The position numbers were made by a program, and so were the translations under genes. 64,000 bases of DNA from assembly GCA_038061225.1 (NCBI GenBank), contig JBBTZT010000003.1:113092-177091 (forward strand), in the 5' to 3' direction. How positions within the stretch are numbered: the first letter of the stretch is position 1; every line of letters begins with the position of its first letter. Origin of the DNA: Patescibacteria group bacterium. Its GTDB lineage: Bacteria; Patescibacteriota; Microgenomatia; UBA8517. The notes beneath the pieces were generated by a model, which did no database searches, was not told the DNA's origin, and worked only from the letters and a program-made list of their open reading frames with translations. This document shows positions 1 to 64,000 of this stretch, in pieces.

Positions 1-1
1 A

Positions 2-685
2 ACTTTAGGGATTAATCCATCGACTTTTGGATATGTCGAGGATTTGGCAGGAAGAGAGGACCATCTTAATGGTGATTTAATTTTAAAATTAACTAAAATA
101 GAACACGCCGATCCTAAATTTGGAATCTATGGTATTGGTTCTTGGTTTGAGGTTATTAATAAAGAGAAGAAAAAAAGGATGGAAGGTTATTATTCTTGGG
201 GATGGGGACCAAAGTCTGGTGCAAAGCTTTTAGTTTTAGTTAAAAGAAATGGGGAAATTACACATTTGGCAACTCAAAGAGAACAAAAGTTCCCAACAGG
301 GGGGATTGAATATACTCTTGCTGGTGGATTTCCAAAATTAAATGAATCAGTTTTGGATTTTATAGTTAGATCGTTTCAAAAAGATTTAAATCTAAGTGTA
401 ACTAAAAAAGATGTAACACTTGACCAAATTATTTCACTAGGAAGACTTAATCCAGATTCAGGTATGACTAATAATAAACCTAATTTATATGCAGTAATAG
501 TTGATCTTTCAGATAATTTATATAAAGACGTTAAAAAAGGAGATAAATTTGAGGAAGATGAAGGAATGGTTTTATGGCCAATTGATAAACTATCAGACCT
601 TATCAATAAATGTGACGATGCATATTTCCTCTCAGCCTTAACCCGTCTTAGTTTGTCTTCAGATACAAATTTAAAATTAATTTAA
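2..685 (+). CDS. Nudix-fold hydrolase-like protein, 5'-partial (frame is open to the window edge; the first in-window start codon is TTG at 44)
   Basis: Degenerate Nudix box G-x5-E-x7-R (AGGFPKLNESVLDFIVRSF). Same fold signature as the downstream ORF. AT-rich like the host genome. Confidence 0.4.
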   Translation, partial: TLGINPSTFGYVEDLAGREDHLNGDLILKLTKIEHADPKFGIYGIGSWFEVINKEKKKRMEGYYSWGWGPKSGAKLLVLVKRNGEITHLATQREQKFPTGGIEYTLAGGFPKLNESVLDFIVRSFQKDLNLSVTKKDVTLDQIISLGRLNPDSGMTNNKPNLYAVIVDLSDNLYKDVKKGDKFEEDEGMVLWPIDKLSDLINKCDDAYFLSALTRLSLSSDTNLKLI

Positions 686-700
686 AATATACCCTATAAC

Positions 701-729
701 TTGACATTTAGGCATAAGTTTGATATTAT
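701..729 (+). promoter_or_regulatory. sigma70-like promoter TTGACA-17 nt-TATTAT for the G+C-rich Nudix gene; AAGGAG RBS at 817-822
   Basis: TTGACA at 701-706, 17-nt spacer, TATTAT at 724-729. A strong Shine-Dalgarno lies 6 nt before the ATG at 828. Confidence 0.45.
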
Positions 730-827
730 TCTTTCAGTTTAATTGCTCTTTTACATTCCTTCAAATGGACACCCTAATCTTAGAGGTGCCCGAACAAATA
801 TTTAATAAAATTTAAAAGGAGTACAAA

Positions 828-1496
828 ATGACTCAGAAAGTTGTACGTACCGATCAGGTAGTTTTGCCAGAAGAAAAATCTTTTGGATGGCAACCTGTAC
901 ACGGAAAAGATGGTCAAGTCGTGGCATTTGAAAACCCGCGCTTTGGCCGGTTTGAGCACATTGCCTTCGTTGATGGGGACTCTGGCGCTTTCTTGTACGA
1001 TGGAATGCGCAAACTAGATGGTCCAATCAATGAAGATGGTCATGCCAATCCTGGCGTGATTTTTGTTGTTGTGGAAGATCGTGAAGATGGTATCTATCTG
1101 CATTGTCAAGAAGAGATTCGTCCATTAATTTACGATCACATCGAAGGAGTTCAAGGAGTAAAGTGCATTGGCTTTGCAGGTGGATTTTCCCATAAGGGAG
1201 AAAAACCCAACAAAGCGGCACTTCGCGAACTTCTGAGCGAACAGGGTATTGAAGTTGAAACCGCCTCTGTTGAGCGCATTGGGTATGCATCAGATAATCG
1301 TGCCTCAACTGAAACTTGTATTGAGGTTTTCCTCGGCAAGTTTTCACGCATGATTACGCCAGTCCGAGAAGGTCATGAGATAATTCTCAAATCTGTTCTT
1401 GTACGGATTGACCAATTTATTCCTGGACTTGATGGTATCGTCAATTCTGCATATGCTATGGTGGTTTCACACCTAGGTCTAGTCAAGCAGAAGTAA
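828..1496 (+). CDS. Nudix hydrolase (ADP-ribose pyrophosphatase-like); G+C-rich, probably horizontally acquired
   Basis: Nudix box GFSHKGEKPNKAALRELLSEQGI (G-x5-E-x7-REUxEExGU with one substitution). Strong RBS. G+C visibly much higher than the flanks. Confidence 0.65.
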   Translation: MTQKVVRTDQVVLPEEKSFGWQPVHGKDGQVVAFENPRFGRFEHIAFVDGDSGAFLYDGMRKLDGPINEDGHANPGVIFVVVEDREDGIYLHCQEEIRPLIYDHIEGVQGVKCIGFAGGFSHKGEKPNKAALRELLSEQGIEVETASVERIGYASDNRASTETCIEVFLGKFSRMITPVREGHEIILKSVLVRIDQFIPGLDGIVNSAYAMVVSHLGLVKQK

Positions 1497-1515
1497 ATTT
1501 GTTCGGGCGCTTCTG

Positions 1516-1581
1516 TCCCTCACCAATCTCAGTAATAGTTTTGATGACGTTTGCGTTGTCTAAATTTGAGATGGTGAGGGA
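1516..1581 (+). terminator. Long imperfect hairpin downstream of the Nudix gene (TCCCTCACCAATCTCAG ... TGAGATGGTGAGGGA), followed by a second hairpin at about 1592-1655
   Basis: 15/16-bp inverted repeat with a loop of about 35 nt. No U-tract, so probably not a canonical intrinsic terminator. Confidence 0.3.
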
Positions 1582-1670
1582 TCATGAAGTTTTGCCAGTG
1601 CGGTATAGAAATAATTGAATTAAAAACTCAATAAAAACTATATCGCATGGCAAGAACAAATTTTATTAGA

Positions 1671-1679
1671 AATGCTACA
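1671..1679 (+). promoter_or_regulatory. Extended -10 (TGnTACAAT) only 8 nt upstream of the MFS ATG, implying a leaderless or very short-leader transcript
   Basis: aaTGcTACAAT at 1669-1679; ATG at 1688; no SD. Confidence 0.3.
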
Positions 1680-1687
1680 ATATCTTC

Positions 1688-2875
1688 ATGCCTGATCGAG
1701 TTAAAAATTTAAAATTAAACAAAAGATTAATGTTTGGGACGAGGTTTTTTATAGAGTTAAAAACTTTAAACGGAGTTATTCAACTATTTTATTTATCCAG
1801 AGGTCTTGATTTAGGACAAATAATTTATTTGAGTCTTGTTTGGTCTGTAACCTCATTTCTTTGTGATGTTCCGTCAAGTTTTTTAGCTGACAAATTTGGC
1901 AGGAAAAAACTTATTATGTTAGGCATTTTTTTAACGGCACTCTCTACATTTTTGTTATTTAATGCTTCAGGATTTCTACAATTTACTTTAGCTTATATTG
2001 TTGGTGCAGCTGGTTATTCATTTTTTATGGGTGCAGATCATGCAATTTTATATGATTCTTTAAAAGAAGTTGGAGAAGAACCAAATGCAAATCGTGTAGC
2101 AGGTAAGTATTTTTCATCAGCCAGCTTACCAAAAATATTCATGCCATTTTTGGGAAGTTTTATAGCCAAAGGATTACTGCCTTCACAGTTTATGATATTA
2201 ATTGCAATTGATTTAGTTGGTACAGTTGTGTCAATGATTTTTGCATCATTTTTAACTGAGCCAAAATTTAAAGAAAAAACTGTTAAAAAATTAAGTTTAC
2301 TTAAAGAAGGGTTTAATTTAATTAAATCTGACAGTATTCTTTTTAAATTTGCATTGAATAAAATTATTGTATTTCAAGCAGCCTTTGTGTATTGGAGAAT
2401 CTATCAAGTACTTCTTAAAAATGCTGGTTTACCGATAATATATCTTGGTGCCATTTATACTGTTTTTCAAGGAATTACATTTTTAATGTTTTGGAATACA
2501 GAAAAAGTACAAAACAAAGTGGGAAAAGTTAACTTCATGTTTTACCCACCAGTAATTGGTTTTATCACAATTATTGCATCTCTTTTGACATCTAACTTAA
2601 TAATTTTATTCTCTGCTTGTGTATTATTATTAATAGTTGGGACTGTTAGAGATCCATTATTTATGGCTCAAATTCAGACAAGAATTCCATCCTTTAATAG
2701 AGCAACAGCAACTAGTACTTTAAATACAATTAAAAATATAAGTGATGTTCCACTTTTACTTTTAGTTGGCTATTTAGCAAAAGTAGATATAAACTATGTT
2801 CTAATCGTCTCAGCAGTATTATTTATAATACCAATAATATTCATGAGAATTAAAAAAGAAGAATTAACCATTTAA
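1688..2875 (+). CDS. MFS transporter
   Basis: About 12 TM helices. MFS signature LADKFGRKKLIMLG in loop 2-3. Confidence 0.7.
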   Translation: MPDRVKNLKLNKRLMFGTRFFIELKTLNGVIQLFYLSRGLDLGQIIYLSLVWSVTSFLCDVPSSFLADKFGRKKLIMLGIFLTALSTFLLFNASGFLQFTLAYIVGAAGYSFFMGADHAILYDSLKEVGEEPNANRVAGKYFSSASLPKIFMPFLGSFIAKGLLPSQFMILIAIDLVGTVVSMIFASFLTEPKFKEKTVKKLSLLKEGFNLIKSDSILFKFALNKIIVFQAAFVYWRIYQVLLKNAGLPIIYLGAIYTVFQGITFLMFWNTEKVQNKVGKVNFMFYPPVIGFITIIASLLTSNLIILFSACVLLLIVGTVRDPLFMAQIQTRIPSFNRATATSTLNTIKNISDVPLLLLVGYLAKVDINYVLIVSAVLFIIPIIFMRIKKEELTI

Positions 2876-2888
2876 AAAATTTATAATT

Positions 2889-3419
2889 ATGGATAGCAAA
2901 GAAAATTCAGACAAGTTTACAAATTTTACAACAAGTGAGGATTATTTTGATCCTGCAATTATTTCACTTGTTTTGGAAAAGGCAAGAAAAAATGAAAGAG
3001 GTAGATTTAACTTAAGAATTCATGAAAATGACGATTCAAGACAACACCTATTAATTAATGCAATTGTAGAAAATAACTATATTAAGCCACATATGCACAG
3101 TGAAGAAAACAAAACAGAAATGTTTAGAATTTTAAAAGGTGAAGCATATCTTGTTTTTTTCAATGATTCAGAAGAAATATCAAAAATAATTAAACTTTCT
3201 GATAAAATTGATGGTAGAAAAACTGCACGTGTCAAATCAGGCCAAATGCATACAGTAGTTTGTGAAGAAGATATTGTGTTTCTGGAATCAAAAAAACAAC
3301 CAAGTGGATATAGAAAAGACGACGATAAATCTTTTGCCTCTTGGGCACCAGAAGAGAATACTGAAGAAGGTTTGATATATTTTCAAGGATTATTAGCCAA
3401 AATTAAACAATCTTATTGA
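2889..3419 (+). CDS. WbuC-family cupin-fold metalloprotein (O-antigen/rhamnose cluster associated)
   Basis: Motifs RFNLRIH...Q..L.NA......YI.PH.H and FASWAPEE typical of the WbuC family. Adjacent to RmlC and RmlD. Confidence 0.6.
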   Translation: MDSKENSDKFTNFTTSEDYFDPAIISLVLEKARKNERGRFNLRIHENDDSRQHLLINAIVENNYIKPHMHSEENKTEMFRILKGEAYLVFFNDSEEISKIIKLSDKIDGRKTARVKSGQMHTVVCEEDIVFLESKKQPSGYRKDDDKSFASWAPEENTEEGLIYFQGLLAKIKQSY

Positions 3420-3454
3420 AATTAATATCTATTTAACATAGAATCAATTTACAT

Positions 3455-4042
3455 ATGATGCGATTTGATCCCGAAAAAAATATTATTAAAACTTCAATCG
3501 AGGGGGTTGTTTTAATTCAAAGACCAATATTAGGAGATGCTAGGGGTTTTCTTCATGAGCCATATAATAAAGAAGAATTAAAAGTAGCAACTGGTATTGA
3601 GTTTAACCCTGTTCAGTGGACTCATGCTTATATTAAACCTGGGGTAATTAAGGCGGTTCATTCTGAAGATTGGAATAAATTAATCTACCCTATTACAGGT
3701 GTCTTGTACGCTCCAATTGTTGATCTTCGCCCTGAATCTTCTACTTTTGGAAAAGTTGAATATATAACTATTGATAATACTAAAGAAGATTCTCCGCGAC
3801 ATGCTTTATTCTTACCTAGTGGAGGTATAGGGAATTCAATTTGTACATTAGGTACTGAAATGATGCACTATTTTTATTTAATTGATAAATACTGGGATGA
3901 TGCCAAAGCCAGTGGTATTGCCTGGAATGATCCTGACCTTGCTATCAAATGGCCAATTAAAGATCCAATACTTTCTGAAAGAGACAAAACAAACAAAACG
4001 CTTCGTCAAGCGTTTCCTGAAAAATTTACATCTAAAAAATGA
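3455..4042 (+). CDS. rmlC: dTDP-4-dehydrorhamnose 3,5-epimerase family (RmlC-like cupin)
   Basis: RGFLHE, FGK, and the C-terminal WNDPDLAIKWP motif conserved in RmlC. Confidence 0.7.
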   Translation: MMRFDPEKNIIKTSIEGVVLIQRPILGDARGFLHEPYNKEELKVATGIEFNPVQWTHAYIKPGVIKAVHSEDWNKLIYPITGVLYAPIVDLRPESSTFGKVEYITIDNTKEDSPRHALFLPSGGIGNSICTLGTEMMHYFYLIDKYWDDAKASGIAWNDPDLAIKWPIKDPILSERDKTNKTLRQAFPEKFTSKK

Positions 4043-4938
4043 TGCATAGAATGAAAAAAGTATTGGTGATTGGTGCAAGTGGTTTGGTTGGATCTAGATT
4101 TGTCGAACTTGCAAAAAACAAAATCGATATCATTCCTGTTGATGAAAAAACTTTAGATATTACAAACAGAGACGCTGTCGAAGTTTTTTTTAAAGAAAAT
4201 AAATTTGATTCAGTTTTAAATTTTGCAGCAATAACTAATGTAGATGGCGCAGAAAAAGAAAGAGATAACAAAAGTGGATTTACTTGGAAATTAAATGTAA
4301 TAGGACCTCAAAATCTTGCTATTGCTTGTAAAGAAAATGGTAGATTTCTAGTCCAAATTTCTACAGATTTTGTTTTTACTGGAAATAAAGAAGATCCAGG
4401 ACCATATAGTGAGGATCATCCTATACCTCAAAATAATAACGGTATTGGTTGGTATGGCTGGACAAAAAATAGAGCAGAAAAGGCTATACAGAACTCAAGA
4501 GTAAGGAATTCGATTGTCAGAATTGCTTACCCATTCTACTCCACAAAGTTTGATTTAAAGTTAGATTTTGCAAAAAATTATCTAAAACTTTTTGATGATG
4601 GAAAATTATTTCCAATTTTTAAAGATCAAACCATAACACCAATTTATGTTGATGATTTGGTAGAACCATTGGTCAAAATTCTAGATGACGAAATAGAGGG
4701 CACATTTCATCTAGTCTCACGCGATGTTACAACTCCATTTGATTTTGTAGAGTATTTATTGAAAAAAAATAGAAATGTCGAAGGGGTAGTCAAAGAAGGA
4801 TCAATGAGTGAGTTTTTGAAGGCAAAAGGCAGAACACCAAGACCAAGATTGGGAGGCTTAAAAACAAAGATAACTCAACAAAAATTGGGGATGAAATTTA
4901 AAACGTGGCGTGAGATGATTGATGAGTTTTCAAAATAA
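4039..4938 (+). CDS. rmlD: dTDP-4-dehydrorhamnose reductase (RmlD-like, NAD(P)-binding)
   Basis: N-terminal GxSGxxG Rossmann motif (VIGASGLVGS). STDFVFTG matches the RmlD STDYVF motif. ATGA coupling to rmlC. Confidence 0.7.
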   Translation: MMHRMKKVLVIGASGLVGSRFVELAKNKIDIIPVDEKTLDITNRDAVEVFFKENKFDSVLNFAAITNVDGAEKERDNKSGFTWKLNVIGPQNLAIACKENGRFLVQISTDFVFTGNKEDPGPYSEDHPIPQNNNGIGWYGWTKNRAEKAIQNSRVRNSIVRIAYPFYSTKFDLKLDFAKNYLKLFDDGKLFPIFKDQTITPIYVDDLVEPLVKILDDEIEGTFHLVSRDVTTPFDFVEYLLKKNRNVEGVVKEGSMSEFLKAKGRTPRPRLGGLKTKITQQKLGMKFKTWREMIDEFSK

Positions 4939-5884
4939 AATGATTAAAAAAAAGAAAAAAATTAGCGCTTCAATAATCATTTTAACCACGAACGCTTTAG
5001 CTATGACCAAAGAACAACTTCTTGACGTCGCAAAGCTTGAAGTAGATAACTTAGATTGTGAATGCATGATTGTCGATAATGGTTCTCCTGATGGTACAGA
5101 AGAGGCTTTAAAAGATTATAAATTGCCAAATATGAAATATAAGTTTATTCAAAGTGGCGCTAATTTAGGTTTTGCGGGTGGAAATAACGTTGGAATAAAA
5201 GATGCTTTAAAGAGAAAAATTGATTATATTATTTTAATGAATAATGATTTAATCCTCCAAAAAGATATAGTTTTGAAGCTAGTTAGCTTTATAGATAAAA
5301 ATCCTAAAGTAGGAGTTGCTTCACCTAAGATGTATTTTGCCAAAGGATACGAATTTCACACAGATAAATATAAGACATCAGAAAAAGGTAATGTCTTATG
5401 GTATGCAGGTGGAATAATTGATAAAGAAAATGTATACACTACGCACAGAGGGGTGGACGAAGTAGATCATGGACAATACAATAAAATTGAAGAAACTGAT
5501 GTCGCAAACGGCGCCTGTGTAATTATTAGGAGAGAAGTTTTTGAAAAAATTGGTATGCTGGATGCCTCATTTTTTTTGTATTGGGAAGATGCAGATTTTT
5601 CAGCGAGGGCAGAGAGAGCTGGATATAAAGTAATTTACTACCCCGATACTTGGATGTGGCATAAAGTCTCAGCTTCTACAGGTGGATCAGGAAGCCCTAC
5701 AAATGATTATTTTTTAATCAGAAATAGATTCTACTATTCAATGAGATATTCAAAGTTAAGAACAAAATTTGCAGTTTTAAGGGATACAGTACGTAATATT
5801 TTTACAGGTAGAATATGGCAGAGATGGGGAGCGATTGATGCTTTATTAGGTCGAAAAGGGATGGGTCAGTGGAAATATAGATAA
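4919..5884 (+). CDS. GT2 family glycosyltransferase (rhamnosyltransferase-like)
   Basis: DNGSPDGT, NLGFAGGNN and CVIIRREVFEKIG motifs of the GT-A fold. Confidence 0.7.
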   Translation: MMSFQNKMIKKKKKISASIIILTTNALAMTKEQLLDVAKLEVDNLDCECMIVDNGSPDGTEEALKDYKLPNMKYKFIQSGANLGFAGGNNVGIKDALKRKIDYIILMNNDLILQKDIVLKLVSFIDKNPKVGVASPKMYFAKGYEFHTDKYKTSEKGNVLWYAGGIIDKENVYTTHRGVDEVDHGQYNKIEETDVANGACVIIRREVFEKIGMLDASFFLYWEDADFSARAERAGYKVIYYPDTWMWHKVSASTGGSGSPTNDYFLIRNRFYYSMRYSKLRTKFAVLRDTVRNIFTGRIWQRWGAIDALLGRKGMGQWKYR

Positions 5885-5891
5885 CTGCTTC

Positions 5892-6815
5892 TTAGAAGCT
5901 TGTCAAAGCCTTTAAATAAATCTTCGTAATATTCAATTTTCCAAGAATTGTGTAAATAACTATTCTTAACAAAACTCCAAATTTAAGTATCCCTGTTAAT
6001 ATAGGAAGTTGCCATTTTGGCATATGTAGGTTATAAAATAATTTAAGATTTTGCATTTCCATAATTGTCGCTTTTTCACTTCCATTGGTTGCCATACCAT
6101 AATGAACTGTCTTCCACTTTGGTAAATACCATGTCTCCCATCCTTTTTTGTAAATTCTATATGCAAGCTCTACTTCTTCTACGTAAAGAAAAAACTTTTC
6201 GTCAAAAATTCCTGACTCGTCCATTGCCTTTTTTCTCATTAAGAAAAAAGCACCGGTTACCCAATCTTGCTTATGCATTTCTTTATAATAATCTTCATTC
6301 GTGTGAATAAATGAAGACGAATGCATTGGATGATATGGTTTAATGATGTTATCTAGGTATGGAATATCGTCGATAAATGTCATCCAAGCAATTACTCTTG
6401 ATAAAGTTGGGAAATATCCTCCTGACCCTTGGTAATTTTTAAGATCTGGATTTACTAATGCACAGCTAGATAGTCCTACTTCTGGATGAGAATTCATCCA
6501 ACTAATCATTTCCTTGAATATATTTTTGTCAATTATTTTTGTATCGTCGTTTAAAAGTAAAATATATTTACCTTTTGCAATTTTCATACCCATGTTGTTA
6601 TTCTCACCAAAACCTCCATTTACTTCTCTTCTTATAATTCTAACTTCAGGGAAGTTAGAATTTATTTGTTTTCCTATCATGTCAGCAGAAGCATTATCAA
6701 TAATGATTATTTCATTAGAGATGTCTTTTAACGCAGAATATAAAGTTTTTAGACAATCTTCGAGGTATTTCATTTGAGAAGATACTATGACAATTGATAA
6801 ATCTATTTGATTCAT
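5892..6815 (-). CDS. GT2 family glycosyltransferase
   Basis: LSIVIVS...IIIDNAS...NGGFGENNN...LLNDDT. Confidence 0.7.
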   Translation of the reverse strand: MNQIDLSIVIVSSQMKYLEDCLKTLYSALKDISNEIIIIDNASADMIGKQINSNFPEVRIIRREVNGGFGENNNMGMKIAKGKYILLLNDDTKIIDKNIFKEMISWMNSHPEVGLSSCALVNPDLKNYQGSGGYFPTLSRVIAWMTFIDDIPYLDNIIKPYHPMHSSSFIHTNEDYYKEMHKQDWVTGAFFLMRKKAMDESGIFDEKFFLYVEEVELAYRIYKKGWETWYLPKWKTVHYGMATNGSEKATIMEMQNLKLFYNLHMPKWQLPILTGILKFGVLLRIVIYTILGKLNITKIYLKALTSF

Positions 6816-7645
6816 TTGTTTAATTTAGTAAGTAATTTTTGCCACTTCTGACCTGACCATAATATCGCGTTGATTATAAAATGATTAATTAATCCATGAT
6901 ATATTTTGCTTGAAGGAATTAATCTCTTCCATCTTTCTGTTTCGTTTGCTAGTTTTTTAAATGTTGCTCCGTGGTAATGTGTGATTACTGATTCTGGAAG
7001 GTAATAGACTTTAAGTCCATTTTTCCAACATTGTCTACAGTAATCAATGTCTTCAAAATAGGCCCAATATCTTTCATCTAAAATGCCAACTTTTTCAATT
7101 GCCTTTGGGGTTATTAGAAACACAGCTCCTACAACTGAATCGACTGTGGTTGGTTTTCTGTCTCTGGGTGCAAATTTATCAAATAAACCTTTTTTACCAA
7201 GATAATATTCTAATATTGCATTCTTAATTGTAGGAAAATTAAAACAAGACATTTGAAGTGTTCCATCAATATTTAGAAGTTTGCTACCCACTACTCCCGC
7301 ATCAGGTGTTTTATCAGTAAATTCAACCAATGCATTTAATGAATCCTTGTATACAACTGTATCGTTATTCAGAAGTAAAACATATTTACCCTTAGCAAGT
7401 CTGATACCTTGATTATTTGCTTTGGCATAACCAGTATTGTTGTTATTGAATATTGCATGGAAATTATCATATTTTGCATCATATTTTTTCAACATCTCGA
7501 CAGAACCATCATTACTTCCATTATCAGTTATAAATACTTCAAATGGAAAGTTTAGTTTATATTTGTAAATTGATTTAATACAACCTTCAGTTAAATCAAT
7601 TGTGTTTAGATTAACAATTATTATGGATAATTTTATTTTATTCAT
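6812..7645 (-). CDS. GT2 family glycosyltransferase (start probably MNKIKLSIIIVNLN at 7645; the track ORF extends to 7672)
   Basis: LSIIIVNLN...FITDNGSNDGS...TGYAKANNQG...LLNNDT. Confidence 0.7.
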   Translation of the reverse strand: MNKIKLSIIIVNLNTIDLTEGCIKSIYKYKLNFPFEVFITDNGSNDGSVEMLKKYDAKYDNFHAIFNNNNTGYAKANNQGIRLAKGKYVLLLNNDTVVYKDSLNALVEFTDKTPDAGVVGSKLLNIDGTLQMSCFNFPTIKNAILEYYLGKKGLFDKFAPRDRKPTTVDSVVGAVFLITPKAIEKVGILDERYWAYFEDIDYCRQCWKNGLKVYYLPESVITHYHGATFKKLANETERWKRLIPSSKIYHGLINHFIINAILWSGQKWQKLLTKLNK

Positions 7646-8534
7646 GATTAAATTGTGCAAATATAGCTTCATCAGATAACTTTGATGCTTTTATTTCCTT
7701 TGCTCTTTGTTTTAACATTATTCTAAATCTGCCAAGTGCCATTATTATAATTCTAATGTATCCTGGATGTTTAAGTGATCTTGAGATCAAACCAATTATA
7801 TGCTTTTTAATTAGATTTTTACTATGTATGTTTTTCCAAAGCATCAATAACTGATTTCTTTCTTTGACTCTTGCAACATAAATCTTAGGAAATTTTGAAA
7901 TTGTAGATTCATGTTTATGGACAACTTTTCCCCTGGGTTCCCATAAATTTATATACCCTCTTTTCGCTGCTCTGTAACATAAATCAATATCCTCCCAATA
8001 GAATGGAGATAATAACTTTTCATCCATACCTTCAAGTTCTTCCCAAATACTTCTCCTAAATAAACCGCTTCCTCCGCTGACATAAAAACTTGTGTGTGCA
8101 CCTTTAGTTTCAGCATTCATTCCTAATTGAATATATCCATCAGCAAATGATCCTTTGGCTCCGCCGTAACCTTCTTCATGAGTTGAAACTGCAAATACTT
8201 TTGGATTTTTAAAATGGGGTAGAAGTGGTTCAAGAAAATCCTCATTTGGAATTACATCAGTGTTAATTAATAGTATTATGTCTCCTTTGGCTACTTTTGA
8301 ACCTGTATTTACAGCTGCTGAAAAACCCCTGTTGTTTCCATGTTTAATTAACTTTATTGAATTTTTATAATTTTTTTCTATAAATGAAACACTATTGTCC
8401 CAACTACCATCATCTACAACGATGACCTCAACTATATGATTTTTTGGATTATATACGGCCTTAAAAAGTTTTGGTAAATTCTTTTCCATTATTAATTTAC
8501 CGTTAATGTTTGGAATAACAACAGATACTTGCAT
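7638..8534 (-). CDS. GT2 family glycosyltransferase; inverted paralog of 29774..30682
   Basis: VSVVIPNING...VVDDGS...NRGFSAAVNTG...INTDV. Roughly 55-60% identity by eye to the + strand gene at 29774. Confidence 0.75.
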   Translation of the reverse strand: MQVSVVIPNINGKLIMEKNLPKLFKAVYNPKNHIVEVIVVDDGSWDNSVSFIEKNYKNSIKLIKHGNNRGFSAAVNTGSKVAKGDIILLINTDVIPNEDFLEPLLPHFKNPKVFAVSTHEEGYGGAKGSFADGYIQLGMNAETKGAHTSFYVSGGSGLFRRSIWEELEGMDEKLLSPFYWEDIDLCYRAAKRGYINLWEPRGKVVHKHESTISKFPKIYVARVKERNQLLMLWKNIHSKNLIKKHIIGLISRSLKHPGYIRIIIMALGRFRIMLKQRAKEIKASKLSDEAIFAQFNHE

Positions 8535-8585
8535 GATATTTTATTTATTGTAACATATTATTATATCTGTCTAAACCTAAATTAA

Positions 8586-9467
8586 ATGAATAATCCGAAA
8601 TTATCAATAATTATACTGAATTATAATACAAAAGAACTTCTCTCTGATTGTCTAAAATCTGTTAAAGAACATATGAATGAAGTTCCAATGGAAGTAATTG
8701 TTTCAGATAATTCATCAACTGACGGAAGCCAGATAATGATCAAAAAGAATTTTCCTTGGGTTAAATTTATTGAAGGAGAGAATGAAGGTTTTTCCAAAGG
8801 CAATAATAGGGCAAAGCCATACGTAAAAGGAAAAATGGTTTTGTTTTTAAATCCCGACACAATTGTTTATAAAGATGTTTTTGCAAAAACTGTAAGATAT
8901 TTAGAAGAACATCCAAAAGTTGGAGCAGTTACTTGTAAGTTGGTTCTGTCTGATGGCAGTATGGATAAAGATATTCGTAGAAAGTTTCCAACTCCAAGGA
9001 TATCTTTTAATAAGTTGGTATTAGGTAAAACTCGTGAGTACTACTATGAATATATTCCAGAAAGCGCAACTCACGAGGTTGAAGCAATTCAAGGAGCCTT
9101 TTTCCTTTCATATAAAAAACTTTTGGATAAAGTCGGTTGGTTTGATGAAAGATACTTCTTCGATGGCGAAGATGTAGATTTATGTTATCAAATTCATAAA
9201 GCTGGGTATTCACTAGTTTATTATCCTGATGTCCACATAACCCATTTGAAAGGTGTTACTAAAGGTAAAGTAAAGAAATGGAGATTTAAAGTAACTGATG
9301 CACAGAGAAAAAAATTAAGACTTGCTGGTGTTGCTTCGATGGAATTATTTTATAGAAAAAATCTTTGGGATAAATATCCATTAATATTTAATTACCTTAT
9401 TGTGTTGGGAATTAATCTGTTTAAAATAGTTAGATACGTGAAAGTAGTTTTACTTTCCTCCTATTAA
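8586..9467 (+). CDS. GT2 family glycosyltransferase
   Basis: LSIIILNYNTKELL...VSDNSSTDGS...EGFSKGNN...LNPDT. Confidence 0.7.
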   Translation: MNNPKLSIIILNYNTKELLSDCLKSVKEHMNEVPMEVIVSDNSSTDGSQIMIKKNFPWVKFIEGENEGFSKGNNRAKPYVKGKMVLFLNPDTIVYKDVFAKTVRYLEEHPKVGAVTCKLVLSDGSMDKDIRRKFPTPRISFNKLVLGKTREYYYEYIPESATHEVEAIQGAFFLSYKKLLDKVGWFDERYFFDGEDVDLCYQIHKAGYSLVYYPDVHITHLKGVTKGKVKKWRFKVTDAQRKKLRLAGVASMELFYRKNLWDKYPLIFNYLIVLGINLFKIVRYVKVVLLSSY

Positions 9468-10098
9468 TTATTTTTCTCCACTTTTCAATTTCTCTGTGGT
9501 TGCCAGTTAATAAAATCTTTGGAACTTTTAAGCTGTTGTAATCTTCTGGGCGAGTATATTGAGGGTATTCACTATTCATATTGGAATGAGATTCTTCCGC
9601 TAGGGACTCCGGTTTAATGACATTTGGTATTAGGCGTGTTACAGCATCTGTAATTACCATCGCTGGTATTTCTCCGCCTGTTAAAACATAATCGCCGATC
9701 GAAATGATCTCATCAACAAAATTTTCATGAACTCTATGATCAATTCCTTCATAGTGACCACAAATTAAAACTAATCTCTTCAATTTGGAATAGTCGTATG
9801 CTTTTTTCTGAGTAAATTTCTCTCCGCCCGCATCAGTCATTATTATTTTTAAACCTTTTGTTTTTGGTTTAGCGTCTATCGATTTTAATGCATTATCAAT
9901 AACATCAACGCGGATTATCATTCCTGCTCCACCACCGTATGGTCTATCATCTACAGTTTTTCTTTCATCAATTCCAAATTGACGCATATCAACAATGTTT
10001 AATTTCAAAAAGTCTTTGTCTTGTGCCCGCCACATAATAGATTCATTCATGGGGCCATCAAACATCTTTGGAAACAAAGTAATAATATCAATTATCAT
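9430..10098 (-). CDS. trmD: tRNA (guanine37-N1)-methyltransferase TrmD
   Basis: Full-length match to the TrmD architecture (MIIDIITLFPKMF..., RPYGGGAGM, GHYEGIDHRV). Confidence 0.9.
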   Translation of the reverse strand: MIIDIITLFPKMFDGPMNESIMWRAQDKDFLKLNIVDMRQFGIDERKTVDDRPYGGGAGMIIRVDVIDNALKSIDAKPKTKGLKIIMTDAGGEKFTQKKAYDYSKLKRLVLICGHYEGIDHRVHENFVDEIISIGDYVLTGGEIPAMVITDAVTRLIPNVIKPESLAEESHSNMNSEYPQYTRPEDYNSLKVPKILLTGNHREIEKWRKIINRRKVKLLSRI

Positions 10099-10120
10099 AT
10101 GGATATTGTATCATTTAAGA

Positions 10121-11245
10121 ATGCAAAAGGTTGTAATTGTAATGCCTGTCTGGAATGAGGCTTCAAATCTCCGTAAAATGGTTAAACAGCTTCTTGATGT
10201 TGAGTTTCCAATTATTAATGCAGAAATGAATTTGTTGGTTGTTGATAATCACTCAACTGACGACACTGTGCAAGTTGTAGAAGAATATTCAAAAAAAGAT
10301 AAACGAGTAAAGTTAATTCAACAAAAAAATAATGGTCTTGGCTGGGCTTATGTTTCTGGATTTCAATATGCAATGAAAGAATTTAATGCAGATGCAGTTT
10401 TGGAGATGGATGGAGATTTTCAACATCCAACAAGATTTATAAAACCAATGGTAGATACATTTTTAGCTGGTGCAGATTACTGTATTGGAAGTAGATATGT
10501 TAAGGGTGGGTCTATTCCTAAAGAATGGCAATTTTCAAGACGAGCAGTTTCATATTTAGGAAATTTATTTATAAGACTTGTTTTACTTAGACCTTCATTA
10601 CATGACTTGACAACTGGCTTTAGACTCTCAAGAGTAAAAGGGGTACTAGATCAAATTGATCTCCCTAATTTAATGGAACTTAATAGATTTGCATATAAAG
10701 TAGATCTATTATATCAATCAATTAAATTATCAAAAAAGACAGTTGAAGTCCCTTTAAAATTTGCGCCTCGAACAATGGAAAAATCTAAATTTAATCCAAA
10801 AGAAATGATTGCAACTTTTAAAGTAGCAATCATTTTAGGTATTAAGGATAAGATGAAAATTATCAAGTTTGGAATAGTTGGTTTTACTGGGTTTGTAGTT
10901 AATTATATTACTCTTCGAATCTTTCGAAATCTAGGATTTACTGAAACTTTATCTTGGGCTTTTTCTACAGAACTTGCAATAATTAATAATTATATATTTA
11001 ATAACATATGGACATTTAAAGAAGATGAAATAAAAGGAATAAAACAAACTATTCTTAAATTTTTCCAATTTAATCTAACATCAGCAGGAGCTCTTTTAAT
11101 ACAGTCAATAGCAGGTCCATTCGGGGTTAAACTCGTTGGTGTTCAATATGATGCATTAGTTTTAGCTTTTGTCGTATTGTTCTTGGTTATGCCTTACAAC
11201 TTCGCCATGTATAATCTCGTTATATGGAGAAAAAAGAAGGTTTGA
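10121..11245 (+). CDS. Polyprenyl-phosphate sugar synthase (Dpm1/ArnC/GtrB-like GT2) fused to a C-terminal GtrA-family 4-TM domain
   Basis: N-terminal VIVMPVWNEASNL...VVDNHSTDDT...MDGDFQHP GT2 core. C-terminal FGIVGFTGFVVNYITLRIF...ELAIINNYIFNNIWTF is the GtrA family. The ATG at 10121 is chosen to avoid trmD overlap. Confidence 0.7.
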   Translation: MQKVVIVMPVWNEASNLRKMVKQLLDVEFPIINAEMNLLVVDNHSTDDTVQVVEEYSKKDKRVKLIQQKNNGLGWAYVSGFQYAMKEFNADAVLEMDGDFQHPTRFIKPMVDTFLAGADYCIGSRYVKGGSIPKEWQFSRRAVSYLGNLFIRLVLLRPSLHDLTTGFRLSRVKGVLDQIDLPNLMELNRFAYKVDLLYQSIKLSKKTVEVPLKFAPRTMEKSKFNPKEMIATFKVAIILGIKDKMKIIKFGIVGFTGFVVNYITLRIFRNLGFTETLSWAFSTELAIINNYIFNNIWTFKEDEIKGIKQTILKFFQFNLTSAGALLIQSIAGPFGVKLVGVQYDALVLAFVVLFLVMPYNFAMYNLVIWRKKKV

Positions 11246-11417
11246 GTCAAAAACCATAATTTTTTCACATTCGTGTTTTGGTTTTGGAGGAAATATTTTT
11301 TCATCACATTTTAAACATACTTGACCTTCAAGCCTTATTCTTTGATGCGTTGCTCTCCAAATTCTTGCAATCTCCATCTGTATATAATTAGTCTTGAATT
11401 CGTATAAAACCCCACGC

Positions 11418-12569
11418 TTAAAGAAATGGTGCCCAGTCAGATATTGGCATGGCGTTTTGGGAAATGAAAGCAAGCGAATATAAATATATAGGAATAATTA
11501 TGACAGCCATAGCTATTTTAAATTCCTTTTTGATCAAAGTTTCTCTAAATCCAAGTAACAAAAATGGAATAAGTGGTAATGAATATCTCATTAAATCTCT
11601 ATGTGTCACAAATAAAAGAGGAGTAAAGAATACAAGTGCAAAATAAAAATAAGTTGTGAGTTTTTCTTGGTATAATTTATATACGCCAAGGATTCCAATT
11701 AAATATATAAAGATAATTTCTTCAAGCCAAAATGTACCTACCCAAGGAGCGGAATAATTAAAGATTTGGAAAGGAGGAAAGAAAAGATGCATGTTATCAC
11801 CTGATTTAAAATAAACCCAAAAATCACCATATGTAATTTTGTAAAATGAAAATACTAAAAACACACCAAAAGGAATTAGTAGCAGTGGCAAATATTTTTT
11901 GTATTCTATATTTTTTAGGTTTTTAAGATAGGGAATAAAAATTTGAAGAAAGTAAGCTACAAACAGCAATATTGCAGGTGATTTAGTCATTTGAGCGAGC
12001 ATTCCCCACATGCCTGCTAGCCAATATTTTTTCTTTCCAAAAAAGAAAGTTGATGCGAGTATCGCGGCAATAAAAAATGGTTCAGCTGAGCCGACTGATC
12101 TAACAATTAACCATCTGGCAGGAAAAATCGCAAAAACAAAAGTTAGCCATAATGAGTCATTATTATTTAAGAATCTTCTTGCGTGTTTGTAGAAGAAAAA
12201 TAAGGCAAGTAAAGAACTTGAAATAGTTACAAAAAGCATCGAATATGGGCTACCAAAAATTGGTGAAAATATCTTTATAAATATTGGAAACATTGGAAAA
12301 TGAGCAGAATAATATTCATTTGTTAATGGGAATTGAAAGTTCTTAGCTATTAATTCAGGATTATATAAAGTTTTTTCAGCAACCATATAAAGTGGACCGT
12401 CAAAATTCGACACGACAGTGGCCATTCCACCATCAGGTAGAGGAATATTCCAAAACTTCTCGAACCTAGCAAAAAACGGCATCCAAATAAAAAAAGTAGG
12501 CACGATTGTTAACAATATTAGTGGGATCAATTTTTTAAATTTATTCACCATAGTTTGATAATACCACAA
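11418..12569 (-). CDS. Polytopic membrane protein, PIG-V/GT76-like mannosyltransferase family (paralog of 49791..50930)
   Basis: About 9-10 TM helices. Shared motifs NFDGxxY, FPLxxxY and FP(A/T)..Y.E with 49791. Confidence 0.4.
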   Translation of the reverse strand: MWYYQTMVNKFKKLIPLILLTIVPTFFIWMPFFARFEKFWNIPLPDGGMATVVSNFDGPLYMVAEKTLYNPELIAKNFQFPLTNEYYSAHFPMFPIFIKIFSPIFGSPYSMLFVTISSSLLALFFFYKHARRFLNNNDSLWLTFVFAIFPARWLIVRSVGSAEPFFIAAILASTFFFGKKKYWLAGMWGMLAQMTKSPAILLFVAYFLQIFIPYLKNLKNIEYKKYLPLLLIPFGVFLVFSFYKITYGDFWVYFKSGDNMHLFFPPFQIFNYSAPWVGTFWLEEIIFIYLIGILGVYKLYQEKLTTYFYFALVFFTPLLFVTHRDLMRYSLPLIPFLLLGFRETLIKKEFKIAMAVIIIPIYLYSLAFISQNAMPISDWAPFL

Positions 12570-12598
12570 TTAGGCTCATGTATGTTAGACTTTAAACT

Positions 12599-13297
12599 AT
12601 GGATTCCATTTCTATTTTTTTTCCTACCTATAACGAAGAAGCAAATATAAAAGAGACGATTTTAAAAGCCCTAGAGGTTTTAAAGAAGAATTTTAAAAAC
12701 TTTGAAATAATTGTTGTAAATGATGGGTCTAGGGACAAAACCAGAGAAATTATAGAAAAACTAGGAAAAGAAGATACAAGGATACGAATAATAAATCATA
12801 AGGAGAACAAGGGTTATGGTGCAAGCTTAAAATCAGGTTTTTATAATTGTCGATATGATTGGATTGCATTTACTGATTCTGACGGACAATTTGATTTTGG
12901 TGAGATTAGTGAATTTATTAATAAACAAGGTGAGACAAATGCAGATTTAGTAATTGGATATTATAAAAAAAGACAGGTAAGCAAATTCAAAATAATAACA
13001 TCTAAAATGTGGGAAATATCTGTAGAGATGCTTTTTGGATTACATGTACACGATATTGATTGTGGATTTAAGTTAATTTCAAAAAAAATTATTGATAAAA
13101 TTCCTAAGCTTGAAAGTGAAAGAGGAGCTTTTATTTCAAGTGAGTTTTTGATCAAATCAAAAAAAGCTGGATTTAAAATTGTAGAAATTCCTGTAACCCA
13201 CTATCCAAGATTACAAGGTAAAGGTACTGGAAGAGATTTAAGAGTTATAATTAAAAGTTTTCTAGATCTATTTCGCCTTTGGCGCAAACTTAAATGA
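12599..13297 (+). CDS. GT2 polyprenyl-phosphate glycosyltransferase (Dpm1-like, soluble catalytic domain)
   Basis: ISIFFPTYNEEANI...VVNDGSRDKT...NKGYGASL. Confidence 0.7.
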   Translation: MDSISIFFPTYNEEANIKETILKALEVLKKNFKNFEIIVVNDGSRDKTREIIEKLGKEDTRIRIINHKENKGYGASLKSGFYNCRYDWIAFTDSDGQFDFGEISEFINKQGETNADLVIGYYKKRQVSKFKIITSKMWEISVEMLFGLHVHDIDCGFKLISKKIIDKIPKLESERGAFISSEFLIKSKKAGFKIVEIPVTHYPRLQGKGTGRDLRVIIKSFLDLFRLWRKLK

Positions 13298-14784
13298 AAA
13301 TTGAAAATTATCGACCAGCTATGCTGTGGAAATTAAAAATTACTGATTTTATAAAAGCTAATTGGTTATTAATTACAATATTATTGATTGGAAGTTTTCT
13401 TCGTTTATATAAAATCAGTGCTTATATGACCTTTTTAGGTGATGAAGGAAGAGATGTGTTAGTTGTTAGAAACTTACTAGTACATTTTGATCCCATATTG
13501 ATAGGTCCTGGAACTTCAGTTGGAGATATGTATTTAGGTCCACTTTATTATTATTTTATGGCTCCATTTTTATTTCTTTCTAATTTTTCTCCCGTTGGTC
13601 CTGCAGTAGGAGTTGCCCTTTTAGGCATTGCAACCATATATTTAGTTTATGTAACTGGCCATGATTGGTTTGGTAAAAAAGCTGGCTTAATTGCCTCTTT
13701 GTTTTTTGCCATTTCCCCTACAGTAATTATCTATTCCCGTTCATCTTGGAATCCCAACATAATGCCTTTTTTTGCACTTTTATCTATTTTTTCAATTTGG
13801 AAAGTTTGGAAAGAGAAAAACTATAAATATTTAATATATTCTGCTATTTCATTTGCATTTGTACTTAATTCTCACTATTTAGGTGTTTTATTATTGCCAG
13901 TATTATTTATTTATTGGTTTTTGTCGCGCCCCCCTATACGCTATACGCTATACGCTATTGCACTATTCTTATTTTTAATGTCTCCAATTTTAATTTTTGA
14001 CTTAAGACATGATTTTATGAATTTTAATGCCTTGATTAACTTTTTAAATTCAAACGGAAACAACTTAGGATTTAGTTTAAGTGGGTTTATTACAAAAATT
14101 TATGGAACATTTGAAATTATAATTAATAGTTTATTAATATCTAAAAATTTACAATTTGGAAGATATGTTTCTCTAGGAATAATGCTATTTTTAGTTTTTG
14201 TTTTAACAAAGAAGAAATTCAACATACTACTTCTATGGCTTGGCTTTGGAATTATAGGCTTCGGATTATATAATCTGTCTATATATGATCATTATTTTGG
14301 ATTTTTATTTGCCGCGCCATTTTTATTAATCGGAGGATTCATCGAAAATATTTTTGAAAATTTAAGTAAAGCGGGAAATTATGTTTTATTGTTAGCAATT
14401 TTATTATTGTTTATTGTAAATGTAATCAATAATCCATTAAGAAACAGTCCTAATAATCAAATGAAAAGAGCAGAAAATGTTGCTAATAAAATTATTGCAG
14501 AATCAAAAGATCAATATTTTAATATTGCTGTTGTTGCAGAACAAAATTATGAAGATGGATATCAATATTTTTTAGAAAAAAATAATTCTAAAATAATTGA
14601 AATTGATGCGCAACTTCCTGAGACAGTTGCTGATCAACTTTTTGTAATTTGTGAAAAAGTAAAAGAAAAATGTGACCCCACTCATTCATCTAAGGCAGAA
14701 GTGGCTAATTTTGGTTGGAGTATAATCAGCGAGCAATGGACTGTAGACGGAGTGCAGTTATATAAATTAATACATACAAAATAA
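13294..14784 (+). CDS. GT-C fold membrane glycosyltransferase, family A paralog 1 (ArnT/PMT-like, DE motif)
   Basis: FLGDEGRD first-loop motif and about 12 TMs. Paralogous to 15757, 17253 and 27577. Confidence 0.55.
   Translation: MKIENYRPAMLWKLKITDFIKANWLLITILLIGSFLRLYKISAYMTFLGDEGRDVLVVRNLLVHFDPILIGPGTSVGDMYLGPLYYYFMAPFLFLSNFSPVGPAVGVALLGIATIYLVYVTGHDWFGKKAGLIASLFFAISPTVIIYSRSSWNPNIMPFFALLSIFSIWKVWKEKNYKYLIYSAISFAFVLNSHYLGVLLLPVLFIYWFLSRPPIRYTLYAIALFLFLMSPILIFDLRHDFMNFNALINFLNSNGNNLGFSLSGFITKIYGTFEIIINSLLISKNLQFGRYVSLGIMLFLVFVLTKKKFNILLLWLGFGIIGFGLYNLSIYDHYFGFLFAAPFLLIGGFIENIFENLSKAGNYVLLLAILLLFIVNVINNPLRNSPNNQMKRAENVANKIIAESKDQYFNIAVVAEQNYEDGYQYFLEKNNSKIIEIDAQLPETVADQLFVICEKVKEKCDPTHSSKAEVANFGWSIISEQWTVDGVQLYKLIHTK
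13934..13958. repeat. 7-bp tandem repeat (CTATACG)x3.5 inside the CDS 13294..14784
   Basis: Direct reading of the sequence. Confidence 0.9.
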
Positions 14785-15773
14785 TGGCAAACTATAAAGA
14801 ATCTAAATTAATATTAGAAGAAATAAAAAAGGCAAAAAATATTGTTGTAAATTGTCATCGCGGTCCTGATGGTGATTCAATTGGTAGCGCTTTGTCAATG
14901 CAATCTGTAATTAGTAATATGGGTATAAAAGTTGATGTCATTTGTCCAAATCAATTGCCAGTCGACCTTTTATTTTTAAATAATAGTAATAATGTCAAAA
15001 TTGTTGATTTTAATAAGTTTGATTTTTCAAAATATGATTTATTTATTACTTTAGACTCTTCTACTTATGGTATGGTTACGGGAGATGAAAAAATAGAAAA
15101 ACCAGATATTAAAATAATTGTCATTGACCATCATTTTACTAACGAGGGTTTTGGTGATATCAATTTAATTGATAGTAAAGTTACATCTACAGCAGAATTA
15201 TTGTTTAAGGTTTTTGTAGATTGGAATACATCACTTGATAGTGATATTGCAACTAAATTATTAACTGGGATATTAAGCGATACAGGTTGTTTTCAATATG
15301 GTGGGGTAGGAAGACCTACATTTGAAATTGCAGCTAAATTATTAAGTTTAGGAGCAAACAAAGATGAAATAATTTTTAATATTTTTAGAAGTGTTAAGTT
15401 TGGAACACTAAAGTTTTGGGGGAAAGTAATTGAAAATATGCAATATGATATCAACTATTCTTTTATTTGGTCTGCAATTCCTTTATCTGTTTATAAAGAA
15501 TATGGTGAAGATTCATCTTCAAAAGAAGATGTTGCCAATTTATTTTCTCCTGTAGTAAGGGATACAGATTTTGGTTTGATTATGGTGGAAATTGATAAAG
15601 ACGTTTTAGCAATTAGTTTTAGAGCAAGGAGTAATTTTGATGTATCAAAAATAGCAGAAGCTTTGGGTGGAGGTGGGCATATTGCAGCATCTGGAGCAAA
15701 AGTTAAAGGGTTGTTTGAAGATTCTGTTAAGAAAGTTTTAGAAGTGTGTCGGAAATATGCTAGAAAAAATTAA
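14784..15773 (+). CDS. nrnA: DHH-family phosphoesterase NrnA (bifunctional oligoribonuclease/pAp phosphatase)
   Basis: HRGPDGDSIGSA and VIDHHFTNEGFGD DHH motifs; GGGH near the C-terminus (DHHA1). Confidence 0.75.
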   Translation: MANYKESKLILEEIKKAKNIVVNCHRGPDGDSIGSALSMQSVISNMGIKVDVICPNQLPVDLLFLNNSNNVKIVDFNKFDFSKYDLFITLDSSTYGMVTGDEKIEKPDIKIIVIDHHFTNEGFGDINLIDSKVTSTAELLFKVFVDWNTSLDSDIATKLLTGILSDTGCFQYGGVGRPTFEIAAKLLSLGANKDEIIFNIFRSVKFGTLKFWGKVIENMQYDINYSFIWSAIPLSVYKEYGEDSSSKEDVANLFSPVVRDTDFGLIMVEIDKDVLAISFRARSNFDVSKIAEALGGGGHIAASGAKVKGLFEDSVKKVLEVCRKYARKN

Positions 15774-17256
15774 AAAATTATATACCCTGCCTGCGCAGGC
15801 AGGTCCTTGGAATTTGATGATTTTGATTGTTTTACTTCTGGCTTTTGTTTTAAGAACTTATAGAATTGGGGAACTTCTTGATTTCCATTATGATCAAGGT
15901 AGAGATGCTTTAGTTATCTGGGATTTAATTAATAAAGGTAAATTATTTTTAATTGGTCCAACTACAGGTTTAGCTGGTGTATTTAGAGGACCATTCTATT
16001 ATTATTTAATTGCACCATTTTATTTTTTAGGACAAGGAAACCCAATTTATCCAAGCCTATTTTTAGCCTTAACTACTGTTCTTGCAATCTGGTTAATGTA
16101 CTATCTAGTATCAAAATTTCAAGATAAACAAAGCGGTTTAATTGCAATTTTACTGGCTTCTTTTTCATACTATATGATCTGGGCAAGTAGATGGTTAAGT
16201 AACCCTACACCAATGCTTTTATTATCCATGTTTTTGGTTTTGGGAATGTATATTGTTCTAAAAAGTAAACAATATGGATGGTATGTAATAGCTCTTGTTT
16301 CTGGTTTTTCACTTTTTAGTTTTGGTTCATCAGGTGAACTTTTCTACATTCCTGCAATTTTAATATTTTTGATATTGAATTGGAAAAACAGACCAAATGC
16401 AAAAACTTTAATTGTATCAACGGTTTTATTTATATTTACTTTCTCCCCACTTATAATTTTTGATATTAAACATAATGGAATTTTAAGGAATGGAATGAGT
16501 AAAAATTTTATTGAGGAAAAAAGTTTCACATTTCCTCCCAAAAATATTATAGAAAGTCGAACAAAATTGTACTACGAATCATTTTCAACAAAGCTATTCC
16601 ATTATAGAGGTAGATCAGAATTAATTTTACTCTCTATTTTATTAGTATTATTTATATACCTATTGCCATCACTTTATAAAAATAAATTTTCAAAAATTGT
16701 ATTACTATTACTCATTTCTCCATTGATTGGTCTTTATTTTTATCAAGGAAATAATAATAATTTCTATGAATATTATCTGACAGGTTATTATATGATTTAT
16801 ATAATGCTTTCAAGTTTAGTTCTAGGAAAACTATGGCAAAAAAAATATCTAGGGAAATTATTTGTAATTATTTTTTTATTAATTTTCATACGCAATAATT
16901 ATGAACCACTTAAGTTTAAATTGACATCTAATTCAGACAATCCAAACAGTATTACATTTATCAACCAACTACAAGCTGTTGATTATTTAGCTCATGATTC
17001 AGTTGGCAATAAGTTTAATATTGATGCCTATGTTCCCCCTGTCATTTCATATTCTTATGACTATTTATTTAAATGGAAAGGAGTAATACAAGAAGAAAAT
17101 CAGGTAAGATTACTTTATACCTTATACGAAGAAGATCCACCACATCCAGAAAGACTTAAAGCTTGGCTTGATAGACAAAAAGGAATTGGAAAAGTGATAG
17201 AAGAAAAAAAATTTGGTGCAATAACCGTACAAAAAAGGGAAAGGTTTGTTAAATGA
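15757..17256 (+). CDS. GT-C fold membrane glycosyltransferase, family A paralog 2 (start may instead be ATG 15817)
   Basis: HYDQGRDALV motif. Paralog of 13294. The N-terminal 20 codons contain the 18-bp palindrome. Confidence 0.55.
   Translation: MLEKIKKLYTLPAQAGPWNLMILIVLLLAFVLRTYRIGELLDFHYDQGRDALVIWDLINKGKLFLIGPTTGLAGVFRGPFYYYLIAPFYFLGQGNPIYPSLFLALTTVLAIWLMYYLVSKFQDKQSGLIAILLASFSYYMIWASRWLSNPTPMLLLSMFLVLGMYIVLKSKQYGWYVIALVSGFSLFSFGSSGELFYIPAILIFLILNWKNRPNAKTLIVSTVLFIFTFSPLIIFDIKHNGILRNGMSKNFIEEKSFTFPPKNIIESRTKLYYESFSTKLFHYRGRSELILLSILLVLFIYLLPSLYKNKFSKIVLLLLISPLIGLYFYQGNNNNFYEYYLTGYYMIYIMLSSLVLGKLWQKKYLGKLFVIIFLLIFIRNNYEPLKFKLTSNSDNPNSITFINQLQAVDYLAHDSVGNKFNIDAYVPPVISYSYDYLFKWKGVIQEENQVRLLYTLYEEDPPHPERLKAWLDRQKGIGKVIEEKKFGAITVQKRERFVK
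15786..15803. repeat. 18-bp perfect G+C-rich palindrome CCTGCCTGCGCAGGCAGG (copy 1)
   Basis: The sequence equals its own reverse complement. An identical copy lies at 43642..43659. Confidence 0.9.
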
Positions 17257-18746
17257 ACAATAAAGTAAAAATAATACTTTTTTCTATTCTGATATTATCG
17301 TTTTTATTACGCCTATATAACTTTAGATCTTATTACGTTTTTTCTCATGATCAAGATCTTGCTTCATGGATTATTAAAGACATTTTAGTAAATGGCCACT
17401 TAAGACTTATTGGTCAAGAAACATCTAGTCAGGGAGTTTTTATTGGGGCGCTTTTTTATTATCTCCAAATACCTTTTTATCTTTTTGGTAGAATGAGCCC
17501 GTTATCTGCTGTCTTTTTACCTGTAATTTTAGGAGTATTTGCAACATATAGTTTATTTTTTGTTTTTAGTAAAATTGCAAATATTAAATTAGGATTGATT
17601 GCTGCATTTATTTATGCAGTATCTGCTTTAATTGTTTTCGTTGATCGTGAGGTAGCTCCAACAATGCCTGTAATGCTATGGACAATGTGGTATTTATATA
17701 GTCTTTTCTTGATTTACAAAAGCAAGTATTTAAAGGGTTTTGTTTTAAATATCTTCTTAATTGGATTGATTTGGCATTTAAATCCTTCCTTAATTTTACT
17801 AACACCTTTAGTCTTAGTTGCGTTTTTGTTTTCTAAAAAGAAAATTGATAAAGTAACCATTTTCAATGTAAAAGCGATACTTATTGGATTTTTGGTTTTG
17901 TTTTTAACTAGTTTGCCTCTAATTTTCTTTGAGTTTAGACACGATTTTAGTCAGACAAAAGCAGTTATTTTATCGTTAACTACCAAGAAAGATTTTATTC
18001 AAGGCACTTCAACAGGTTTTGCAAAATTTGATAGAGTTATGCAACTTGTTAACAAAAATACCATTAGCATTTTTTCTAAACATCATTTCATTCACCCAAG
18101 TATAGTATTTATTTTGTTAATTAGTTTACTTTATTATTTTATTAAAATTAAAAAAATTAATTTATTTTTGTCTACCACATTTATTTTGTGGTTGGGACTC
18201 TATATTGTTTTTTTTAGTCTAAATTCTAAAAACCCTTCAGAATATTATTTTAATGGCATGAATATTATCTGGATTTTTATTGCTTCCTTAGGTCTTTTTG
18301 AACTTAAGAAAACAAAGGTAGGATTATTACTTTTTTATCTATTAACAATCTTGTTTTTTCTAGTAAATATAAATTATATATTTAAATATAACCCTGACAA
18401 AAAAGGATATATTGAAAAAGTTGATTTAGTAAAATATATAAATGCAGACAGGATAAAACGTGATTATCCTTGTATCTCGATATCTTATATAACAAATCCG
18501 GGGTACGATTTAGGTTATAGATATTTATTTTATTTAGAAAATATGCATGTAAATAGACCTATATCAAACTCTCCAGTTTATACCATAGTTTATCCACACA
18601 ATTTGGTTAATAGTATTGATAAAGCATTTGGATCTTTAGGGCTTATTTATCCTGATTATGACCGTTATAATAAAGAAGAAGTGGAAAAAAGTTATATTGG
18701 TGCAAATTCTAATTTAACTGATCCAATGTTTGGATACACTGAATAA
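17253..18746 (+). CDS. GT-C fold membrane glycosyltransferase, family A paralog 3
   Basis: SHDQDLASW motif; GxxxYY and FEFRHDF motifs shared with family A. Confidence 0.55.
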   Translation: MNNKVKIILFSILILSFLLRLYNFRSYYVFSHDQDLASWIIKDILVNGHLRLIGQETSSQGVFIGALFYYLQIPFYLFGRMSPLSAVFLPVILGVFATYSLFFVFSKIANIKLGLIAAFIYAVSALIVFVDREVAPTMPVMLWTMWYLYSLFLIYKSKYLKGFVLNIFLIGLIWHLNPSLILLTPLVLVAFLFSKKKIDKVTIFNVKAILIGFLVLFLTSLPLIFFEFRHDFSQTKAVILSLTTKKDFIQGTSTGFAKFDRVMQLVNKNTISIFSKHHFIHPSIVFILLISLLYYFIKIKKINLFLSTTFILWLGLYIVFFSLNSKNPSEYYFNGMNIIWIFIASLGLFELKKTKVGLLLFYLLTILFFLVNINYIFKYNPDKKGYIEKVDLVKYINADRIKRDYPCISISYITNPGYDLGYRYLFYLENMHVNRPISNSPVYTIVYPHNLVNSIDKAFGSLGLIYPDYDRYNKEEVEKSYIGANSNLTDPMFGYTE

Positions 18747-19494
18747 TATGAATATATCTATAATCATACCATCTTTTAATGAAGAAAATAATATAAGAAC
18801 GGGATCTCTTTCAGGGATAGTTGATTATTTAAATCAACAAAAATATAGATGGGAAATAATTGTAGTAGACGATGGGTCTAGTGATAAAACTGCAGAGCTA
18901 GCTGAAAAATTTGCTAAAAACCACAAAAATGTTGTTGTTCTGAGAGAACCTCATAGAGGAAAAGGTGGAACTGTTATTGCGGGAATGCTAAAAGCTAATG
19001 GAGATGTTGTTATTTTTGACGACATGGATCAAGCAACACCGATTGATCAATTAGAAAAAATATTACCAAAATTTTCAAATGGCTACGATATAGTTATTGG
19101 TTCAAGAGTGGGTAGAGAAGGTGCACCTTTAATCAGGAAAACAATGGCCTTAGGATTTTCTATCTTACGCAATTTAGTATTGCGACTTCCATATAAAGAT
19201 ACACAGTGTGGATTTAAAGCTTTTAAAAAGAAAGCATCTAATGAAATATTTAAACGTTTACAGATTTTTAATCAACAACAAGCACAATCTGGAGCTTCAG
19301 TTTCAGCAGGATTTGATCTTGAAATATTATATGTTGCCAGAAAATTAAAATTAAAGGTGGCGGAAGTTCCTGTCGTTTGGCATCACAAAGAAGGAACTAA
19401 AGTTAATCCAATTAAAGATAGTTGGGAAGGTCTAAGAGATCTAATGAAAGTAAGACTAAATGCTATTCAAGGAAAATATAATTTAAGGAGATGA
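18730..19494 (+). CDS. GT2 polyprenyl-phosphate glycosyltransferase (Dpm1/GtrB-like)
   Basis: ISIIIPSFNEENNI...VVDDGSSDKT...FDDMDQATP...GFKAF. Confidence 0.7.
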   Translation: MDTLNNMNISIIIPSFNEENNIRTGSLSGIVDYLNQQKYRWEIIVVDDGSSDKTAELAEKFAKNHKNVVVLREPHRGKGGTVIAGMLKANGDVVIFDDMDQATPIDQLEKILPKFSNGYDIVIGSRVGREGAPLIRKTMALGFSILRNLVLRLPYKDTQCGFKAFKKKASNEIFKRLQIFNQQQAQSGASVSAGFDLEILYVARKLKLKVAEVPVVWHHKEGTKVNPIKDSWEGLRDLMKVRLNAIQGKYNLRR

Positions 19495-20321
19495 AAACTA
19501 AATCTTCAAAAATAGTTTTGTTCAAAGATCAAAAAATTAGACGTGATTGGAATAAAAAAGAACAAAAATGGTATTTTTCTGTTATTGATATCGTAGGAGT
19601 TTTAAGCAAAAGTACCAGCACTCAGGCATATTGGCGCAAGTTGAAGGAAAGGTTAAAAGCTGAAGGTAGCGAAACCGTGACAAAATGTCACGGTTTGAAA
19701 ATGAAAGCGATTGACGGAAAAATGAGGTTAACAGACGTGGCAGATACTGAAACAATGCTTAGATTAATCCAATCAATACCATCACCTAACGCTGAGCCTT
19801 TTAAATTATGGCTTGCGAGAGTTGGTTATGAAAGAATTGAAGAAACTGAAGATCCAGAAAAAGGAATTCAACGAGCATTGTCTACATATCTTAAAAAAGG
19901 ATATTCCAAATCATGGGTTGATCTAAGGCTTAAAAGTATAGAAATTAGAAAAGATTTAACTAATGAGTGGGATGAAAGAGGTGTTAGTAACTCAAAAGAA
20001 TATGCAATATTAACTGACGATATTACCTTTGCATGGGCGGGACTTCGAACAAAAGATTACAAAGATTATAAAAATTTAAAAAAAGAAAATTTGCGGGACA
20101 ATATGACTAATTTGGAGTTAGTTTTAAATATGTTAGCAGAGACAGCAACTACAGAAATTTCAAAAACTAAAAAACCTGATACTTTTTATAAAAATAGAAT
20201 TGTTGCCAAAGAAGGAGGGGATATTGCGGGAAGAGCAAGAAAACAAATTGAAGTCAAAAGCGGTAGAAAAGTGGTCAGTAAATATCGTTTTGGCGAAAAA
20301 AGAGATAAACTATTAAAATGA
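19491..20321 (+). CDS. Bro-N domain protein (phage antirepressor / DinD-like)
   Basis: N-terminal Bro-N signature (F....iR.....WYFSVIDIVGVL...ESGLY-type, LIQSIPSPNAEPFKLWLARV). ATGA coupling on both sides. Confidence 0.55.
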   Translation: MKTKSSKIVLFKDQKIRRDWNKKEQKWYFSVIDIVGVLSKSTSTQAYWRKLKERLKAEGSETVTKCHGLKMKAIDGKMRLTDVADTETMLRLIQSIPSPNAEPFKLWLARVGYERIEETEDPEKGIQRALSTYLKKGYSKSWVDLRLKSIEIRKDLTNEWDERGVSNSKEYAILTDDITFAWAGLRTKDYKDYKNLKKENLRDNMTNLELVLNMLAETATTEISKTKKPDTFYKNRIVAKEGGDIAGRARKQIEVKSGRKVVSKYRFGEKRDKLLK

Positions 20322-21841
20322 ACTTTAGGAAAATCTTTAAGGAGTGGAAGTGGACGATATTTGGATTGGTTATTATTTTGATGATTGGTTTAGTAATAAG
20401 AATCGTAAACTTAACGATTCTTCCGATTTTTGTTGATGAGGCAATCTACGTTAGATGGGCACAAGTCATGGCTATTGAGCCAACCTTAAGATTTTTACCT
20501 TTATCAGATGGTAAGCAACCTCTTTATATGTGGATTTTGATGTTTTTAATTAAATATTTTTCCGATCCCTTATTTATTGGACGTTTAGTATCGGTTATGA
20601 CGGGTATGGGAACTGCCGTGGGCGTGTTTGTGTTTAGTTATGTTTTATTTAAAAACAAATTTGTTTCTTTAATTTCTTTATTACTTTATATCTTGTCACC
20701 ATTCATTTTTTTCTTTGACAGAATGGCTTTAGTTGATTCAATGTTATCAATGTTTGGTATTTGGACAGCTATTTTTTCTTTTTTGACTGCAAAATATAAA
20801 CGACTTGATCTTGCAATGATAGCTGGATTTATGTTGGGGTTTGCTGCTTTAACCAAATCTCCTGCCATGTTTACTGCCTTATTGTTACCAAGTTTTTGGG
20901 CTTTAACAAATTGGAAAGGTATTTGGAGGTTGGGAGTTACTTATTTTATAGCTTTTGTGATGTATAACATTCAAAGATTGGGTCCAAATTTTGGACAATT
21001 AAGTGCCAGAACTGGTGATTATATCTTACCGATTAGCCATATTTGGACAAGGTTTTTCGATCCACTCTTACCACATTTAAAAGATTTTGTGGTCTGGTTA
21101 TCAAGCATGGGACCAGTTGCACTAATACCTCTTGTTTTGCTTGGTATATTTTTAGGATTTAAAAAATATTTTAAACAAACACTTGTTCTTGTTGTTTGGG
21201 GGCTATTTCCAGTTTTTATTCAAGCAGAACTGGGTCTAACTTTTACTGCTAGGTATGTATTTTTTACATTGCCTTATTTATTTATTTTGGCAGGAATGTC
21301 CTTTTTAATACAAATTAAATGGTTGCGAGTTACGATTCATGGGTTACTGGCTTTTTTTGTAATTCAAAGTATCATATTTGATTATTATCTTTTAACTAAC
21401 CCTGAAAAAGCTAATTTACCAAGAGGTGAAAGATCTGGGTATTTAGAGGAGTGGACTGCAGGACAAGGAATCAAAGAAGTATCTCTTTATATAAGAAAAG
21501 AAGAATTAAAAGATAAAGGTAAGCAAATTGTTGTTGGAACTGAAGGTTATTTTGGAACATTACCAGATGGATTACAGTTATATTTAAATGATTTGCCAAA
21601 TGTGATAGTTATTGGTGTTGGAGTTATTATTGATGATACTCCTAAGAGTTTAAAAGAAGCAGTCAAAGCAGGAAATAAAACTTATTTAGTTATTAATAAA
21701 TCAAGGTATAAAGGTAAAGCAGAAGAACAAGGCCTAAAACTTATAGCAAAATATCCAAAAGGATTAAGACTAACAGATTCAAGGCAATATGTAATAAATG
21801 GCCCACAAGAAGAACTTCTCTTCTTCGAACTCACAAAATGA
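20318..21841 (+). CDS. GT-C membrane glycosyltransferase, ArnT/PMT (GT39/GT83)-like singleton
   Basis: IFVDEAIYVRWAQ first periplasmic loop (classic DE motif); about 11 TMs. Confidence 0.6.
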   Translation: MNFRKIFKEWKWTIFGLVIILMIGLVIRIVNLTILPIFVDEAIYVRWAQVMAIEPTLRFLPLSDGKQPLYMWILMFLIKYFSDPLFIGRLVSVMTGMGTAVGVFVFSYVLFKNKFVSLISLLLYILSPFIFFFDRMALVDSMLSMFGIWTAIFSFLTAKYKRLDLAMIAGFMLGFAALTKSPAMFTALLLPSFWALTNWKGIWRLGVTYFIAFVMYNIQRLGPNFGQLSARTGDYILPISHIWTRFFDPLLPHLKDFVVWLSSMGPVALIPLVLLGIFLGFKKYFKQTLVLVVWGLFPVFIQAELGLTFTARYVFFTLPYLFILAGMSFLIQIKWLRVTIHGLLAFFVIQSIIFDYYLLTNPEKANLPRGERSGYLEEWTAGQGIKEVSLYIRKEELKDKGKQIVVGTEGYFGTLPDGLQLYLNDLPNVIVIGVGVIIDDTPKSLKEAVKAGNKTYLVINKSRYKGKAEEQGLKLIAKYPKGLRLTDSRQYVINGPQEELLFFELTK

Positions 21842-21854
21842 TACAATTTAAATT

Positions 21855-23330
21855 GTGGAAGAAGAAATTGGAATAGAAACAATAGGAATAGAGACCATAA
21901 AGCAAAGATCTGTTCGTGGAGTTGTTATTTTAACTGGTAGAACTTTTTTACTTCAAATTATTGGTCTTGTTGCACAATTTTTTCTATTTGCCTATCTTGG
22001 TGGTTATGAATTTGGAGTTTTTGCAATTATTTCTGCAATCATTAATTTTCTAGTTTATTTTTCTGATATTGGACTAGCTGCAGCTTTAATTCAGAAAAAA
22101 GAAACTCCAACTGATACAGATTTAAAAACAACTTTCTTTGTTCAACAAATATTAATTTTCACAATAATTGGAATTGTTTTTTTACTAACCCCTTTCTTTG
22201 TCCAAAAATATTCACTAACCTATGATGGTCAAATACTTTTATACGCATTATCTTTATCCCTTGTCTTTTCATCTCTTAAAAGTATTCCTTCAGTACTTTT
22301 GGAAAGAAAATTGGAGTTTATTAAATTAGTTTTTCCCCAAATTTTAGAACAAATTGTTTATAACGTAGTTTTGGTATTTTTTGCCATGAAGGGTTTTGGT
22401 TTAAAAAGTTTTACTATTGCAGTAATTTTAAGGGGAATTATAGGACTTGTTGCAATTTATGCACTTCAACCATGGAAACCTGGAATTGCCTTTTCCTTAA
22501 ATACTCTAAAAGGATTATTTAAATTTGGTATTCCATATCAAATTAATACATTTTTAGCAACGCTAAAAGATGATGGAATGACGATTGTGTTAGGAGGAAT
22601 AATCGGTCCAGTTGGAGTTGGAATATTATCATTTGCTCAGAAGTTAGCGAGGCTTCCGTTAACATTTTTTATGGATACGGTAACACGTGTGACTTTCCCT
22701 GCATTTTCAAGAATGCAAGATCACAAGAATGATTTAGAAAGAAGTGTTACAAGATCAATATTTTTCATTTGTCTTTTTGTTTTTCCAAGTTTAATGGGAA
22801 TAATTATACTTTCTCCATTGTTAGTTCGTGTTGTTCCAAGATATGAACAATGGATACCAGCACTTATCCCAATTATATTTATCTCAATAAATTTTGCTTT
22901 TGCCAGTGCTACAACACAACTTACTAATCTTTTAAATGCGATTGGCAAAATTAAAATAACATTTTATTTAATGATAATGTGGACTGTTTTATCTTGGACT
23001 TTTATTCCATTTTTAGCTCTAAAATTTGGAGTATTGGGAGCATCAATTGGTTATGCTTTAGTTGGGTCATCATCTCTAATTGCGATATATATAGCTAAGA
23101 AGTATGTAAACTTTGGAGTTATCGATTCAATGATCAAGCCATTGATTGGATCAGTTGTTATGGGGGTAGTCTTGATTTTTGTACGTAAATTTTTGGATAT
23201 TAGTGTGAATTCAATGCTTATTCTAAGTTTAGTTGGTGTATTAGTTTATGGTTCGTCAATGATTTCTATGATGGGTGTTTCTTTAATAGAAGATGCTAAA
23301 AAAAGTTACAAAACAATTTTCTCTCGTTAG
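21855..23330 (+). CDS. Wzx/MOP-superfamily polysaccharide flippase (GTG start inferred)
   Basis: 14 predicted TMs. The N-terminal RGVVILTGRTFLLQIIG pattern is typical of polysaccharide biosynthesis/flippase proteins. Confidence 0.6.
   Translation: MEEEIGIETIGIETIKQRSVRGVVILTGRTFLLQIIGLVAQFFLFAYLGGYEFGVFAIISAIINFLVYFSDIGLAAALIQKKETPTDTDLKTTFFVQQILIFTIIGIVFLLTPFFVQKYSLTYDGQILLYALSLSLVFSSLKSIPSVLLERKLEFIKLVFPQILEQIVYNVVLVFFAMKGFGLKSFTIAVILRGIIGLVAIYALQPWKPGIAFSLNTLKGLFKFGIPYQINTFLATLKDDGMTIVLGGIIGPVGVGILSFAQKLARLPLTFFMDTVTRVTFPAFSRMQDHKNDLERSVTRSIFFICLFVFPSLMGIIILSPLLVRVVPRYEQWIPALIPIIFISINFAFASATTQLTNLLNAIGKIKITFYLMIMWTVLSWTFIPFLALKFGVLGASIGYALVGSSSLIAIYIAKKYVNFGVIDSMIKPLIGSVVMGVVLIFVRKFLDISVNSMLILSLVGVLVYGSSMISMMGVSLIEDAKKSYKTIFSR
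21869..21898. repeat. 15-bp tandem repeat GGAATAGARACMATA x2 at the 5' end of the flippase ORF
   Basis: 12/15 identity between units; encodes IGIETIGIETI. Confidence 0.8.
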
Positions 23331-25014
23331 CCTAATAATAATTGGAACTATCACATGGTCTTTGACTATGGTAAGAAGTGGACTGCTTTATAAATTTGGT
23401 TATGGATTTTGGGGACCAAATGGCCATGATGGTATTTGGCACATAGCTCTTTCTAATAGTCTTTCTAAAGGAACTTTAGAAAATCCAATTTTTTCTGGTT
23501 CTTTGTTGCAGAATTATCACCTTGGTTTTGATCTGCTCTTAGCTTTGTTAAATAAATTAACAACAATTCCTATTAGTATTTTGTATTTCCAGATTCTGCC
23601 TCCTATTTTCGCTTTAATGATTGGTTTACTAGTATATTTATTTGTTTTAAATTGGAGAGGATCTAAAAATGAAGCACTATGGTCTACAGCCTTTGTTTAT
23701 TTTAGTTCATCGTTTGGATTTATTATTACATTTTTAAGAGATAGAGTTATCACAGGTGAGTCAATGTTTTGGTCACAACAATCTATCTCTACTTTAGTTA
23801 ATCCTCCTTTCGCACTATCTCTAATATTTATTTTATCTGCTCTTATCTCTTTACAAAAAAAGAATTTATTTTTTAGTATTATATTTTTTGGAATATTAAT
23901 TCAAATTAAAGCTTATGCCGCTATTCTTGTTCTTGCTGGTTTGTTTATCTCTGGTCTGTATTCATACATCTTCCATCATAAATCTTACATCTTAAAAGTC
24001 TTTCTTGCTTCACTTTTTTTAAATTTAATTTTGTTTGTGACAACAAGGAGTGACGGCTTGTCAACGTTTGTTTGGCAACCTATGTGGTTTTTAGAAACTT
24101 TAATGTCCTATTCAGATAGATTTGGTTGGGAAAGGCTTTATTCTGCAATGACAACTTATAAAATGGGGCATATTTGGTTTAAAGAAATTTTGGCATATTC
24201 ATTAGCTTTTGCAATTTTTATACTGGGTAATATGGGAGTGCGTATTATTGGATTTTATTATTTTTTAAAAGTACTTAAAAATAAAATCAAAATTGATGAA
24301 ATTTTAGTATTTATTACTACTATTTTGTTAATGGCGATTATAATTCCAATGTTTTTAGTTCAAAAAGGTACGCCTTGGAATACTATTCAATTTTTCTATT
24401 ATTATTTATTCTTTTCCTCAATTTTTGCAGGTATATCTATGGATTTACTTACAAACAATAAAAAACGAATAGTTAGAGTTGGTTTAATGACTTTATTTTC
24501 TATGTTTACAATATTTGGAGCATGGTCTACCTTGCAACATTATTTACCTAAAATGCCACAATCTATGGTCTCAAATGAAGAATATGCCGCCTTAGATTTT
24601 TTGACTAAACAAACAGATGGAATAATTTTTACTTATCCATTTGATGAGAGTAAAGCCATTTTAGCTACTAAAAACCCTCCTCGTCCACTTTATTTCTATG
24701 AATCAACATCATATGTATCAGCTTTTACTCATAAACCAGTATTTCTTGAAGATCAGGTAAACTTAAACATCATGGGCTATAGCTGGGAGAATCGCAGAGA
24801 ACAGACGTTGTGGTTTATCTTAAACCTTGATAAAGAGGCGGGTAGAGAGTTTTTGGGTCGCAATAATATAAAATATTTGTATTTAGTTAAAGAAGCTTCA
24901 CCTCTTTTTGGAGAGCTACTTAGGTTAGGTTCGGCTGAATTAGATCTAAAGAAGATTTTTGAAAATAAAAAAAGTATAATATACCAATATGGCAAAGATT
25001 TCGGTAGTAATTAA
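23293..25014 (+). CDS. Polytopic membrane protein with C-terminal extracytoplasmic domain, family E paralog 1 (uncharacterised; possibly a polymerase/ligase-like GT-C)
   Basis: Motifs GHDGIWHIAL and ENPIFSGSLLQNYH shared with 38446..40281 (-). Confidence 0.5.
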   Translation: MLKKVTKQFSLVSLIIIGTITWSLTMVRSGLLYKFGYGFWGPNGHDGIWHIALSNSLSKGTLENPIFSGSLLQNYHLGFDLLLALLNKLTTIPISILYFQILPPIFALMIGLLVYLFVLNWRGSKNEALWSTAFVYFSSSFGFIITFLRDRVITGESMFWSQQSISTLVNPPFALSLIFILSALISLQKKNLFFSIIFFGILIQIKAYAAILVLAGLFISGLYSYIFHHKSYILKVFLASLFLNLILFVTTRSDGLSTFVWQPMWFLETLMSYSDRFGWERLYSAMTTYKMGHIWFKEILAYSLAFAIFILGNMGVRIIGFYYFLKVLKNKIKIDEILVFITTILLMAIIIPMFLVQKGTPWNTIQFFYYYLFFSSIFAGISMDLLTNNKKRIVRVGLMTLFSMFTIFGAWSTLQHYLPKMPQSMVSNEEYAALDFLTKQTDGIIFTYPFDESKAILATKNPPRPLYFYESTSYVSAFTHKPVFLEDQVNLNIMGYSWENRREQTLWFILNLDKEAGREFLGRNNIKYLYLVKEASPLFGELLRLGSAELDLKKIFENKKSIIYQYGKDFGSN

Positions 25015-25900
25015 TACCTACAACGAAGAAAAGAAAATTGGTCGTTGTTTGGCATCTCTTAAAGGTTTTGCAAACGAAATAATAGTTGTTGACATGATGT
25101 CAACAGATAGGACAAGGGAATTGGCTAAAAAGTACAATGCAAAAATATTTAAACACAAAAAAATTAGCTATGTTGAACCTGCTAGAAACTTTGCAATCGA
25201 AAAAGCCAAAAATGATTGGGTTTTCATATTAGATGCGGATGAAGAAATTCCAGAAAGTCTAAAAATATATTTAAAGAAAGAAATAAAAGAACCTCAAGCT
25301 CAATTTTATAGAATTCCAAGAAAAAATATAATCTTTAGTAAATGGATGAGACACTCTGGTTGGTGGCCTGATATGAATATCAGATTTTTTAAGAAGGGAT
25401 CTGTAATCTGGGATGAAGTAATTCACTCTGTACCAATGACAACAGGTAAAGGTATGGATCTTCCGCAAAAGCAAGAATTTGCTATTAAACATAGGCACTA
25501 TTCTTCTGTTGAAGAATATATAACCAGAATGAATAGGTATACAACAATTCAAGCTAAGGAATTAAATAAAAAAGGAATTGAATTTAAGTGGAGAGATATT
25601 TTAATTAAACCAGCATCAGAGTTTTTAAGAAGATATTTTGCTGAAGAAGGGTATAAAGATGGTTTGCATGGCCTTACTATTTGTTTGTTACAAATTCTTT
25701 CAGAGTTAGTTGTATATGCAAAACTATGGCAAAAACAAGAATTTAGAAAAAGAAAAATTGATGCTAGTGATACTTTTAATGAGCTTAAAATAATATCCAA
25801 GGATTTTATGTGGTGGGTTTATGCTTCAAAAATTAATGATTCAAGTAACTTTATTTCTAAAATATGTCTAAAAATAATTCGAAAACTAAAGTATCGATAA
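24989..25900 (+). CDS. GT2 family glycosyltransferase
   Basis: ISVVINTYNEEKKI...VVDMMSTDRT...ILDADEE. C-terminal GYKDGLHG motif shared with 25864 and 46284. Confidence 0.65.
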   Translation: MAKISVVINTYNEEKKIGRCLASLKGFANEIIVVDMMSTDRTRELAKKYNAKIFKHKKISYVEPARNFAIEKAKNDWVFILDADEEIPESLKIYLKKEIKEPQAQFYRIPRKNIIFSKWMRHSGWWPDMNIRFFKKGSVIWDEVIHSVPMTTGKGMDLPQKQEFAIKHRHYSSVEEYITRMNRYTTIQAKELNKKGIEFKWRDILIKPASEFLRRYFAEEGYKDGLHGLTICLLQILSELVVYAKLWQKQEFRKRKIDASDTFNELKIISKDFMWWVYASKINDSSNFISKICLKIIRKLKYR

Positions 25901-26598
25901 CCGCCATAGTTATTTTTGGAGGTAATTATAACAAAAAGTTATTGGAAAGCGCTAAAAAATCAGTTTCTTGGTGTAGCGAATTAATTTTAATTAATGGGAC
26001 TAAAGGAAATTTTAGCGATTGGAGAAATGAAGGATTAAAAAAAGCAAAAGGAGATTGGGTTTTATATGTAGATAGTGATGAGGAAATTTCTCATGCTTTA
26101 TATGAAGAAATTTTGTCAACCGTCAACCGTTCACCGTCAACCGTTCACGCTTTCGCAATCCCACGAAGGAACATTATTTTTAACAAAGAATTTAAATACT
26201 CAGGTCAATATCCTGATTATCAAAAAAGGTTATTTAAAAAAGATAAATTAACAAAATGGATTGGTGAAGTTCATGAGGAGCCAATTGTCGATGGTGAAAT
26301 TGGATATTTGAAAAATGCGATAATTCATCACAAAAATATGACAATAAGTGAGATGGTTGAAAAAACAAACAATTGGTCTGAAATTGAAGCAGAACTTATG
26401 TTTAAAGCTAGTCATCCTAAAATGAATTTTATTAGATTCGCGTCTGCAGGATTTCGTGAATTCATGTTACGTTTTATTAAACAAAAAGCATTTTTAGATG
26501 GAAAAGAAGGTGTAATTTACGGAATATATCAAATATATAGTAAACTAATATCTTATTCTAAATTATGGGAAAAGCAGCTATCTACAATCCGTACCTAG
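25864..26598 (+). CDS. GT2-like glycosyltransferase (divergent N-terminus)
   Basis: YVDSDEE motif; C-terminal FLDGKEGV like 24989 and 46284. Contains the 14-bp tandem duplication. Confidence 0.5.
   Translation: MSKNNSKTKVSITAIVIFGGNYNKKLLESAKKSVSWCSELILINGTKGNFSDWRNEGLKKAKGDWVLYVDSDEEISHALYEEILSTVNRSPSTVHAFAIPRRNIIFNKEFKYSGQYPDYQKRLFKKDKLTKWIGEVHEEPIVDGEIGYLKNAIIHHKNMTISEMVEKTNNWSEIEAELMFKASHPKMNFIRFASAGFREFMLRFIKQKAFLDGKEGVIYGIYQIYSKLISYSKLWEKQLSTIRT
26115..26148. repeat. 14-bp tandem duplication GTCAACCGTTCACC x2 (plus a leading half-unit) inside the CDS 25864..26598
   Basis: Direct reading; encodes STVNRSPSTVHA. Confidence 0.9.
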
Positions 26599-27599
26599 AT
26601 ACTTTAGGTGGGGGAGAACGTTACAGTTTAACCTTTGCTAAAGTATTAGCGGAAATTGGGTTTGACGTTGATATTGAATGGAAAGATAAATCAATAAAAG
26701 AAAAACTCTCGAAAAGATTTGGATTAAAATTGCCAAATAATATTAATGTTGTTGATAATATCAATCGCGGGGAAGGTTATGATATTTGTTTTTGGGTAAC
26801 AGATGGTAGCATTCCCACTTTGAGATCGAGAAGAAATTATCTTCACTTCCAAGTTCCATTTCATGATGTCAATGGAACATCGTTGCTAAATAAAATGAAG
26901 TTATTTAGAATAGAAAAAATAATTTGTAATTCTTACTTTACCAAAACAATAGTTGACAAAGAGTATGGAGTAAATTCTATTGTTCTTTATCCACCCGTTG
27001 CTACGGATTTGTATAAAGCAAAAAGAAAAATTGAGCAGATTTGTTATGTCAGTCGTTTTTCTGAATTAACACAAAATAAAGGGCATGACATTTTAATTAA
27101 ACAATTTAAATTATTAGTTAAAGACAAAAAGTTTAAAGAATGGAAATTAGTTTTAGCAGGCGGGACTGAAATAGGTTCAACTGATTATCTTAAAAGACTA
27201 AAGAAAATGAGCAGTGGATATAATATAGAATTTGTAGAAAGTCCTACGGTAGATATTTTAAAAAATATATTTGGCAAATCAAAAATATTTTGGTCTGGTT
27301 CAGGGTTTAGTGAGAATGAAGTTAAAAATCCTGAAAGAGTGGAACATTTTGGAATTACACTAGTTGAGTCGATGTCCGCAGGATGTGTTCCTGTCGTATA
27401 TAAGGCAGGTGGATATAAAGAAATTATTGATAATAGTAAAAATGGATTTTTATGGAATGATAAAAAAGATCTTTTAGAATTAACTAAAAAAACAGTAAAA
27501 GAAAAAGGATTATTAAAAACAATTTCTAAAAATGCGATTGACTCGTCAAAAAAATATAGCTATGAAACATTTAAAAATGAAATCAGAAAAATTATATAG
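26565..27599 (+). CDS. GT4 family glycosyltransferase
   Basis: E-x7-E motif FGITLVESMSAGCVPVV. Confidence 0.65.
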   Translation: MGKAAIYNPYLDTLGGGERYSLTFAKVLAEIGFDVDIEWKDKSIKEKLSKRFGLKLPNNINVVDNINRGEGYDICFWVTDGSIPTLRSRRNYLHFQVPFHDVNGTSLLNKMKLFRIEKIICNSYFTKTIVDKEYGVNSIVLYPPVATDLYKAKRKIEQICYVSRFSELTQNKGHDILIKQFKLLVKDKKFKEWKLVLAGGTEIGSTDYLKRLKKMSSGYNIEFVESPTVDILKNIFGKSKIFWSGSGFSENEVKNPERVEHFGITLVESMSAGCVPVVYKAGGYKEIIDNSKNGFLWNDKKDLLELTKKTVKEKGLLKTISKNAIDSSKKYSYETFKNEIRKII

Positions 27600-29124
27600 T
27601 GTCTTATCAATTGCAATATTTGTAATTGCATTTTTTTTAAGGGTAATGTTTTTGCAAAATAACGCATTAACTTTTGGATATGACCAAGCACGAGATGCAT
27701 TAATTGCTAAGCAAATCATTTCAGGAGATATTAAAATACAAGGACCACCATCTTCAGCTCCGGGGCTTTATCATGGCGTTTTTTATTATTACTTATTAGC
27801 ACCAGCTTATCTAATAGGTCACGGAAGCCCTATTGTTGTGGCTTATTATTTAGCTTTTTTAAATTCACTTACTGTTTTTATTGTTTTTTTTACAGCGAAG
27901 CTGGCCACGAAGAATTCGTGGATTGCACTTTTGTCAGCATCTTTATACGCTATTTCATTTGAATCAACTCAATACGCAACATGGCTTAGCAATCCAACAA
28001 TCGCGGTCTGGACAGTCCCTTTAATGTATTTAGGCTTATGGATTTGGATTTTATCAATAAAACAAAAGAAATTAATAGTCGGTCCAATTTTAGCAGCAAT
28101 TGGATTGGGTCTTTCCATACAAGCGGAAATATTTCTTGCCTATCATATTGTTCCTCTTCTGATATGGTTGGCGATTTACAACAAAAATATTACTAAAAAA
28201 AGTTTATATTATTTTTTTGGATTTTTAATCTTTGTAACCTTTAGTCTTATTCTCTGCGAGTTTAAATTTGGTTTTAATAGTTTAACTGCTATAAAATCAC
28301 TAGCTACAACAAGCGGGGGGAATTTGGCATATGCAAAATCTGTTGGTGATTATTTAATTCTTTATTTAAATCAAGTGGGTCGTATTTTTGCCTTTAATAC
28401 TTACCCTGGGAATATTGGATATGGTGGTGGAGTAATAATTATACTTGGGATATATTCACTTTTAAATTACACACATAGCTTCGCTGCCAAAAAAAATCCA
28501 TACCCTGCATTTTTAGCAGTTTGGCTATTTTCTCATCTATCTGTTGTTACTGTTGGCGGAATGTCAACCCCCTTTTTAATGGTTGGAATTGGACCAGCAA
28601 TATCTTTGATGTTGGGTTTTTATATATATAAATTATTTAATAAAAAGAGAATTTTTGCTATTTTAATTTTTTTAATAATATTTTATGGAAATTTAAATTT
28701 TATTCTTTCTCAGAATAAATTAGGGTCAACTCTTTTTTCTATACAAAAAGACATGCTTCTTTCAAAACAAATTGATGCGATTGACTATACATATCAATTA
28801 GCCGACGGAAAACCATTTAGCATTAGTAGTCTGACATCTCCTCTTTGGATAAATATTGTTTGGACATATTTATATAAATGGTATGGGGTGAATACTTACG
28901 GATATGCCCCTTATTGGCATGGTAAGGATCAAATAGGACAGCTTGATAGTTTAGAGAGAATTGACAATCCCTTTGATACATCATTTCTAATACTTGAGCC
29001 TATGGCAGGCATACCTGTTAGATATTTGTCAGAAACAATTGCTGAGGAAGATGTCGATACCAAAATGGTTGAAGAAAAATCCTTCGGAGAAATAATAGTT
29101 CAAAAAAGAATAAAAATTTTTTAA
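27577..29124 (+). CDS. GT-C fold membrane glycosyltransferase, family A paralog 4
   Basis: GYDQARDALIAKQI, GxxYYYL; paralog of 13294/15757/17253. Confidence 0.55.
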   Translation: MKSEKLYSVLSIAIFVIAFFLRVMFLQNNALTFGYDQARDALIAKQIISGDIKIQGPPSSAPGLYHGVFYYYLLAPAYLIGHGSPIVVAYYLAFLNSLTVFIVFFTAKLATKNSWIALLSASLYAISFESTQYATWLSNPTIAVWTVPLMYLGLWIWILSIKQKKLIVGPILAAIGLGLSIQAEIFLAYHIVPLLIWLAIYNKNITKKSLYYFFGFLIFVTFSLILCEFKFGFNSLTAIKSLATTSGGNLAYAKSVGDYLILYLNQVGRIFAFNTYPGNIGYGGGVIIILGIYSLLNYTHSFAAKKNPYPAFLAVWLFSHLSVVTVGGMSTPFLMVGIGPAISLMLGFYIYKLFNKKRIFAILIFLIIFYGNLNFILSQNKLGSTLFSIQKDMLLSKQIDAIDYTYQLADGKPFSISSLTSPLWINIVWTYLYKWYGVNTYGYAPYWHGKDQIGQLDSLERIDNPFDTSFLILEPMAGIPVRYLSETIAEEDVDTKMVEEKSFGEIIVQKRIKIF

Positions 29125-29126
29125 AT

Positions 29127-29777
29127 ATGAATACAAAAAAAATAGGTGAGGATTTACATGCACACGTTCCTGCAAACTGGTATTTTGAAAGTTTAAAAAA
29201 AGATCCATTTCAAAAATATTGGCATACTACAAGATTTAGAGAAGTTAAAAAGGTAATAACTACAGCTGACTCGGTATTAGACGTTGGTTGTGCGGATGGA
29301 GTTTTCTCTAATGTAATTTTTAAAAGTACAAATGCTAAAAAGTTTATAGGGCTTGATATTGTTAAAACATCAATTGAATGGGCAAAAAAACATTGGTCTA
29401 AAAATAGGGAAATGAAATTTATAGTAGCAGATGCTCACAGTTTGCCTTTCAAAGATAAAATATTTGATGCAGTCTTTTGTTTGGAAGCATTAGAGCATGT
29501 TGCAGATCCTATTAGAGTGTTAAGTGAATTTAAAAGAGTTATGAAAAAAGGAGGCTATGGTGTCTTTTTAGTTCCATCGGATAATAATTTATTTAAAGTG
29601 GTTTGGTGGTTGTGGTTACATTTTTATCCAAGAGGTTGGGTTTGGAGGGAAACTCATATTCAAACATATAGAGACAGTTATCTGCCAAAAGCATGTAAAA
29701 AAGCAGGTTTTGAAGTGGAACTAGACAGAAAATTTAATTTAGGAATGTTACACTTAGTTAAAGTAACAAAACCATGA
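29127..29777 (+). CDS. Class I SAM-dependent methyltransferase
   Basis: Motif I VLDVGCADGVFS; FDAVFCLEALEHV. Confidence 0.75.
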   Translation: MNTKKIGEDLHAHVPANWYFESLKKDPFQKYWHTTRFREVKKVITTADSVLDVGCADGVFSNVIFKSTNAKKFIGLDIVKTSIEWAKKHWSKNREMKFIVADAHSLPFKDKIFDAVFCLEALEHVADPIRVLSEFKRVMKKGGYGVFLVPSDNNLFKVVWWLWLHFYPRGWVWRETHIQTYRDSYLPKACKKAGFEVELDRKFNLGMLHLVKVTKP

Positions 29778-30682
29778 GATCCAGCTACGCTATGAAAGTA
29801 TCAATAGTTATCCCAAATTATAATGGTAGAGAGTTTTTGGAAACAAATCTACCTAGTATTATTTCTGCACAGTATAATCCAAAGAATAAAATATTTGAAA
29901 TAGTGATAGTGGATGATCGTTCTACAGATGAAAGCGTTAGTTATCTTAATAATAAATACAAAAATATAATCCGTTTAATTAAACACACTAAAAACAGAGG
30001 TTTTTCTGCAACTGTTAATACAGGAGTTAGGTCGACAACAGGAGATTTCATTTGTCTATTAAATACTGACGTTTTACCTTCCACTAATTTTTTAGAATTA
30101 GTATTAGATAGTTTTAGAGATGAAAAAGTATTTGCAGTTTCTCTCCACGAAAAAAATTATGGTCCTGCAAGAGGTTATTTTGAAGATGGATTTATACAAA
30201 TAAGTTCAAAAAAAGAATCTAAAGAAATTGAAAATAGTTTTTATGTAAGTGGAGGAAGTGGTGTATTTAGAAAAAGTATTTGGCAAGAATTAGGAGGATT
30301 AGATGAAAAGTTATTATCTCCATTTTATTGGGAAGATATTGATATATGTTTTAGAGCAGCTAAAAGAGGTTACTTAAATTTATGGAATCCTTTTGGAAGG
30401 GTTGTTCATAATCATGAATCAACTATTTCAAAATTATCCAAAAAATATATAGAAAGAGTTCGTGAGAGAAACCAATTATTAATGCTTTGGAAAAATCTAC
30501 ATAGTAAAGCAATGTTTGAGAAACATTTAAATGGTTTGTTTAAGCGGATATTAAAAAATCCAAGATATCTTCGAATTATCTTAATGTCGTTATTTAAATT
30601 GGGCTTAGTTATTAAAGCCAGACGTAAGGAAATAAAAGAATGTATTGTTAGTGATGAAGCAGTTTTTCAAAAATATCAATGA
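29774..30682 (+). CDS. GT2 family glycosyltransferase; paralog of 7638..8534 (-)
   Basis: VSIVIPNYNGREFL...VDDRSTDES...NRGFSATVNTG...LNTDV. Confidence 0.75.
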   Translation: MRSSYAMKVSIVIPNYNGREFLETNLPSIISAQYNPKNKIFEIVIVDDRSTDESVSYLNNKYKNIIRLIKHTKNRGFSATVNTGVRSTTGDFICLLNTDVLPSTNFLELVLDSFRDEKVFAVSLHEKNYGPARGYFEDGFIQISSKKESKEIENSFYVSGGSGVFRKSIWQELGGLDEKLLSPFYWEDIDICFRAAKRGYLNLWNPFGRVVHNHESTISKLSKKYIERVRERNQLLMLWKNLHSKAMFEKHLNGLFKRILKNPRYLRIILMSLFKLGLVIKARRKEIKECIVSDEAVFQKYQ

Positions 30683-32319
30683 TTAAACTTTTTTGGTTTG
30701 GCTTGATAGTTATCTTTACAATTCCTGCTTTTTGGAATCTACTTCGACCTGGGTTTTTTTCGATGCAGGATGATCTGCAAGCTTTTCGTATTCAACAAAT
30801 GGATAAATGTTTAACTGACTTTCAGATTCCCTGTCGCTGGGTTCCTGATGCTGGTTATGCTTATGGTTATCCTCAATTTAATTACTATCCACCTCTTCCT
30901 TATTATGTTGGAGCAGTGCTTCATAGAGTAGGAATTCAATATATTGATGTAGTTAAAATATTATTTATCATAGGTTATATCTTGTCTGCTATTGCTATGT
31001 ATATCTTAGTTAGTGAATTAACTAATAAATGGTCGGGATTTGTAGCTTCAGTTCTCTATACTTATATTCCATATAAAGCGGTTGAAGTTTACGTCAGGGG
31101 TGCGTTAAGTGAATTTTGGGCGCAAGTTTTCTTTCCTTTAATATTATGGTCTTTATATAAACTAATTAAGACAAATAAAAAGATTTATATCCCAACGACA
31201 GCCTTATTTATAGGTTTACTGGCAACAACCCATACCCTAATGACTATGATATTTGCTCCAATTGCTATTTTGTGGGCATTTTACTGGTTATATTTACAAA
31301 AGGGAAAAAATATAAACAAAATAGTTTGGGCTGGAATACTTGGAGTAGGGCTTTCTGCTTTTTTCTTACTCCCTGTAATTTTTGAGAAGAAATTTGCCCA
31401 TGTTGACTCTGTTCTTTCAGGTTATTTTGATTATAGAGCTCATTTTGTAAGTTTGTATAAACTTTTTATATCTCGCGAGTGGGGATATGGATCATCAGGT
31501 TTTCCCAATGAAAAATTAAACTTATCACTTGGAATTGTGCAATGGCTGGCTGGCTTATTTGCTGGATTACTTGCTTTAATTAGTTACAAAAAAAACAAAA
31601 TTTTATCTCTTACTACTTTCTGCATACTACTTGCTACATTGTTTTCTGTTTTTATGATTCATATGAAATCAAGTTTCATTTGGGCTAAGTTACCATTTAT
31701 GTGGTATTTACAATTTCCCTGGAGATTTTTGGCTGTTTCTATATTTCTTTTGTGTTTGTTGTCTGGTTTTTTTATATTCTTTTCAAAAAAACTCCAATAT
31801 ATTTTAGGAATAATTTTAATTATTGCTTCTATTATCCTAAATATTAAATTTTTTGTTCCTAAAGATTGGCTTTATATAACTGATGCCGATAAATTTTCAG
31901 GTGTTAGTTGGCAAAAACAAATGACAATATCAATTTTTGATTATTTACCAATTTATGCAACTCTTCCTCCAATAAATGAAGCTCCTGATATACCAGAAGT
32001 GTTAGATGGAAAAGCTTTATTTAGTGATTATAAAAAGGGAAGTAATTTTCAAACTGGGAAAGTAGATGTTTTAGAAGATGCAACAATTAGAATTCCTCTA
32101 TATGATTTTCCAGGAATGCAGGTTAAAGTAGATAGTAAAAAAGTAGAACATTATAATAATGATTGCAGGGGGCAAGAGTTTTGCTACGGGCTAATTTCCT
32201 TCAAATTGCCCGAAGGTGAATATAATATAGAAGTCAAATTAACAGATACTCCAATTAGGAAAATAGGTAATTTAGTATCACTTGTTAGTATAATAATATT
32301 ATTATGGTTAAGTTTTTGA
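30679..32319 (+). CDS. Polytopic membrane glycosyltransferase-like protein, family B paralog 1 (DD first-loop motif)
   Basis: FSMQDDLQAF, PCRWVPD, YxxRGALSE shared with 32304 and 33875. About 13 TMs plus a C-terminal beta-rich domain. Confidence 0.5.
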   Translation: MIKLFWFGLIVIFTIPAFWNLLRPGFFSMQDDLQAFRIQQMDKCLTDFQIPCRWVPDAGYAYGYPQFNYYPPLPYYVGAVLHRVGIQYIDVVKILFIIGYILSAIAMYILVSELTNKWSGFVASVLYTYIPYKAVEVYVRGALSEFWAQVFFPLILWSLYKLIKTNKKIYIPTTALFIGLLATTHTLMTMIFAPIAILWAFYWLYLQKGKNINKIVWAGILGVGLSAFFLLPVIFEKKFAHVDSVLSGYFDYRAHFVSLYKLFISREWGYGSSGFPNEKLNLSLGIVQWLAGLFAGLLALISYKKNKILSLTTFCILLATLFSVFMIHMKSSFIWAKLPFMWYLQFPWRFLAVSIFLLCLLSGFFIFFSKKLQYILGIILIIASIILNIKFFVPKDWLYITDADKFSGVSWQKQMTISIFDYLPIYATLPPINEAPDIPEVLDGKALFSDYKKGSNFQTGKVDVLEDATIRIPLYDFPGMQVKVDSKKVEHYNNDCRGQEFCYGLISFKLPEGEYNIEVKLTDTPIRKIGNLVSLVSIIILLWLSF

Positions 32320-33896
32320 ATAAGCATTGGATTGTTGTCATTATTTTTATTCTTGGACTTTCTGTCTCACAGCCTTTGATGAAAACTGGTTATTTCTCAC
32401 ATCAGGACGACTTGCAAGTAATGAGAATTTTTGAAATGAGAAAATGTTTTTCTGATTTTCAAATTCCCTGCAGGTGGGTTCCAGATATGGGTTGGGGAAA
32501 TGGTTTTCCTCTTTTTAACTTTTACGGTCCGTTTACATATTATTTAGGAGCAGTAGTTAGTTATGTTTTAGGATATCTAAATTCTGCAAAATTATTATTT
32601 TTTACAACACTAATTGTAGGAAGTTTTGGAGTATATTTATTAGTCAGAGAATTGTGGGGAAAGTATGCTGGATTAACTGCAGCTAGTTTGTATCTATTTG
32701 CTCCCTATAAAGCATTGGATATATATGTACGCGGCGCACTTTCGGAAAGTATGGCGCTTGCAATAATTCCTTTTGTTTTTTACTTTCTTCAAAAGAAAAA
32801 TTATAAACTTTTTACAGTTAGCTTATTTTTCTTTTTAATAACACACAACATAATGACTGTTATTTTTGTTCCAGTTGTTGTTCTTTGGGGGATTTATGTT
32901 TTATTTCTAAATAAGTTTAATAACTTAAAATTTGTTTTGCTATCGTTTATAATAGCCTTTGGCTTAGCTTCCTTTTTTATCTTACCGGCTTTTTTTGAAA
33001 AAAATTTAGTGCAGACTCAAAGTTTAACTAGATTTGAACTTGATTTTAGAGCTAATTTTATTAGTATAAAGCAATTATTTTTTGATAGAGTTTGGGGATA
33101 TGGTACATCAATTCCAGGACCAGAGGGTGGGATGAATTTTTCTATTGGTTGGCCACATTGGTGGCTAGTTTTACTGTCAACTTTTGCATTACTTTTTGTG
33201 AAAGACAAAAAGAGCATTCTACTTGCTCTATTCTACATACTACTATTCTTGTTCTCCATATTCATGACTCACAACAAGTCCTCGTTCATTTGGGAAAATA
33301 TAAGTATTTTAACTTTTTTCCAATTTCCTTGGAGGTTTTTATCATTATCTATATTAACTTCTTCTATTTTGGGAGGTTTTGTAATATCTTTATTTAGGGA
33401 AAAATTACAAATATATGCAAGTTTATTTATTATATTAATTACTGTTTTTTTAAATTGGAGTTATTTTAAGCCAAGAGAATTTTACGAGGTTACAGAGAAA
33501 GAGAAGATGACTGGAGAACTTTGGGAATATCAAAGAAAAGGTGCAATATTAGATTATTTACCAAAAACAGCACTTGAGCCGAGAGAGGGTGCAAATACAA
33601 CTTTGTCAAATTTCCAAAGTTATTCAAATAAATTTTCATTCGAAATTAATCTTGATAAAGAAACTCAAATTGAAATCCCTATTTTTTATTTTCCAAATTG
33701 GGAAGTAACAGTTGACGGTGAAAAATATTTAGTATCACACGATAATATTTTAGGTAGAATTTCAGTTTTAGTTCCCGAAGGTTATCACAAAATTGTAGGT
33801 AATTTCAAAAATACTGTAATTAGAACATTTGCTAATTATTTAACTTTAGTTAGTTTTTTTAGCTTAATTTATATATGGAGAAAACACAAAAACTAA
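32304..33896 (+). CDS. Family B paralog 2
   Basis: FSHQDDLQVM, PCRWVPD, VRGALSES. Confidence 0.5.
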   Translation: MVKFLNKHWIVVIIFILGLSVSQPLMKTGYFSHQDDLQVMRIFEMRKCFSDFQIPCRWVPDMGWGNGFPLFNFYGPFTYYLGAVVSYVLGYLNSAKLLFFTTLIVGSFGVYLLVRELWGKYAGLTAASLYLFAPYKALDIYVRGALSESMALAIIPFVFYFLQKKNYKLFTVSLFFFLITHNIMTVIFVPVVVLWGIYVLFLNKFNNLKFVLLSFIIAFGLASFFILPAFFEKNLVQTQSLTRFELDFRANFISIKQLFFDRVWGYGTSIPGPEGGMNFSIGWPHWWLVLLSTFALLFVKDKKSILLALFYILLFLFSIFMTHNKSSFIWENISILTFFQFPWRFLSLSILTSSILGGFVISLFREKLQIYASLFIILITVFLNWSYFKPREFYEVTEKEKMTGELWEYQRKGAILDYLPKTALEPREGANTTLSNFQSYSNKFSFEINLDKETQIEIPIFYFPNWEVTVDGEKYLVSHDNILGRISVLVPEGYHKIVGNFKNTVIRTFANYLTLVSFFSLIYIWRKHKN

Positions 33897-35494
33897 TATC
33901 TAAATATCTTGTTTTAATAATATTATCACTTTCTATTCCTGCTGTTAGATATTTTTTTGTGTATGGTTATTTTGGTGTTTCAGATGATTTGCACATTGGT
34001 TGGCTTTTTGAAATGGATAGAGTAATTAAAATGTTGCAATTTCCTCCAAGATACGTTCCAGATTTGTCTTTTGGTTTTGGTTATCCTCTTTTTAATTTTG
34101 TTTATCCATTACCTTTTTATATAGCTGAGTTTTTTCATTTAGTAGGTTTCTCGCTAGTTAATAGTGTCAAACTTGTTTTTGGTCTTTCGATTCCATTTTC
34201 AATGTTTTTTGCTTACAAGCTATTAAAACACTATTTATCAGAAGGGCTGTCACTTGCTGGAGCTACTCTATATGTATACGCTCCATATAGGGCTTTGGAG
34301 ATCTTTGTAAGAGGAACGATAGGGGAGATAGTTGCCTTTGTATTTTTCCCAATAATTCTTTATAGCGTAATCAAAAAGAAGCCATATTTTTTAGCTTTAT
34401 CTTTTGCTGGCCTTATTCTGTCGCACAATATTATGGCTTATATGTTCATGCCATTTTTATTGGTATTTATTATCGCTAATAAATCATTTATGGTTTCTTT
34501 AAAAGGAATATTATTAGGACTATTGTGTTCAATCTACTTTTGGTTTCCTGCGCTTTTAGAAAGCAAATTAATGAAATATGATACTGTTTTTAACTTTTAT
34601 GATCACTACCCTACTTTAAAACAATTTATTACTCCATATTGGGGTTATGGAGCTTCAGTTGCTGGTAATTACGATACCATGTCTTTTTATATGGGCATAA
34701 CAGGGCTGGTGGTGGTAGGTGTGGGTTTAATTTTATTTTTCTTAAATTTAAAAAAGTTTTCAAAAGAAGAAAAAATATTCATTGGTTGGGGAGCTCTGGT
34801 ATTTTTTATATCTATTTTTATGATGAACTTTCGTTCAGCATTTTTATGGAGGAGCATTCCCCTTTTGCCGTATTTCCAATTTCCATGGAGATTTTTGGCA
34901 ATGACAACATTTGTTAGTCCTATTTTTTTACTTTGTTTTACAAAGTTTAAAAATCAAAAGATCTTGAGCCTAATTTCTTTTCTTGTTATATTTTTTGCGA
35001 TAGTTTTAAATTTCAATTACTTTAAAACCAGTGAGTATCTTGGTCGTGGTGATGATTATTATTTAAATAGATATATACCTTCTTTATCAGTTAGTGAAGC
35101 TTACAAACAAACTTTAGAAGAATATTTAAGATTACCAAAGGATACCAAGATAAGACCTAATAAACTTTATCCTAGAGCATACACAGATGATCTGGAAGTA
35201 ACTCTTCAAATTGAAGAAGAAAATGCACTCAATGCAAAAATAACAACAGATAGTAAAACTGATTTTAATCTAAATTATAATAAATATTATTATCCAGGAT
35301 TTATTGCAAAAATTGATGGCAATAGGGTACAAATTAGTGCCGGAGAACCATTTGGGCAAATTTCATTTACAGTACCTAGTGGTAAACATGAGGTAATTGT
35401 TTTATATAAAGAATCATCTTTTAGATTAATCTTTGATATAATTTCACTAGGGGCAATAGTTACTTCGATTTATTTAATAATGAAAAATAGATGA
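33875..35494 (+). CDS. Family B paralog 3
   Basis: GVSDDLHIGW, PPRYVPD, VRGTIGE. Confidence 0.5.
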   Translation: MEKTQKLISKYLVLIILSLSIPAVRYFFVYGYFGVSDDLHIGWLFEMDRVIKMLQFPPRYVPDLSFGFGYPLFNFVYPLPFYIAEFFHLVGFSLVNSVKLVFGLSIPFSMFFAYKLLKHYLSEGLSLAGATLYVYAPYRALEIFVRGTIGEIVAFVFFPIILYSVIKKKPYFLALSFAGLILSHNIMAYMFMPFLLVFIIANKSFMVSLKGILLGLLCSIYFWFPALLESKLMKYDTVFNFYDHYPTLKQFITPYWGYGASVAGNYDTMSFYMGITGLVVVGVGLILFFLNLKKFSKEEKIFIGWGALVFFISIFMMNFRSAFLWRSIPLLPYFQFPWRFLAMTTFVSPIFLLCFTKFKNQKILSLISFLVIFFAIVLNFNYFKTSEYLGRGDDYYLNRYIPSLSVSEAYKQTLEEYLRLPKDTKIRPNKLYPRAYTDDLEVTLQIEEENALNAKITTDSKTDFNLNYNKYYYPGFIAKIDGNRVQISAGEPFGQISFTVPSGKHEVIVLYKESSFRLIFDIISLGAIVTSIYLIMKNR

Positions 35495-36714
35495 AAAGAT
35501 TTATTACAACAATTTTAGCAATTGGCTTAATTCTTAGGCTTATACTTTCATCTATTACTTATCATTCAGATATTGTCCCATTTGATTTTGCAGCTAAAAT
35601 AATAAAGAATGGAAATATTACCAACTTTTACGATTATTTATGGAACCTTCCAGAAGACCACCCTTATTTAAAAGTTTATCCCAGAAATTTATTTAATTAT
35701 CCACCTCTACCATATTTCTTTTTGGGTGGGGCATCATTACTTACTACTTGGATAGTAGATCAAACAGTACATGATAATTTTGTACTAAATTTTTCTTCGA
35801 CACTTGGTAATCCACAACTCAATTTATTACTTCTATTATTAAAACTTCCTTATTTTTTCTTTGACATAGCAATTGCTTATTTATTGATGGGAATATTTAA
35901 AGAGGAAAAACAAAAAAAGTGGGCATTTGCTTTGTGGATGTTTAATCCAGTTAATCTTTATGCAACATATATGGTAGGCCAGTTTGATATTATTCCAACT
36001 TTTTTGACAGTTGCTGTGCTTTACCTTGCTGTCAAGAAAAATAATTTTACACTAGCTGCAGTGCTATTGGGGTTAGGGGCAGGATTTAAGATATTTCCTC
36101 TACTTTTCATGGTTCCACTTGCATTTGTTAAACCAAATTTATTGGATAGAATAAAATTATTACTAACATCAGTAATAACATATGTTTTATTTGCATATCC
36201 ATTTCTTTGGTCAAAAGGATTTAGAATGACTGCGGCACTTGCCAACCAAACGACCAAAAGCTTTTACGCTAATGTTCCAGTTTCAGGTGGTGAATCAATA
36301 ATTTTATTTTTAGCAGCTGTCATCTTTTTTTACATTTTGTTTTTTTACAAAAAAACTTTAGTAGAAGATCTATGGAAAAGATTTTTTGTAATGATTTTAG
36401 TATTTTTCATCTTCACCCACTTTCATCCTCAATGGTTTTTGTGGACCATGCCGTTTTTTGTAATTGATCTTGTTAAAACAAAATTAAAGCATTGGCCACT
36501 TTTTGTAATGTTGTTAATAACTTTTATTGGAATGATTACCTTTTTTGATTCAGGACTTTCAATTGGCTTGTTCTCGGCCATAAATCCCACTCTTTATAAT
36601 CTTCCCCCAGTTTGGCAGTTATTAGGATTAAATCTTGACATCAATGTTTCAAGAAGTATCTTACAGACAATATTTACAGGAATATCTGCCTATTATATAT
36701 ATGAATATGCGTAA
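35491..36714 (+). CDS. Polytopic membrane protein, family D paralog 1 (DUF2029/GT87-like mannosyltransferase candidate)
   Basis: GLGAGFKIFPLLF motif; about 10 TMs. Paralog of 36701..37909. Confidence 0.4.
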   Translation: MKRFITTILAIGLILRLILSSITYHSDIVPFDFAAKIIKNGNITNFYDYLWNLPEDHPYLKVYPRNLFNYPPLPYFFLGGASLLTTWIVDQTVHDNFVLNFSSTLGNPQLNLLLLLLKLPYFFFDIAIAYLLMGIFKEEKQKKWAFALWMFNPVNLYATYMVGQFDIIPTFLTVAVLYLAVKKNNFTLAAVLLGLGAGFKIFPLLFMVPLAFVKPNLLDRIKLLLTSVITYVLFAYPFLWSKGFRMTAALANQTTKSFYANVPVSGGESIILFLAAVIFFYILFFYKKTLVEDLWKRFFVMILVFFIFTHFHPQWFLWTMPFFVIDLVKTKLKHWPLFVMLLITFIGMITFFDSGLSIGLFSAINPTLYNLPPVWQLLGLNLDINVSRSILQTIFTGISAYYIYEYA

Positions 36715-37909
36715 ACTTTTATTAATCGCTGTTGCCTTAAGATTATTGGTATCTGGTTTGTTGTTTCATCCCGATATAAAGACTATTGCTTTTCAAACAT
36801 CTTTTCTTAAAAAGGGTATTGTTAATATTTATCCATATCTAATAAATAATAAAGTAAGCCTTCCTTTAAAAGAAGAATTTGTTTATTTCCCGCTTAGCTA
36901 TTTGACTTTAGGCAGTTATCAAACATTTGTCTCTAGCTTTTTAGGTAATGATTTTAGCAATTGGCTTAGTGATGCTGGAGCAAATTCTGTGGTAAATAAT
37001 CCGAATATTATTAAATACTTAATATTTTTAAAGTTTCCACTTCTAGTTTGTGATATTTCAATTGCCTTTTTATTACTCAACTTCTTTAAGAACAGAAAAA
37101 AAGGAGAGCAAGCTTTTACTCTTTGGTTATTTAATCCATTTACAATTATTCTAATTTATGCCTTTTCAAATATTGATATCTATGCAGTTTTATTAACAGT
37201 TATTGCTTTTTTATATATTAAAAGAGAGAAATTAATAACTGCCTCAGTTTTTCTAGGTCTTGCAATTTCTTTTAAACTTTATCCATTACTTTTTGTTCCA
37301 TTTATATATTTAGAAGCAAAAAACATTAAAGATAAAATATTAACTGTATTAATTCCAATTTCAATATTTATCGCATCAGTAATTCCTTTTTGGTCAGAGG
37401 CTTTTGTAAAATCCGCGCTTGTTTCGGGATTATCTGTCAGAATATTTAGTCCAAATTTTGAAATAGGGTTTGGTGAATCTATGATTATTGGCATATTTTT
37501 ACTTTCAATATTATTTTGTTTTGCTTGGATGTATGAGAAGAACATTAAATTACTTAATTATTTTATTGTTTTGCTACTTGTACTATTTTCATTTTCTCAC
37601 TTTCATATTTCTTGGCTTTTGTGGATTGCACCATTTTTAGTAATAGTAGTAATTAAAAAACCAATTACACTTTGGCCTGTGCTTTTGTGGTCTATGCTTG
37701 CTATTTCAATCCCACTATTTTATACAGACAGGTCAATGACAATATCACTTTTTAGAATATATACTACTTGGTATGATTTGCTTCCAACACCGTTTATTGT
37801 TATACAGAAATTATATGACCCATATAATTTTCAAAGTATAATACATTCTGTTATGGCTGGAATGTCTGTTTTATTATCGTTTAATTTACTTAAAGATGAA
37901 CAAATTTAA
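36701..37909 (+). CDS. Family D paralog 2 (the track ORF starts at 36635; the ATG at 36701 or 36707 avoids the long overlap)
   Basis: GLAISFKLYPLLF motif; same topology as 35491. Confidence 0.4.
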   Translation: MNMRKLLLIAVALRLLVSGLLFHPDIKTIAFQTSFLKKGIVNIYPYLINNKVSLPLKEEFVYFPLSYLTLGSYQTFVSSFLGNDFSNWLSDAGANSVVNNPNIIKYLIFLKFPLLVCDISIAFLLLNFFKNRKKGEQAFTLWLFNPFTIILIYAFSNIDIYAVLLTVIAFLYIKREKLITASVFLGLAISFKLYPLLFVPFIYLEAKNIKDKILTVLIPISIFIASVIPFWSEAFVKSALVSGLSVRIFSPNFEIGFGESMIIGIFLLSILFCFAWMYEKNIKLLNYFIVLLLVLFSFSHFHISWLLWIAPFLVIVVIKKPITLWPVLLWSMLAISIPLFYTDRSMTISLFRIYTTWYDLLPTPFIVIQKLYDPYNFQSIIHSVMAGMSVLLSFNLLKDEQI

Positions 37910-38495
37910 TTTATTTACAATTTTTACAATTCTGTTTTTATTATTTGTTGTTCCAGGGTTATTGGCAAGTTTTATTAAAATGATTCCTGCAAATGATCAG
38001 CCGGGATATGGTAGTAAAGGTAGTGTTTCAATTTACGGCCAACGTGATTTTACACAGTATTTTGTGTCAAAAAATAAAAATTTAGTTGCAATTGGTACAA
38101 CTATTAAAAATCCAAATTTAAAAAACAAGAAAGATATTATTTTTAATTTGTATGATGATAGTGATAATTTAATTAGAACGACAACTTTAAATGGTTTTAA
38201 TATTGGGGATGGGGACTTTGTAAAAATAGTGTTTGAAAATGTAGTAGATTCAGAAAATAAAAAATATTATTTTATTCTTTCTTCACCTAGTGCAGGAGAT
38301 GAAGAAACAATTGGAGTATTTTTAACAGAACCAACTGATGAAATTCTAGAGTTTATATATGATGACGAAACACATCTAGGAGGTGCCCCAATTGTGACAT
38401 ATCACAAACCAGATAGTAGACTAGAAGTCATAAAAGTAGTTTATTCTAATTTATTTTCCAAACTTCTATTTCTTGATTTTCAAAGAATAAAGTAA
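37896..38495 (+). CDS. N-terminally membrane-anchored extracytoplasmic protein, unknown function
   Basis: Single N-terminal TM (IFTILFLLFVVPGLLASFI) followed by a soluble domain of about 170 aa. Confidence 0.4.
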   Translation: MNKFNLFTIFTILFLLFVVPGLLASFIKMIPANDQPGYGSKGSVSIYGQRDFTQYFVSKNKNLVAIGTTIKNPNLKNKKDIIFNLYDDSDNLIRTTTLNGFNIGDGDFVKIVFENVVDSENKKYYFILSSPSAGDEETIGVFLTEPTDEILEFIYDDETHLGGAPIVTYHKPDSRLEVIKVVYSNLFSKLLFLDFQRIK

Positions 38496-40281
38496 GTCCA
38501 ATATTTTGTAAGTCTATCTTTGGTCTTAATGCTTTTGGGAAATATAATAAATTGGTTTTAGTGGACGAAAGTGATTTACTGACTTCGTCAAGATCTTTGC
38601 TTTCAAAAATAATTTTTTTGATTTCAAGTCTTATGCGATAATCATAGCCCATGATGTCTACTTGTTCATAATCATCAAAATAAGTCCTCCTTGAAGAAAG
38701 AGCTGAAACATATGCAGTATCAAACCAATCCCATATATTTGGAATAGCTAAACCTTCATTTAAATATTGATTATATGGAGGTGTAACAATAACGGCATCT
38801 TTTCCAGAATTTTGTTTTATAAAATCTAATGCTTCAATTTCAGAGGAACTAATTTTAGTAAAAGCGGGTCGTAGATGACCTTCTGATATGTAAAATTCTT
38901 TTAATAATCTTACTTGTGTTGGAATCATTAGTATTATAATAATTGGAGTTAAAAAGATAAATTTTTTGTTAGTAACTATTTTTGAAACTGCTATTCCTGA
39001 TAATATTCCAAAAAGTAATATGAAATATTGTAAAAATTGTGAAGTATTACTGGCAATTCCTTTTTGTAAAAATAGAAGTGGTAATACAAGCGAAAGAACT
39101 ATAGATATTTTAAAAATTGCATTTGTTTTCACGAATTCCCATAAACCTAAAAATCTCATTCCCAAATTTCCAAAGAAGAAAATTAAAAAACCCATTCCTT
39201 CAAGCCAAATAACACGTTTCCAATTGTGTTCGTATATGTATGTTTGACGCCTTAATTCCCAATCTAATAGATTTAATCTTGATGGTTCAACTATCATTGT
39301 TCTGATATACCACCATGGTTCAAAGATTAAGAATGATTTTCCTGATGAATTTGGTAGATAAATAATAAGTGCTAGGATTCCACTAAATAAAGTAAGCAAA
39401 AATAATCTAAGGTCTTTATTAAATATTAAGTTCCAAGTTCCAATAATTGCTAAAGTTAATAGTAAAATAACTCCTGCATAAATTTTAAAAGCAGAAATTG
39501 TTCCAAGTAATATAAACGAAATTAGAAAATACTTAATTTGTAACTTCTTCTCTTTTTGTTCTAAAAAAGTTATCGTAAAGTAAATTGATGCTAAAAACAA
39601 AAAATTTGAAATAATTTGTGGAGGATTTCCACTTGAACTTTGTATTTGTGTTGCCCAAAAGACACTTTCACCTTTGTTGATTAAGTATCCAAAACTGCCT
39701 GCAAAATAGGTAAAAATAGTTGCCCAAATTCCGCTAGAGAAGTTTTTAGTTAATTTTTTTGTTAGGTAGAATACTGATGCTCCCAAAAATAGTGAATAGA
39801 AGAAAGGGAAAATTCTAAAATACAAATTAAAATTACTAATGTTTGTATATTTACTTACCATTGCAGGTAAGATGTCAGAGAAGAAATGATAATTTTTAAG
39901 AGGTGTACCTGCAAAAATTGGATTTTCTAATGGCCAACCTTTTTTCATTTCTTCCATTAAAGCAATATGCCATGTTCCATCATGTCCGTGGGCGCTCCAA
40001 AAGACTAAATCTCCTGATTTGTATATTCCACTTGGAGCAATGACTGCAAGCTGGCCAATGATACCAATTACAAATACTACTAATACTACCAATGAGCGAA
40101 TATTGAAGTTGATTTTGATTAATTTTACTGCTCTGATGATGGATTTAAGATATAGGATCAAAGATAAAAACAAAACAACAATGATTAAATAGGGAATATT
40201 TAGTACAATTAAGATATATGAAACTAGAGTGGCTAAAGAAAATACAAAAATTGATCCCATTAAGACAGATTCCATATTCAA
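38446..40281 (-). CDS. Family E paralog 2 (membrane plus C-terminal extracytoplasmic domain), the only minus-strand gene in the 12.6-63.3 kb block
   Basis: SAHGHDGTWHIAL, ENPIFAGTPLKNYH. Confidence 0.5.
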   Translation of the reverse strand: MNMESVLMGSIFVFSLATLVSYILIVLNIPYLIIVVLFLSLILYLKSIIRAVKLIKINFNIRSLVVLVVFVIGIIGQLAVIAPSGIYKSGDLVFWSAHGHDGTWHIALMEEMKKGWPLENPIFAGTPLKNYHFFSDILPAMVSKYTNISNFNLYFRIFPFFYSLFLGASVFYLTKKLTKNFSSGIWATIFTYFAGSFGYLINKGESVFWATQIQSSSGNPPQIISNFLFLASIYFTITFLEQKEKKLQIKYFLISFILLGTISAFKIYAGVILLLTLAIIGTWNLIFNKDLRLFLLTLFSGILALIIYLPNSSGKSFLIFEPWWYIRTMIVEPSRLNLLDWELRRQTYIYEHNWKRVIWLEGMGFLIFFFGNLGMRFLGLWEFVKTNAIFKISIVLSLVLPLLFLQKGIASNTSQFLQYFILLFGILSGIAVSKIVTNKKFIFLTPIIIILMIPTQVRLLKEFYISEGHLRPAFTKISSSEIEALDFIKQNSGKDAVIVTPPYNQYLNEGLAIPNIWDWFDTAYVSALSSRRTYFDDYEQVDIMGYDYRIRLEIKKIIFESKDLDEVSKSLSSTKTNLLYFPKALRPKIDLQNIGLTLFFENQEIEVWKIN

Positions 40282-41696
40282 ATTATATACTACTTGCGAT
40301 ATTAATACTTGGGTTTATCATTCGTGTATATAAAATTAATTCACTTCCTTTATATGGTGATGAATTAACAATTGTTTACGATTCATATAGTATTTTAAAA
40401 ACTGGAATGGATCAAACAGGACAGTTTCTACCGTTAACATTTAAAATGGGTGCAGGTAGGCCTGCAGGCTATGTTTACGGTAGTATACCGTTTATAGCTA
40501 TTTTTGGACCTACTGTTTGGGGAGTCAGGGGTTTATCACTTCTATCTGGACTAGGAATAATTATTTTGATGTATTTTTTAGGAAAGAAGTTGTTTAGCCA
40601 AAAGATAGGATTAATGGCTTCATTTTTAACTTCAGTCTCGCTATGGGATATTTATTTATCTCGTGCTGGGTTTGAAGCACATTTTGCATTATTTTTAACT
40701 CTTTTCGGAGGTGTTATGTTTTTGTATAAAAAATATATATTTATGGCAATACTTTTTGGTGTAGCAATATTTACCTATCCAACCTTTAAATTAACTATTC
40801 CATTATTATTTTTAGCCTTTATATTTTTTTCAGAAATAAAAAGAACATTTCAAAACAAAACTTTTCTTTTATCTCTTGCAGTTTTAGCTGTCTTTGCGGG
40901 ATTTTCTCTAAAAGAAACAATAAATGGTGTGTCTGATAATAGATTTTTTAATATAAACACCTTTTCTGATTCTAATTTAAAAGAAAGTATTATTCAAAAA
41001 ATTAATGAAGAAAGAAATCTTTCAACATTGCCAGAATCTATTAAACCATTCATTTATAATAAACCATTAAAATATTCTCGAATTCTTTTTGAGAATTATA
41101 TGGAAAATTTATCACCTCAGTTTTTATATTTAAGAGGCGACAGGAATCCTCGACACAACCCAGGTGAGTGGGGAATGTTATATCTAGTTGAATTACCACT
41201 TTTATTTGTAGGATTATACTTTTTATTTAAAGATAATAAAAAAGCTTTAGTGTTATTAATATCTTGGATATTAATTACGCCACTTGCCACTATGTTTTTA
41301 GGACAAACTCATGCGCTTCGAAATAATTTGATGTTGCCTCCTTTTATTTTAATTTCAGCTTATGGATTATTAAGTGTTTCAAATAAATTAAAAAATGTAT
41401 TTATTTTCTTAATATTAATACAACTCATTGGTGTTTTAATGGTGGTTTATTTCTTCGCGCCAAATAAGTTTGGAAGTTTTTGGTCACTTGAGGCAAAAAC
41501 TGCATCCTTAAAAGCTATTAACACTGACAAAAATCAACGAGTTGTGCTCGCGACAAGCATAGACAATATAGAATATGCATACCCAGTTTATGCAAAAATA
41601 GACCCAAAAGAAGTGATAGCTCAATATGGCAAATTTCCTAAAAAATATAACAATGTAATAATTTCAAATGAGATTCAGCAAAGCTATGAAAAATAG
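40218..41696 (+). CDS. GT-C membrane glycosyltransferase (GT39-like), family C paralog 1 (start may be TTG 40251)
   Basis: LPLYGDELTIVYDSYSIL first loop. Confidence 0.55.
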   Translation: MKLEWLKKIQKLIPLRQIPYSNYILLAILILGFIIRVYKINSLPLYGDELTIVYDSYSILKTGMDQTGQFLPLTFKMGAGRPAGYVYGSIPFIAIFGPTVWGVRGLSLLSGLGIIILMYFLGKKLFSQKIGLMASFLTSVSLWDIYLSRAGFEAHFALFLTLFGGVMFLYKKYIFMAILFGVAIFTYPTFKLTIPLLFLAFIFFSEIKRTFQNKTFLLSLAVLAVFAGFSLKETINGVSDNRFFNINTFSDSNLKESIIQKINEERNLSTLPESIKPFIYNKPLKYSRILFENYMENLSPQFLYLRGDRNPRHNPGEWGMLYLVELPLLFVGLYFLFKDNKKALVLLISWILITPLATMFLGQTHALRNNLMLPPFILISAYGLLSVSNKLKNVFIFLILIQLIGVLMVVYFFAPNKFGSFWSLEAKTASLKAINTDKNQRVVLATSIDNIEYAYPVYAKIDPKEVIAQYGKFPKKYNNVIISNEIQQSYEK

Positions 41697-43314
41697 ATTT
41701 ATATTAACATTAATTATTGCTTTAAGTTTCTTTTTACGAATATACAAAATTACTTCTATTCCACCATCCTTGAATTGGGATGAGACTTCAATTGGATACA
41801 ACGCATATAGCATTATGTTGACTGGCAAAGATGAATGGGGGGAGTTTGTGCCACTTCATTTTAAATCATTTGGAGAATATAAACTTCCAGCTCAAATATA
41901 TGCTTCAATTCCGGGAATATATTTTTTTGGTCTTAATGAATTAGGAGTTAGAATCACTCCTGTTGTTTATGGTACTTTAACCGTCTTACTTTTGTACTTA
42001 TTGTTGCAGCGACTTTACAACCTACGTCCTATATCCCTGATCGGCACGTTTCTTCTCGCAATATCCCCGTGGCACATACAATTAACAAGAGCTTCTTTTG
42101 AATCATCCTTTTCTCTGTTTTGGTTTTTGATGGCGATTTGGTTTTTGATTAAAGGATTTAAAAAACCAAAATGGCTTGTTATTTCAACAATTCCGTTTGT
42201 AATATCCGTTTATACATATAATACCGCTAGGGTTTTCACACCATTGTTCTTATTTGTGTTTTATCTTATTAACTACAAATTTATGTTAAAGAATTTTAAA
42301 TATGCTCTTTTTGGTTTTTTGACATTTGTAGCTTTAGCAATCCCAATTATTCCATTTGTTATATCGGGTGATGCTGCAGCAAGATATAAATTAGTAAGTA
42401 TTACAGATGACAAGGGACTAGTACCTAGAATTGAGGAGAGAAGAAATTTATCAAAACTACCACCATCTCTAACTAAATTAATACATAATAGATATACATA
42501 TAATACATATTATTTCTCCAAAAATTATTTAGCTCATTTTACTCCTAGTTTTTTATTTTTAGATGGAGCTGGACATAAACAACATCATGTTCAAGGCGTT
42601 GGGGAATTGTACTGGATCCAAGCACCGTTTTTGATTTATGGGTTGTATTTATTAATAAAAAGAAAAGATAGATCATTAAAAATTTTATTACCGTGGTTAC
42701 TTTTAGCTTTTGTACCTGTATCAATGACCAATGATAGTATTCCAAATGCGCTTCGCACTCTAATTGCTGTACCTGTTTACCAAATTTTTTCAGCAGTAGG
42801 AATATTTGAATTTTTTAAATTTAAAAGATACAAAAAAATAATTTTAAGTTTGTCTGTAATTTTGTTTATAGTTAATTTTTATATGTTTGCTATTAATCTC
42901 TATATCCTATACCCTATACGCTATTCAAAGGATTGGCAGTATGGCAATTCCCAAGTTGTAGAATATATAAAAAATAACCAAGATAAATATGATTTAGTTG
43001 TTTATACAAGAAGTTATGGTGAGCCACATATTTTTACTCTTTTTAATTTGAAATATGATCCCGCAAAATATCAAAATAGTCCAAATCTTAATCGTTTTGA
43101 AACTTTTGATTGGGTAAGAGTATTAAAATTTGATAAATACTATTTTCCAGATTTGGGAGATAAAGGAACAAAGTATGAAGATATAGTTCGCGCAAATCCA
43201 GACACAAAAATATTATTTGTAGGTAAGTCTGGTGATTTTCCAGAAAGTGCAATAATATTAGAAAGGATAAACTTTTTAAATGGTGAAGAAGCTTTTGAGA
43301 TTACTACAAACTAA
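41668..43314 (+). CDS. Family C paralog 2
   Basis: SLNWDETSIGYNAYSIM...DEWGEFVPLHFKSFGE. Confidence 0.55.
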   Translation: MRFSKAMKNRFILTLIIALSFFLRIYKITSIPPSLNWDETSIGYNAYSIMLTGKDEWGEFVPLHFKSFGEYKLPAQIYASIPGIYFFGLNELGVRITPVVYGTLTVLLLYLLLQRLYNLRPISLIGTFLLAISPWHIQLTRASFESSFSLFWFLMAIWFLIKGFKKPKWLVISTIPFVISVYTYNTARVFTPLFLFVFYLINYKFMLKNFKYALFGFLTFVALAIPIIPFVISGDAAARYKLVSITDDKGLVPRIEERRNLSKLPPSLTKLIHNRYTYNTYYFSKNYLAHFTPSFLFLDGAGHKQHHVQGVGELYWIQAPFLIYGLYLLIKRKDRSLKILLPWLLLAFVPVSMTNDSIPNALRTLIAVPVYQIFSAVGIFEFFKFKRYKKIILSLSVILFIVNFYMFAINLYILYPIRYSKDWQYGNSQVVEYIKNNQDKYDLVVYTRSYGEPHIFTLFNLKYDPAKYQNSPNLNRFETFDWVRVLKFDKYYFPDLGDKGTKYEDIVRANPDTKILFVGKSGDFPESAIILERINFLNGEEAFEITTN

Positions 43315-44701
43315 TTTTGTTTTGATTTTAATTTGTTTATTGTTTTTGGGAACTAGACTTTTTAAAATAGACACAATTCCTTCTTCTGTTTACTGGGATG
43401 AGGCATCAATTGGTTATAATGCATATAGTATTTTACAAACTGGTAGAGATGAATGGGGGGAGTTTATGCCACTTCATTTTAGAGCTTTTGGTGAATTTAA
43501 ACTACCTGTTTATATTTATTCTGTTATGTTTACAGAGTCTATTTTTGGTTTAACTCCATTTGCTGTACGTTTGCCATCGGTTATTTATGGTTTGTTATCA
43601 GTCATTGGTTTGTACCTAGTAGTTTTAGAATTAACAAAAAACCTGCCTGCGCAGGCAGGCAAATTATTATCTCTCTTTTCTTCTTATCTTTTTTCTATTT
43701 CACCTTGGTTTTTTATCTTTTCAAGGACAGGATATGAAGCAACTGCAGGATTAGCGTTTTTTATCTGGGCAATTTATTTAATAATTAGAAATAAATTAAT
43801 TTTAGCGACTCTTTTATTCATTGGATCTGCTTATAGTTACAATAGCTTTAGAATATTAACACCTTTAGTACTTGGTCCAGCGCTACTGTATTTTTTACTA
43901 GGAACTAGCAAGCTTCGCTTATTAAAGAAAAGATTTACTGTTGTTGTAGTTTCGATATTATTTTTGTTGATAAGCATTTTTCCACTATATAAATTATACA
44001 AACAGGATTCAGGACTATCGAGGCTGCAAACAGTTGGATCAAAAAACATTGTCCAAAATTATATAAAAAACTTTTCTCCTGACTTTTTGTTTATTACAGG
44101 AGATACAAACCCCAGAAGTCAAATGCTAAATACAGGACAGTTATATTATTTAGATGCAATATTTTTAGTTTTAGGAATAATATACATTCTAAAGAAAAAA
44201 GATAGAAAACTATATTATATTTTAGCCATTTTATTACTGGCTCCAATTCCTGCCAGTATTACAAAAGAAAATCCACATGCCTTGCGTTCTATTTTAATGA
44301 GTCCAATAATGTCGGTAATATCTGCAATCGGAATTTATTATTTATCTAATTTTTTTAAAAAACAAAAACAATTAATTTTTGTTACTGTTCTTGTTTTGTA
44401 CTCACTTTGTTTTGAAAATTATATGTACAAATTCGCTACTCAATATAACAACTTATCATCATCTTCGTGGCAGATTGAATACAAACAAATATTTCAAAAA
44501 CAAAAAAGTGGATGTGTTTTTGATGAATTTGCTCAGCCTTATATTTTTGCACTTTTCTACGGCGTAGACGATGAAATGAATAAAGTTGATCCAAATTATT
44601 TTATCGCGTCTCGCGTTTTAAATCCTGTTTCAGACTGGGGCTTTTCAACTGTCGCATCGTTCGGTAATTATACTTTTCCAAAATTATGTCAAACAAAATA
44701 A
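43280..44701 (+). CDS. Family C paralog 3 (carries the 18-bp palindrome insertion)
   Basis: SVYWDEASIGYNAYSIL...DEWGEFMPLHFRAFGE. Confidence 0.55.
   Translation: MVKKLLRLLQTNFVLILICLLFLGTRLFKIDTIPSSVYWDEASIGYNAYSILQTGRDEWGEFMPLHFRAFGEFKLPVYIYSVMFTESIFGLTPFAVRLPSVIYGLLSVIGLYLVVLELTKNLPAQAGKLLSLFSSYLFSISPWFFIFSRTGYEATAGLAFFIWAIYLIIRNKLILATLLFIGSAYSYNSFRILTPLVLGPALLYFLLGTSKLRLLKKRFTVVVVSILFLLISIFPLYKLYKQDSGLSRLQTVGSKNIVQNYIKNFSPDFLFITGDTNPRSQMLNTGQLYYLDAIFLVLGIIYILKKKDRKLYYILAILLLAPIPASITKENPHALRSILMSPIMSVISAIGIYYLSNFFKKQKQLIFVTVLVLYSLCFENYMYKFATQYNNLSSSSWQIEYKQIFQKQKSGCVFDEFAQPYIFALFYGVDDEMNKVDPNYFIASRVLNPVSDWGFSTVASFGNYTFPKLCQTK
43642..43659. repeat. 18-bp perfect palindrome CCTGCCTGCGCAGGCAGG (copy 2), in-frame insertion in a GT-C gene
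   Basis: Identical to copy 1; encodes LPAQAG in the same codon phase. Confidence 0.9.
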
Positions 44702-46287
44702 CTTACATACTGCTAGGGTTAATTATTACTTTTGCTGGGTTCTTGCGATTTTACAAACTTGATCAAATACCAATATCTTTAAATTGGGATGAAGTAGCAG
44801 CTGGCTATAATGCATACACTATTGCAAACTGGGGGGCTGATGAGTATGGAAATAAATTTCCAATTATATTTAAGTCGTTTGCCGATGACAAGCATCCAGT
44901 ACATATTTATTTAACAGCAGTAGTAGTTAAATTGTTTGGTCTGACTGATTTTAATATTCGCGCAACAAGCGCTGGAATTGGTGTTTTATCTGTATTTGCA
45001 ATATTCTTTTTGGCTAGAGAGTTGTTTAAAAGTGATTTGGCCGGGTTATTATCCTCGTTATTTCTTGCTGTCTCTCCATATCACATTCATTTTTCAAGAG
45101 GTCTTTGGGAAAATAATTTTGCACTATTCTTTTTAATAGGAGGATTGTCTTTATTTTACGTAGGTATACGAAAAAAGAACTATTTGTTTCCTATTTCGTT
45201 CGTATTTTTTGGTTTAAGTTTTTTTTCATACCACTCAGCCAAAATTGTGGTTCCGATAGTTGTGTTAATTGCCTCTTTACTTAATATCAAAAAAATATTT
45301 ACCAACAAAAAGATGCTTATTCTATCTATTGTGGTTACTCTGTTTTTTGCAGGTTTGATAATAGCTGAACCAAAGATTTTAGGGTTTGCTAGGATTAATC
45401 AAACAAAATTTTCAGAGGAAATGATTGCAAAAAGTGGAGATGAAATAAACATTATTTTAAATAATTACAAAAAATACTTTAGTTATTCATATTTATTTCA
45501 AACTGGAGATTTAGGGCCAAGGGCTTCAGTAAAAGTAATTGGAGAGTTTTATAAAATTGATTTAATTTTGTTTTTTGCAGGTTTAATTGCCTTGTTTGTT
45601 AAGCGAAAGTGGCAAGCAATGATACTTATATTAATTTGGTTACTAATATCTCCAATTCCTGGGGCAGTATCATCATTTGATCCAAGTGCAATTAGAGGAA
45701 TATTTATGATAGGGCCAGTAATGTTATTGTCTGCTGTTGGTGCATCTTCAATTGTGATGTTGTTTAAGAATAAACAAAGCTTGGCCAAATATAAATTTGG
45801 TAAGCTACTGCAAACAATATCGTTAATATTAATTTTAATATTAGTAGGTAAAGAGGCAACAAACTATTTAAATTATTATTCAAAAATTTATCCAATCAAA
45901 GAAGCTATTGAATGGCAGTATGGAATGAAGCAGATAGTTGAATATACAAAAGAAGATAAAAATTTTTATAAAATGTATGTAGACAATATTAGACAACAAC
46001 CATATATTTATTTTCTATACTACCAAAAAGTTTCACTCCCAGAACTTTTAAAAACTGTAAAATATGATGAAAGTAATTCAAAAAGTTTTAATACAGTTCT
46101 GTCGTTTGGAAAATATCAGTTTGGAGGATGGAACATTATTAATAGTTATCCAAATGCTGAAATACTGTATGCAATTACACCAAGCTATTACACAGGACTT
46201 AGATATATCCAGCAATTTGACCTAGATAAGCTTATTAAGTATCCTGATAAGACAGACGCATTTTATATAGTAGAAGGGCATCAATGA
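44686..46287 (+). CDS. Family C paralog 4
   Basis: SLNWDEVAAGYNAYTIA...DEYGNKFPIIFKSF. Confidence 0.55.
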   Translation: MSNKITYILLGLIITFAGFLRFYKLDQIPISLNWDEVAAGYNAYTIANWGADEYGNKFPIIFKSFADDKHPVHIYLTAVVVKLFGLTDFNIRATSAGIGVLSVFAIFFLARELFKSDLAGLLSSLFLAVSPYHIHFSRGLWENNFALFFLIGGLSLFYVGIRKKNYLFPISFVFFGLSFFSYHSAKIVVPIVVLIASLLNIKKIFTNKKMLILSIVVTLFFAGLIIAEPKILGFARINQTKFSEEMIAKSGDEINIILNNYKKYFSYSYLFQTGDLGPRASVKVIGEFYKIDLILFFAGLIALFVKRKWQAMILILIWLLISPIPGAVSSFDPSAIRGIFMIGPVMLLSAVGASSIVMLFKNKQSLAKYKFGKLLQTISLILILILVGKEATNYLNYYSKIYPIKEAIEWQYGMKQIVEYTKEDKNFYKMYVDNIRQQPYIYFLYYQKVSLPELLKTVKYDESNSKSFNTVLSFGKYQFGGWNIINSYPNAEILYAITPSYYTGLRYIQQFDLDKLIKYPDKTDAFYIVEGHQ

Positions 46288-47141
46288 TTAAAACTATGAA
46301 CAAAATAAAATTAAGTGTAGTGTTAGCTACAAGAAACGAAGAAGAAAATATTGCAAAGTGTTTGGAATCAGTCCGCCAGCTGGCGGATGAAATTATTATT
46401 TTTGATGAGTATTCTACAGATAAAACAAGAGAAATTGCAGAAAAGTTTGGCGCAAAAGTATTTCTTGAACCTCATCATGATATTTTTCATATAACTAAAC
46501 AAAAAGCACTAGAAAAAGCAAAAGGTGAATGGGTATTACAGCTTGATGCAGATGAAGTGGTATCTCATGAACTTAGAAAGCAAATTATTGCAGTAAGTAA
46601 TCATCAATCACCAATTGTTAATAATAATCCACTTTTTCTTAGACACCAGAAGTTAATTGAAAAAAGAGACGGTAAAATAGGCAAAGATAATGGAGAAGTT
46701 GTTGGCTATTTTATTCCCAGAAGGAATATGTTTTTGGGTAAACCCTTAATTCATGCAGGTGTATACCCTGATGGGGTAATTAGACTAGTTAAAAAAGGTT
46801 TTGCCAAGTTTCCATCTAAATCAGTCCATGAACAAATTGAACTTGATGGAAAAGTGGGTTGGTTAAACGGAGATTTGTTACATTTCGATTCCCCAACTTT
46901 AAAAAGATATTTCATGAGGTTAAATAGATATACAGATATTCAGGCTGAAGAGTTGAGTTCTAAAGAACTACCAAAAAGTATTTGGTCTTTTTATCTGTTC
47001 ACTGTCCACAAACCACTAATCACTTTTTGTTCACTGTTCCTGCGCCATAAAGGTTTTCTTGATGGAGTAAATGGTTTTCTTTGGAGTTTGTTTTCTTCTT
47101 GGCATTTCCCAATTGCATATTTTAAATACATTACTTCTTGA
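46284..47141 (+). CDS. GT2 family glycosyltransferase
   Basis: LSVVLATRNEEENI...IIFDEYSTDKT...LDADE...GFLDGVNG. Confidence 0.65.
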   Translation: MIKTMNKIKLSVVLATRNEEENIAKCLESVRQLADEIIIFDEYSTDKTREIAEKFGAKVFLEPHHDIFHITKQKALEKAKGEWVLQLDADEVVSHELRKQIIAVSNHQSPIVNNNPLFLRHQKLIEKRDGKIGKDNGEVVGYFIPRRNMFLGKPLIHAGVYPDGVIRLVKKGFAKFPSKSVHEQIELDGKVGWLNGDLLHFDSPTLKRYFMRLNRYTDIQAEELSSKELPKSIWSFYLFTVHKPLITFCSLFLRHKGFLDGVNGFLWSLFSSWHFPIAYFKYITS

Positions 47142-47179
47142 CATCTGTCATAGTTCTGTCATAATTGTGACATATGACA
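47138..47179 (+). promoter_or_regulatory. Promoter/operator of the TA module: TTGACA-17-ATAATT overlapping four TGTCA/TGACA half-sites
   Basis: TGTCATA at 47146 and 47157, TGACAT/ATGACA at 47168-47179. The -10 lies 7 nt upstream of the ATG. Confidence 0.45.
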
Positions 47180-47458
47180 CAGCAATTAATAACAATGGAA
47201 TCATTTGCTTCTGTTCAGGAAGCTCAAGCTGGAATAACAAAATTATTTACTAGAGCCAAGGACAAAGGCAAATTTGTACGAGTAATGAGAAATCAGGAAC
47301 CACTTGGGGTATTAATCCCAAACGTACTTTGGGAGTCACTTCTCGAAGATATTGAAGCTCTATCAAGTCCAAATTATATAAAAGCGATTGCTAATTCTAG
47401 AAAATCAAAAAGATTATATTCTTCAGATGAAGTTAAAGAAATACTGGGCTATAATTAA
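47174..47458 (+). CDS. Type II antitoxin, Phd/YefM family
   Basis: FVRVMRNQEPLGVLIPNVLWESLLEDIEAL matches the YefM fold pattern; placed directly upstream of the toxin. Confidence 0.75.
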   Translation: MTQQLITMESFASVQEAQAGITKLFTRAKDKGKFVRVMRNQEPLGVLIPNVLWESLLEDIEALSSPNYIKAIANSRKSKRLYSSDEVKEILGYN

Positions 47459-47461
47459 TTA

Positions 47462-47713
47462 GTGTATTCTTACGAATTTAAGACTAAAGCATTAAAGCAA
47501 CTTAAAAAACTGGATAAAACTGTCCAGAAAAAGATTGTTTGTAAATTGGATCAAATATCTAAAGAAGAGATTTTATTTAGTAACAGAAGGCTAACAAAAT
47601 TTAAAATTGGTTCATACAGGTTAAGAATTGGTGATTATCGCGTAATTTATGATATTGACGGTAAAATGATAACTGTTTTATTGTTGGGACACAGAAAAGA
47701 TATTTATAAATAA
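47462..47713 (+). CDS. Type II toxin, RelE/ParE family (GTG start)
   Basis: YRLRIGDYRVIYDIDGKMITVLLLGHRKDIY signature. Confidence 0.8.
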   Translation: MYSYEFKTKALKQLKKLDKTVQKKIVCKLDQISKEEILFSNRRLTKFKIGSYRLRIGDYRVIYDIDGKMITVLLLGHRKDIYK

Positions 47714-47718
47714 ATAAT

Positions 47719-47820
47719 ATGGATTTGAAAAATAAAGTGGTTGTAGTTACAGATGATGATTTAAGAGGTAAAGAAAGGGTTTTTAGAATAGATAGAATTT
47801 TGGAAGTAAAGTACGTATAA
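47719..47820 (+). pseudogene. 33-codon ORF that is a diverged duplicate of the 5' end of the downstream SDR gene
   Basis: MDLKNKVVVVTDDDLRGKERV versus SDR MNLKNKVVVVTGATGGIGRELV. Confidence 0.4.
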
Positions 47821-47828
47821 TTAGTAAA

Positions 47829-48554
47829 ATGAACTTAAAAAACAAAGTTGTGGTTGTAACTGGGGCTACAGGTGGTATTGGCAGGGAGTTGGTTAAAAGA
47901 TTAGATATTGAGGGTGTCACGCAAATACTGGTTTCAAAAATCGAGAGTGAACTTCAGAATCAGTTGAGACCATTAAACAATAAAAATAGTGTTTACTTTG
48001 TTGCTGATCTGTCTGATCAAGATGATACTATGAAGGTTGCAGATAAAATATCAAAAAAATATTCAAAGATTGATGTTTTAATAAATGCTGCTGGAATTGG
48101 AATTTATAAACCACTTGAAGAATTAAGTCTAGAAGAATGGAATAAATCGATGAATATTAATCTAAATGCAACGTTCATCATGATAAAAGAATTAATTTCT
48201 AATCTTAATAACTCAAGTGAATCAATTGTATTGAGTCTAGGTTCTGGCATGGGGGTTTTTCCTGAACCACAAAGATCTGCATATTGTACTTCAAAATTTG
48301 CACTTCGTGGTTTGATGTTAACACTAGCAGAAGAGTATAAAAGATTTAAGAAGCCTGAGTTTTGTTTACTTACCCTAGGTAGTACCTTAACTAGTTTTGG
48401 ATCGATGAGTTTTGAAGAAAAAAAGAGAGATATGGAAAATGGTAAAGGATATCTAACTCCTGAATGGGTAGGTCAAAAAATAGTGGAACTTTTAAAACTT
48501 GAAAGTAGAGAAGTTGAATATGAGTTTTCCTCCCCAGATTACAATAGGGTATAA
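47829..48554 (+). CDS. SDR-family oxidoreductase
   Basis: TGATGGIGRE cofactor motif; YCTSK catalytic YxxxK. Confidence 0.75.
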   Translation: MNLKNKVVVVTGATGGIGRELVKRLDIEGVTQILVSKIESELQNQLRPLNNKNSVYFVADLSDQDDTMKVADKISKKYSKIDVLINAAGIGIYKPLEELSLEEWNKSMNINLNATFIMIKELISNLNNSSESIVLSLGSGMGVFPEPQRSAYCTSKFALRGLMLTLAEEYKRFKKPEFCLLTLGSTLTSFGSMSFEEKKRDMENGKGYLTPEWVGQKIVELLKLESREVEYEFSSPDYNRV

Positions 48555-48643
48555 TTATCCCATATAAAAAAGAAATCTCCCCGCCAGGTTGAAGTACGAA
48601 AACTTCGGCCGAGAGATTATCTTAATGTGTATAATAACATAAT

Positions 48644-49804
48644 ATGTCAAATAAATCAACGAGATTCAACGATAAAGCTATGAATGAACAAGCTTCGCTT
48701 ATGAAAATTGCACTAGTAAGTGGGGCTTCAAGTAAACTTGATTCGGTTCGTGGGATTGGAGCCAATAATCAAGGACTTTTTGATGCTTTAAGAAAGGCAT
48801 CTAATAAAAAAGTTGATCTTGAGGGTTTAACCAGAAATAGCGATTTTTCAAAATTTGATATAGTTCATTTTACTGCCTTTAGACCATTTTTTATTTCACT
48901 TCCATTTACAAAGCCTAAAAATACTAAATTTATATTAACAGTTCATGATTTAATTCCACTTATTTATCCAAAATACTATCAAGCTGGTATAAAAGGAAGA
49001 ATTAAATTTTTGATAAATAAAATACTGATAAAGTTATATGTTGATGCGATAATAACAATTTCGGAGACTTCGAAAAAAGACATTTGTAGATTTTTAGGAG
49101 TTAAATCTGAGATAGTAAATGTCATATATATTGCACCCAAAAAAGCTATTCAAAAATTAAAAACAGAAAATTGGGAGAAAGAAATAAAAGAAAAATACAA
49201 ATTACCTAATAAATTTGTTTTATTTGATCATGGTATTAATTATAATAAAAATTTAACAACCTTATTGAAAGCCTGCAATATTACTAATACAAAAGTGGTG
49301 GTTATCGGGAAAGAAGCCACCGAAGTTGAAGGATATAAAAGTGATTTAAAAAATTTGAAAGGCCCGCAAGATTGGTTACGTTTTATTCTTGGTATACCTC
49401 ACCCACAACTTGCACATTTAAATGAACTTTCAAAATTGATTGGAAACAAAAATATAATACGAGTTGGTTATGTTAGTGATGAGGACTTAAATAAATTATT
49501 TAACCTTGCCACGGTTTGTATCCAACCTTCTTTTTATGAAGGTTTTGGTATGCCACCACTTGAGGCTATGACAGTTGGCTGTCCTGTAATTTGTAGTAAA
49601 ACTCAGGCACTAGTTGAAGTTTGTGAAGATGCATGTTTGTATTTTGATCCATACGGTGTTGATGATTTAGTAGAAAAAATAAACAAATTTATGATTAGTG
49701 CTGAAACCAGAAATGAGTATATTAAAAAAGGTTTTGAACAAGTTAAAAAATATTCTTGGGACAAGAATGCAAAAGAAACAATAGAAATATATGCAAAAGC
49801 GTAA
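48644..49804 (+). CDS. GT4 family glycosyltransferase
   Basis: EGFGMPPLEAMTVGCPVI E-x7-E motif. Confidence 0.7.
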   Translation: MSNKSTRFNDKAMNEQASLMKIALVSGASSKLDSVRGIGANNQGLFDALRKASNKKVDLEGLTRNSDFSKFDIVHFTAFRPFFISLPFTKPKNTKFILTVHDLIPLIYPKYYQAGIKGRIKFLINKILIKLYVDAIITISETSKKDICRFLGVKSEIVNVIYIAPKKAIQKLKTENWEKEIKEKYKLPNKFVLFDHGINYNKNLTTLLKACNITNTKVVVIGKEATEVEGYKSDLKNLKGPQDWLRFILGIPHPQLAHLNELSKLIGNKNIIRVGYVSDEDLNKLFNLATVCIQPSFYEGFGMPPLEAMTVGCPVICSKTQALVEVCEDACLYFDPYGVDDLVEKINKFMISAETRNEYIKKGFEQVKKYSWDKNAKETIEIYAKA

Positions 49805-50930
49805 TTTTTGGTTTATCTTAAAAAGCTTCGTTATTTGGAGAATAGCAATAACTTTAATAGCAATTTTATCTATTAGATACTTACCATTATTTAGTCAGAA
49901 TTTTTTTGGTGGAAAATATATTAACTACATAACAAATCCATTATTTTGGGGTTGGGCTAATTTTGATGGGGAACATTATCTATCAATTGCGATATATGGA
50001 TATAAAAATTTGCAACAATTTTACTTTCCTTTGTATCCATTTTTAATTGATTTATTTTCAAATATTTTAGGAAAAAGTCTAGTAAACTATTTATGGTCAG
50101 GGATTTTAGTATCAAATATCAGTTTGTTTCTAGCACTTTTGGGTTTTTATAAATTGGCTCTTCTTGATTATTCAGAAAAAATATCAAAGTTAGCTGTTGT
50201 TTTACTTTTATTATTTCCAACATCTTTTTATTTTGGAGCAGTTTATACAGAAAGTTTATTTTTATGTCTTGTTGTTTGGTCGTTTTATTTTTTTAGAAAA
50301 CAAAAATATTTTTTAGCATCAATTTTAGGAGTATTAATATCTGCAACTCGTGTTGTAGGAATTATTTTATTACCAGTATTTTTAGGTCATTTTATTTTAA
50401 CTAAAAAAACAATAAAGAAAGAATTATTGTCTCTTTTGTTAATGCCATCAGGATTATTGGGATTTATGTATTACTCATATCTTAATTGGGGAGGATTCTT
50501 AAATTTTTTTAAGACCGCTACTCTTTTTGGAGAACAAAGATCTAAAACATTGATAATCTTACCTCAAGTTTTTTATCGTTATATTGTAAAAATAATACCA
50601 GATCTTTCTTGGGACTATTTCCCAATAGTTTTTACCGTTTTACTTGAGTTTTTTGTAGCTTCTTTATTCATATGTTTACTTATGTTCTCATTCAAAAAAA
50701 TACGTTGGGATTACTGGTTATTTGCAACTCTTGGATATTTAATTCCTACTTTGTCTGGTAGTTTTTCGTCTCTTCCTAGATATGTGCTTATTTTATTTCC
50801 ATTATTTTTATTTGCTTCTCAAAAATTAATAAACACAAAAAAACCTTTGCTTATTGGGATTTTTGTTATTTTGGCTATAATGCTTGTTATTGCAGAGTCA
50901 TTTTTTATTAGAGGTTATTTTGTATCATGA
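49791..50930 (+). CDS. PIG-V/GT76-like membrane mannosyltransferase candidate (paralog of 11418..12569)
   Basis: WANFDGEHYLSIAIYGY, FPLYPFLI; about 10 TMs. Confidence 0.4.
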   Translation: MQKRNFWFILKSFVIWRIAITLIAILSIRYLPLFSQNFFGGKYINYITNPLFWGWANFDGEHYLSIAIYGYKNLQQFYFPLYPFLIDLFSNILGKSLVNYLWSGILVSNISLFLALLGFYKLALLDYSEKISKLAVVLLLLFPTSFYFGAVYTESLFLCLVVWSFYFFRKQKYFLASILGVLISATRVVGIILLPVFLGHFILTKKTIKKELLSLLLMPSGLLGFMYYSYLNWGGFLNFFKTATLFGEQRSKTLIILPQVFYRYIVKIIPDLSWDYFPIVFTVLLEFFVASLFICLLMFSFKKIRWDYWLFATLGYLIPTLSGSFSSLPRYVLILFPLFLFASQKLINTKKPLLIGIFVILAIMLVIAESFFIRGYFVS

Positions 50931-50931
50931 T

Positions 50932-51741
50932 ATGAAAATATTAATTACAGGATCAAAGGGGTTTGTTGGTAAACATTTAGTAAAGAGTTTAGGAAAAAAA
51001 TATGAAATTGTTGAATATGATTTAAAAATTGGTAGAGATATATTTAATGAAAAATTATTAGAAAAACATCTTAATAAAATTGAAGTTGTAATTCATCTTG
51101 CAGCTTTTATATCAGGAATTGAATCTTGGGAGAAACCTGAAGAATATTTGTTAAATAATGGTATAGGTACTTATAAAGTAATTAAAGCATCAATTAAAAA
51201 AGGGGTTAGAAAAATCATAATCTTTTCATCTGCAGCGGTTTATGGAGATCCATTGACACCTTATGGGGCATCAAAAATTTTTGCAGAAACAATTTCTAAA
51301 TGTTATAAGAATCAAATTGAAATAGTAATTGTAAGACCATTTAATATTTATGGTGTAGGTCAAAATTCTGCATATGGATATGTTATACACAATTTTGCAG
51401 AAAGAATTAGAAAAAAAAGACAAATTGAGATATTTGGAACAGGTAATCAAACTCGCGATTTTATTTATATTAATGACGTAATTAATACTGTTGAAAAATT
51501 AATAAACATTAAATCTTTAGAGCAAGCTATAGATTTGGGTACAGGGGAAAGTATTAAAATTGTGAAACTGGGAAAGCTTTTAGGTAAAGTTTTAAATATA
51601 AAATATAAGACAATTTATTCTGATGCACGGAACGAATTATTTGAAAGTGTAGCTAATACAAAAGCCTTACAAGATATTGGAATTGATGCATCAAAATTTA
51701 CAAAACTTGAAATCGGATTAAAAAAAACACTATTAAAATAA
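50932..51741 (+). CDS. NAD-dependent epimerase/dehydratase family protein (short form)
   Basis: MKILITGSKGFVGKHL Rossmann motif; YGASK catalytic motif. Confidence 0.65.
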   Translation: MKILITGSKGFVGKHLVKSLGKKYEIVEYDLKIGRDIFNEKLLEKHLNKIEVVIHLAAFISGIESWEKPEEYLLNNGIGTYKVIKASIKKGVRKIIIFSSAAVYGDPLTPYGASKIFAETISKCYKNQIEIVIVRPFNIYGVGQNSAYGYVIHNFAERIRKKRQIEIFGTGNQTRDFIYINDVINTVEKLINIKSLEQAIDLGTGESIKIVKLGKLLGKVLNIKYKTIYSDARNELFESVANTKALQDIGIDASKFTKLEIGLKKTLLK

Positions 51742-52998
51742 ATGAAAAGATTAAAAAAAGTAATATCTCACCCATTGTTTTTTGGTGGTGTTGTGATGGT
51801 GGGTGGAAGTATGGTTATAAATGTTATTAATTATTTCTATCATCTGATTGTTGGACGTCTACTTGGACCAATTAATTATGGTACTTTAGCAAGTCTTTTT
51901 TCGATTTTGTATATTGTTGGAATAGTACCGACATCTACATCTGTGGCAATAGTAAAATTTATATCTTCTTGTAAAAGTCACAATGAAATCTCTTTAGTTT
52001 ATAAATCAATAAATAAATTAATATTTGTTATTGCCCTGATTCTTGCAGGACTACTGGTGGTTAGTTCTCCTTTTATTGCTAATTTTTTGCGTATTGATAA
52101 TATATTTTTAGTAGTGTTAATTGCCCCGATTATATTTTTTTCGCTAACAACTTTAGTTAATCAGGCAACATCTCAAGGTCTATTAAGATTTTCTGGCTAT
52201 ATATTACCAGGCTTTGTTTCGTCAATTGGAAAATTGGTGTTCGGTATATTATTTATATTATTAGGCTTTTCTGTTTTTGGTGCGATGGGGGGGATCGTTT
52301 TGGGAGCAATTTTTGCTTATTTAATATCTATTCCATCAGTAAATAAAATAGCAAATAGAAAAATATATAGATATAGTAAAATATACGATCTCAAAGATTT
52401 TTTAAAATATTCATTTCCAGTTTTGATTCAATCACTTGCATTTACTTCAATATTTACACTAGATGTTATTTTAGTAAAACATTTTCTTTCTCCTTATGAT
52501 GCAGGGATTTATGCAGCGCTTTCGACACTAGGTAAAATAATCTTTTTCGCGTCTGCTCCTGTAGCTTCTGCAATGTTTCCAATAGTAGTAAAAAGAAAGG
52601 TAAACAATAAAGGTTATGTAAAAATATTTATAGTTTCTCTAATTATTACTTCTGCAATTGGTGTTACAGTTACATTAATATATTGGCTATTTCCGGATTT
52701 AATTATTAGAACACTTTATGGTAATGATTATTTATCAGCAAAATCTGAACTAGTATTTATGGGAATTTTTGTACTTTTCTATTCTTTGTCGAATTTTTTA
52801 CTAAACTTTTTACTTTCAGTTTCTAAAACAATAGTTGTAGTTATTCCATTAGTAGCAGCAATTGTCCAACCTATTTTAATATATGTATATCATAAAAACA
52901 TATCAGAAATAATTAAAGTTTCAATGTTCACAACTATTGTTATGTTTTTATCAATATCTTTGTTTTTGGGGTATAATTTTGCAAGACGAAAAATATGA
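51742..52998 (+). CDS. Wzx/MOP-type oligosaccharide flippase
   Basis: 12-14 TMs; GxxxNxxxN-type N-terminus. Confidence 0.55.
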   Translation: MKRLKKVISHPLFFGGVVMVGGSMVINVINYFYHLIVGRLLGPINYGTLASLFSILYIVGIVPTSTSVAIVKFISSCKSHNEISLVYKSINKLIFVIALILAGLLVVSSPFIANFLRIDNIFLVVLIAPIIFFSLTTLVNQATSQGLLRFSGYILPGFVSSIGKLVFGILFILLGFSVFGAMGGIVLGAIFAYLISIPSVNKIANRKIYRYSKIYDLKDFLKYSFPVLIQSLAFTSIFTLDVILVKHFLSPYDAGIYAALSTLGKIIFFASAPVASAMFPIVVKRKVNNKGYVKIFIVSLIITSAIGVTVTLIYWLFPDLIIRTLYGNDYLSAKSELVFMGIFVLFYSLSNFLLNFLLSVSKTIVVVIPLVAAIVQPILIYVYHKNISEIIKVSMFTTIVMFLSISLFLGYNFARRKI

Positions 52999-53741
52999 TA
53001 AACAAAAGTAAGAAATATTTGTCGATAATAGTACCTGCTTATAAACAGGAAAAAACTATTAAAAAAGATTTGAAAAATATCGAATCAGTAATGAGTAAGG
53101 GACTAGGAACATCATATGATTATGAAATAATCTGTGTTGTTGATGGTAAAGTTGATGGAACTCTGAAAGAGGCCTTAAAGATTAAATCAAGTAATATAAA
53201 AATGTACGGATACAATCAAAACAAAGGTAAAGGCTATGCTGTGAGATATGGAATGAGTAAAGCAAAAGGAGATTTAATTTCCTTTTTAGATTCGGGAATG
53301 GATATAAGTCCTAAAAGTATGATGATGCTTATGGCTCATATGGATTGGTATGATGCTGATATAATTGTGGGTAGTAAAAGGCATCCTGTTTCTCAGGTTA
53401 ATTACCCATTTATACGAAAGGTTTTAAGTTTGGGTTACTATTTTGGGGTAAAACTTCTTTTTGGTTTAAAACTTACTGACACACAAAGTGGAATAAAACT
53501 TTTTAAAAGAAAAGTGGTAGAAAAAATTGTTCCAAAACTTTTAGTTAAAACATATGCTATGGATATAGAAATGTTAGTTGTAGCGAAACATTTTGGATTT
53601 ACTAGAATTTATGAAGCTCCTATTGAGGTTGTGTTTAATAAAGAAACAAGTAGAATTAAGTGGAAAACAGTTTTTTGGATGCTTTGGGATACATTAGCTG
53701 TTTTTTATCGATTAAGAATCCTTCATTACTATGATTTTTAA
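52995..53741 (+). CDS. GT2 polyprenyl-phosphate glycosyltransferase (Dpm1/GtrB-like)
   Basis: LSIIVPAYKQEKTI...VVDGKVDGT...FLDSGMD...QSGIKLF. Confidence 0.65.
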   Translation: MINKSKKYLSIIVPAYKQEKTIKKDLKNIESVMSKGLGTSYDYEIICVVDGKVDGTLKEALKIKSSNIKMYGYNQNKGKGYAVRYGMSKAKGDLISFLDSGMDISPKSMMMLMAHMDWYDADIIVGSKRHPVSQVNYPFIRKVLSLGYYFGVKLLFGLKLTDTQSGIKLFKRKVVEKIVPKLLVKTYAMDIEMLVVAKHFGFTRIYEAPIEVVFNKETSRIKWKTVFWMLWDTLAVFYRLRILHYYDF

Positions 53742-55581
53742 AAAAATTATAATTCTTCTTATTATTTTTTTCTGTTCAGTAAAAACAGTGTCAGCATCCG
53801 ATAATAAATTTATTACTATAGTAAATCCTGTGAGAATTTCAAGATACACAACAACTTCATCTGAAAGTTTAAAAAGTGAATACAAAGCAGTAAAGAAATA
53901 TGGTTTTCCTGCAACATGGCTACTTACCTATGATGCTTTAAATAATAAAGATATTATTGATGAAATAAGAAAAATGGATACAAATCAAGAATTTGGCATT
54001 TTTTTAGAAGTAACCAAAACTTTTGCGTCTGAATCTGGAGTAGGATATCACGATAGTGGTTTTTGGCACCATGCAAGTGCTGTATTTCTTTCAGGATATA
54101 CACAAGAGGAACGGATAATACTAATAGATAAAGTTTTTGACAAATTCAAGCAAGAATTTGGGGCATATCCAAAATCGATTGGTTCTTGGTGGACAGATGG
54201 ATATTCTCTTTCATATATAAAAGATAAATATGGAGTAGTTGCAAATCTTGTTTGTTCTGATCAATTTTCAACTGATGGTTACCAACTTTGGGGTCAACCT
54301 TGGCAAATGCCATATTATCCGATTAAAAGCTACCCTGCAGTTCCTGCCTCAAATCTTCAGAATAAGTTAGATTTAGTAAATATTCAGTGGGCTTCAAGAG
54401 ATCCTTTAAATGGTTACGATAGTAGTCTTTATAGTACACAGGATTATTTAGTTGCTGAAAATAATTTAGATATAAATTATTTTAATAAACTATTAGATTT
54501 ATATTTAAACACAAATAATTTAAGTCAAATAACAGTAGGTCTTGAAGCTGATCTTGACCCAGTAGGTTACGCTGGAGAATTTACAAAACAAATAGAAATG
54601 GTTAAAGAATATTTAAACAAAGGCATAAATGTAGTAACGATGTCTGAGTTTTATGATAAATATAAAGAAAAATACCCCAACATCTCACCCAGTACTCAAA
54701 TAAAGTCAAAGGATTTATTAGGAAAAGATGTGGAAGCAGTTTGGTATAATAGTCCTTTTTATAGATTACATTACACTAAAAATATTGTTAACAATATTAT
54801 TCAGATAAAAGACATTAGAACTTACGGCAAAAATTTAATTGATCCCTATTTTGCATCACCCAATTATGAATTTAATTTATCTATAAATATTCCATCGATA
54901 ATAGATACTGTACAAAACCCAGAAGATGTTTGGATATTGCCTAAAGATTCAGAAATCATAACAAATGATAATAGTTTCATTATTAAAGGAAAGAATATAA
55001 AAATTCCAAAAAAAATTAAAAATGATCCACTAATTAATTTAAAAATAAATAAAAACGAAATAGAAGTTTCCTTTAAAACAATAGCCTTTAATAATATTGA
55101 AGGAGAAATTGTACAAGGGTTTACGTCTGAAGCGATACATTTTTTTAAAGCAAAAAAATCTATCCTCAAACTTATTACAGGTGTTGGATGGGATTATTTC
55201 AAAAAAATAGATTATCTAATCCCACAAGGCGAGATTTATGCACTTTCATATTTAAAATCTTTGCCACGGGGTAAGGTAATGGTGTTTGATAATGAGTGCT
55301 TACAGTGTTCTTGGCATACAAAAAATAAACCAATTGTTTTTGCCAATTTAAGAAGTTATGTTAAAAAATATTCTAAACATTCAATTGTGTACAACTCATC
55401 AGTCTTTAAGGCAAAGACAATTGAAGAAGCTCAAAAAGAATTTAAAAAAGTAAACGCAAAATATGTTTATCTGGTAAAATTTGAGCAGTATAAAGAAAAA
55501 CTTCCATTTTCACCAGGAGATTTGGGGATAGAAAAAATATATTCCAATGCAAATGCAGAGATTTGGGAGGTTAGTGATTGA
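53731..55581 (+). CDS. Secreted 616-aa protein of unknown function (signal peptide; possible carbohydrate-active domain)
   Basis: N-terminal signal peptide IILLIIFFCSVKTVSASD; Trp/Tyr-rich soluble domain. Confidence 0.45.
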   Translation: MIFKKIIILLIIFFCSVKTVSASDNKFITIVNPVRISRYTTTSSESLKSEYKAVKKYGFPATWLLTYDALNNKDIIDEIRKMDTNQEFGIFLEVTKTFASESGVGYHDSGFWHHASAVFLSGYTQEERIILIDKVFDKFKQEFGAYPKSIGSWWTDGYSLSYIKDKYGVVANLVCSDQFSTDGYQLWGQPWQMPYYPIKSYPAVPASNLQNKLDLVNIQWASRDPLNGYDSSLYSTQDYLVAENNLDINYFNKLLDLYLNTNNLSQITVGLEADLDPVGYAGEFTKQIEMVKEYLNKGINVVTMSEFYDKYKEKYPNISPSTQIKSKDLLGKDVEAVWYNSPFYRLHYTKNIVNNIIQIKDIRTYGKNLIDPYFASPNYEFNLSINIPSIIDTVQNPEDVWILPKDSEIITNDNSFIIKGKNIKIPKKIKNDPLINLKINKNEIEVSFKTIAFNNIEGEIVQGFTSEAIHFFKAKKSILKLITGVGWDYFKKIDYLIPQGEIYALSYLKSLPRGKVMVFDNECLQCSWHTKNKPIVFANLRSYVKKYSKHSIVYNSSVFKAKTIEEAQKEFKKVNAKYVYLVKFEQYKEKLPFSPGDLGIEKIYSNANAEIWEVSD

Positions 55582-55619
55582 TGTAAGATATAGGATGGAT
55601 GATGTAGGATATAAGAAGT

Positions 55620-55982
55620 ATGGAAAATAAAAACAGTTTTGAAAAACTTGATGCATGGAAGGAAGCACATAAACTTGTAATTGCAATTTACAAAGTAACT
55701 AAAAAGTTTCCAAATGAGGAAAAGTTTAGACTTATAGATCAGATTTGTAGATCAGTCTCGTCAGTAGCGGCTAATATAGTTGAGGGTAATTCAAGGCAGT
55801 ATAGAAAAGAATTTCTGCAATTTTTATATCTATCTAAGGGATCATTGGAAGAAACGAAATACCACTTATTGCTTGCTAGGGACTTGACGTATATCACTTC
55901 CAAAGAATATGGTAACTTTATAGATCAATGTAATTTAGTTGGTAGACTTATTGCTGGTTTGGTTAAATATCTTAGATCTTAG
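55620..55982 (+). CDS. Four-helix-bundle protein (TIGR02436; formerly '23S rRNA intervening-sequence protein')
   Basis: FEKLDAWKEAHKLVIAIYKVTKKFPNEEKFRLIDQICRSVSSVAANIVEGNSRQ...SKGSLEETKYHLLLARDL. Confidence 0.8.
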   Translation: MENKNSFEKLDAWKEAHKLVIAIYKVTKKFPNEEKFRLIDQICRSVSSVAANIVEGNSRQYRKEFLQFLYLSKGSLEETKYHLLLARDLTYITSKEYGNFIDQCNLVGRLIAGLVKYLRS

Positions 55983-56008
55983 ATCTTATATCATACATCT
56001 TAAATCAT

Positions 56009-57124
56009 ATGAACATATTAGTTTTTTCATGGCGTGATCCGAAACATCCCTTAGCAGGTGGGGCAGAGCAGTCTATGCATGAGCATATGAAAGGATGGGT
56101 TAAAGAAGGTCATTTCGTGACTTTATTTTCATCTCTCATCAAAGATTCTAAACAAATAGAATACCTAGATGGAATAAAAATTGTTAGAAATGGTAATCAA
56201 TATTTAGGAGTTCAGATCAAGGCGTTTTTTTACTATCTTAAAAATAAAAATAATTTTGACTTTGTAGTTGATCAATTTCATGGAATTCCATTTTTTACGC
56301 CACTTTATGTTACAAAACCAAAACTTGCAGTACTACAAGAAGTTGCTAAGGAAGTTTGGTTTAAAAATCCACTCAAATTTCCAATAAATTTTATAATTGG
56401 GTTTATTGGTTATATAACTGAACCGATAATATTTCTTTTTTACAAAAAAACACATTTTATGGTTGGTTCAAATTCAGCCAAAGAAGATTTAATTAAATTT
56501 GGTATAAAAGAAAAAAACATTACTGTTGTTCCACACGGTGTAATTTTACCTAAAAAGATACCTGAACATAAATTAACAAATCCCAAAATGATTACTTATT
56601 TTGGTCCACTAACTGCAGACAAAGGAATAATGGATGCAATCAAAACTTTTAATATTCTAAACAAAAAAGGGAATTATAGTTTTTGCATAATAGGTAGACC
56701 AGAAACTGATAGATATTACAAAAAAGTAATGCAAAAAGTAAGAAAATTTGATCTTAATTCAAAAATAGAATTCTGGAAACGACCAACCGATGAAGAAAAG
56801 TTTGAAATTCTTTCAAAGTCGTATCTACTAATTAATCCATCAATAAGAGAAGGTTGGGGTTTGGTCAACATTGAGGCAAATGCAGTTGGCACTCCTGTTA
56901 TAGCTTATCCATCACAAGGACTTATTGACTCAGTGAGCGATAACCTAAGCGGTGTTCTAACAAAAAACAGTACTCCAGAAGATTTAGCCATGGAAATTGA
57001 AAAATTAGTAAAAGATAAAGCAAAATATCAAAGATTATCAATTGGTGCAAAAAAATGGGCGAGTAGGTTTAGTTGGCAAAAATCAAGAAAAGAAAGCTTA
57101 AAATTAATAAACAGTTTGATATAA
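56009..57124 (+). CDS. GT4 family glycosyltransferase
   Basis: EGWGLVNIEANAVGTPVIA. Confidence 0.7.
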   Translation: MNILVFSWRDPKHPLAGGAEQSMHEHMKGWVKEGHFVTLFSSLIKDSKQIEYLDGIKIVRNGNQYLGVQIKAFFYYLKNKNNFDFVVDQFHGIPFFTPLYVTKPKLAVLQEVAKEVWFKNPLKFPINFIIGFIGYITEPIIFLFYKKTHFMVGSNSAKEDLIKFGIKEKNITVVPHGVILPKKIPEHKLTNPKMITYFGPLTADKGIMDAIKTFNILNKKGNYSFCIIGRPETDRYYKKVMQKVRKFDLNSKIEFWKRPTDEEKFEILSKSYLLINPSIREGWGLVNIEANAVGTPVIAYPSQGLIDSVSDNLSGVLTKNSTPEDLAMEIEKLVKDKAKYQRLSIGAKKWASRFSWQKSRKESLKLINSLI

Positions 57125-57132
57125 TCAAATTT

Positions 57133-58116
57133 ATGAAAGATTTTTATAAAAACAAAAATATTCTCGTAACTGGAGGTGCTGGTTTTATAGGTAGTACTTT
57201 AGTTAGAAAATTAGTTAGCTTTGGCGCTAATGTTAAAATAATAGACACTTTTTTTGATGACCAAGGCGGTAATGAGTTTAATTTAAAAGGATTGGAAAAG
57301 GATATAAAAATTTTTAGAGGTGACACAAGAAACATTAAAGACCTTGAAAAGATTTTACCCAATAGCGAAATTATATTTAATATGGCAGGGACTTTAAGTC
57401 ATGTGGACAGTATGAACAATCCGTGGAGAGATTTAGAAATAAACACCATCTCACAAATTAACATTCTTGAATATTGTAGGAAAAAATTACCGGAAACAAA
57501 AATCCTTTTTGCTGGTACTAGGAATCAATATGGGCGTGCACAATATCTACCGGTTGATGAAAAACATCCAATGATACCAACAGATACTAACGGGATTAAT
57601 AAACACGCAGGAGAACAATATCATCTACTTTATTATCGAGATTTTGGATTAAAATCATGTTCCATTAGAATATCGAATACATATGGTCCAAGGCATCAAA
57701 TGAAGCATCCTAGGCAAGGTGTACTTAACTGGTTTATTAGACAATTGATAGATGATCAAACTGTTGAATTACATGGTACTGGTAATCAAATACGAGATAT
57801 CAATTATGTTGATGACGTTGTAGATTCTTTTCTTTTGTCCGGAAAATCAAATAAAGTGTGGGGCAATGCATACAATATTGGCGGTAATCCGATTTCACTA
57901 AAAGATTTTGTTAAAAAGGCAATACAAATTTTAGAAAGAGGAAAATATAAAATCATTGAAATGCCACAAGAAAGAAAGAAAGTCGAAATAGGTGATTTTG
58001 TGGCTGATTATTCTAAAATAACTCATGATATTAGATGGAAGCCAAAAGTATCTTTAGAAAAAGGTCTTAAAAAAACATTTGACTTTTATCTTAGAAACAA
58101 AAAATATTATTGGTGA
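57133..58116 (+). CDS. NAD-dependent nucleotide-sugar epimerase/dehydratase (UDP-glucuronate decarboxylase / 4,6-dehydratase-like)
   Basis: ILVTGGAGFIGS; IIDTFFDDQGGN resembles the UXS-type second motif; YxxxK present. Confidence 0.6.
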   Translation: MKDFYKNKNILVTGGAGFIGSTLVRKLVSFGANVKIIDTFFDDQGGNEFNLKGLEKDIKIFRGDTRNIKDLEKILPNSEIIFNMAGTLSHVDSMNNPWRDLEINTISQINILEYCRKKLPETKILFAGTRNQYGRAQYLPVDEKHPMIPTDTNGINKHAGEQYHLLYYRDFGLKSCSIRISNTYGPRHQMKHPRQGVLNWFIRQLIDDQTVELHGTGNQIRDINYVDDVVDSFLLSGKSNKVWGNAYNIGGNPISLKDFVKKAIQILERGKYKIIEMPQERKKVEIGDFVADYSKITHDIRWKPKVSLEKGLKKTFDFYLRNKKYYW

Positions 58117-58158
58117 TACTAGAATTATTGAACTTAAACTGTTATTATTTCTCCATAA

Positions 58159-59238
58159 ATGAAATTTATAGATTTGGCAGGAGAATATCAAAATATTAAA
58201 AAAGAGATTGATGCTTCTATTCAAAGAGTTTTGAACAGTGGAGTCTATATTTTGGGAAGTGAAGTCGAAAATTTCGAAAATAGGTTAGCCAGTTATATTG
58301 GAACTAAATTTGCAGTTGGCTTGGCTTCAGGAACTGACGCACTTACCTTAGCTGTTAAATCCTTAGGACTTAAAAAAAATGATTCCATTTTAATGCCCGC
58401 TAATGTTTATCCAACAGTTTTTGGCGTTGCTCTTTCAGGAGTAAAGATAAAATTGGCTGATGTTAATGCTGAAAGTCTAAACATAGATATTGAAAATGTA
58501 AAAAAATATTATTCAAAAGATGTGAAAGCAATTTTAGTAGTCCATTTGTATGGCAACCCAGTTAATCTTGATCCAATAATAAAATTTTGTAAAGAAAAGA
58601 AAATTTACTTGATCGAAGATTGTGCACAAGCGGCAGGAAGTGAATATAAAGGTAGGAAAACAGGCTCATTTGGTGATATTTCGTGTTTTAGTTTCTATCC
58701 AACTAAAAACTTAGGGACTTATGGAGATGGTGGAGCTGTTCTTACCAATAATAAAAAGTTTTACAAGAGAGTTAAAAGTTTGAGAATGTACGGAGAGCAG
58801 GGTAGGTATAATAGTGTTGAAGTAGGACATAATAGTAGATTGGATGAAATACATGCTGCAATACTTTCTGTAAAATTGAAACATCTGGATAAAGGGAATT
58901 TGAAAAGACATAAAATTGCAAGAGTATACGATTCGCTTTTAGCTAAAAAGAATATAGAAATAGTTAAAGAAAATAATCAGGGAAAATCTAATTACCATCT
59001 TTATGTTATAAAAGTAAATAAAAGAGAAAAGTTAATTGAGTTGTTAAAGTCTAAAGATATTCCATCTGTGATACATTATCCACTTCCAATACACTTGGTT
59101 AAATCATTTTCCCATTTAGGATATAAAAAAGGAGATTTTCCAATAACAGAAGATTCTTCAGAAAAAGTACTTTCTTTACCCATGTATCCTGAAATAAAAA
59201 AAGAAGATGTGGTCAAAATATCAAATTTAATAAAATGA
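58159..59238 (+). CDS. DegT/DnrJ/EryC1/StrS-family PLP-dependent sugar aminotransferase (ArnB-like)
   Basis: N-terminal EIDASIQRVLNSGVYILGSEVENFE pattern; about 360 aa; Lys-containing SFYPTKNLG motif. Confidence 0.8.
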   Translation: MKFIDLAGEYQNIKKEIDASIQRVLNSGVYILGSEVENFENRLASYIGTKFAVGLASGTDALTLAVKSLGLKKNDSILMPANVYPTVFGVALSGVKIKLADVNAESLNIDIENVKKYYSKDVKAILVVHLYGNPVNLDPIIKFCKEKKIYLIEDCAQAAGSEYKGRKTGSFGDISCFSFYPTKNLGTYGDGGAVLTNNKKFYKRVKSLRMYGEQGRYNSVEVGHNSRLDEIHAAILSVKLKHLDKGNLKRHKIARVYDSLLAKKNIEIVKENNQGKSNYHLYVIKVNKREKLIELLKSKDIPSVIHYPLPIHLVKSFSHLGYKKGDFPITEDSSEKVLSLPMYPEIKKEDVVKISNLIK

Positions 59239-60488
59239 AAATATGTATCCTCACACACACTTTTCCAAGGTTTGAAAAAGATGTAGCTGCTCCTTTTATG
59301 GATGGAGTAGCATCAGGGATGGTGGAAAATAAAAATGAAGTAATAGTTCTAACTCCTTTTTCATCAAAATTTGGGAAAAATTTAAAATCTAAAAAATATA
59401 AACTGGTTTTGTATAGATATGTCCCTTTTGATAGTTGGCATAAACTTGGCTATTCCGAAACACTAACAAATGATAAAACATTAAAATTTACTAATCTCCT
59501 ACTTTCTCCATTAATGTTTATTTTTGGAACTATTGCGTTATATAAATTAGTCAAAAAAGAAAAAATAGATATAGTTAATGCTCATTGGATATTACCTAAT
59601 GGATTTATAGCAAGTGTTGTTTCTAAATTGACAGAAGTTCCTGTGGTTTCAACACTTCCCGGATCAGATGTTTATATGGCAGATAGAAATAACCTTTATA
59701 GATATATGGCAAAATTTGCAGCAGAAACATCAAGTGCAATATCGAGTAACAGTCCACAGCTTTTAGAAGATTTGGCTCAAATCTGTGAAAAGTTGGGAAC
59801 TAAAAAAGGATCAATTCAAAAGAAATCTTTTCCGATCATGTATGGAACTGATCCTAAAAAATTATATCCTACCACTAAAAATGTGCTAAAAATACGAAAG
59901 AAACTTAACATTAAAAAAGAAAACTTAGTAATATCATCTGTGGGTAGGTTGGTGTCTAAAAAGGGATATAAGTATCTAATTGAAGCTGCTCCTACGGTTA
60001 TTAAAAAGAATAGAAATGTTGTGTTTATGATATTTGGCGAGGGAGATCAACGTCAAGAGCTAGAACAAAGAGTTCGTGAACTAAAATTGGAACAATATTT
60101 CCGATTTCCTGGATGGGTTAAATATGATGAGATGCTTTATTATCAAAACCTTGGAGATATTTTTGTTTTACCATCAATAAGAGATGAAGAGGGTAACTTA
60201 GATGATCAATCAGTTTCTGTTGTAGAAGCGATGGCCTGTGCAAAACCTGTAGTTACAACAGATTTCCCTGGTTATAAGATAGTTATAGAAAATGGTAAAA
60301 ACGGATATCTAGTTCCTGAAAAGAGAAGCGATTTAATAGCTAAGGCATTAATTGATATATCTACTTCAAAAACAAAAATGGTATCTATGTCAAAAAGGTC
60401 GCGACATCTAGTTGTTAATAATTTAACTTGGAGAGTCATTGGGTCACAATATACAAATCTTTTTAAAAAACTGTTAAATAATGAATAA
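59235..60488 (+). CDS. GT4 family glycosyltransferase
   Basis: SVSVVEAMACAKPVVTT. Confidence 0.7.
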   Translation: MKICILTHTFPRFEKDVAAPFMDGVASGMVENKNEVIVLTPFSSKFGKNLKSKKYKLVLYRYVPFDSWHKLGYSETLTNDKTLKFTNLLLSPLMFIFGTIALYKLVKKEKIDIVNAHWILPNGFIASVVSKLTEVPVVSTLPGSDVYMADRNNLYRYMAKFAAETSSAISSNSPQLLEDLAQICEKLGTKKGSIQKKSFPIMYGTDPKKLYPTTKNVLKIRKKLNIKKENLVISSVGRLVSKKGYKYLIEAAPTVIKKNRNVVFMIFGEGDQRQELEQRVRELKLEQYFRFPGWVKYDEMLYYQNLGDIFVLPSIRDEEGNLDDQSVSVVEAMACAKPVVTTDFPGYKIVIENGKNGYLVPEKRSDLIAKALIDISTSKTKMVSMSKRSRHLVVNNLTWRVIGSQYTNLFKKLLNNE

Positions 60489-61173
60489 ATATTACTCCGA
60501 TGAGGTTCCAAAGATTTTAGATGTAGTCAAAAGAAAAAGAATTGGAAACCAAATCTTTAGAGTGTTAAAAATTCATTGTAAAAACTTGTCCAATTTGCGA
60601 GTTCTAGATTATGGCTGTTCAACTGGCGTGATATCAGATATCATTTCAAAAAAAACAAGATCAGTTGTAGGTATAGACGTCGATAAAAAAGCGATTACAA
60701 TGGCTAGAAAAAAGTTTAAAAGAAGTAATCTCAAGTTTAAGATGACAAATAGTATAAAGACAGACTTTAAAGATGAATATTTCGATATTATAATCGCAAA
60801 CCAAATCTATGAGTTTGTCGATAGCGATAAGGAATTGATGAAGGAGTTGTATCGGTTACTAAAGACTGGTGGGGTTTGTTTTTTTGGAGCTAGGAATAAA
60901 TATGCGATTATCGAGGCGCAATATAATATCCCTTTTTTGTCATGGTTACCGTTTCAAGTTCCAGGGTTTGTTGGAAAATACAGATCATACTTCGGTCTTA
61001 AAAGTTTAGCAAAAAATTTTACAATTCATGATTATACAAGTAATATTTTATTGGATCCAGTCAAGTATGGTTTTGACAAATTAGAAAAATATAAATGGTT
61101 ATTTAAAATATTACCCTTGAAATTGATTATATCGTTAATACCAAATTACATATGGATTTTAGAAAAAAAGTAA
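60481..61173 (+). CDS. Class I SAM-dependent methyltransferase
   Basis: VLDYGCSTGVIS motif I. Confidence 0.7.
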   Translation: MNKYYSDEVPKILDVVKRKRIGNQIFRVLKIHCKNLSNLRVLDYGCSTGVISDIISKKTRSVVGIDVDKKAITMARKKFKRSNLKFKMTNSIKTDFKDEYFDIIIANQIYEFVDSDKELMKELYRLLKTGGVCFFGARNKYAIIEAQYNIPFLSWLPFQVPGFVGKYRSYFGLKSLAKNFTIHDYTSNILLDPVKYGFDKLEKYKWLFKILPLKLIISLIPNYIWILEKK

Positions 61174-63302
61174 ATAAATTTACAAAAAAATATTGGGATA
61201 AAATTGCGATTAGTATTGTGCCAATATTATTTTTAATTATTGGAACAACTACACTCTCTGATTATGGAGTAAATTGGGATGAGCCATTCCATTTTATGCG
61301 TGGACAAGCTTATCTTCATTATTATCTTTCTGGTGGACAAAAAGATTATAAATCATTGCCTCCATATCCCAGAATAAATATTAACTGTGTCGACACTAAT
61401 AATCCTGCATGCGATTTTTCTCCTGGTGGCCCATCAGATAGAGAAAATTATAACGGGAGTAATTTAATTTATGAAGAAGCCATTAAGAAGCTGTATCCAA
61501 AAAACTCAAATATTTGGCGTAGTTATTATCAACATGACACATATAACTTTAATGAAATAATAAAAATAGAAAATGGACATCCAGCTGTAGGGGATATTAT
61601 GGCTGCATTTTTTAATTATGTTTTTTATCAAAAATTACACATATTAGGGGATATTGAGTCATATCACTTTTTCGAAATATTTACATCATTTCTTATTGTC
61701 CTTGGGGTGTCTATTATCGTTTATTTAAAATTTGGGGTTTTTTCTGCCATTGTATCTTCGTTTGCATTAGCATCCTATCCACTATTCTTCTCAGAGTCGC
61801 ATTTTAACATTAAAGATCCGCCCGAGACTGCATTTTTTGGATTAACAATAATTTTATTTTACCTTGGAATAACCAAAAGTAAATGGGTTTATTTAATACT
61901 TTCATCTATCTTTATGGCATTCGCAGTCGGAACTAAATTTAATGCCTTTTTTATCGTACCAATTTTGGGATTATGGCTACTTTATTATATATTTACTTCT
62001 GCTTGGAGAAAAAGAAAAAATATAGCCGTAATTATCAGTTTGATTTTATATCCATTCATTACAGTATTTGTTTTTTATATTTTATGGCCTTATCTTTGGA
62101 GCAATCCTATTGAAAACTTTTTAGACATAGTTTTGTTTTATAAACAAATTGGAATGGGTACGCCTGTTGAGATGTCACAATATATATATCATGGCTGGAA
62201 TACATACCCCATTGTTTGGATTGCATATACAACACCAATACCCATATTGGTGTTATCTATTATGGGTTTTTTTGTTTCAATTTATTTATTCCTCTTTAAG
62301 AAAAATAATTTTACCTTTTTAGTTATTTTGTGGTTTTCAACCCCCATGTTACGAGCTTCGTTTCCAAACTCAGCTATATATGGTGGAGTTAGGCAATTAA
62401 TGGAGTTTTTACCAGCAATGGCAATACTTGCAGGAATAGGTACATATTATTTCGTAAAAACAATGAAATACCATAAATCTATCATACTTGTTATTTTTTT
62501 AAGTATGTTATTTGTTACCCATGAAATGGTTAAAATTCATCCTAATCAGAATGTGTATTTTAATCAGATTGTAGGAGGTCTAAAGGGTGCTAAAGATAAA
62601 AAGATACCGTACTGGGGAAATTCATACGGTAACGCATATCAGCAAGGTATCGACTGGATAAACAAAAATGCCGAAGGTAATGCAAGGGTTGGTTTGCCTA
62701 TTTCTACAATGGGAAATTTACCTTGGATTAAATTTAGGTCAGACATTGAATTTAGTAATTCGAGTTGGAGTGGCCCTAAACATGGTGGTGAATATGAAAT
62801 TGAACTAGTTTTTGATTGGGCTCCTACTGCATGGTATAGCTTTGCTTATTACGATGTCTATTTAAATCCAGTTTTTGAAGTAAAAGTTGATAATGTTGCG
62901 ATTCTTAAAGTTTGGAAGAATGACAAAAAATATATTAAAGAAGGTTATGATAAAGAATTGGTATATTTTCCAAAGTTTGTTAAAAAAGAAAAAACAAGTT
63001 TATTTATAGATATTGGAAAAGAAATATATCTATCAAGAATTACTATTAACCATGGTAAATATGGCTGCTTTGTCCAAAAAGGTGGTTATATTTCGTTGTC
63101 TAGTAATGATAAAGATTGGATACGGGAAGTTGAAGCTATCGATTATCCACAGGTTCCACCAGCTGCGATCGGTATAACTGACACTAATTTTGTCTATCTA
63201 TTTGCGGCTAAAAAAGCACGATACATACTACTTGAAACAGCGATAGATAATTCCTGCTTGTTGAAAAAAAATAATCTTGAAATAAGAGGTTTAGCTATTT
63301 GA
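61152..63302 (+). CDS. Large GT-C membrane glycosyltransferase (GT39-like) with C-terminal extracytoplasmic domain
   Basis: DYGVNWDEPFHFMRGQAY first loop. Confidence 0.55.
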   Translation: MDFRKKVNKFTKKYWDKIAISIVPILFLIIGTTTLSDYGVNWDEPFHFMRGQAYLHYYLSGGQKDYKSLPPYPRININCVDTNNPACDFSPGGPSDRENYNGSNLIYEEAIKKLYPKNSNIWRSYYQHDTYNFNEIIKIENGHPAVGDIMAAFFNYVFYQKLHILGDIESYHFFEIFTSFLIVLGVSIIVYLKFGVFSAIVSSFALASYPLFFSESHFNIKDPPETAFFGLTIILFYLGITKSKWVYLILSSIFMAFAVGTKFNAFFIVPILGLWLLYYIFTSAWRKRKNIAVIISLILYPFITVFVFYILWPYLWSNPIENFLDIVLFYKQIGMGTPVEMSQYIYHGWNTYPIVWIAYTTPIPILVLSIMGFFVSIYLFLFKKNNFTFLVILWFSTPMLRASFPNSAIYGGVRQLMEFLPAMAILAGIGTYYFVKTMKYHKSIILVIFLSMLFVTHEMVKIHPNQNVYFNQIVGGLKGAKDKKIPYWGNSYGNAYQQGIDWINKNAEGNARVGLPISTMGNLPWIKFRSDIEFSNSSWSGPKHGGEYEIELVFDWAPTAWYSFAYYDVYLNPVFEVKVDNVAILKVWKNDKKYIKEGYDKELVYFPKFVKKEKTSLFIDIGKEIYLSRITINHGKYGCFVQKGGYISLSSNDKDWIREVEAIDYPQVPPAAIGITDTNFVYLFAAKKARYILLETAIDNSCLLKKNNLEIRGLAI

Positions 63303-64000
63303 GTTTTTTTGCTATAGCTAAATTATATATAGCAAATTCACCATTATCGTTGCTTTTGAAAATAAAATTTAAGATATAAACTAAGATGTTTGAAAATATA
63401 CATATAATTCCAATTGGACAAAGGAGTGTAAAACCTAATATTTTAAGTTGTATTGATTTATTATTTACTAAAGATTTTATTCTATATAGTAAAAATACAT
63501 TAAAATATTGACCTGTTAGTTCAAAATAATTACCCAAAGATTGAATTTTGGTGATGGTAAAACCTGATTCGTTTAACATTTTTTCAAGGGAGTATTTGGT
63601 GTACCTAAAATAGTCATAAGGTGCATCGTGTAATATGTAATTTTGAACTGTTATTAAACAAATTGAACCCTTATGTTTTGTGATTCTGTACGCTTCGTTT
63701 AATGCAAGTTGCGGCTTTGGTAAATGCTCTAAAACAGATATCATTAGTGTTGTGTCAGCGTAATTGTTTTTAAGCGGAATTTTTATAGCGTCAGCTAATA
63801 TATCAGGCTTGTCTTTATTTAAATATTTTTTTGAAACATCTGGATGATCAACTCCGATATATTTTTTATATTTGCTAAGTAATGTGTCCTTGTATTTTTG
63901 TCTTCCACACCCAATATCAACTATTACATCGCCTTTTATTTTTAAGGCTGAAAGAACTGCTTCGTTTTCATATTTTTTAAGAAAATATTGAGGAGCAATC
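63295..64000 (-). CDS. Class I SAM-dependent methyltransferase, 5'-partial (the frame stays open to the window end)
   Basis: Upstream in-frame translation gives GDVIVDIGCGRQ (motif I), then VLEHLPKPQLALNEAYRITKHKG. Confidence 0.65.
   Translation of the reverse strand, partial: IAPQYFLKKYENEAVLSALKIKGDVIVDIGCGRQKYKDTLLSKYKKYIGVDHPDVSKKYLNKDKPDILADAIKIPLKNNYADTTLMISVLEHLPKPQLALNEAYRITKHKGSICLITVQNYILHDAPYDYFRYTKYSLEKMLNESGFTITKIQSLGNYFELTGQYFNVFLLYRIKSLVNNKSIQLKILGFTLLCPIGIICIFSNILVYILNFIFKSNDNGEFAIYNLAIAKKLK

Follow-up and report, generated by a model that had tools for sequence, protein, structure and literature searches.

Oligosaccharyltransferases (OSTs) of the STT3/AglB/PglB type (PF02516, GT66) possess 13 transmembrane (TM) helices and a C-terminal alpha/beta central-core globular domain, whose WWDYG motif binds the Ser/Thr at position +2 of the sequon; PglB has the ABC flippase PglK as its partner. 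OSTs transfer a lipid-linked oligosaccharide en bloc to the Asn of N-x-S/T, and their catalytic acidic residues in EL1 and EL2 (DxD / DxD-DxH-DxE) coordinate a divalent cation together with a Glu of EL5. AftA (GT85) comprises 11 TM helices and a C-terminal periplasmic alpha/beta domain, uses a decaprenyl-phosphate arabinose donor and lacks a Wzx flippase as partner. Among the GT-C enzymes, those acting on diphosphate donors typically require a metal. In the known three-component systems, the partner is a synthase of polyprenyl-phosphate sugars or a flippase of the GtrA type, and the genes wzx and wzy are classically adjacent.

The CPR/Patescibacteria are uncultured, ultra-small and probably epibiotic bacteria with an almost unknown cell-surface biochemistry. 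Here, we describe a membrane protein family, referred to as family E, which is encoded twice within a 64,000-nucleotide stretch of DNA (the window) from such a bacterium and has so far been seen only in Microgenomates-group CPR bacteria. The literature on Patescibacteria, CPR or Microgenomates in combination with GT-C, oligosaccharyltransferase or glycosylation yielded no description of this family.

Results

Two paralogous membrane proteins lack a match to named families

A reading of the DNA letters had proposed two paralogous open reading frames of about 570-610 aa that share the signature GHDGxWHIAL / ENPIFxGxxLxNYH. The positions and strands of both (ORF A, 573 aa; ORF B, 611 aa) were confirmed (Table 1), and both motifs were located in either protein. 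The two sequences align over their full length with 30% identity (E 8e-61), far above chance. In public gene calls for the source genome, ORF B is shortened to 548 aa; its 611-aa form is covered to 99-100% by homologues of about 605 aa, and the B subfamily keeps a length of about 600-680 aa.

Table 1 Features of the family E locus (positions within the window)
Feature	Position	Strand	Remarks
Wzx-type MOP flippase	21855..23330	+	Pfam Polysacc_synt_3, 2.4e-51; 3' end shares 38 nt with the start of ORF A
ORF A (A-type family E member)	23293..25014	+	573 aa, ATG start; 11-TM GT-C class-A core (predicted) and C-terminal alpha/beta domain
EL1 motif GHDGIWHIAL (ORF A)	23422..23451	+	First outer loop
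EL1 motif ENPIFSGSLLQNYH (ORF A)	23479..23520	+	Y75-H76 near-invariant
EL2 motif GESMFWSQQ (ORF A)	23755..23781	+	Second outer loop
C-terminal extracytoplasmic alpha/beta domain of ORF A (residues 418-573)	24544..25011	+	Type of OST, DPY19, AftA and AftD
GT2 glycosyltransferase	24989..25900	+	Pfam Glycos_transf_2, 1e-22; directly 3' of ORF A, 26 nt overlap
Second GT2 of the conserved block	25864..26598	+	
GT4 (Glycos_transf_1) of the conserved block	26565..27599	+	Pfam 2.7e-21; synteny
ORF B (B-type family E member)	38446..40281	-	611 aa, TTG start; core as in ORF A with two additional N-terminal TM helices
Third motif of ORF B	39646-39672	-	
Motif ENPIFAGTPLKNYH (ORF B)	39886-39927	-	
Motif GHDGTWHIAL (ORF B)	39958-39987	-	
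616-aa secreted/anchored protein	53731..55581	+	Signal or anchor sequence, DUF3863-like domain, then family-E-type C-terminal domain

The same sequence-only reading had been unable to place the motifs in a named family, in agreement with our searches: ORFs A and B compared with Pfam and NCBIfam, and 41 members compared with Pfam, gave nothing above noise. DUF6798, the only recurring sub-threshold Pfam match, occurred at the start of the C-terminal domain in 17 of the 41 members (best E 9e-4). Neither the STT3 model PF02516 (at E<=1-10) nor the PMT_2 model PF13231 matched A, B or any of the 41 members, and phmmer and hmmsearch against the PDB returned no match at E<=10, including no OST or AftA chain. 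Comparison by hhalign with the PMT_2, PTPS_related and unassigned multi-TM proteins of the window gave probabilities below 1% throughout, so that family E is no divergent copy of its neighbours. Comparison of the C-terminal domain profile with 15 further GT-C-like ORFs of the window likewise gave no match. The family currently carries the annotation 'hypothetical protein' and has no curated model.

The predicted fold is most like that of oligosaccharyltransferases

For ORF A, hydropathy, the positive-inside rule and DSSP assignment of the AF2 model gave 11 TM helices in an N-in/C-out topology, followed by an alpha/beta domain of 155 residues. The earlier expectation of about 11 TM helices and a C-terminal soluble domain thus held for A; the helix count failed for B, which reaches 13 by two N-terminal helices outside the core. 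The model displays the polytopic membrane fold common to the solved class-A GT-C enzymes and, as far as a predicted structure can show, establishes family E as a distinct class-A GT-C membrane glycosyltransferase family. OST subunits were the top match in all three structure searches; in Foldseek, they reached 1e-8, compared with 1e-4 for AftA, a gap of about four orders of magnitude. Judged from the model, the shape of family E is therefore most like that of the protein-glycosylating oligosaccharyltransferases.

Conservation was counted in 130 diverse members. The conserved core comprises D46, H50, Y75-H76 and E156-x-x-F159-W160-x-x-Q163 in the first two outer loops (EL1 and EL2), and N170, K206, P263-x-W265, G312-N313, R317, Q357, N363, Q366 and Y474 in the remainder. 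The near-invariant polar positions of the membrane core, which beyond EL1 and EL2 include K206, N313/R317 and Q357/N363/Q366, map to loops that the topology assigns to the outer face. GHDGIWHIAL lies about 23 residues past TM1, where the EL1 helix begins, and contains D46 (128/130), H50 (127/130) and H45 (111/130). The second EL1 motif is marked by Y75 and H76 (129/130 each), P65 (120/130) and N74 (118/130), and the EL2 motif by W160, present in all 130 members, F159 (127), E156 (123) and Q163 (122). Both the positive-inside rule and the topology of fused relatives put EL1 on the outside, and it holds a conserved acidic residue as GT-C enzymes do; EL2 is assigned to the outer face on the basis of the positive-inside rule. 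Solved GT-C enzymes carry an Asp or Glu in EL1; on this analogy, we propose D46 as candidate catalytic base, with H45 and H50 as possible metal ligands, and we infer a role for E156 as candidate second active-site acid.

The motifs of canonical OSTs were not recovered. WWD[YWFN]G, and even WWD, occurred in 0 of 130 members, and neither DK/MI nor TIXE/SVSE was present in a recognisable conserved form. The B-type I-W-D-W-F-D (L-Y-L-Y-E-S in the A-type) was considered as a degenerate WWDYG and rejected, as WDWFD occurs in only 3 of the 130 members and the column is unconserved. The sole near-invariant residue of the C-terminal domain is Y474, within the motif Y-V-S-A. The long loop 252-294 holds no conserved Glu that could match the one in EL5 of OSTs; D46 with H45/H50 in EL1 and E156 in EL2 are candidate counterparts of the OST-type acidic residues at the level of sequence. 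The absence of WWDYG, the number of TM helices (11 in the core versus 13) and the lack of a PF02516 match rule out a canonical OST. An identity as WaaL or Wzy was ruled out on fold, with neither the Wzy_C model nor a WaaL/SEDS-type fold being found.

The A-type gene forms a conserved unit with a Wzx-type flippase

Pfam matches of the neighbouring genes corroborate the location of both ORFs among genes for lipid-linked glycosylation. The Wzx of the window shows full-length, sub-threshold likeness to the NCBIfam models of MOP flippase, TuaB and O-glycosylation Wzx. Such a gene stands directly upstream of the A-type gene in 63 of 75 related loci and within 2.6 kb in 74 of 75, and it is fused to a family E member in P0277. 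A homologue of the first GT2, which among NCBIfam models matches only the generic GT2 N-domain and is unlike a polyprenyl-phosphate sugar synthase, directly follows the A-type gene in 67 of 82 loci. The order Wzx, family E, GT2, GT2, GT4 recurs in the retrieved related loci, whose family E proteins share 42-79% identity with ORF A. These data show that the A paralogue and the Wzx-type flippase are a conserved two-gene unit, followed by the cytoplasmic GT2/GT2/GT4 genes; the recurring order also speaks for a single conserved envelope glycoconjugate and against a variable antigen. The setting of ORF B, on the opposite strand between a pair of GT87 and 199-aa ORFs and a PMT_2 array, recurs in loci L036, L040, L046, L084 and L085.

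The outer-face glycosylation locus spans some 50 kb, contains about 19 GT-C-like genes and also encodes GT2s resembling polyprenyl-phosphate sugar synthases (PgfS/ArnC-like). Within the window, neither an initiating phosphoglycosyltransferase nor a Wzz or LCP gene was found, nor a Wzy recognisable by Pfam. Of the GT-Cs in the locus, family E alone carries a C-terminal domain of the OST type, and it alone adjoins, and is once fused to, a flippase, which makes it a natural entry point to the attachment of the glycoconjugate. The Wzx, the synthase-like GT2s and the cytoplasmic GT2/GT4 enzymes together suggest an outer-face sugar donor linked to polyprenyl phosphate or diphosphate.

The outer domains also occur without the membrane module

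The 616-aa protein of the window corresponds to the two outer domains of fused family E members without their membrane module. In tblastn, it matched the N-terminal halves of the fused members P0242, P0262 and P0277 with 35-41% identity (E 1e-78 to 8e-93), and the N-domain profile hit the DUF3863 structure 3lm3 in the PDB (E 1e-6). Its residues ~497-616 aligned to the family E C-terminal domain profile with a probability of 97.3% (hhalign, E 2.6e-11). The N-domain fusion is found in 38 of 105 A-type sequences among the 150 best representatives at 50% identity.

Discussion

Our findings support the sequence-only proposal of a polymerase, ligase or transferase role in glycosylation and make family E a good candidate for an enzyme handling a conserved surface glycan after outward flipping. 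We favor, at a probability of roughly 45%, an OST- or ligase-like enzyme that transfers a Wzx-flipped polyprenyl-diphosphate oligosaccharide en bloc to an extracytoplasmic acceptor. At the inner face, GT2 and GT4 enzymes would assemble the polyprenyl-diphosphate-linked oligosaccharide, Wzx would flip it, and the lipid-linked glycan would then bind at the outer-face site of family E. There, D46, E156 and His residues probably position a divalent cation at the diphosphate. The C-terminal domain would present the acceptor, either a protein side chain or a wall polymer, to which the glycan would be passed en bloc. The lack of WWDYG makes a classical N-x-S/T sequon an improbable acceptor. The B paralogue, located within an array of other GT-C genes, may carry out the same chemistry as a second transferase, with another acceptor or another form of the donor.

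An unlikely, though serious, alternative is a priming or elongating transferase like AftA or ALG3. A PgfS/ArnC-like GT2 of the locus would make a polyprenyl-monophosphate donor, from which family E would move one sugar onto either a nascent wall glycan or the lipid-linked oligosaccharide flipped by Wzx; the many PMT_2, PTPS_related and GT87 enzymes would then extend the glycan outside, and Wzx would provide the acceptor instead of the donor. This is at odds with the lead of OST subunits in the structure searches, with Wzx rather than a polyprenyl-phosphate sugar synthase or GtrA-type flippase as the tightest conserved partner, and with the generic appearance of the GT2 directly downstream of ORF A. 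The His/Asp/Glu-rich outer site suggests, by analogy, a metal and hence also argues against a monophosphate donor.

The tight pairing of Wzx and family E would fit the wzx-wzy pattern, and together with the lack of a Pfam-recognisable Wzy in the window it leaves some room for a functional analogue of the Wzy polymerase, which would polymerise flipped polyprenyl-diphosphate repeat units in head-to-tail fashion; we regard this as improbable. Far less credible still is a non-catalytic GT-C-fold subunit that serves as scaffold or presents the substrate, organising the flippase and other enzymes as PIG-U does in the GPI transamidase, since the loops predicted at the outer face are rich in near-invariant Asp, Glu, His, Lys and Arg residues, as expected of an active enzyme, and since catalytic GT-C enzymes outscore PIG-U by far.

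If family E is indeed an en bloc transferase, it would widen the range of bacterial STT3-fold enzymes and provide an acceptor specificity that is new, independent of WWDYG and possibly useful in glycoengineering. A bolder and rather doubtful extension is that it represents a hitherto overlooked, third type of bacterial oligosaccharyltransferase in Microgenomates, with an STT3-fold core, an OST-type C-terminal domain lacking WWDYG, a new acceptor rule and hard-wiring to Wzx. It would end a pathway laid out like eukaryotic/archaeal N-glycosylation, in which cytoplasmic glycosyltransferases are followed by a MOP flippase, GT-C elongases that draw on polyprenyl-phosphate sugars at the outer face and, finally, an STT3-like en bloc transferase acting on surface proteins. 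As an AftA-like primer, family E would instead stand at the branch point of an extracellular assembly line for glycans in CPR, of the mycobacterial style. Either way, the family, at present annotated as hypothetical, merits a curated model.

Among the known systems, STT3/AglB/PglB share the C-terminal alpha/beta globular domain with family E but no detectable sequence likeness; H-D-x-x-W-H, N-Y-H and E-S-x-F-W-x-x-Q stand in place of the OST motifs, and the flippase partner is of the Wzx type instead of PglK. AftA agrees in its 11 TM helices and C-terminal domain, whereas neither AftA nor AftD is similar in sequence and the A-type member of family E is paired with Wzx. The tryptophan C-mannosyltransferase DPY19 (GT98) differs in being eukaryotic, in its monosaccharide donor Dol-P-Man and in its number of TM helices, and has no sequence similarity to family E. 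The PMT_2/ArnT/PMT-type GT-C enzymes (PF13231, PF02366; GT39/GT83) are also among the closest known systems; the PMT_2 model is unmatched. To WaaL/Wzy (Wzy_C) and the LCP ligases, the likeness would be one of function only; it would lie in the handling of a Wzx-flipped undecaprenyl-diphosphate-linked glycan at the outer face by the product of a gene that adjoins wzx.

The family E proteins are paralogues outside named families

ORF A and ORF B, the two family E genes, carry the motifs GHDGIWHIAL and ENPIFSGSLLQNYH, and GHDGTWHIAL and ENPIFAGTPLKNYH, respectively. Their products align end to end with 30% identity (BLASTP, E 8e-61), which identifies them as true paralogues and bears out the sequence-only reading, which had described two paralogs of about 570-610 aa. 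With respect to curated libraries dated 2025-2026, that reading was right to leave the motifs outside any named family: neither ORF had a meaningful match in Pfam or NCBIfam even at E<=10, and neither a single sequence nor a 38-member profile matched a PDB chain at E<=10.

Among 5.8 billion proteins, A has more than 1,320 relatives and B has 561 at E<=1e-3. When 1.84 billion 50%-identity representatives were searched with a profile, 1,739 relatives passed E<=1e-3 and 963 passed E<=1e-30; a scan with one genome per GTDB species yielded 327. The 150 best 50%-identity representatives comprise 105 A-like and 45 B-like proteins, and, as many contigs are common to the A and B match lists, both usually co-occur on one contig. 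Named relatives are 'hypothetical protein' entries from Woesebacteria, Microgenomates or Patescibacteria MAGs (NCBI AAB625_01770 is 100% identical to ORF A), and 80 retrieved loci belong to Woesebacteria, Blackburnbacteria, Amesbacteria, Shapirobacteria and other Microgenomates. UniRef automatically names two members 'Glycosyltransferase RgtA/B/C/D-like domain-containing protein'; the PMT_2 model was reached by none of 41 members scanned, even at E<=1.

A Microgenomates-type locus with the same gene order is also present in dozens of MAG records that bear the title 'uncultured Gammaproteobacteria bacterium' (loci L004, L012, L017-L019, L025, L028 and others) and in one that bears the title 'Clostridia bacterium' (L076). 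Both titles look like placeholders or taxonomic misassignments that came with bulk MAG submissions, and the Gammaproteobacteria titles were treated as placeholders because of this gene order.

Coordinates of family E genes and other features of the window
Feature	Position	Strand	Description
ORF A	23293..25014	+	573 aa, ATG start (ORF listing)
ORF B	38446..40281	-	611 aa, TTG start (ORF listing)
199-aa ORF	37896..38495	+	one N-terminal TM or signal sequence, no Pfam match
616-aa ORF	53731..55581	+	signal or anchor, DUF3863-like domain, family-E-type C-domain
GT2 fusion	9995..11245	+	GT2 fused to GtrA/DPMS transmembrane domain
PMT_2/PMT ORFs	13294, 15757, 17253, 20318, 40218, 41668, 43280, 44686, 61152		Pfam
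PTPS_related ORFs	30679, 32304		Pfam
GT87 ORFs	35491, 36635		Pfam
Multi-TM ORFs	27532, 33875, 49791, 11418		four, without Pfam match
Wzx-like MOP flippase	21855		
Second Wzx-like MOP flippase	51742..52998		
PgfS/PpgS-like GT2	52995..53741		
trmD	9430..10098	-	
DHH/DHHA1 phosphoesterase	14784..15773	+	
Bro-N domain protein	19491..20321	+	
'23S rRNA-intervening sequence protein'	55620..55982	+	120 aa, PF05635 (8.6e-38)

The modelled fold of ORF A is that of a class-A GT-C glycosyltransferase

An AlphaFold2 model of ORF A, based on a 38-sequence alignment, reached a mean pLDDT of 87.9 and a pTM of 0.89. In Foldseek, the first ten positions were occupied by catalytic subunits of oligosaccharyltransferases (OST; STT3A/B, yeast Stt3, PglB and AglB) with E 1e-8 to 2e-7 and query TM-scores of 0.48-0.55, followed by DPY19, AftA and ALG9; WaaL, Wzy, RodA and FtsW chains were absent from the match lists. 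By this ranking, the predicted structure places the ORF A protein among the class-A GT-C glycosyltransferases. The OST-like GT-C matches support the general glycosyltransferase interpretation for which the sequence-only reading had proposed a structure comparison.

DSSP of the model, hydropathy and the positive-inside rule together give ORF A 11 TM helices in an N-in/C-out orientation. Lys/Arg-rich loops (121-127, 188-191, 228-231, 329-335 and 388-394) face the cytoplasm, and the first and second outer loops (EL1, 28-93; EL2, ~151-170), a long loop (252-294), a short loop (355-360) and the C-domain (418-573) face outwards. ORF B has the same core plus two N-terminal helices. Fused relatives provide an independent check on topology: in the fused member P0242, a signal peptide, a soluble domain, one TM and RNKLSEIRRKKAKW precede family TM1, which must therefore start inside.

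In a diverse alignment of 130 members, G30, D46, H50, Y75, H76, E156, F159, W160, Q163, N170, K206, P263, W265, G312, N313, R317, Q357, N363, Q366 and Y474 (ORF A numbering) are near-invariant. Most of these positions lie in or beside loops assigned to the outer face, with G312-N313-R317 located inside a TM helix (residues 295-328). Class-A GT-C enzymes are characterised by an invariant catalytic Asp in EL1, as exemplified by PglB D56, ArnT D55, the DE motif of PMT, ALG6 D69 and PimE D58. By analogy to the Asp/Asp/His site of AglB, E156 in EL2 together with three His suggest a candidate metal site.

A-type genes are paired with a Wzx flippase and can be fused to DUF3863-like domains

The start of ORF A lies inside a Wzx-type flippase gene (Polysacc_synt_3, 2.4e-51), 38 nt ahead of its stop, and ORF A is followed by GT2, GT2 and GT4 genes with overlapping junctions. 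We searched the ORFs of 83 related loci by phmmer, using the window proteins as queries. Of the 75 loci having sequence upstream of the A-type gene, 63 carry the flippase gene immediately before it and 74 carry it within 2.6 kb; in 59 of the 63 direct pairs the starts overlap, and occasionally the two genes are separated by a ~290-aa methyltransferase-like ORF, by a PMT_2 gene or by a DUF3863-like ORF. A GT2 homologue is located directly downstream in 67/82 loci. Where the GT2/GT4 block is located elsewhere (L036, L037, L040, L046 and L052), Wzx and the A-type gene are still together. The pairing of both genes is near-obligate.

Among the 150 best 50%-identity representatives, 38 of the 105 A-like proteins bear an N-terminal extension of about 400-590 aa, which is homologous to the 616-aa ORF of the window (35-41% identity; tblastn, E 1e-78 to 8e-93) and whose profile matches the DUF3863 structure PDB 3lm3 (E 1e-6). 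P0277 (1,639 aa), a single ORF on an 8.8-kb contig (L086), joins a Wzx-type flippase, a DUF3863-like domain and family E in this order. The last ~120 aa of the 616-aa ORF are homologous to the family-E C-domain (hhalign probability 97%). Judged by its sequence, this ORF, which comes after the second Wzx-like flippase and a PgfS/PpgS-like GT2, looks like both outer domains of the fused DUF3863/family-E proteins minus the membrane module.

ORF B resides among GT-C genes

ORF B, on the opposite strand, is flanked on one side by a GT87 gene with a conserved, anchored 199-aa ORF and on the other by an array of four PMT_2 genes, an arrangement shared by L036, L040, L046, L084 and L085. The 199-aa ORF and ORF B are convergent, with a 50-nt overlap at the 3' end of ORF B; an ORF of ~191-199 aa occupies the position between GT87 and B-type gene in the same five loci, with homology by phmmer for L036, L040 and L046. 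It may act as an accessory subunit or be related to the acceptor. If the longest ORFs are both genuine, ORF B (-) and the divergent PMT_2 ORF 40218 (+) share 64 nt at their 5' ends (40218..40281); B-type and PMT_2 genes are about 20 nt apart in L084 and L085. Public gene calls give B 548 aa, yet its extension by two N-terminal TMs is spanned by homologues of ~605 aa. Of the two starts in the window, one is probably over-called. In L037 (13151..17162) and L052 (14638..17656), the place of the single inverted copy is taken by two B-type genes in tandem, which share their strand with the PTPS_related genes, indicating that the B subfamily was repeatedly duplicated and rearranged.

The window is a glycosylation super-locus

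Pfam annotation identifies the window as a glycosylation super-locus (12599..47141 and 49791..63302, plus 11418..12569 on the minus strand), in agreement with the earlier placement of family E among lipid-linked glycosylation genes. It contains dTDP-rhamnose and other sugar-nucleotide genes, many GT2/GT4 genes, methyltransferases and two Wzx-like MOP flippases. About 15 ORFs match the GT-C Pfam families PMT_2, PMT, PTPS_related or GT87, and two of the four multi-TM ORFs without Pfam match carry a PIG-V/GT87-like F-D-G..Y motif. With both family-E genes, about 19 GT-C-like genes occur in about 50 kb, a density that is extraordinary given a genome size of probably <1 Mb. Despite the two flippases, Pfam detected no initiating phosphoglycosyltransferase (Bac_transf or MraY/WecA type) and no Wzz/PCP, LCP or Wzy_C/WaaL domains among window ORFs of at least 120 aa. 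Initiation and final ligation must be encoded elsewhere or by unrecognised proteins.

All NCBIfam similarities are under curated cut-offs. At this level, the GT2s adjoining ORF A gave a generic GT2 N-domain match only, and those at 12599, 18730, 9995 and 52995 showed near whole-length likeness to the polyprenyl-phosphate sugar synthases PgfS, ArnC, AglJ and PpgS; the GT2s at 12599 and 18730 directly adjoin PMT_2-type GT-C genes. Judging from its domains, the GT2-GtrA/DPMS fusion would serve both as polyprenyl-phosphate sugar synthase and as flippase. Taking longest ORFs, it overlaps the 5' end of the opposite-strand trmD by about 100 nt.

The glycosylation operon also encodes, flanked by a GT2 gene and a PMT gene, a protein with a Bro-N domain, which is usually phage- or virus-associated; its occurrence at the same place in L001, L004 and L007 marks it as a conserved resident, not a recent insertion. 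A DHH/DHHA1 phosphoesterase, which also has a counterpart in L001, is embedded between PMT_2 genes and could conceivably recycle nucleotide or polyprenyl phosphate. The '23S rRNA-intervening sequence protein', a bAvd-like four-helix bundle, likewise occurs amid glycosylation genes.

Family E may transfer flipped glycans en bloc

With the fold, the predicted topology, the conserved polar residues of the outer face, the OST-type C-domain, the Wzx pairing and the fusions established, we propose that cytoplasmic GT2 and GT4 enzymes would build an oligosaccharide on polyprenyl diphosphate, that Wzx would flip it, and that the A-type enzyme would use the flipped glycan as donor for en-bloc transfer to a protein or wall acceptor. 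To such an OST- or ligase-like step, with an acceptor rule other than N-x-S/T, we assign a probability of about 0.45. The main competitor, a rather doubtful but serious one, is an AftA- or ALG3-like enzyme that would lengthen the flipped lipid-linked glycan by one sugar, taken from a polyprenyl-phosphate donor, and thereby prime extension by the many other GT-Cs; it draws on the architecture of AftA, which is identical to that of family E, on the small margins in the structure searches and on the richness of the locus in monophosphate-donor machinery. A Wzy-like polymerase is improbable given the fold class, the absence of a chain-length regulator and a gene set that is conserved, not hypervariable; the invariant acidic and basic residues leave very little room for a non-catalytic scaffold.

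Canonical OST or GT66 membership was ruled out: WWDYG, or even WWD, occurs in none of the 130 members, PF02516 was matched by neither A nor B nor any of 41 members scanned, and the family E core has 11 helices, whereas that of OST has 13. On these grounds we file the family as OST-like in shape and outside GT66. The literature searched yielded no description of family E. Thus, the GT-C superfamily is already known, but family E itself, which is without a curated model, is new, and it is distinguished by its own signature, an OST-type C-domain without WWDYG, the 11-TM core, the near-obligate Wzx pairing and the DUF3863 fusions.

Follow-up and report, generated by a model that had tools for sequence, protein, structure and literature searches.

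Short palindromic DNAs thought to be mobile or selfish have been described in several settings. REPs are imperfect palindromes of 20–40 bp with a GTAG or CGTC end tag that is cleaved by RAYT, and some copies lie inside genes, notably the DNA repair genes uvrA and uvrB (PMC3733652). Rickettsia RPEs are described as selfish palindromic DNA that sits in frame in unrelated protein-coding genes and is translated (PMC10969869, citing Ogata 2000 and 2002). In yeast mitochondria, GC clusters are short GC-rich palindromes in a very AT-rich genome that are regarded as transposable; they include in-frame insertions that are polymorphic within var1 coding sequence, and their loop changes fast (PMC8811140).

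Here, we describe an 18-bp perfect palindrome (hereafter PAL) found in a 64-kb stretch of DNA from an AT-rich groundwater bacterium of the Patescibacteria group, the whole of which we refer to as the window. Judged by its distribution, PAL appears to behave as an unusually small mobile DNA element, and the best reading places it with REPs, RPEs and yeast mitochondrial GC clusters as an element of a similar kind. Literature searches with the PAL sequence itself and with keyword combinations found no description of it. The initial annotation had pointed to a palindrome in C3, one of four tandem family C genes; we confirmed this as a perfect 18-mer (copy 2) and located a further exact copy (copy 1). 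The features concerned are as follows.

43642–43659, no strand assigned: PAL copy 2, 18-bp perfect palindrome CCTGCCTGCGCAGGCAGG, read as LPAQAG (C3 residues 122–127)
15786–15803, no strand assigned: PAL copy 1, identical 18-mer in the identical frame, LPAQAG being residues 11–16 of its host
43280–44701, plus strand: C3, host gene of copy 2, a GT-C (PMT_2/GT39-like) membrane glycosyltransferase of 473 aa (ORF)
40218–41696, plus strand: paralog C1, without insert (ORF, alignment)
41668–43314, plus strand: paralog C2, without insert (ORF, alignment)
44686–46287, plus strand: paralog C4, without insert (ORF, alignment)
15757–17256, plus strand: host gene of copy 1, a GT-C/PMT_2 paralog of 499 aa (ORF; Pfam PMT_2)
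46371–46388, no strand assigned: PAL2, a second GC-rich palindrome of 18 bp, GTCCGCCAGCTGGCGGAT, with a 16-bp perfect core at 46372–46387

Copies 1 and 2 are the only two exact occurrences of PAL in the window, and allowing up to three mismatches likewise returned two matches, against 0.00 expected from 100 dinucleotide-preserving shuffles. By our own estimate the chance of encountering PAL is about 7e-13 per site in DNA of 35–40% GC. The palindrome is 78% GC in a window of 30% GC, and copy 2 is predicted to fold as DNA into a 7-bp stem with a GCGC loop (−8.3 kcal/mol). Copy 1 is flanked by TATAC and TCCTT and copy 2 by AAAAA and CAAAT; in C3 the codons are xxC CTG CCT GCG CAG GCA GGx, giving L122-P-A-Q-A-G127. 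Because PAL is 18 bp long, a multiple of three, and has no stop codon in any of its three frames, its insertion always keeps an ORF open. Searches of the 64-kb window found no local template for PAL, no mobility gene, and no known RNA families or tRNAs.

Pfam PMT_2 assigns C3 a borderline 25.3 bits against a gathering cutoff of 26.1, and C3 orthologs contain PF13231/PF02366 and are named GT39. C3 had been said to carry the extra residues NLPAQAG missing from its paralogs. Alignment of the four tandem paralogs shows a gap of 6–7 columns in C1, C2 and C4 exactly at copy 2, in place of the shared residues that would have meant no indel. The insert itself is the six-residue LPAQAG and not NLPAQAG, as the N is native and its AAC codon borrows the first C of the palindrome. 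Since the C paralogs are just 29% identical, orthologs offer the stronger test of insertion: LT(N/K)K runs directly into KLLSL, with no insert, in 59 of the 60 best C3 orthologs (64–93% identity), alleles at 89–93% identity among them, and PAQAG occurs in none of the 120 ortholog matches listed. At the DNA level, the empty site in L123 and L126 reads ...ACAAACAA followed immediately by AAAATTATTA, while the window reads ...ACAAAAAA, the 18 bp, and then CAAATTATTA. A 21.4-kb alignment to a sister strain (97.9% identity) contains six indels, one of which is exactly CCTGCCTGCGCAGGCAGG. Copy 2 aligns as a pure +18-bp indel without target duplication, and the proposed frame-preserving insertion of 18–21 bp can be fixed at exactly 18 bp, absent from paralogs, close orthologs and empty-site DNA. 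Two separate H41 assemblies contain the insert, which H52 and H32 assemblies at 40–60x coverage lack. An AlphaFold model of C3 (pLDDT 87.4) has it in the turn that links helices 93–118 and 124–139, in keeping with the suggested loop location.

The host of copy 1 reaches 36.3 bits for PMT_2, above the 26.1 cutoff, and the insert lies in its N-terminal tail, ahead of the first hydrophobic helix. In orthologs at 69–86% identity KLYT is joined directly to PWNLL, without insert. The empty-site DNA reads TTATACAC followed by ACCTTGG and the window reads TTATATAC, the 18 bp, and TCCTTGG, which again aligns as a pure +18-bp indel with no target duplication. On these protein and DNA alignments copy 1, which had been cited in support of a mobile unit, is an independent insertion of PAL at a different position in a different GT-C paralog. 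Inserts at equivalent sites of two orthologs, P0005 (24 bp) and P0130 (21 bp), were not recognisable as PAL.

Beyond the window, exact PAL is present in at least 120 genome stretches, at least 71 of them labelled as CPR lineages and at least 15 as Bacteroidota, including cultured isolates, and in at least 120 metagenome contigs. It also matches 25 viral contigs, versus 1–2 for composition-matched controls; 22 of the 25 viral matches lie in GC-rich contigs with even frame use, leaving the evidence for phage carriage weak. All-against-all BLAST of the flanks detected no similarity for more than 230 of 278 instances, which argues that the insertions are independent. Most copies being singletons by this comparison, a common master context is ruled out. 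The earlier suggestion of a mobile palindromic unit is thus backed by hundreds of exact copies in unrelated contexts and many lineages. Clean +18-bp differences without target duplication also occur in GT2 (L276/L035), UvrC (L259) and Mur ligase (L053) genes, and 1.1 Mb of PAL-anchored loci contained about six additional perfect copies.

About 60% of low-GC PAL copies are intragenic, with 96 of 157 in open reading frames 450 nt or longer. Host genes include those for UvrC (in three genomes), TruB, NusB, Mur ligase, a RuvX-like protein, GT2 and tRNA synthetases, and PAL is also found at many intergenic sites and in tRNA fragments. Given this diversity, the membrane-protein specificity once suggested does not hold; that both window hosts are GT-C enzymes probably reflects the abundance of GT-C genes in the window. 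In-frame status is automatic for a stop-free 18-mer and is no evidence of selection, but a bias towards one frame points to it: in low-GC DNA the LPAQAG frame is used 69 times, against 14 and 13 for the other two (chi-square about 64, by our own arithmetic). The corresponding counts in GC-rich DNA are 24/12/17.

Flank logos of 127 low-GC copies show just a purine (R) at −1 and a pyrimidine (Y) at +1, in coding and non-coding DNA alike. Direct repeats on both sides accompany about 7% of low-GC copies, against 0.3% of controls. Near-variants and decaying copies were found. Centre variants recovered by a half-site search, which is biased towards intact arms, keep the outer arms and replace the central CG with CCGG, CGGTA or CAGC; mutations in the arms are also present. 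In one Bacteroidota MAG, two repeat copies differ by an 18-bp indel, a relative of PAL that has undergone four GC-to-AT changes, and in one Sphingobacteriales MAG PAL lies within a longer intergenic REP-like unit.

Set beside the described systems, PAL shares with REPs the form of a short stem-loop repeat, thought to be a miniature non-autonomous mobile element, and the occurrence of intragenic copies (here in uvrC). In contrast to REPs, which are imperfect, high-copy and mainly extragenic, PAL is perfect, low-copy, largely intragenic in low-GC DNA and identical across phyla, and neither the flank logos nor the window flanks contain a GTAG or CGTC tag. No IS200/IS605-type tyrosine (HUH)/RAYT transposase was found in 28 Pfam-scanned window ORFs or in recurrent ORF clusters near PAL. 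The low copy number (2 per 64 kb here), unlike that of classical REPs, counts against reading PAL as a selfish element, and elements that normally co-evolve with a transposase of their own host are not usually identical from one phylum to another, as this 18-mer is. Like RPEs, PAL is inserted in frame within unrelated coding genes; RPEs are given as about 100–150 bp long, encoding 30–50 residues, in several families and in Rickettsia only, whereas PAL adds 18 bp, or six residues, in CPR, Bacteroidota and other groups. Yeast mitochondrial GC clusters offer the closest functional analogy, a GC-rich palindrome in AT-rich DNA with in-frame coding insertions, the resemblance being one of behaviour only. 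GC clusters are longer, sequence-variable and mitochondrial, with AG/TAG terminal repeats read as target duplications, whereas PAL is bacterial and invariant and has neither target duplication nor AG/TAG repeats. MITEs are likewise non-autonomous, inverted-repeat and sometimes intragenic with in-frame fusions, but typically span at least 50 bp, with distinct terminal inverted repeats around internal sequence and target-site duplications; PAL consists of only two abutting 9-bp arms, with no target-site duplication in the alignments of filled and empty sites. A search of 1.2 Mb of loci revealed no parent IS with PAL ends.

PAL is, in our view, probably a selfish DNA palindrome, very small and non-autonomous, which spreads in exact units of 18 bp and has inserted here twice, independently and recently. 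Under such a model, insertion would prefer a purine/pyrimidine step, and an enzyme working in trans, on a hairpin or at a DNA break, may write the unit. Purifying selection after insertion would then keep copies where the added peptide is harmless, favouring the LPAQAG frame over PACAGR or CLRRQ as well as tails, linkers and inter-helix turns, which would explain both the frame bias and the repeated insertions at permissive sites. Copies may later decay towards AT or be deleted, which could account for the mostly perfect or near-perfect copies seen.

The sole candidate enzyme to which the data point, tentatively, is a small GIY-YIG nuclease. About 12 PAL copies lie inside duplicated tRNA 5' fragments, several with a small GIY-YIG nuclease gene next to them. 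In fragments that adjoin GIY-YIG genes or another small ORF the position is fixed, after nucleotide 10 of tRNA-Gln (five loci), nucleotide 23 of tRNA-Leu and nucleotide 9 of tRNA-Thr. PAL lies 17–20 nt upstream of GIY-YIG ORFs in L027 and L179, both Pfam-confirmed, and in L110, where a stop-containing GIY-YIG-like ORF was detected by phmmer only; in L179 two PALs flank a GIY-YIG gene plus tRNA-Leu. Clustering of 1,807 ORFs placed GIY-YIG genes at just 10 of 153 low-GC PAL loci, which rules out a general association with one neighbour gene family, and the close GIY-YIG/PAL associations come from few, partly orthologous, tRNA loci. An association with dnaX was explained by dnaX-tRNA-Gln synteny, and Pfam did not confirm an ORF in L037 read by eye as 'HNH'. 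PAL does not in general interrupt otherwise intact tRNA genes, as its in silico removal restored a tRNA in L038 only.

These tRNA sites also bear on a different origin, in which PAL is no transposing unit and instead a fixed sequence added at double-strand breaks that are spontaneous or made by homing endonucleases, for example by templating an identical 9 nt onto both 3' ends before joining. Such joining would leave the target unduplicated and automatically yield a perfect palindrome whose centre can vary, consistent with the clean window copies, with the fixed position of PAL in duplicated tRNA 5' fragments beside GIY-YIG or other small ORFs, and with variants that retain the outer arms and differ in the centre. 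We nevertheless regard a repair scar as unlikely: no templating RNA or enzyme was found, and we know of none; nuclease genes are missing from the vicinity of most PAL sites; and arm mutations occur too, the search behind the centre variants favouring intact arms. Less probable still is that PAL is kept for a use in the cell, such as a DNA-uptake signal in competent CPR, a protein binding site, or an RNA/DNA hairpin regulating neighbours such as GIY-YIG ORFs. The conservation of all 18 bases in lineages far removed from one another, the scarcity of strongly decayed copies (none with three mismatches in 1.1 Mb) and the placement just ahead of GIY-YIG start codons, which resembles translational control hairpins, would suit a functional motif. 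Against this, the conservation is partly ascertainment because the search recovered exact matches only, PAL sites are scattered over unrelated coding sequences, tails and linkers at a density far under that of known uptake sequences, and close strains differ by the presence or absence of PAL with nothing else changed.

Some eukaryotic elements are known to leave palindromic scars made up of their two inverted ends, and PAL could by analogy be the footprint that a larger cut-and-paste transposon with ends CCTGCCTGC... and ...GCAGGCAGG left on excision, or solo terminal repeats of such a transposon. The direct repeats flanking about 7% of low-GC copies could then represent retained target duplications. 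We give this origin very little credence, as no full-length element was seen and the window copies and other clean cases lack a duplication. Half-sites occurring alone in 1.2 Mb of low-GC loci proved almost all to be variant palindromes and not paired distant ends, which argues against a larger element bounded by PAL halves; the two PALs in L033 bracket the housekeeping genes rsmD and coaD. Since the data derive from MAGs and a GC-rich island amid AT-rich sequence has a foreign look, one might suspect an artefact of the assembly or library, duplication by slippage, or point mutations that converged, yet independent assemblies from different filter fractions agree, sister strains from other wells lack the insert, PAL occurs in cultured isolates, and the window offers a clean +18-bp indel, not substitutions, with no local template; we attach practically no weight to an origin of this kind.

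Should PAL be truly mobile, as the selfish-palindrome reading holds, it would lower the known minimum size of selfish DNA to 18 bp, as a pure palindrome without target duplication, and colonise the coding sequence of the smallest, most streamlined bacterial genomes, being unable to break frame. It would act as a recurrent source of six-residue protein insertions. In annotation, LPAQAG, PACAGR and CLRRQ hexapeptides in CPR proteins should then be treated as element-derived and not as family signatures. Recent exchange of DNA in groundwater, among uncultured CPR, Bacteroidota and their viruses, could be traced with the exact 18-mer as a marker, and the GIY-YIG pairing at duplicated tRNA fragments offers a directly testable enzyme candidate.

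PAL2 lies inside a GT2 gene (46284–47141), where it is read as VRQLAD. Equal length in about 115 GT2 orthologs rules it out as a further insertion, and PAL2 is instead a same-length replacement of native sequence. Simple insertion does not explain this replacement, an observation that counts against the selfish-element reading. A broader conjecture, to which we assign only a small chance, is that PAL and PAL2 are cis-elements of an unrecognised cross-phylum DNA-writing system in which stand-alone GIY-YIG nucleases, not HUH/RAYT, place or copy fixed 18-bp GC-rich palindromes at purine/pyrimidine steps or breaks, even inside essential genes and tRNA gene duplicates, sometimes overwriting an equal native length; if correct, this would amount to a new class, the 'palindrome-tron', with the smallest mobile DNA unit known. 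An identical PAL2 18-mer lies 46–64 bp from PAL in L105 and L112, both from one low-GC Bacteroidota MAG, and a PAL2 variant is present in L187.

The whole window forms a single cell-envelope glycosylation cluster, with GT2, GT4, rhamnose and GT-C paralog genes and about 30% GC throughout. The contig it belongs to measures 195.8 kb and is part of a Patescibacteria MAG from groundwater of Hainich well H41. The window holds two copies of an 18-bp palindrome, hereafter PAL, both within long ORFs and in the common phase xxC CTG CCT GCG CAG GCA GGx, which reads LPAQAG:

15786-15803: PAL copy 1, identical to copy 2, in the N-terminal tail of its host (residues 11-16)
15757-17256: host gene of PAL copy 1, another PMT_2 paralog
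40218-41696: C1, GT-C / PMT_2-type membrane glycosyltransferase
41668-43314: C2, GT-C / PMT_2-type membrane glycosyltransferase
43280-44701: C3, GT-C / PMT_2-type membrane glycosyltransferase, host of PAL copy 2
43642-43659: PAL copy 2, CCTGCCTGCGCAGGCAGG, perfect palindrome, 78% GC
44686-46287: C4, GT-C / PMT_2-type membrane glycosyltransferase

Allowing up to three mismatches, these two were the only matches in the window, against 0.00 expected from 100 dinucleotide-preserving shuffles, and a looser arm-only pattern again returned just the same two. Folded as single-stranded DNA, each copy forms a 7-bp stem with a GCGC loop (-7 to -8 kcal/mol), and at neither copy does the palindrome extend into the flanks.

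The initial annotation had described copy 2 as an in-frame insertion of NLPAQAG in C3 relative to its tandem paralogs. Alignment with C1, C2 and C4 does reveal six to seven extra columns at LPAQAG, but the insert is LPAQAG and the N is native. As identity among the four paralogs is just 29%, we used orthologs as a further test, and these bore the insertion out: 59 of the 60 best orthologs (64–93% identity) read LT(N/K)K|KLLSL without the insert, and PAQAG is found in none of the 120 C3 homologs among the matches listed. Two of the closest of these matches, L126 (well H32, protein 93% identical) and L123 (well H52, 89%), come from other wells of the aquifer that yielded the window strain; their DNA reads ...ACAAACAA|AAAATTATTA at the empty site, compared with ...ACAAAAAA + CCTGCCTGCGCAGGCAGG + CAAATTATTA at the filled site. 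The H41 and H52 strains share 97.9% identity across 21.4 kb of aligned synteny, and among the six indels between them is the exact PAL 18-mer. Two separate assemblies of H41 samples carry the insert, ruling out an assembly artefact as the source of copy 2. Judged by filled and empty DNA, copy 2 is an insertion of 18 bp, or six residues (L122-G127 of C3). It has no target-site duplication, only a 1-bp ambiguity that the C directly following the insert makes unavoidable.

Copy 1 gives the same picture at another site. Orthologs of its host (69–86% identity) read KLYT|PWNLL, and the filled site, TTATATAC + 18 bp + TCCTTGG, is exactly 18 bp longer than the empty TTATACAC|ACCTTGG of L129 and L130, with no target duplication relative to these empty sites. 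The two copies are independent events.

Unrelated in-frame inserts occupy both positions in other genomes: 24 bp at the copy 2 site in L127:720-760 (ortholog P0005, KQSLPFRG region) and 21 bp at the copy 1 site in L128:9175-9200 (ortholog P0130, LSRRLVN); neither can be recognised as PAL. In its 5' half (window ~43140-44020; L121:9862-10738 versus L123), C3 drops to 85–93% identity within a 21-kb H41/H52 block that is otherwise 98–100% identical. Two more in-frame 24-bp indels fall in this divergent patch (at 10038 and 10614 of L121), which suggests recombination or diversifying change in C3.

Scans without control patterns found the exact 18-mer in both the species-representative genome collection (at least 120 stretches) and metagenomes (at least 120 contigs); it also occurs in 25 viral contigs. 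Among the matches listed, and going by record title, CPR/Patescibacteria of many classes account for 71 of 120 genome loci (WWE3, Microgenomates, Woese-, Gottesman-, Beckwith- and Shapirobacteria, Paceibacteria/Parcubacteria groups, Saccharibacteria and Dojkabacteria), Bacteroidota for 15, cultured Litoribacter ruber included, low-GC 'Gammaproteobacteria/Pseudomonadales' MAGs for 10 and the isolate Rosettibacter primus for one; the remainder are GC-rich taxa, in which chance matches are plausible. We estimate the chance of PAL in DNA of 35-40% GC at ~7e-13 per site, so the low-GC matches cannot be chance. With the 18-mer masked, more than 230 of 278 instances have no flank similarity within ±200 bp; they are separate contexts rather than copies of a single larger repeat. 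One Sphingobacteriales MAG supplies the sole sizeable family, an intergenic unit that resembles REPs. Because the searches retrieved exact 18-mers only, the apparent conservation is partly ascertainment. The earlier proposal of a mobile palindromic unit agrees with the many unrelated contexts and the strain polymorphism, from which we infer mobility itself.

That unit had further been proposed to tolerate, or be selected for, in-frame insertion in membrane-protein loops. The frame is indeed kept, but automatically: all three frames of the 18-mer are free of stops, and an ORF therefore stays open wherever PAL is inserted. We counted frame use in 265 non-redundant copies, taking the low-GC ones within open frames of at least 450 nt, and obtained 69 LPAQAG, 14 PACAGR and 13 CLRRQ (chi-square ~64, our own arithmetic); in DNA of at least 55% GC, use is near even (24/12/17). 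A purine stands at -1 in 59/68 coding and 43/59 non-coding copies, a pyrimidine at +1 in 54/68 and 42/59, and G at -2 is seen in coding copies only. By itself this R|Y preference would benefit the CLRRQ phase no less than LPAQAG; we therefore read the bias as most likely due to selection against the insertion of Cys/Arg-rich peptides.

The loop setting holds for copy 2, with an AlphaFold2 model of C3 (41-sequence alignment; pLDDT 87.4, pTM 0.90) placing residues 122-127 at the turn between helices 93-118 and 124-139. Copy 1, however, lies in a tail, and the host proteins show no membrane-protein specificity: they include UvrC, TruB, NusB, a Mur ligase, a RuvX-like protein, aminoacyl-tRNA synthetases, GT2 enzymes and pilin-like proteins. 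Inserts frequently fall in charged linkers or close to termini, and homologs of the hosts repeatedly have a clean six-residue gap (e.g. L259 UvrC, L053 Mur ligase).

Some hosts recur. Three genomes have PAL in UvrC, where it occupies two sites and is read in two frames. Two GT2 enzymes, an ortholog of the window GT2 (L276, 4060-4160) and a different GT2 gene (L035, 3470-3570), have it inside the Asp codon of ...AD|EII(V/I)xD, just after the second base, with filled sites GCAGA[PAL]CGAAAT and GCTGA[PAL]TGAGAT and empty site GCAGAT|GAAAT. This shared position may point to a hotspot for insertion or to a loop that tolerates inserts, and recurrent sites in general could reflect permissive sites, target preference or both. 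About 7% of low-GC PALs, versus 0.3% of control positions, have short direct or heptamer-like tandem repeats on both sides, as in the uvrC linker ATTTTCAATTTTCA[PAL]gATTTTCAATTTTCA (L081:1090-1170) and at L177, L231, L274, L160, L007, L054 and L001. Such repeats could be variable target duplications or hairpin-induced slippage; the two window PALs have no flanking direct repeats.

Near-variants keep the arms and change the centre, e.g. CCTGCCTGCCGGCAGGCAGG. In 1.14 Mb of low-GC PAL-anchored loci, non-anchor copies number six perfect, four with one mismatch, three with two and none with three, a spectrum indicating that copies are recent, soon lost or being maintained. In one Bacteroidota MAG, two copies of an intergenic repeat (L105:4924-4941 versus L112) differ by the 18-bp indel CCTGCTTGATCAGGCAAG, a decaying PAL in which four positions have gone from GC to AT; this PAL is itself present in one copy of the repeat and absent from the other.

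About a dozen low-GC PALs lie inside duplicated 5' pieces of an adjacent tRNA gene, always at a fixed position, and seven PALs lie within 70 bp of a tRNA versus ~2 expected:

tRNA-Gln fragment, PAL after nt 10: L027, L037, L038, L042, L110
tRNA-Leu fragment, PAL after nt 23: twice in L179
tRNA-Thr fragment, PAL after nt 9: L094
Gly- and Ala-like tRNA fragments: L176 and L120
Fragment layout: L027:1722-2105; L110:389-760; L037:3529-4013; L038:6725-7200; L042:362-487; L179:11310-11830; L094:6019-6140; L009:6567-6960

In L027 and L179, PAL precedes a small Pfam-confirmed GIY-YIG ORF by 17-20 nt, and the intact tRNA comes next; L179 has two PALs, one on either side of GIY-YIG plus tRNA-Leu. L110 is laid out alike, its GIY-YIG-like ORF having an internal stop and a phmmer match only. 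L038 runs GIY-YIG, intact tRNA-Gln, PAL-interrupted copy, and there alone does in-silico PAL deletion restore a tRNA call. L037 has a different small ORF without a Pfam match, and L009 repeats the overall arrangement with another GC-rich hairpin. The layout recurs in CPR MAGs: tRNA 5' fragment with PAL or another GC hairpin, GIY-YIG ORF 9-20 nt downstream, intact tRNA (Gln, Leu, Thr or Ser). The arrangement is reminiscent of homing-endonuclease cassettes at tRNA genes, the palindrome standing where the parts join. GIY-YIG is the commonest recurrent neighbour family, yet at 10/153 loci only, and dnaX-tRNA-Gln synteny makes the tRNA-Gln loci orthologous in part; the pairing is a lead towards an enzyme or break-associated origin.

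In behaviour PAL matches known selfish palindromes: REPs, which include intragenic copies in uvrA and uvrB (PMC3733652); Rickettsia RPEs, translated in frame (PMC10969869, citing Ogata 2000 and 2002); and yeast mitochondrial GC clusters, palindromes rich in GC that stand in AT-rich DNA and are polymorphic, in frame, within var1 (PMC8811140). However, at 18 bp PAL is shorter than REPs (20-40 bp), whose GTAG/CGTC tag it lacks, RPEs (~100-150 bp) and the longer, variable GC clusters, which have terminal AG/TAG repeats whereas PAL has neither these nor target duplication. PAL has a low copy number and one identical sequence across phyla, and by the defining features of these families it is none of them. 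A full-text search for the sequence and keyword combinations found no published description.

Among perfect palindromes of 12 bp or more, the window has just one further GC-rich example, TCCGCCAGCTGGCGGA, at 46372-46387 within GT2 gene 46284-47141. With one base more on each side it forms an 18-mer, PAL2, GTCCGCCAGCTGGCGGAT, identical in the window (46371-46388), the H52 strain (L123:13075) and two intergenic repeats of a low-GC Bacteroidota MAG:

L105:4961-4978 and L112:5469-5486: PAL2 in the Bacteroidota repeats, 46-64 bp from PAL
L187:69-88: PAL2 variant, 55 bp from PAL

About 115 of the 120 GT2 orthologs listed are of the same length (SVKxIAD versus SVRQLAD in the window), which rules out an indel. 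Compared with L127 DNA, the flanks are ~92% identical and 13 of 18 patch positions differ, all toward GC-rich codons; PAL2 has taken the place of an equally long piece of native AT-rich coding sequence, turning SVKxIAD into SVRQLAD. Every viral match to PAL2 falls on a GC-rich contig, and most are read as xRQLAD, which is ordinary codon usage there. In the window GT2 (compared over 46340-46420), PAL2 spans six codons adjoining the PAL position of L276 and L035.

No mobility gene was found among the ORFs scanned, and no tRNA or Rfam family in the window. GT-C density at 13294-63302 is extraordinary, with nine PMT_2/PMT-positive among the subset of ORFs scanned with Pfam; the paralogs are interleaved with GT2/GT4 genes, and stop and start codons of many overlap. 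A GC-rich, non-palindromic island, CCCGCGCTTTGGCCGGTTTG, lies at 935-954 inside a NUDIX-like ORF (828-1496). A PhdYeFM/ParE toxin-antitoxin pair (~47174-47713, L121 annotation) directly follows the GT2 gene, and a 23S rRNA-intervening-sequence / bAvd-like four-helix protein gene sits in the cluster at 55620-55982, with a homolog similarly placed in L127.

Follow-up and report, generated by a model that had tools for sequence, protein, structure and literature searches.

Inverted heptamer arrays enclosing a TIGR02436-family gene in a patescibacterial sugar-pathway operon: a possible intervening-sequence-type cassette

Proteins of the TIGR02436 family are very common and structures have been solved for them, but we know of no function for the family. 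Avd, a homologue, is a small four-helix-bundle protein that forms a pentamer and functions in a complex that includes a reverse transcriptase and RNA. Genes of the TIGR02436 family are sometimes filed under the surrounding pathway through guilt by association; annotators meet them wedged into operons of unrelated function, as with the one between cmr3 and cmr2 (PMC3936711).

In Coxiella burnetii, the intervening sequence (IVS) of the 23S rRNA contains two to three tandem GACAGAT heptamers and one degenerate copy just before the ATG of the S23p gene (PMC4990558). Its termini form a 28-bp stem with one mismatch and one bulge, within which RNase III cuts in vitro (PMC4990558). Intervening sequences encoding S23p are also present in Leptospira and Brucella, according to work cited in PMC4990558.

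Intergenic heptamer arrays have been described from Nostoc (bioRxiv 10.1101/2022.06.06.494920), Xanthomonas (GGGAATC; PMC4692102) and Beggiatoaceae (TAACTGA; PMC4679880), and paired heptamer/octamer sites from Geobacter metallireducens (PMC2700814). The published arrays were interpreted as G-quadruplexes, regulator sites or translation signals, and for those of cyanobacteria, Xanthomonas, Geobacter and Beggiatoaceae an explanation has been lacking for decades. The heptamer repeats of cyanobacteria are known as STRR. The locus described here lies in a 64-kb stretch of DNA that was analysed as a whole (hereafter the window), and it combines a TIGR02436-family gene with a heptamer array on each side.

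Layout of the cassette and its protein

The cassette is a 430-bp module between two same-strand genes of a glycan-biosynthesis (sugar-pathway) operon. The following features were assigned:

53731-55581, plus strand: upstream neighbour, encoding a protein of 616 aa that has a signal-like segment at its N-terminus and no Pfam or NCBIfam family
55579-56008, plus strand: whole cassette, from the stop codon of the 616-aa gene to the ATG of the downstream gene; the block that is missing in empty-site relatives
55580-55621, plus strand: 5' heptamer array of six units, GATGTAA GATATAG GATGGAT GATGTAG GATATAA GAAGTAT
55620-55982, plus strand: four-helix-bundle (4HB) gene, 120 aa, TIGR02436/PF05635 (23S rRNA intervening-sequence protein family), based on profile matches, PDB homology and dN/dS
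55965-56006, minus strand: inverted 3' heptamer array, reading GATTTAA GATGTAT GATATAA GATCTAA GATCTAA GATATTT on the minus strand
56009-57124, plus strand: downstream neighbour, encoding a family-4 glycosyltransferase (GT4; PF00534, E = 1.1e-28)

The G+C content of the genome is 30%, i.e., the genome is AT-rich.

The two inverted arrays, each consisting of about six degenerate heptamers of the form GAT-N-TA-D, enclose the 4HB open reading frame (ORF) from start to stop codon. The stop codon of the 616-aa gene (TGA, 55579-55581) overlaps the first 5' unit, and the last codon of that gene together with its stop (GAT TGA) is heptamer-like. The last 5' unit runs into the ATG at 55620. The 3' array overlaps the last codons of the 4HB gene (KYLRS*) and stops about 1-2 nt short of the GT4 ATG; TRF reported it at 55969-56006 with period 7, 5.4 copies and 83% matches. 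Over 40 units from four orthologous cassettes, the unit profile was G97 A97 T97 N42 T90 A88 D50. The cassette thus contains tandem 7-nt units in intergenic DNA, as in STRR-like arrays.

An earlier note, made from the sequence of this DNA, had reported upstream direct repeats, and these are present as claimed (GATGTAAGATATAGGA at 55580-55595 and GATGTAGGATATAAGA at 55601-55616), as are the direct repeats ATCTTAG ATCTTAG, located at 55969-55982. The downstream inverted copy GATGTATGATATAAGAT also exists, but its position had been given 2 nt too high: it is the reverse complement of 55983-55999 and not of 55985-56001. Against the second upstream copy it agrees at 15 of 16 nt (one mismatch, 55984-55999). 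The "imperfect inverted repeats" of that description are therefore real but only part of the feature, which is better named inverted heptamer arrays than a 17-bp repeat. The longest inverted pair joins 55579-55616 with 55970-56007 (38 nt, 76% complementary), and mismatches between the arms recur at unit positions 4 and 7. A search for the 16-mer with up to three mismatches gave 14 matches against 1.1 expected, the majority being self-overlaps inside both arrays. Other 16-mer matches, at 23943-23996 and 40135-40169, were judged unrelated, the former being in-frame coding sequence of a longer gene and the latter being read untranslated. Other period-7 repeats (13929-13962, 26115-26144 and 42899-42927) were also judged unrelated, as in-frame coding sequence of longer genes.

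The assignment of the gene to the TIGR02436 type, as proposed earlier, was confirmed by profile scores well over the cut-offs: 122.5 bits for TIGR02436 (cut-off 24) and 129.3 bits for PF05635 (cut-off 33.8; E = 8.6e-38), with residues 8-112 aligned to profile positions 1-105 of 106. We found 382 homologues of the protein. Its homologues in the PDB, 2gsc (XCC0516; E = 2.4e-16) and 2rld (E = 3.4e-8), were both deposited with five chains, and homology to them predicts a four-helix-bundle fold and a pentameric assembly. The dN/dS of the 4HB gene against orthologues was 0.06-0.13, and this strong purifying selection, which keeps the protein, argues that it has a function of its own.

Pairing of the arms and arrays across the family

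When joined by a short loop, the two arms folded at -31.8 kcal/mol, compared with -15.2 +/- 2.7 kcal/mol for 200 dinucleotide shuffles (z = -6.1), none of which was as good. Arm pairing was kept in 7 of 8 orthologous cassettes, that of the window included, with z of -3.2 to -6.1 and differing copy numbers. By its 16-mer matches, its hairpin energy and its conservation in orthologous loci, the inverted repeat exceeds chance, and, as in rRNA IVSs, complementary termini enclose the rest of the element. Only the arms carry the signal: the whole cassette, folded as 471 nt, was no better than shuffles (z = -0.36), although its minimum-energy fold does pair both flanks. Arm mismatches over 55 loci were chiefly transversions (170). 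G:U-compatible mismatches at these loci were not in excess over A:C (63 vs 51, p = 0.30), and therefore give no specific pointer to pairing at the RNA level, RNA and DNA being indistinguishable by this comparison. Rfam gave no match on 55300-56300 under permissive filters or in the whole window at gathering scores. Inside the cassette, no promoter or terminator consensus was found beyond chance.

The arrays are associated with the gene family as a whole. Among 80 family loci drawn from many phyla, period-7/8 arrays were present on both sides of 44 genes (55%), compared with 9 of 170 control genes (5%; Fisher p = 2.6e-18); an array on one side only was found in 34% of the family loci, and no array in 11%. 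Self-identity at lag 7 was 0.59/0.61 in the 80 loci, against 0.36-0.45 at other lags. The median inverted-repeat score of a locus's own flanks was 14.2, compared with 6.5 both for cross-locus pairs and for control genes, and the median duplex energy was -32 for own arms and -20 for cross-locus arms. Further, the two arms of a locus differed in their unit consensus at 1.4 positions, compared with 3.2 positions for different loci. The 5' arrays had G>C in 49 of 56 loci, and the 3' arrays read antisense in 52 of 56. Period (7, sometimes 8) and polarity are kept across the family and sequence is not, units varying by locus (e.g., TAGATNN, TAAGCTN, GTAAGTN, CAGTGGT and GGGACNN) while the invariant residues of the protein are constant. 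The same anatomy was found in cultured cyanobacteria, on Nostoc punctiforme pNPUN01 and on a Calothrix plasmid. Among the nine control genes with two-sided arrays, no other cargo in heptamer brackets was found; at least one of the nine proved to be a divergent 4HB paralogue, and upstream of several others lay arrays of C-rich orientation, apparently the 3' arm of a neighbouring cassette.

These observations also bear on the possibility that the arrays are putative protein-binding sites (iteron-like), instead of or besides a pairing stem. A protein, perhaps the 4HB pentamer itself, would then recognise a conserved 5-nt core that recurs at 7-nt intervals on a single RNA or DNA strand, and the role might be autoregulation, protection or marking of the transcript, or another function. 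A unit with a conserved core plus free positions fits binding sites, as do arm mismatches in which transversions are as frequent as transitions and wobble pairs show no excess, the retention of period and polarity over sequence, the purifying selection on the protein, and the action of its homologue Avd with a reverse transcriptase and RNA. An unidentified binding partner has also been postulated for the Nostoc heptamers (bioRxiv 10.1101/2022.06.06.494920). However, the units diverge widely between loci while the invariant residues of the protein stay, and the 7-nt spacing mismatches the DNA helical repeat. Simple tandem binding sites, moreover, need neither an inverted arrangement nor significant arm pairing. 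We consider protein binding a rather unlikely explanation of the arrays.

Occupied and empty sites and the age of the cassette

An empty-site comparison, as suggested in the earlier note, was performed with GT4 as the anchor, using 80 orthologous loci, and was positive. In seven relatives with orthologous neighbours (GT4 68-82% identical), the junction from the upstream gene to GT4 spans 1-35 nt without heptamers, and two further relatives had the same direct junction in the short sequence available. Other relatives hold the cassette at exactly the same junction, and occupied loci are scattered over the GT4 tree, each beside an empty one. The 616-aa gene is variably present among relatives, and all four combinations of this gene and the cassette occur. 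Orthologous cassettes (65-85% aa identity) keep both arrays with varying copy number, and the arrays are conserved across orthologues with saturated synonymous sites. All closest 4HB homologues (at least 65% identity) are at the same junction; divergence of 4HB and GT4 correlates (r = 0.76), and the dS of 4HB resembles that of GT4. In 11 strain-level assemblies of the same population the arrays are identical, only 2-4 SNPs differing, outside the arrays.

The empty sites in close relatives, the scattered distribution and the four gene/cassette combinations would suit an element that moves at the DNA level (a MITE-like or IS-like element or a homing cassette), with the arrays as terminal repeats, a recombinase or transposase acting in trans and repeated insertion at the junction. 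In addition, the GT4 genes of two loci (L116 and L130) are saturated although the dS between their 4HB genes is 0.46, a hint of exchange; in L019, a similar operon holds a 64%-identical 4HB copy at another junction; and several genomes hold two copies within 6 kb. Mobility was once proposed for rRNA IVSs as well (Ralph and McClelland 1993, as cited in PMC4990558). However, no transposase or recombinase was found in or adjoining the cassette, no direct repeat indicative of target-site duplication was found at the junctions compared with empty sites, and no second copy of the cassette was found in another context. Nor does the terminal repeat, whose recurrence the earlier note had proposed to look for, occur elsewhere in intergenic DNA of the window. 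Of the marks of DNA transposons and MITEs, empty sites are present, whereas target duplication, a transposase in cis and a multi-copy family (searched within 64 kb) were not found. The inverted arms are tandem arrays with a locus-specific unit, unlike the ends of a transposon family and unfit for a shared transposase. The confinement of 4HB proteins of at least 65% identity to one site, their co-divergence with GT4 and the identical arrays of the 11 assemblies also speak against a mobile element, which we judge improbable.

Since the closest homologues share one site, 4HB and GT4 co-diverge, and no transposase, duplication or second copy was found, the cassette is an old resident and not newly inserted; lineages have repeatedly lost it, regained it or exchanged it through recombination, and it is not an active transposon. 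What had been called a candidate mini mobile cassette is accordingly a discrete module with its own flanks, but current or recent mobility is unsupported. A candidate cassette transfer between L128 and L135 (4HB 100%, GT4 84% identical) was rejected; mosaic blocks of 100% and about 80% identity ignore the cassette borders, and the mosaic is explained by population recombination or chimeric assembly.

Slippage-prone simple-sequence DNA, a chance inverted repeat unconnected with the gene, or a phase-variable contingency locus would accord with the base composition of the genome and with copy numbers that differ between orthologous loci, and some bacteria have many simple-sequence repeats of heptamers (PMC4692102, PMC4679880). 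Comparison with control genes and across loci largely refutes this explanation: two-sided arrays are about ten times commoner on family genes than on control genes, and the arms of one locus share a unit that differs between loci. We hold this explanation to be highly improbable. The conservation of the arrays despite synonymous saturation and the z of the hairpin also oppose it, and a repeat number that is constant, without length variation, among the 11 assemblies of one population does not agree with phase variation. Finally, an identity of the 4HB gene as the Avd accessory protein of a diversity-generating retroelement is refuted for this locus, its weak matches to bAvd (PF22296, 39.4 bits) and to NF033474 (40.9 bits) lying under the curated cut-offs (40 and 80 bits), with no reverse transcriptase among the genes with a Pfam assignment up to 3 kb away in both directions, no template/variable repeat pair or other long repeat pair in the window, and no match in phage or viral collections (tblastn against 50,697 phage records; IMG/VR).

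Proposed explanation and comparison with known systems

We propose, with a probability of roughly 0.5, that the locus is an intervening-sequence-type cassette seated in an mRNA operon and not in an rRNA gene, presumably originating by insertion. Because it lacks promoter-like or terminator-like signals of its own, the cassette is most likely transcribed within the operon RNA. In this RNA, a long imperfect stem could arise from pairing of the two arrays, for which several registers are available; its base would set the upstream stop codon beside the downstream ATG, with the ORF as the loop. By analogy with the rRNA IVSs of Coxiella, Leptospira and Salmonella, the stem may be a substrate of RNase III, and it might sequester the translation start of the ORF until opened or cut. 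The module is dispensable and old; it has descended with the operon, and related Patescibacteria have lost or exchanged it on many occasions. For annotation, a 4HB gene with inverted period-7 arrays should be taken as a self-contained insert and not as a member of the surrounding pathway or defence system.

More tentatively, and with considerable doubt, inverted heptamer or octamer arrays together with a TIGR02436 gene might constitute one widespread, unrecognised class of nested elements in operon junctions and rRNA helices of bacteria and possibly some archaea, of which the rRNA IVS would be the special case that was noticed. Many intergenic arrays (cyanobacterial STRR, Xanthomonas GGGAATC pairs, Geobacter paired sites) would then be arms or ORF-less relics, and the pentameric protein might recognise its own heptamers and aid processing or propagation of the element. 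If the arrays and the gene form one element, the puzzles of both become testable by simple experiments, and intervening sequences of the rRNA type would also reside in mRNAs, possibly affecting operon expression. A full-text search of incomplete coverage found no publication linking heptamer arrays to non-rRNA TIGR02436-family genes, and an earlier description may exist.

The cassette resembles MITEs and small insertion sequences as a short module, bounded by inverted arms, that is present or absent at one site in relatives. It differs from them in its locus-specific tandem-array termini, in having no target duplication, transposase or multi-copy family in the window, and in its cargo, a conserved protein under purifying selection. 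With Avd it shares a homologous small four-helix-bundle protein, that of Avd working with nucleic acid, whereas the reverse transcriptase and template/variable repeats of Avd retroelements are missing from the cassette and heptamer arrays are not a described feature of diversity-generating retroelements.

The published intergenic arrays resemble the cassette in their tandem 7-nt, sometimes 8-nt, units near start or stop codons. They often form convergent inverted pairs, with 70-75 pairs in each of two Xanthomonas genomes (PMC4692102) and 8, 21 and 24 pairs in three classes of Geobacter (PMC2700814). Such arrays also occur between consecutive operon genes (moaA-mosC, cbiG-cobQ and proB-proA), and their length varies among relatives. 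The class 3 unit of Geobacter, TTCTGAM (PMC2700814), is identical to that of the Nostoc punctiforme cassette arms. A TIGR02436 gene between the arms is not mentioned in PMC4692102, PMC2700814, PMC4679880 or bioRxiv 10.1101/2022.06.06.494920, and the Geobacter class 3 pairs that were checked appear to be ORF-less because their arms are only about 100 bp apart.

The nearest known counterpart of the cassette is the Coxiella IVS, which is excised by RNase III. The host site is different: the IVS is located in helix 45 of the 23S rRNA, whereas the cassette is located at a junction between protein-coding genes of an operon, in a window without any Rfam family at gathering score. The 3' arm of the cassette is also a clear heptamer array, and the stem is less perfect than that of Coxiella. 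The ORF of the cassette is under strong purifying selection, whereas that of Coxiella was reported to be decaying and untranslated (PMC4990558), and RNase III cleavage, demonstrated for the Coxiella IVS, would apply to the cassette by analogy. In other respects the two elements are alike. Both contain an ORF of the same protein family, with tandem heptamers directly 5' of the ATG (six units at 55580-55621 in the cassette) whose copy number varies by lineage (PMC4990558), and both have complementary termini able to form a stem around the ORF. They are of nearly the same length (428 nt for the IVS and 430 bp for the cassette), and both are regarded as selfish or dispensable inserts. The inverted heptamer arrays are a trait of the whole family that the cassette has in common with the rRNA intervening sequence of Coxiella.

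Architecture and predicted RNA of the cassette

The 120-aa gene was identified by profile searches as a clear member of the TIGR02436/PF05635 four-helix-bundle family (hereafter 4HB), and its product was homologous in sequence to PDB entries 2gsc and 2rld. Each flank of the gene consisted of a tandem array of about six 7-nt units:

55580-55621, plus strand: 5' array, GATGTAA GATATAG GATGGAT GATGTAG GATATAA GAAGTAT, with the ATG of the 4HB gene at 55620
55620-55982, plus strand: 4HB gene
55965-56006, read on the minus strand: 3' array, GATTTAA GATGTAT GATATAA GATCTAA GATCTAA GATATTT

The earlier note had described direct repeats upstream, which agreed with the sequence, and an inverted copy downstream, which was present but lay at 55983-55999 rather than 55985-56001; the feature observed there was thus confirmed, and is larger than described. 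Within the unit, the core was fixed and two positions were loose (G97 A97 T97 N T90 A88 D). The first 5' unit was overlapped by the stop codon of the upstream 616-aa protein gene (55579-55581), and the 3' array covered the last codons of the 4HB gene (KYLRS*), ending 2 nt short of the ATG of the downstream GT4 glycosyltransferase gene (56009). The longest inverted pair between the arms was 38 nt with 76% complementarity, and the arms joined by a short loop folded at -31.8 kcal/mol, compared with -15.2 ± 2.7 in shuffles (z = -6.1).

We give roughly even odds (about 0.5) to an intervening-sequence-type cassette, whose RNA would be co-transcribed, arm-paired and probably an RNase III substrate. 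Because no promoter or terminator consensus was present within the cassette, the operon RNA would include it. In vivo, pairing of the arms would enclose the ORF and place the neighbouring stop codon beside the neighbouring start codon, and RNase III would be likely to cleave the resulting stem. What the sequence establishes is the anatomy and the complementarity of the arms; that the RNA is transcribed, folds in the cell and is cut is inferred. The main weakness of this reading is that arm pairing is imperfect and periodic; mismatches were mostly transversions, with no G:U excess. This leaves room for an alternative that we consider improbable, in which a protein, possibly the pentameric 4HB product itself, reads the conserved 5-nt core, which recurs every 7 nt with fixed polarity.

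Occupied and empty junctions among relatives

Eighty loci encoding GT4 orthologues were fetched and scanned with a 4HB profile. Most of them lacked the 4HB gene, giving the empty site that the earlier note had proposed to look for, including the closest ones by GT4 identity (L097, 82%; L099 and L141, 76%; L100, 75%; L101, 71%; L103 and L104, 68%). Empty loci had the same neighbour genes, with junctions of 1-35 nt devoid of heptamers (for example, GAAAAATAGtATG in L100). All four gene orders were found: GT2-GT4, GT2-616aa-GT4, GT2-4HB-GT4, and GT2-616aa-4HB-GT4. A neighbour-joining tree of GT4 placed almost all occupied loci or pairs either as sister to an empty one or in a direct grouping with one, while the occupied locus L016 stood alone; this pattern implies about nine independent events at one junction, each a gain, a loss or a recombinational exchange. 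The left border of the cassette falls inside the final codons of the gene for the 616-aa protein, because the C-terminus of the protein differed between occupied loci (...[S/D/A]D*, from a heptamer-like GAT TGA) and several closely related empty ones (L099-L101; ...VE* or ...VEK*).

The 616-aa secreted-looking protein (window 53731-55581; L011, L097, L104, L106, L153) belonged to no Pfam or NCBIfam family. Some relatives have its gene between GT2 and GT4 and others do not, regardless of whether the cassette is there, which makes the GT2-GT4 junction a small hotspot for gene content variation. One sub-lineage had a 12-bp hairpin immediately preceding the 5' array, formed by the final codons of this gene and the first bases past its stop (L128:200-262; L130:~1180-1240; L016:~2930-2975); its sequence changed in a compensatory way from locus to locus (GAAATTTGGTCA/TGACCAAATTTC, GAGATTTGGGCT/AGCCCAAATCTC, GAAATCTGGGTT/AACCCAGATTTC), and the hairpin was absent from the window.

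All 4HB proteins of 65-85% identity (L011-L015, L016-L018, L020, L106, L116, L128, L130, L135, L153) were encoded directly upstream of an orthologous GT4. Arrays of the GAT-N-TA-D type, varying in unit number, flanked both sides in nearly all of these cassettes, the exception being L018, whose 5' array was weak and whose 3' array was missing. Arm pairing was significant in seven of the eight cassettes tested, window included (z -3.2 to -6.1), and weaker in L106 (z = -1.7). The dN/dS of the 4HB gene against orthologues was 0.06-0.13, its synonymous divergence between the window and L011 and L012 (1.1-1.5) resembled that of GT4 (1.0-1.2), and pairwise 4HB and GT4 identities were correlated (Pearson 0.76). 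Since the arrays were retained, dN/dS was low, dS was GT4-like, and arrays were identical across 11 assemblies of the same population, the cassette is old, selected and stable over short time scales. In L020 and L153, where the cassette immediately precedes the GT4 start (positions 3333 and 3001, respectively), the 4HB C-terminus was divergent and shortened (..KSKSPKSYILNP) and the 3' array was reduced to a stub; this cassette may be decaying.

The 'mini mobile cassette' reading of the earlier note was partly supported: the module is discrete and dispensable, and its empty sites are real, but it is an old resident without signs of ongoing transposition. Active mobility of the DNA, which we rate as still less probable than protein binding, would be consistent with the contrast between L116 and L130, whose 4HB proteins were 90% identical (dS 0.46) whereas the adjacent GT4 proteins were 74% identical (dS saturated), so that the cassette or GT4 may have been swapped between lineages. 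It would also fit a 64%-identical copy found in a similar operon but at a different junction (L019), and the two family genes within ~6 kb in L024, L030, L041, L050, L077, L078 and L094. Against it, no transposase, no second copy of the window's cassette in a different context, no further intergenic copy of the heptamer repeat in the 64-kb window, and no visible target duplication at occupied versus empty junctions were found. L128/L135 was rejected as a case of cassette exchange: blocks of 100% and ~80% identity alternated independently of gene and cassette borders (L128:1-2000 vs L135:1750-3750), which points either to co-existing populations having recombined or to a chimeric metagenome assembly.

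Identity with the retroelement protein Avd was essentially excluded (scores below cut-offs, no reverse transcriptase among the genes with recorded Pfam families up to 3 kb away on each side, no template/variable repeats), as was chance or plain slippage as the origin of the arrays.

Heptamer arrays and gene context across the 4HB family

The family sample comprised 80 loci encoding 4HB members, from GTDB species genomes of Patescibacteria, Nitrospira, Acidobacteriota, Chloroflexota, Bacteroidota, Omnitrophota, Planctomycetota, Verrucomicrobiota, Elusimicrobiota, and one Methanobacteriota MAG. Both visual inspection and measurement showed that most had tandem arrays right before the ATG and inverted ones at or after the stop codon. 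Comparisons are summarized below.

Flanking arrays of 4HB family genes and comparison sets
Arrays on both sides: family 44/80 (55%); control genes 9/170 (5%); odds ratio 22, p = 2.6e-18
One-sided arrays only: family 27/80
No array: family 9/80
Flank self-identity: lag 7, 0.59 / 0.61; other lags, 0.36-0.45
Median inverted-repeat score: own flanks 14.2; cross-locus 6.5; control genes 6.5
Median duplex energy: own arms -32 kcal/mol; cross-locus -20 kcal/mol
Unit consensus difference between arms: within locus 1.4 positions; between loci 3.2 positions
G-rich, C-poor polarity: 5' array, sense strand, 49/56 loci; 3' array, antisense strand, 52/56 loci

Of the nine control genes with arrays on both sides, at least one was a divergent 4HB paralogue, and several of the rest appeared to hold the arm of a neighbouring cassette. 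About 86% of the arrays had a period of 7 and the remainder a period of 8, and units varied greatly between loci (TAGATNN, TAAGCTN, GTAAGTN, CAGTGGT, GGGACNN, GCCGGACG, and others). The same design was found on annotated plasmids of cultured cyanobacteria: pNPUN01 of Nostoc punctiforme carried TCAGGAG/TCAGAAT x8 ahead of the ATG and an inverted array spanning the stop codon, and a Calothrix brevissima plasmid cassette had GGGTGTA arrays. The paired family genes of L078 were in tandem and flanked by similar CAGTGGT/CGGTGGT-type arrays. A family gene with inverted TAGGTNN arrays (L038:2977-3342) lay on a contig binned as Methanobacteriota; either the gene is truly archaeal or the contig was misbinned.

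Because family genes recurred beside sugar-nucleotide epimerase, DegT or flippase genes in distant phyla, including Nitrospira and Verrucomicrobiota (L031, L032, L048, L074, L076, L082, L087, L019), the data suggest that they prefer polysaccharide gene clusters or survive better there. The window, from a Patescibacteria (CPR) population, had a G+C content of 30% and carried nearly all its large ORFs on the plus strand; no Rfam family, rRNA included, was detected across it. An NCBI 'Patescibacteria group bacterium' entry matched the 120-aa protein at 100% identity, and the contigs encoding this protein came from Hainich aquifer metagenomes. The plus-strand ORFs of the window make up a long glycosylation island, in which PMT_2 paralogues are numerous and which also has GT2 and GT4 genes, a flippase, an epimerase and a DegT aminotransferase. 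About 14 same-strand genes in series (13294-46287 and 61152-63302) encoded membrane proteins of ~500 aa, of which 7 of the 10 scanned were PMT_2/PMT (GT-C) glycosyltransferase paralogues, a very large tandem expansion given the small CPR genome. A 303-nt inverted repeat (7788-8090 / 30236-30538; 79% complementary, arms 22 kb apart) presumably represents paralogous genes on opposite strands. Near-perfect 7-nt tandem repeats occurred within long ORFs:

13929-13962: CTATACG x3.6, in frame in a PMT_2 paralogue
42899-42927: CTATACC x3.6, in frame in a PMT_2 paralogue
26115-26144: GTCAACC x4.3, in a long ORF

The first two encoded ..RYTLYAI.. and ..LYPIRY.., respectively. Perfect heptamer repeats within coding DNA are unusual; being coding sequence, these were ruled out as kin of the cassette arms.

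Comparison with known systems

Intergenic heptamer arrays that lack an explanation, and that often form convergent pairs between the genes of an operon, have been reported from Xanthomonas (PMC4692102), Geobacter metallireducens (PMC2700814), Beggiatoaceae (PMC4679880), and Nostoc (bioRxiv 10.1101/2022.06.06.494920), but none was tied to the 4HB family. Family genes wedged between cas genes were noted earlier (PMC3936711). In the literature covered, which is incomplete, we found no publication joining heptamer arrays, wedged family genes and the rRNA element. The paired inverted TTCTGAM arrays on the G. metallireducens chromosome (~338111/338212 and ~529164/529246; PMC2700814, supplementary file 7) lie only ~100 bp apart between consecutive operon genes, and their unit is that in the arms of the N. 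punctiforme 4HB cassette (L176); they may be kin of the cassette that lack the ORF.

The window's element is best matched by the 23S rRNA intervening sequence of Coxiella burnetii, which is 428 nt long, encodes the 4HB-family ORF S23p, has two to three GACAGAT heptamers (number strain-dependent) and one degenerate copy directly before the ATG, and forms a 28-bp terminal stem cut in vitro by RNase III (PMC4990558). The window's locus alone is a variant of an already known kind of element, and the family-wide tie of inverted heptamer arrays to TIGR02436 genes outweighs it in interest. Anatomy and size are alike in the two elements, but the window's cassette is housed in an mRNA operon and selection acts on its ORF.
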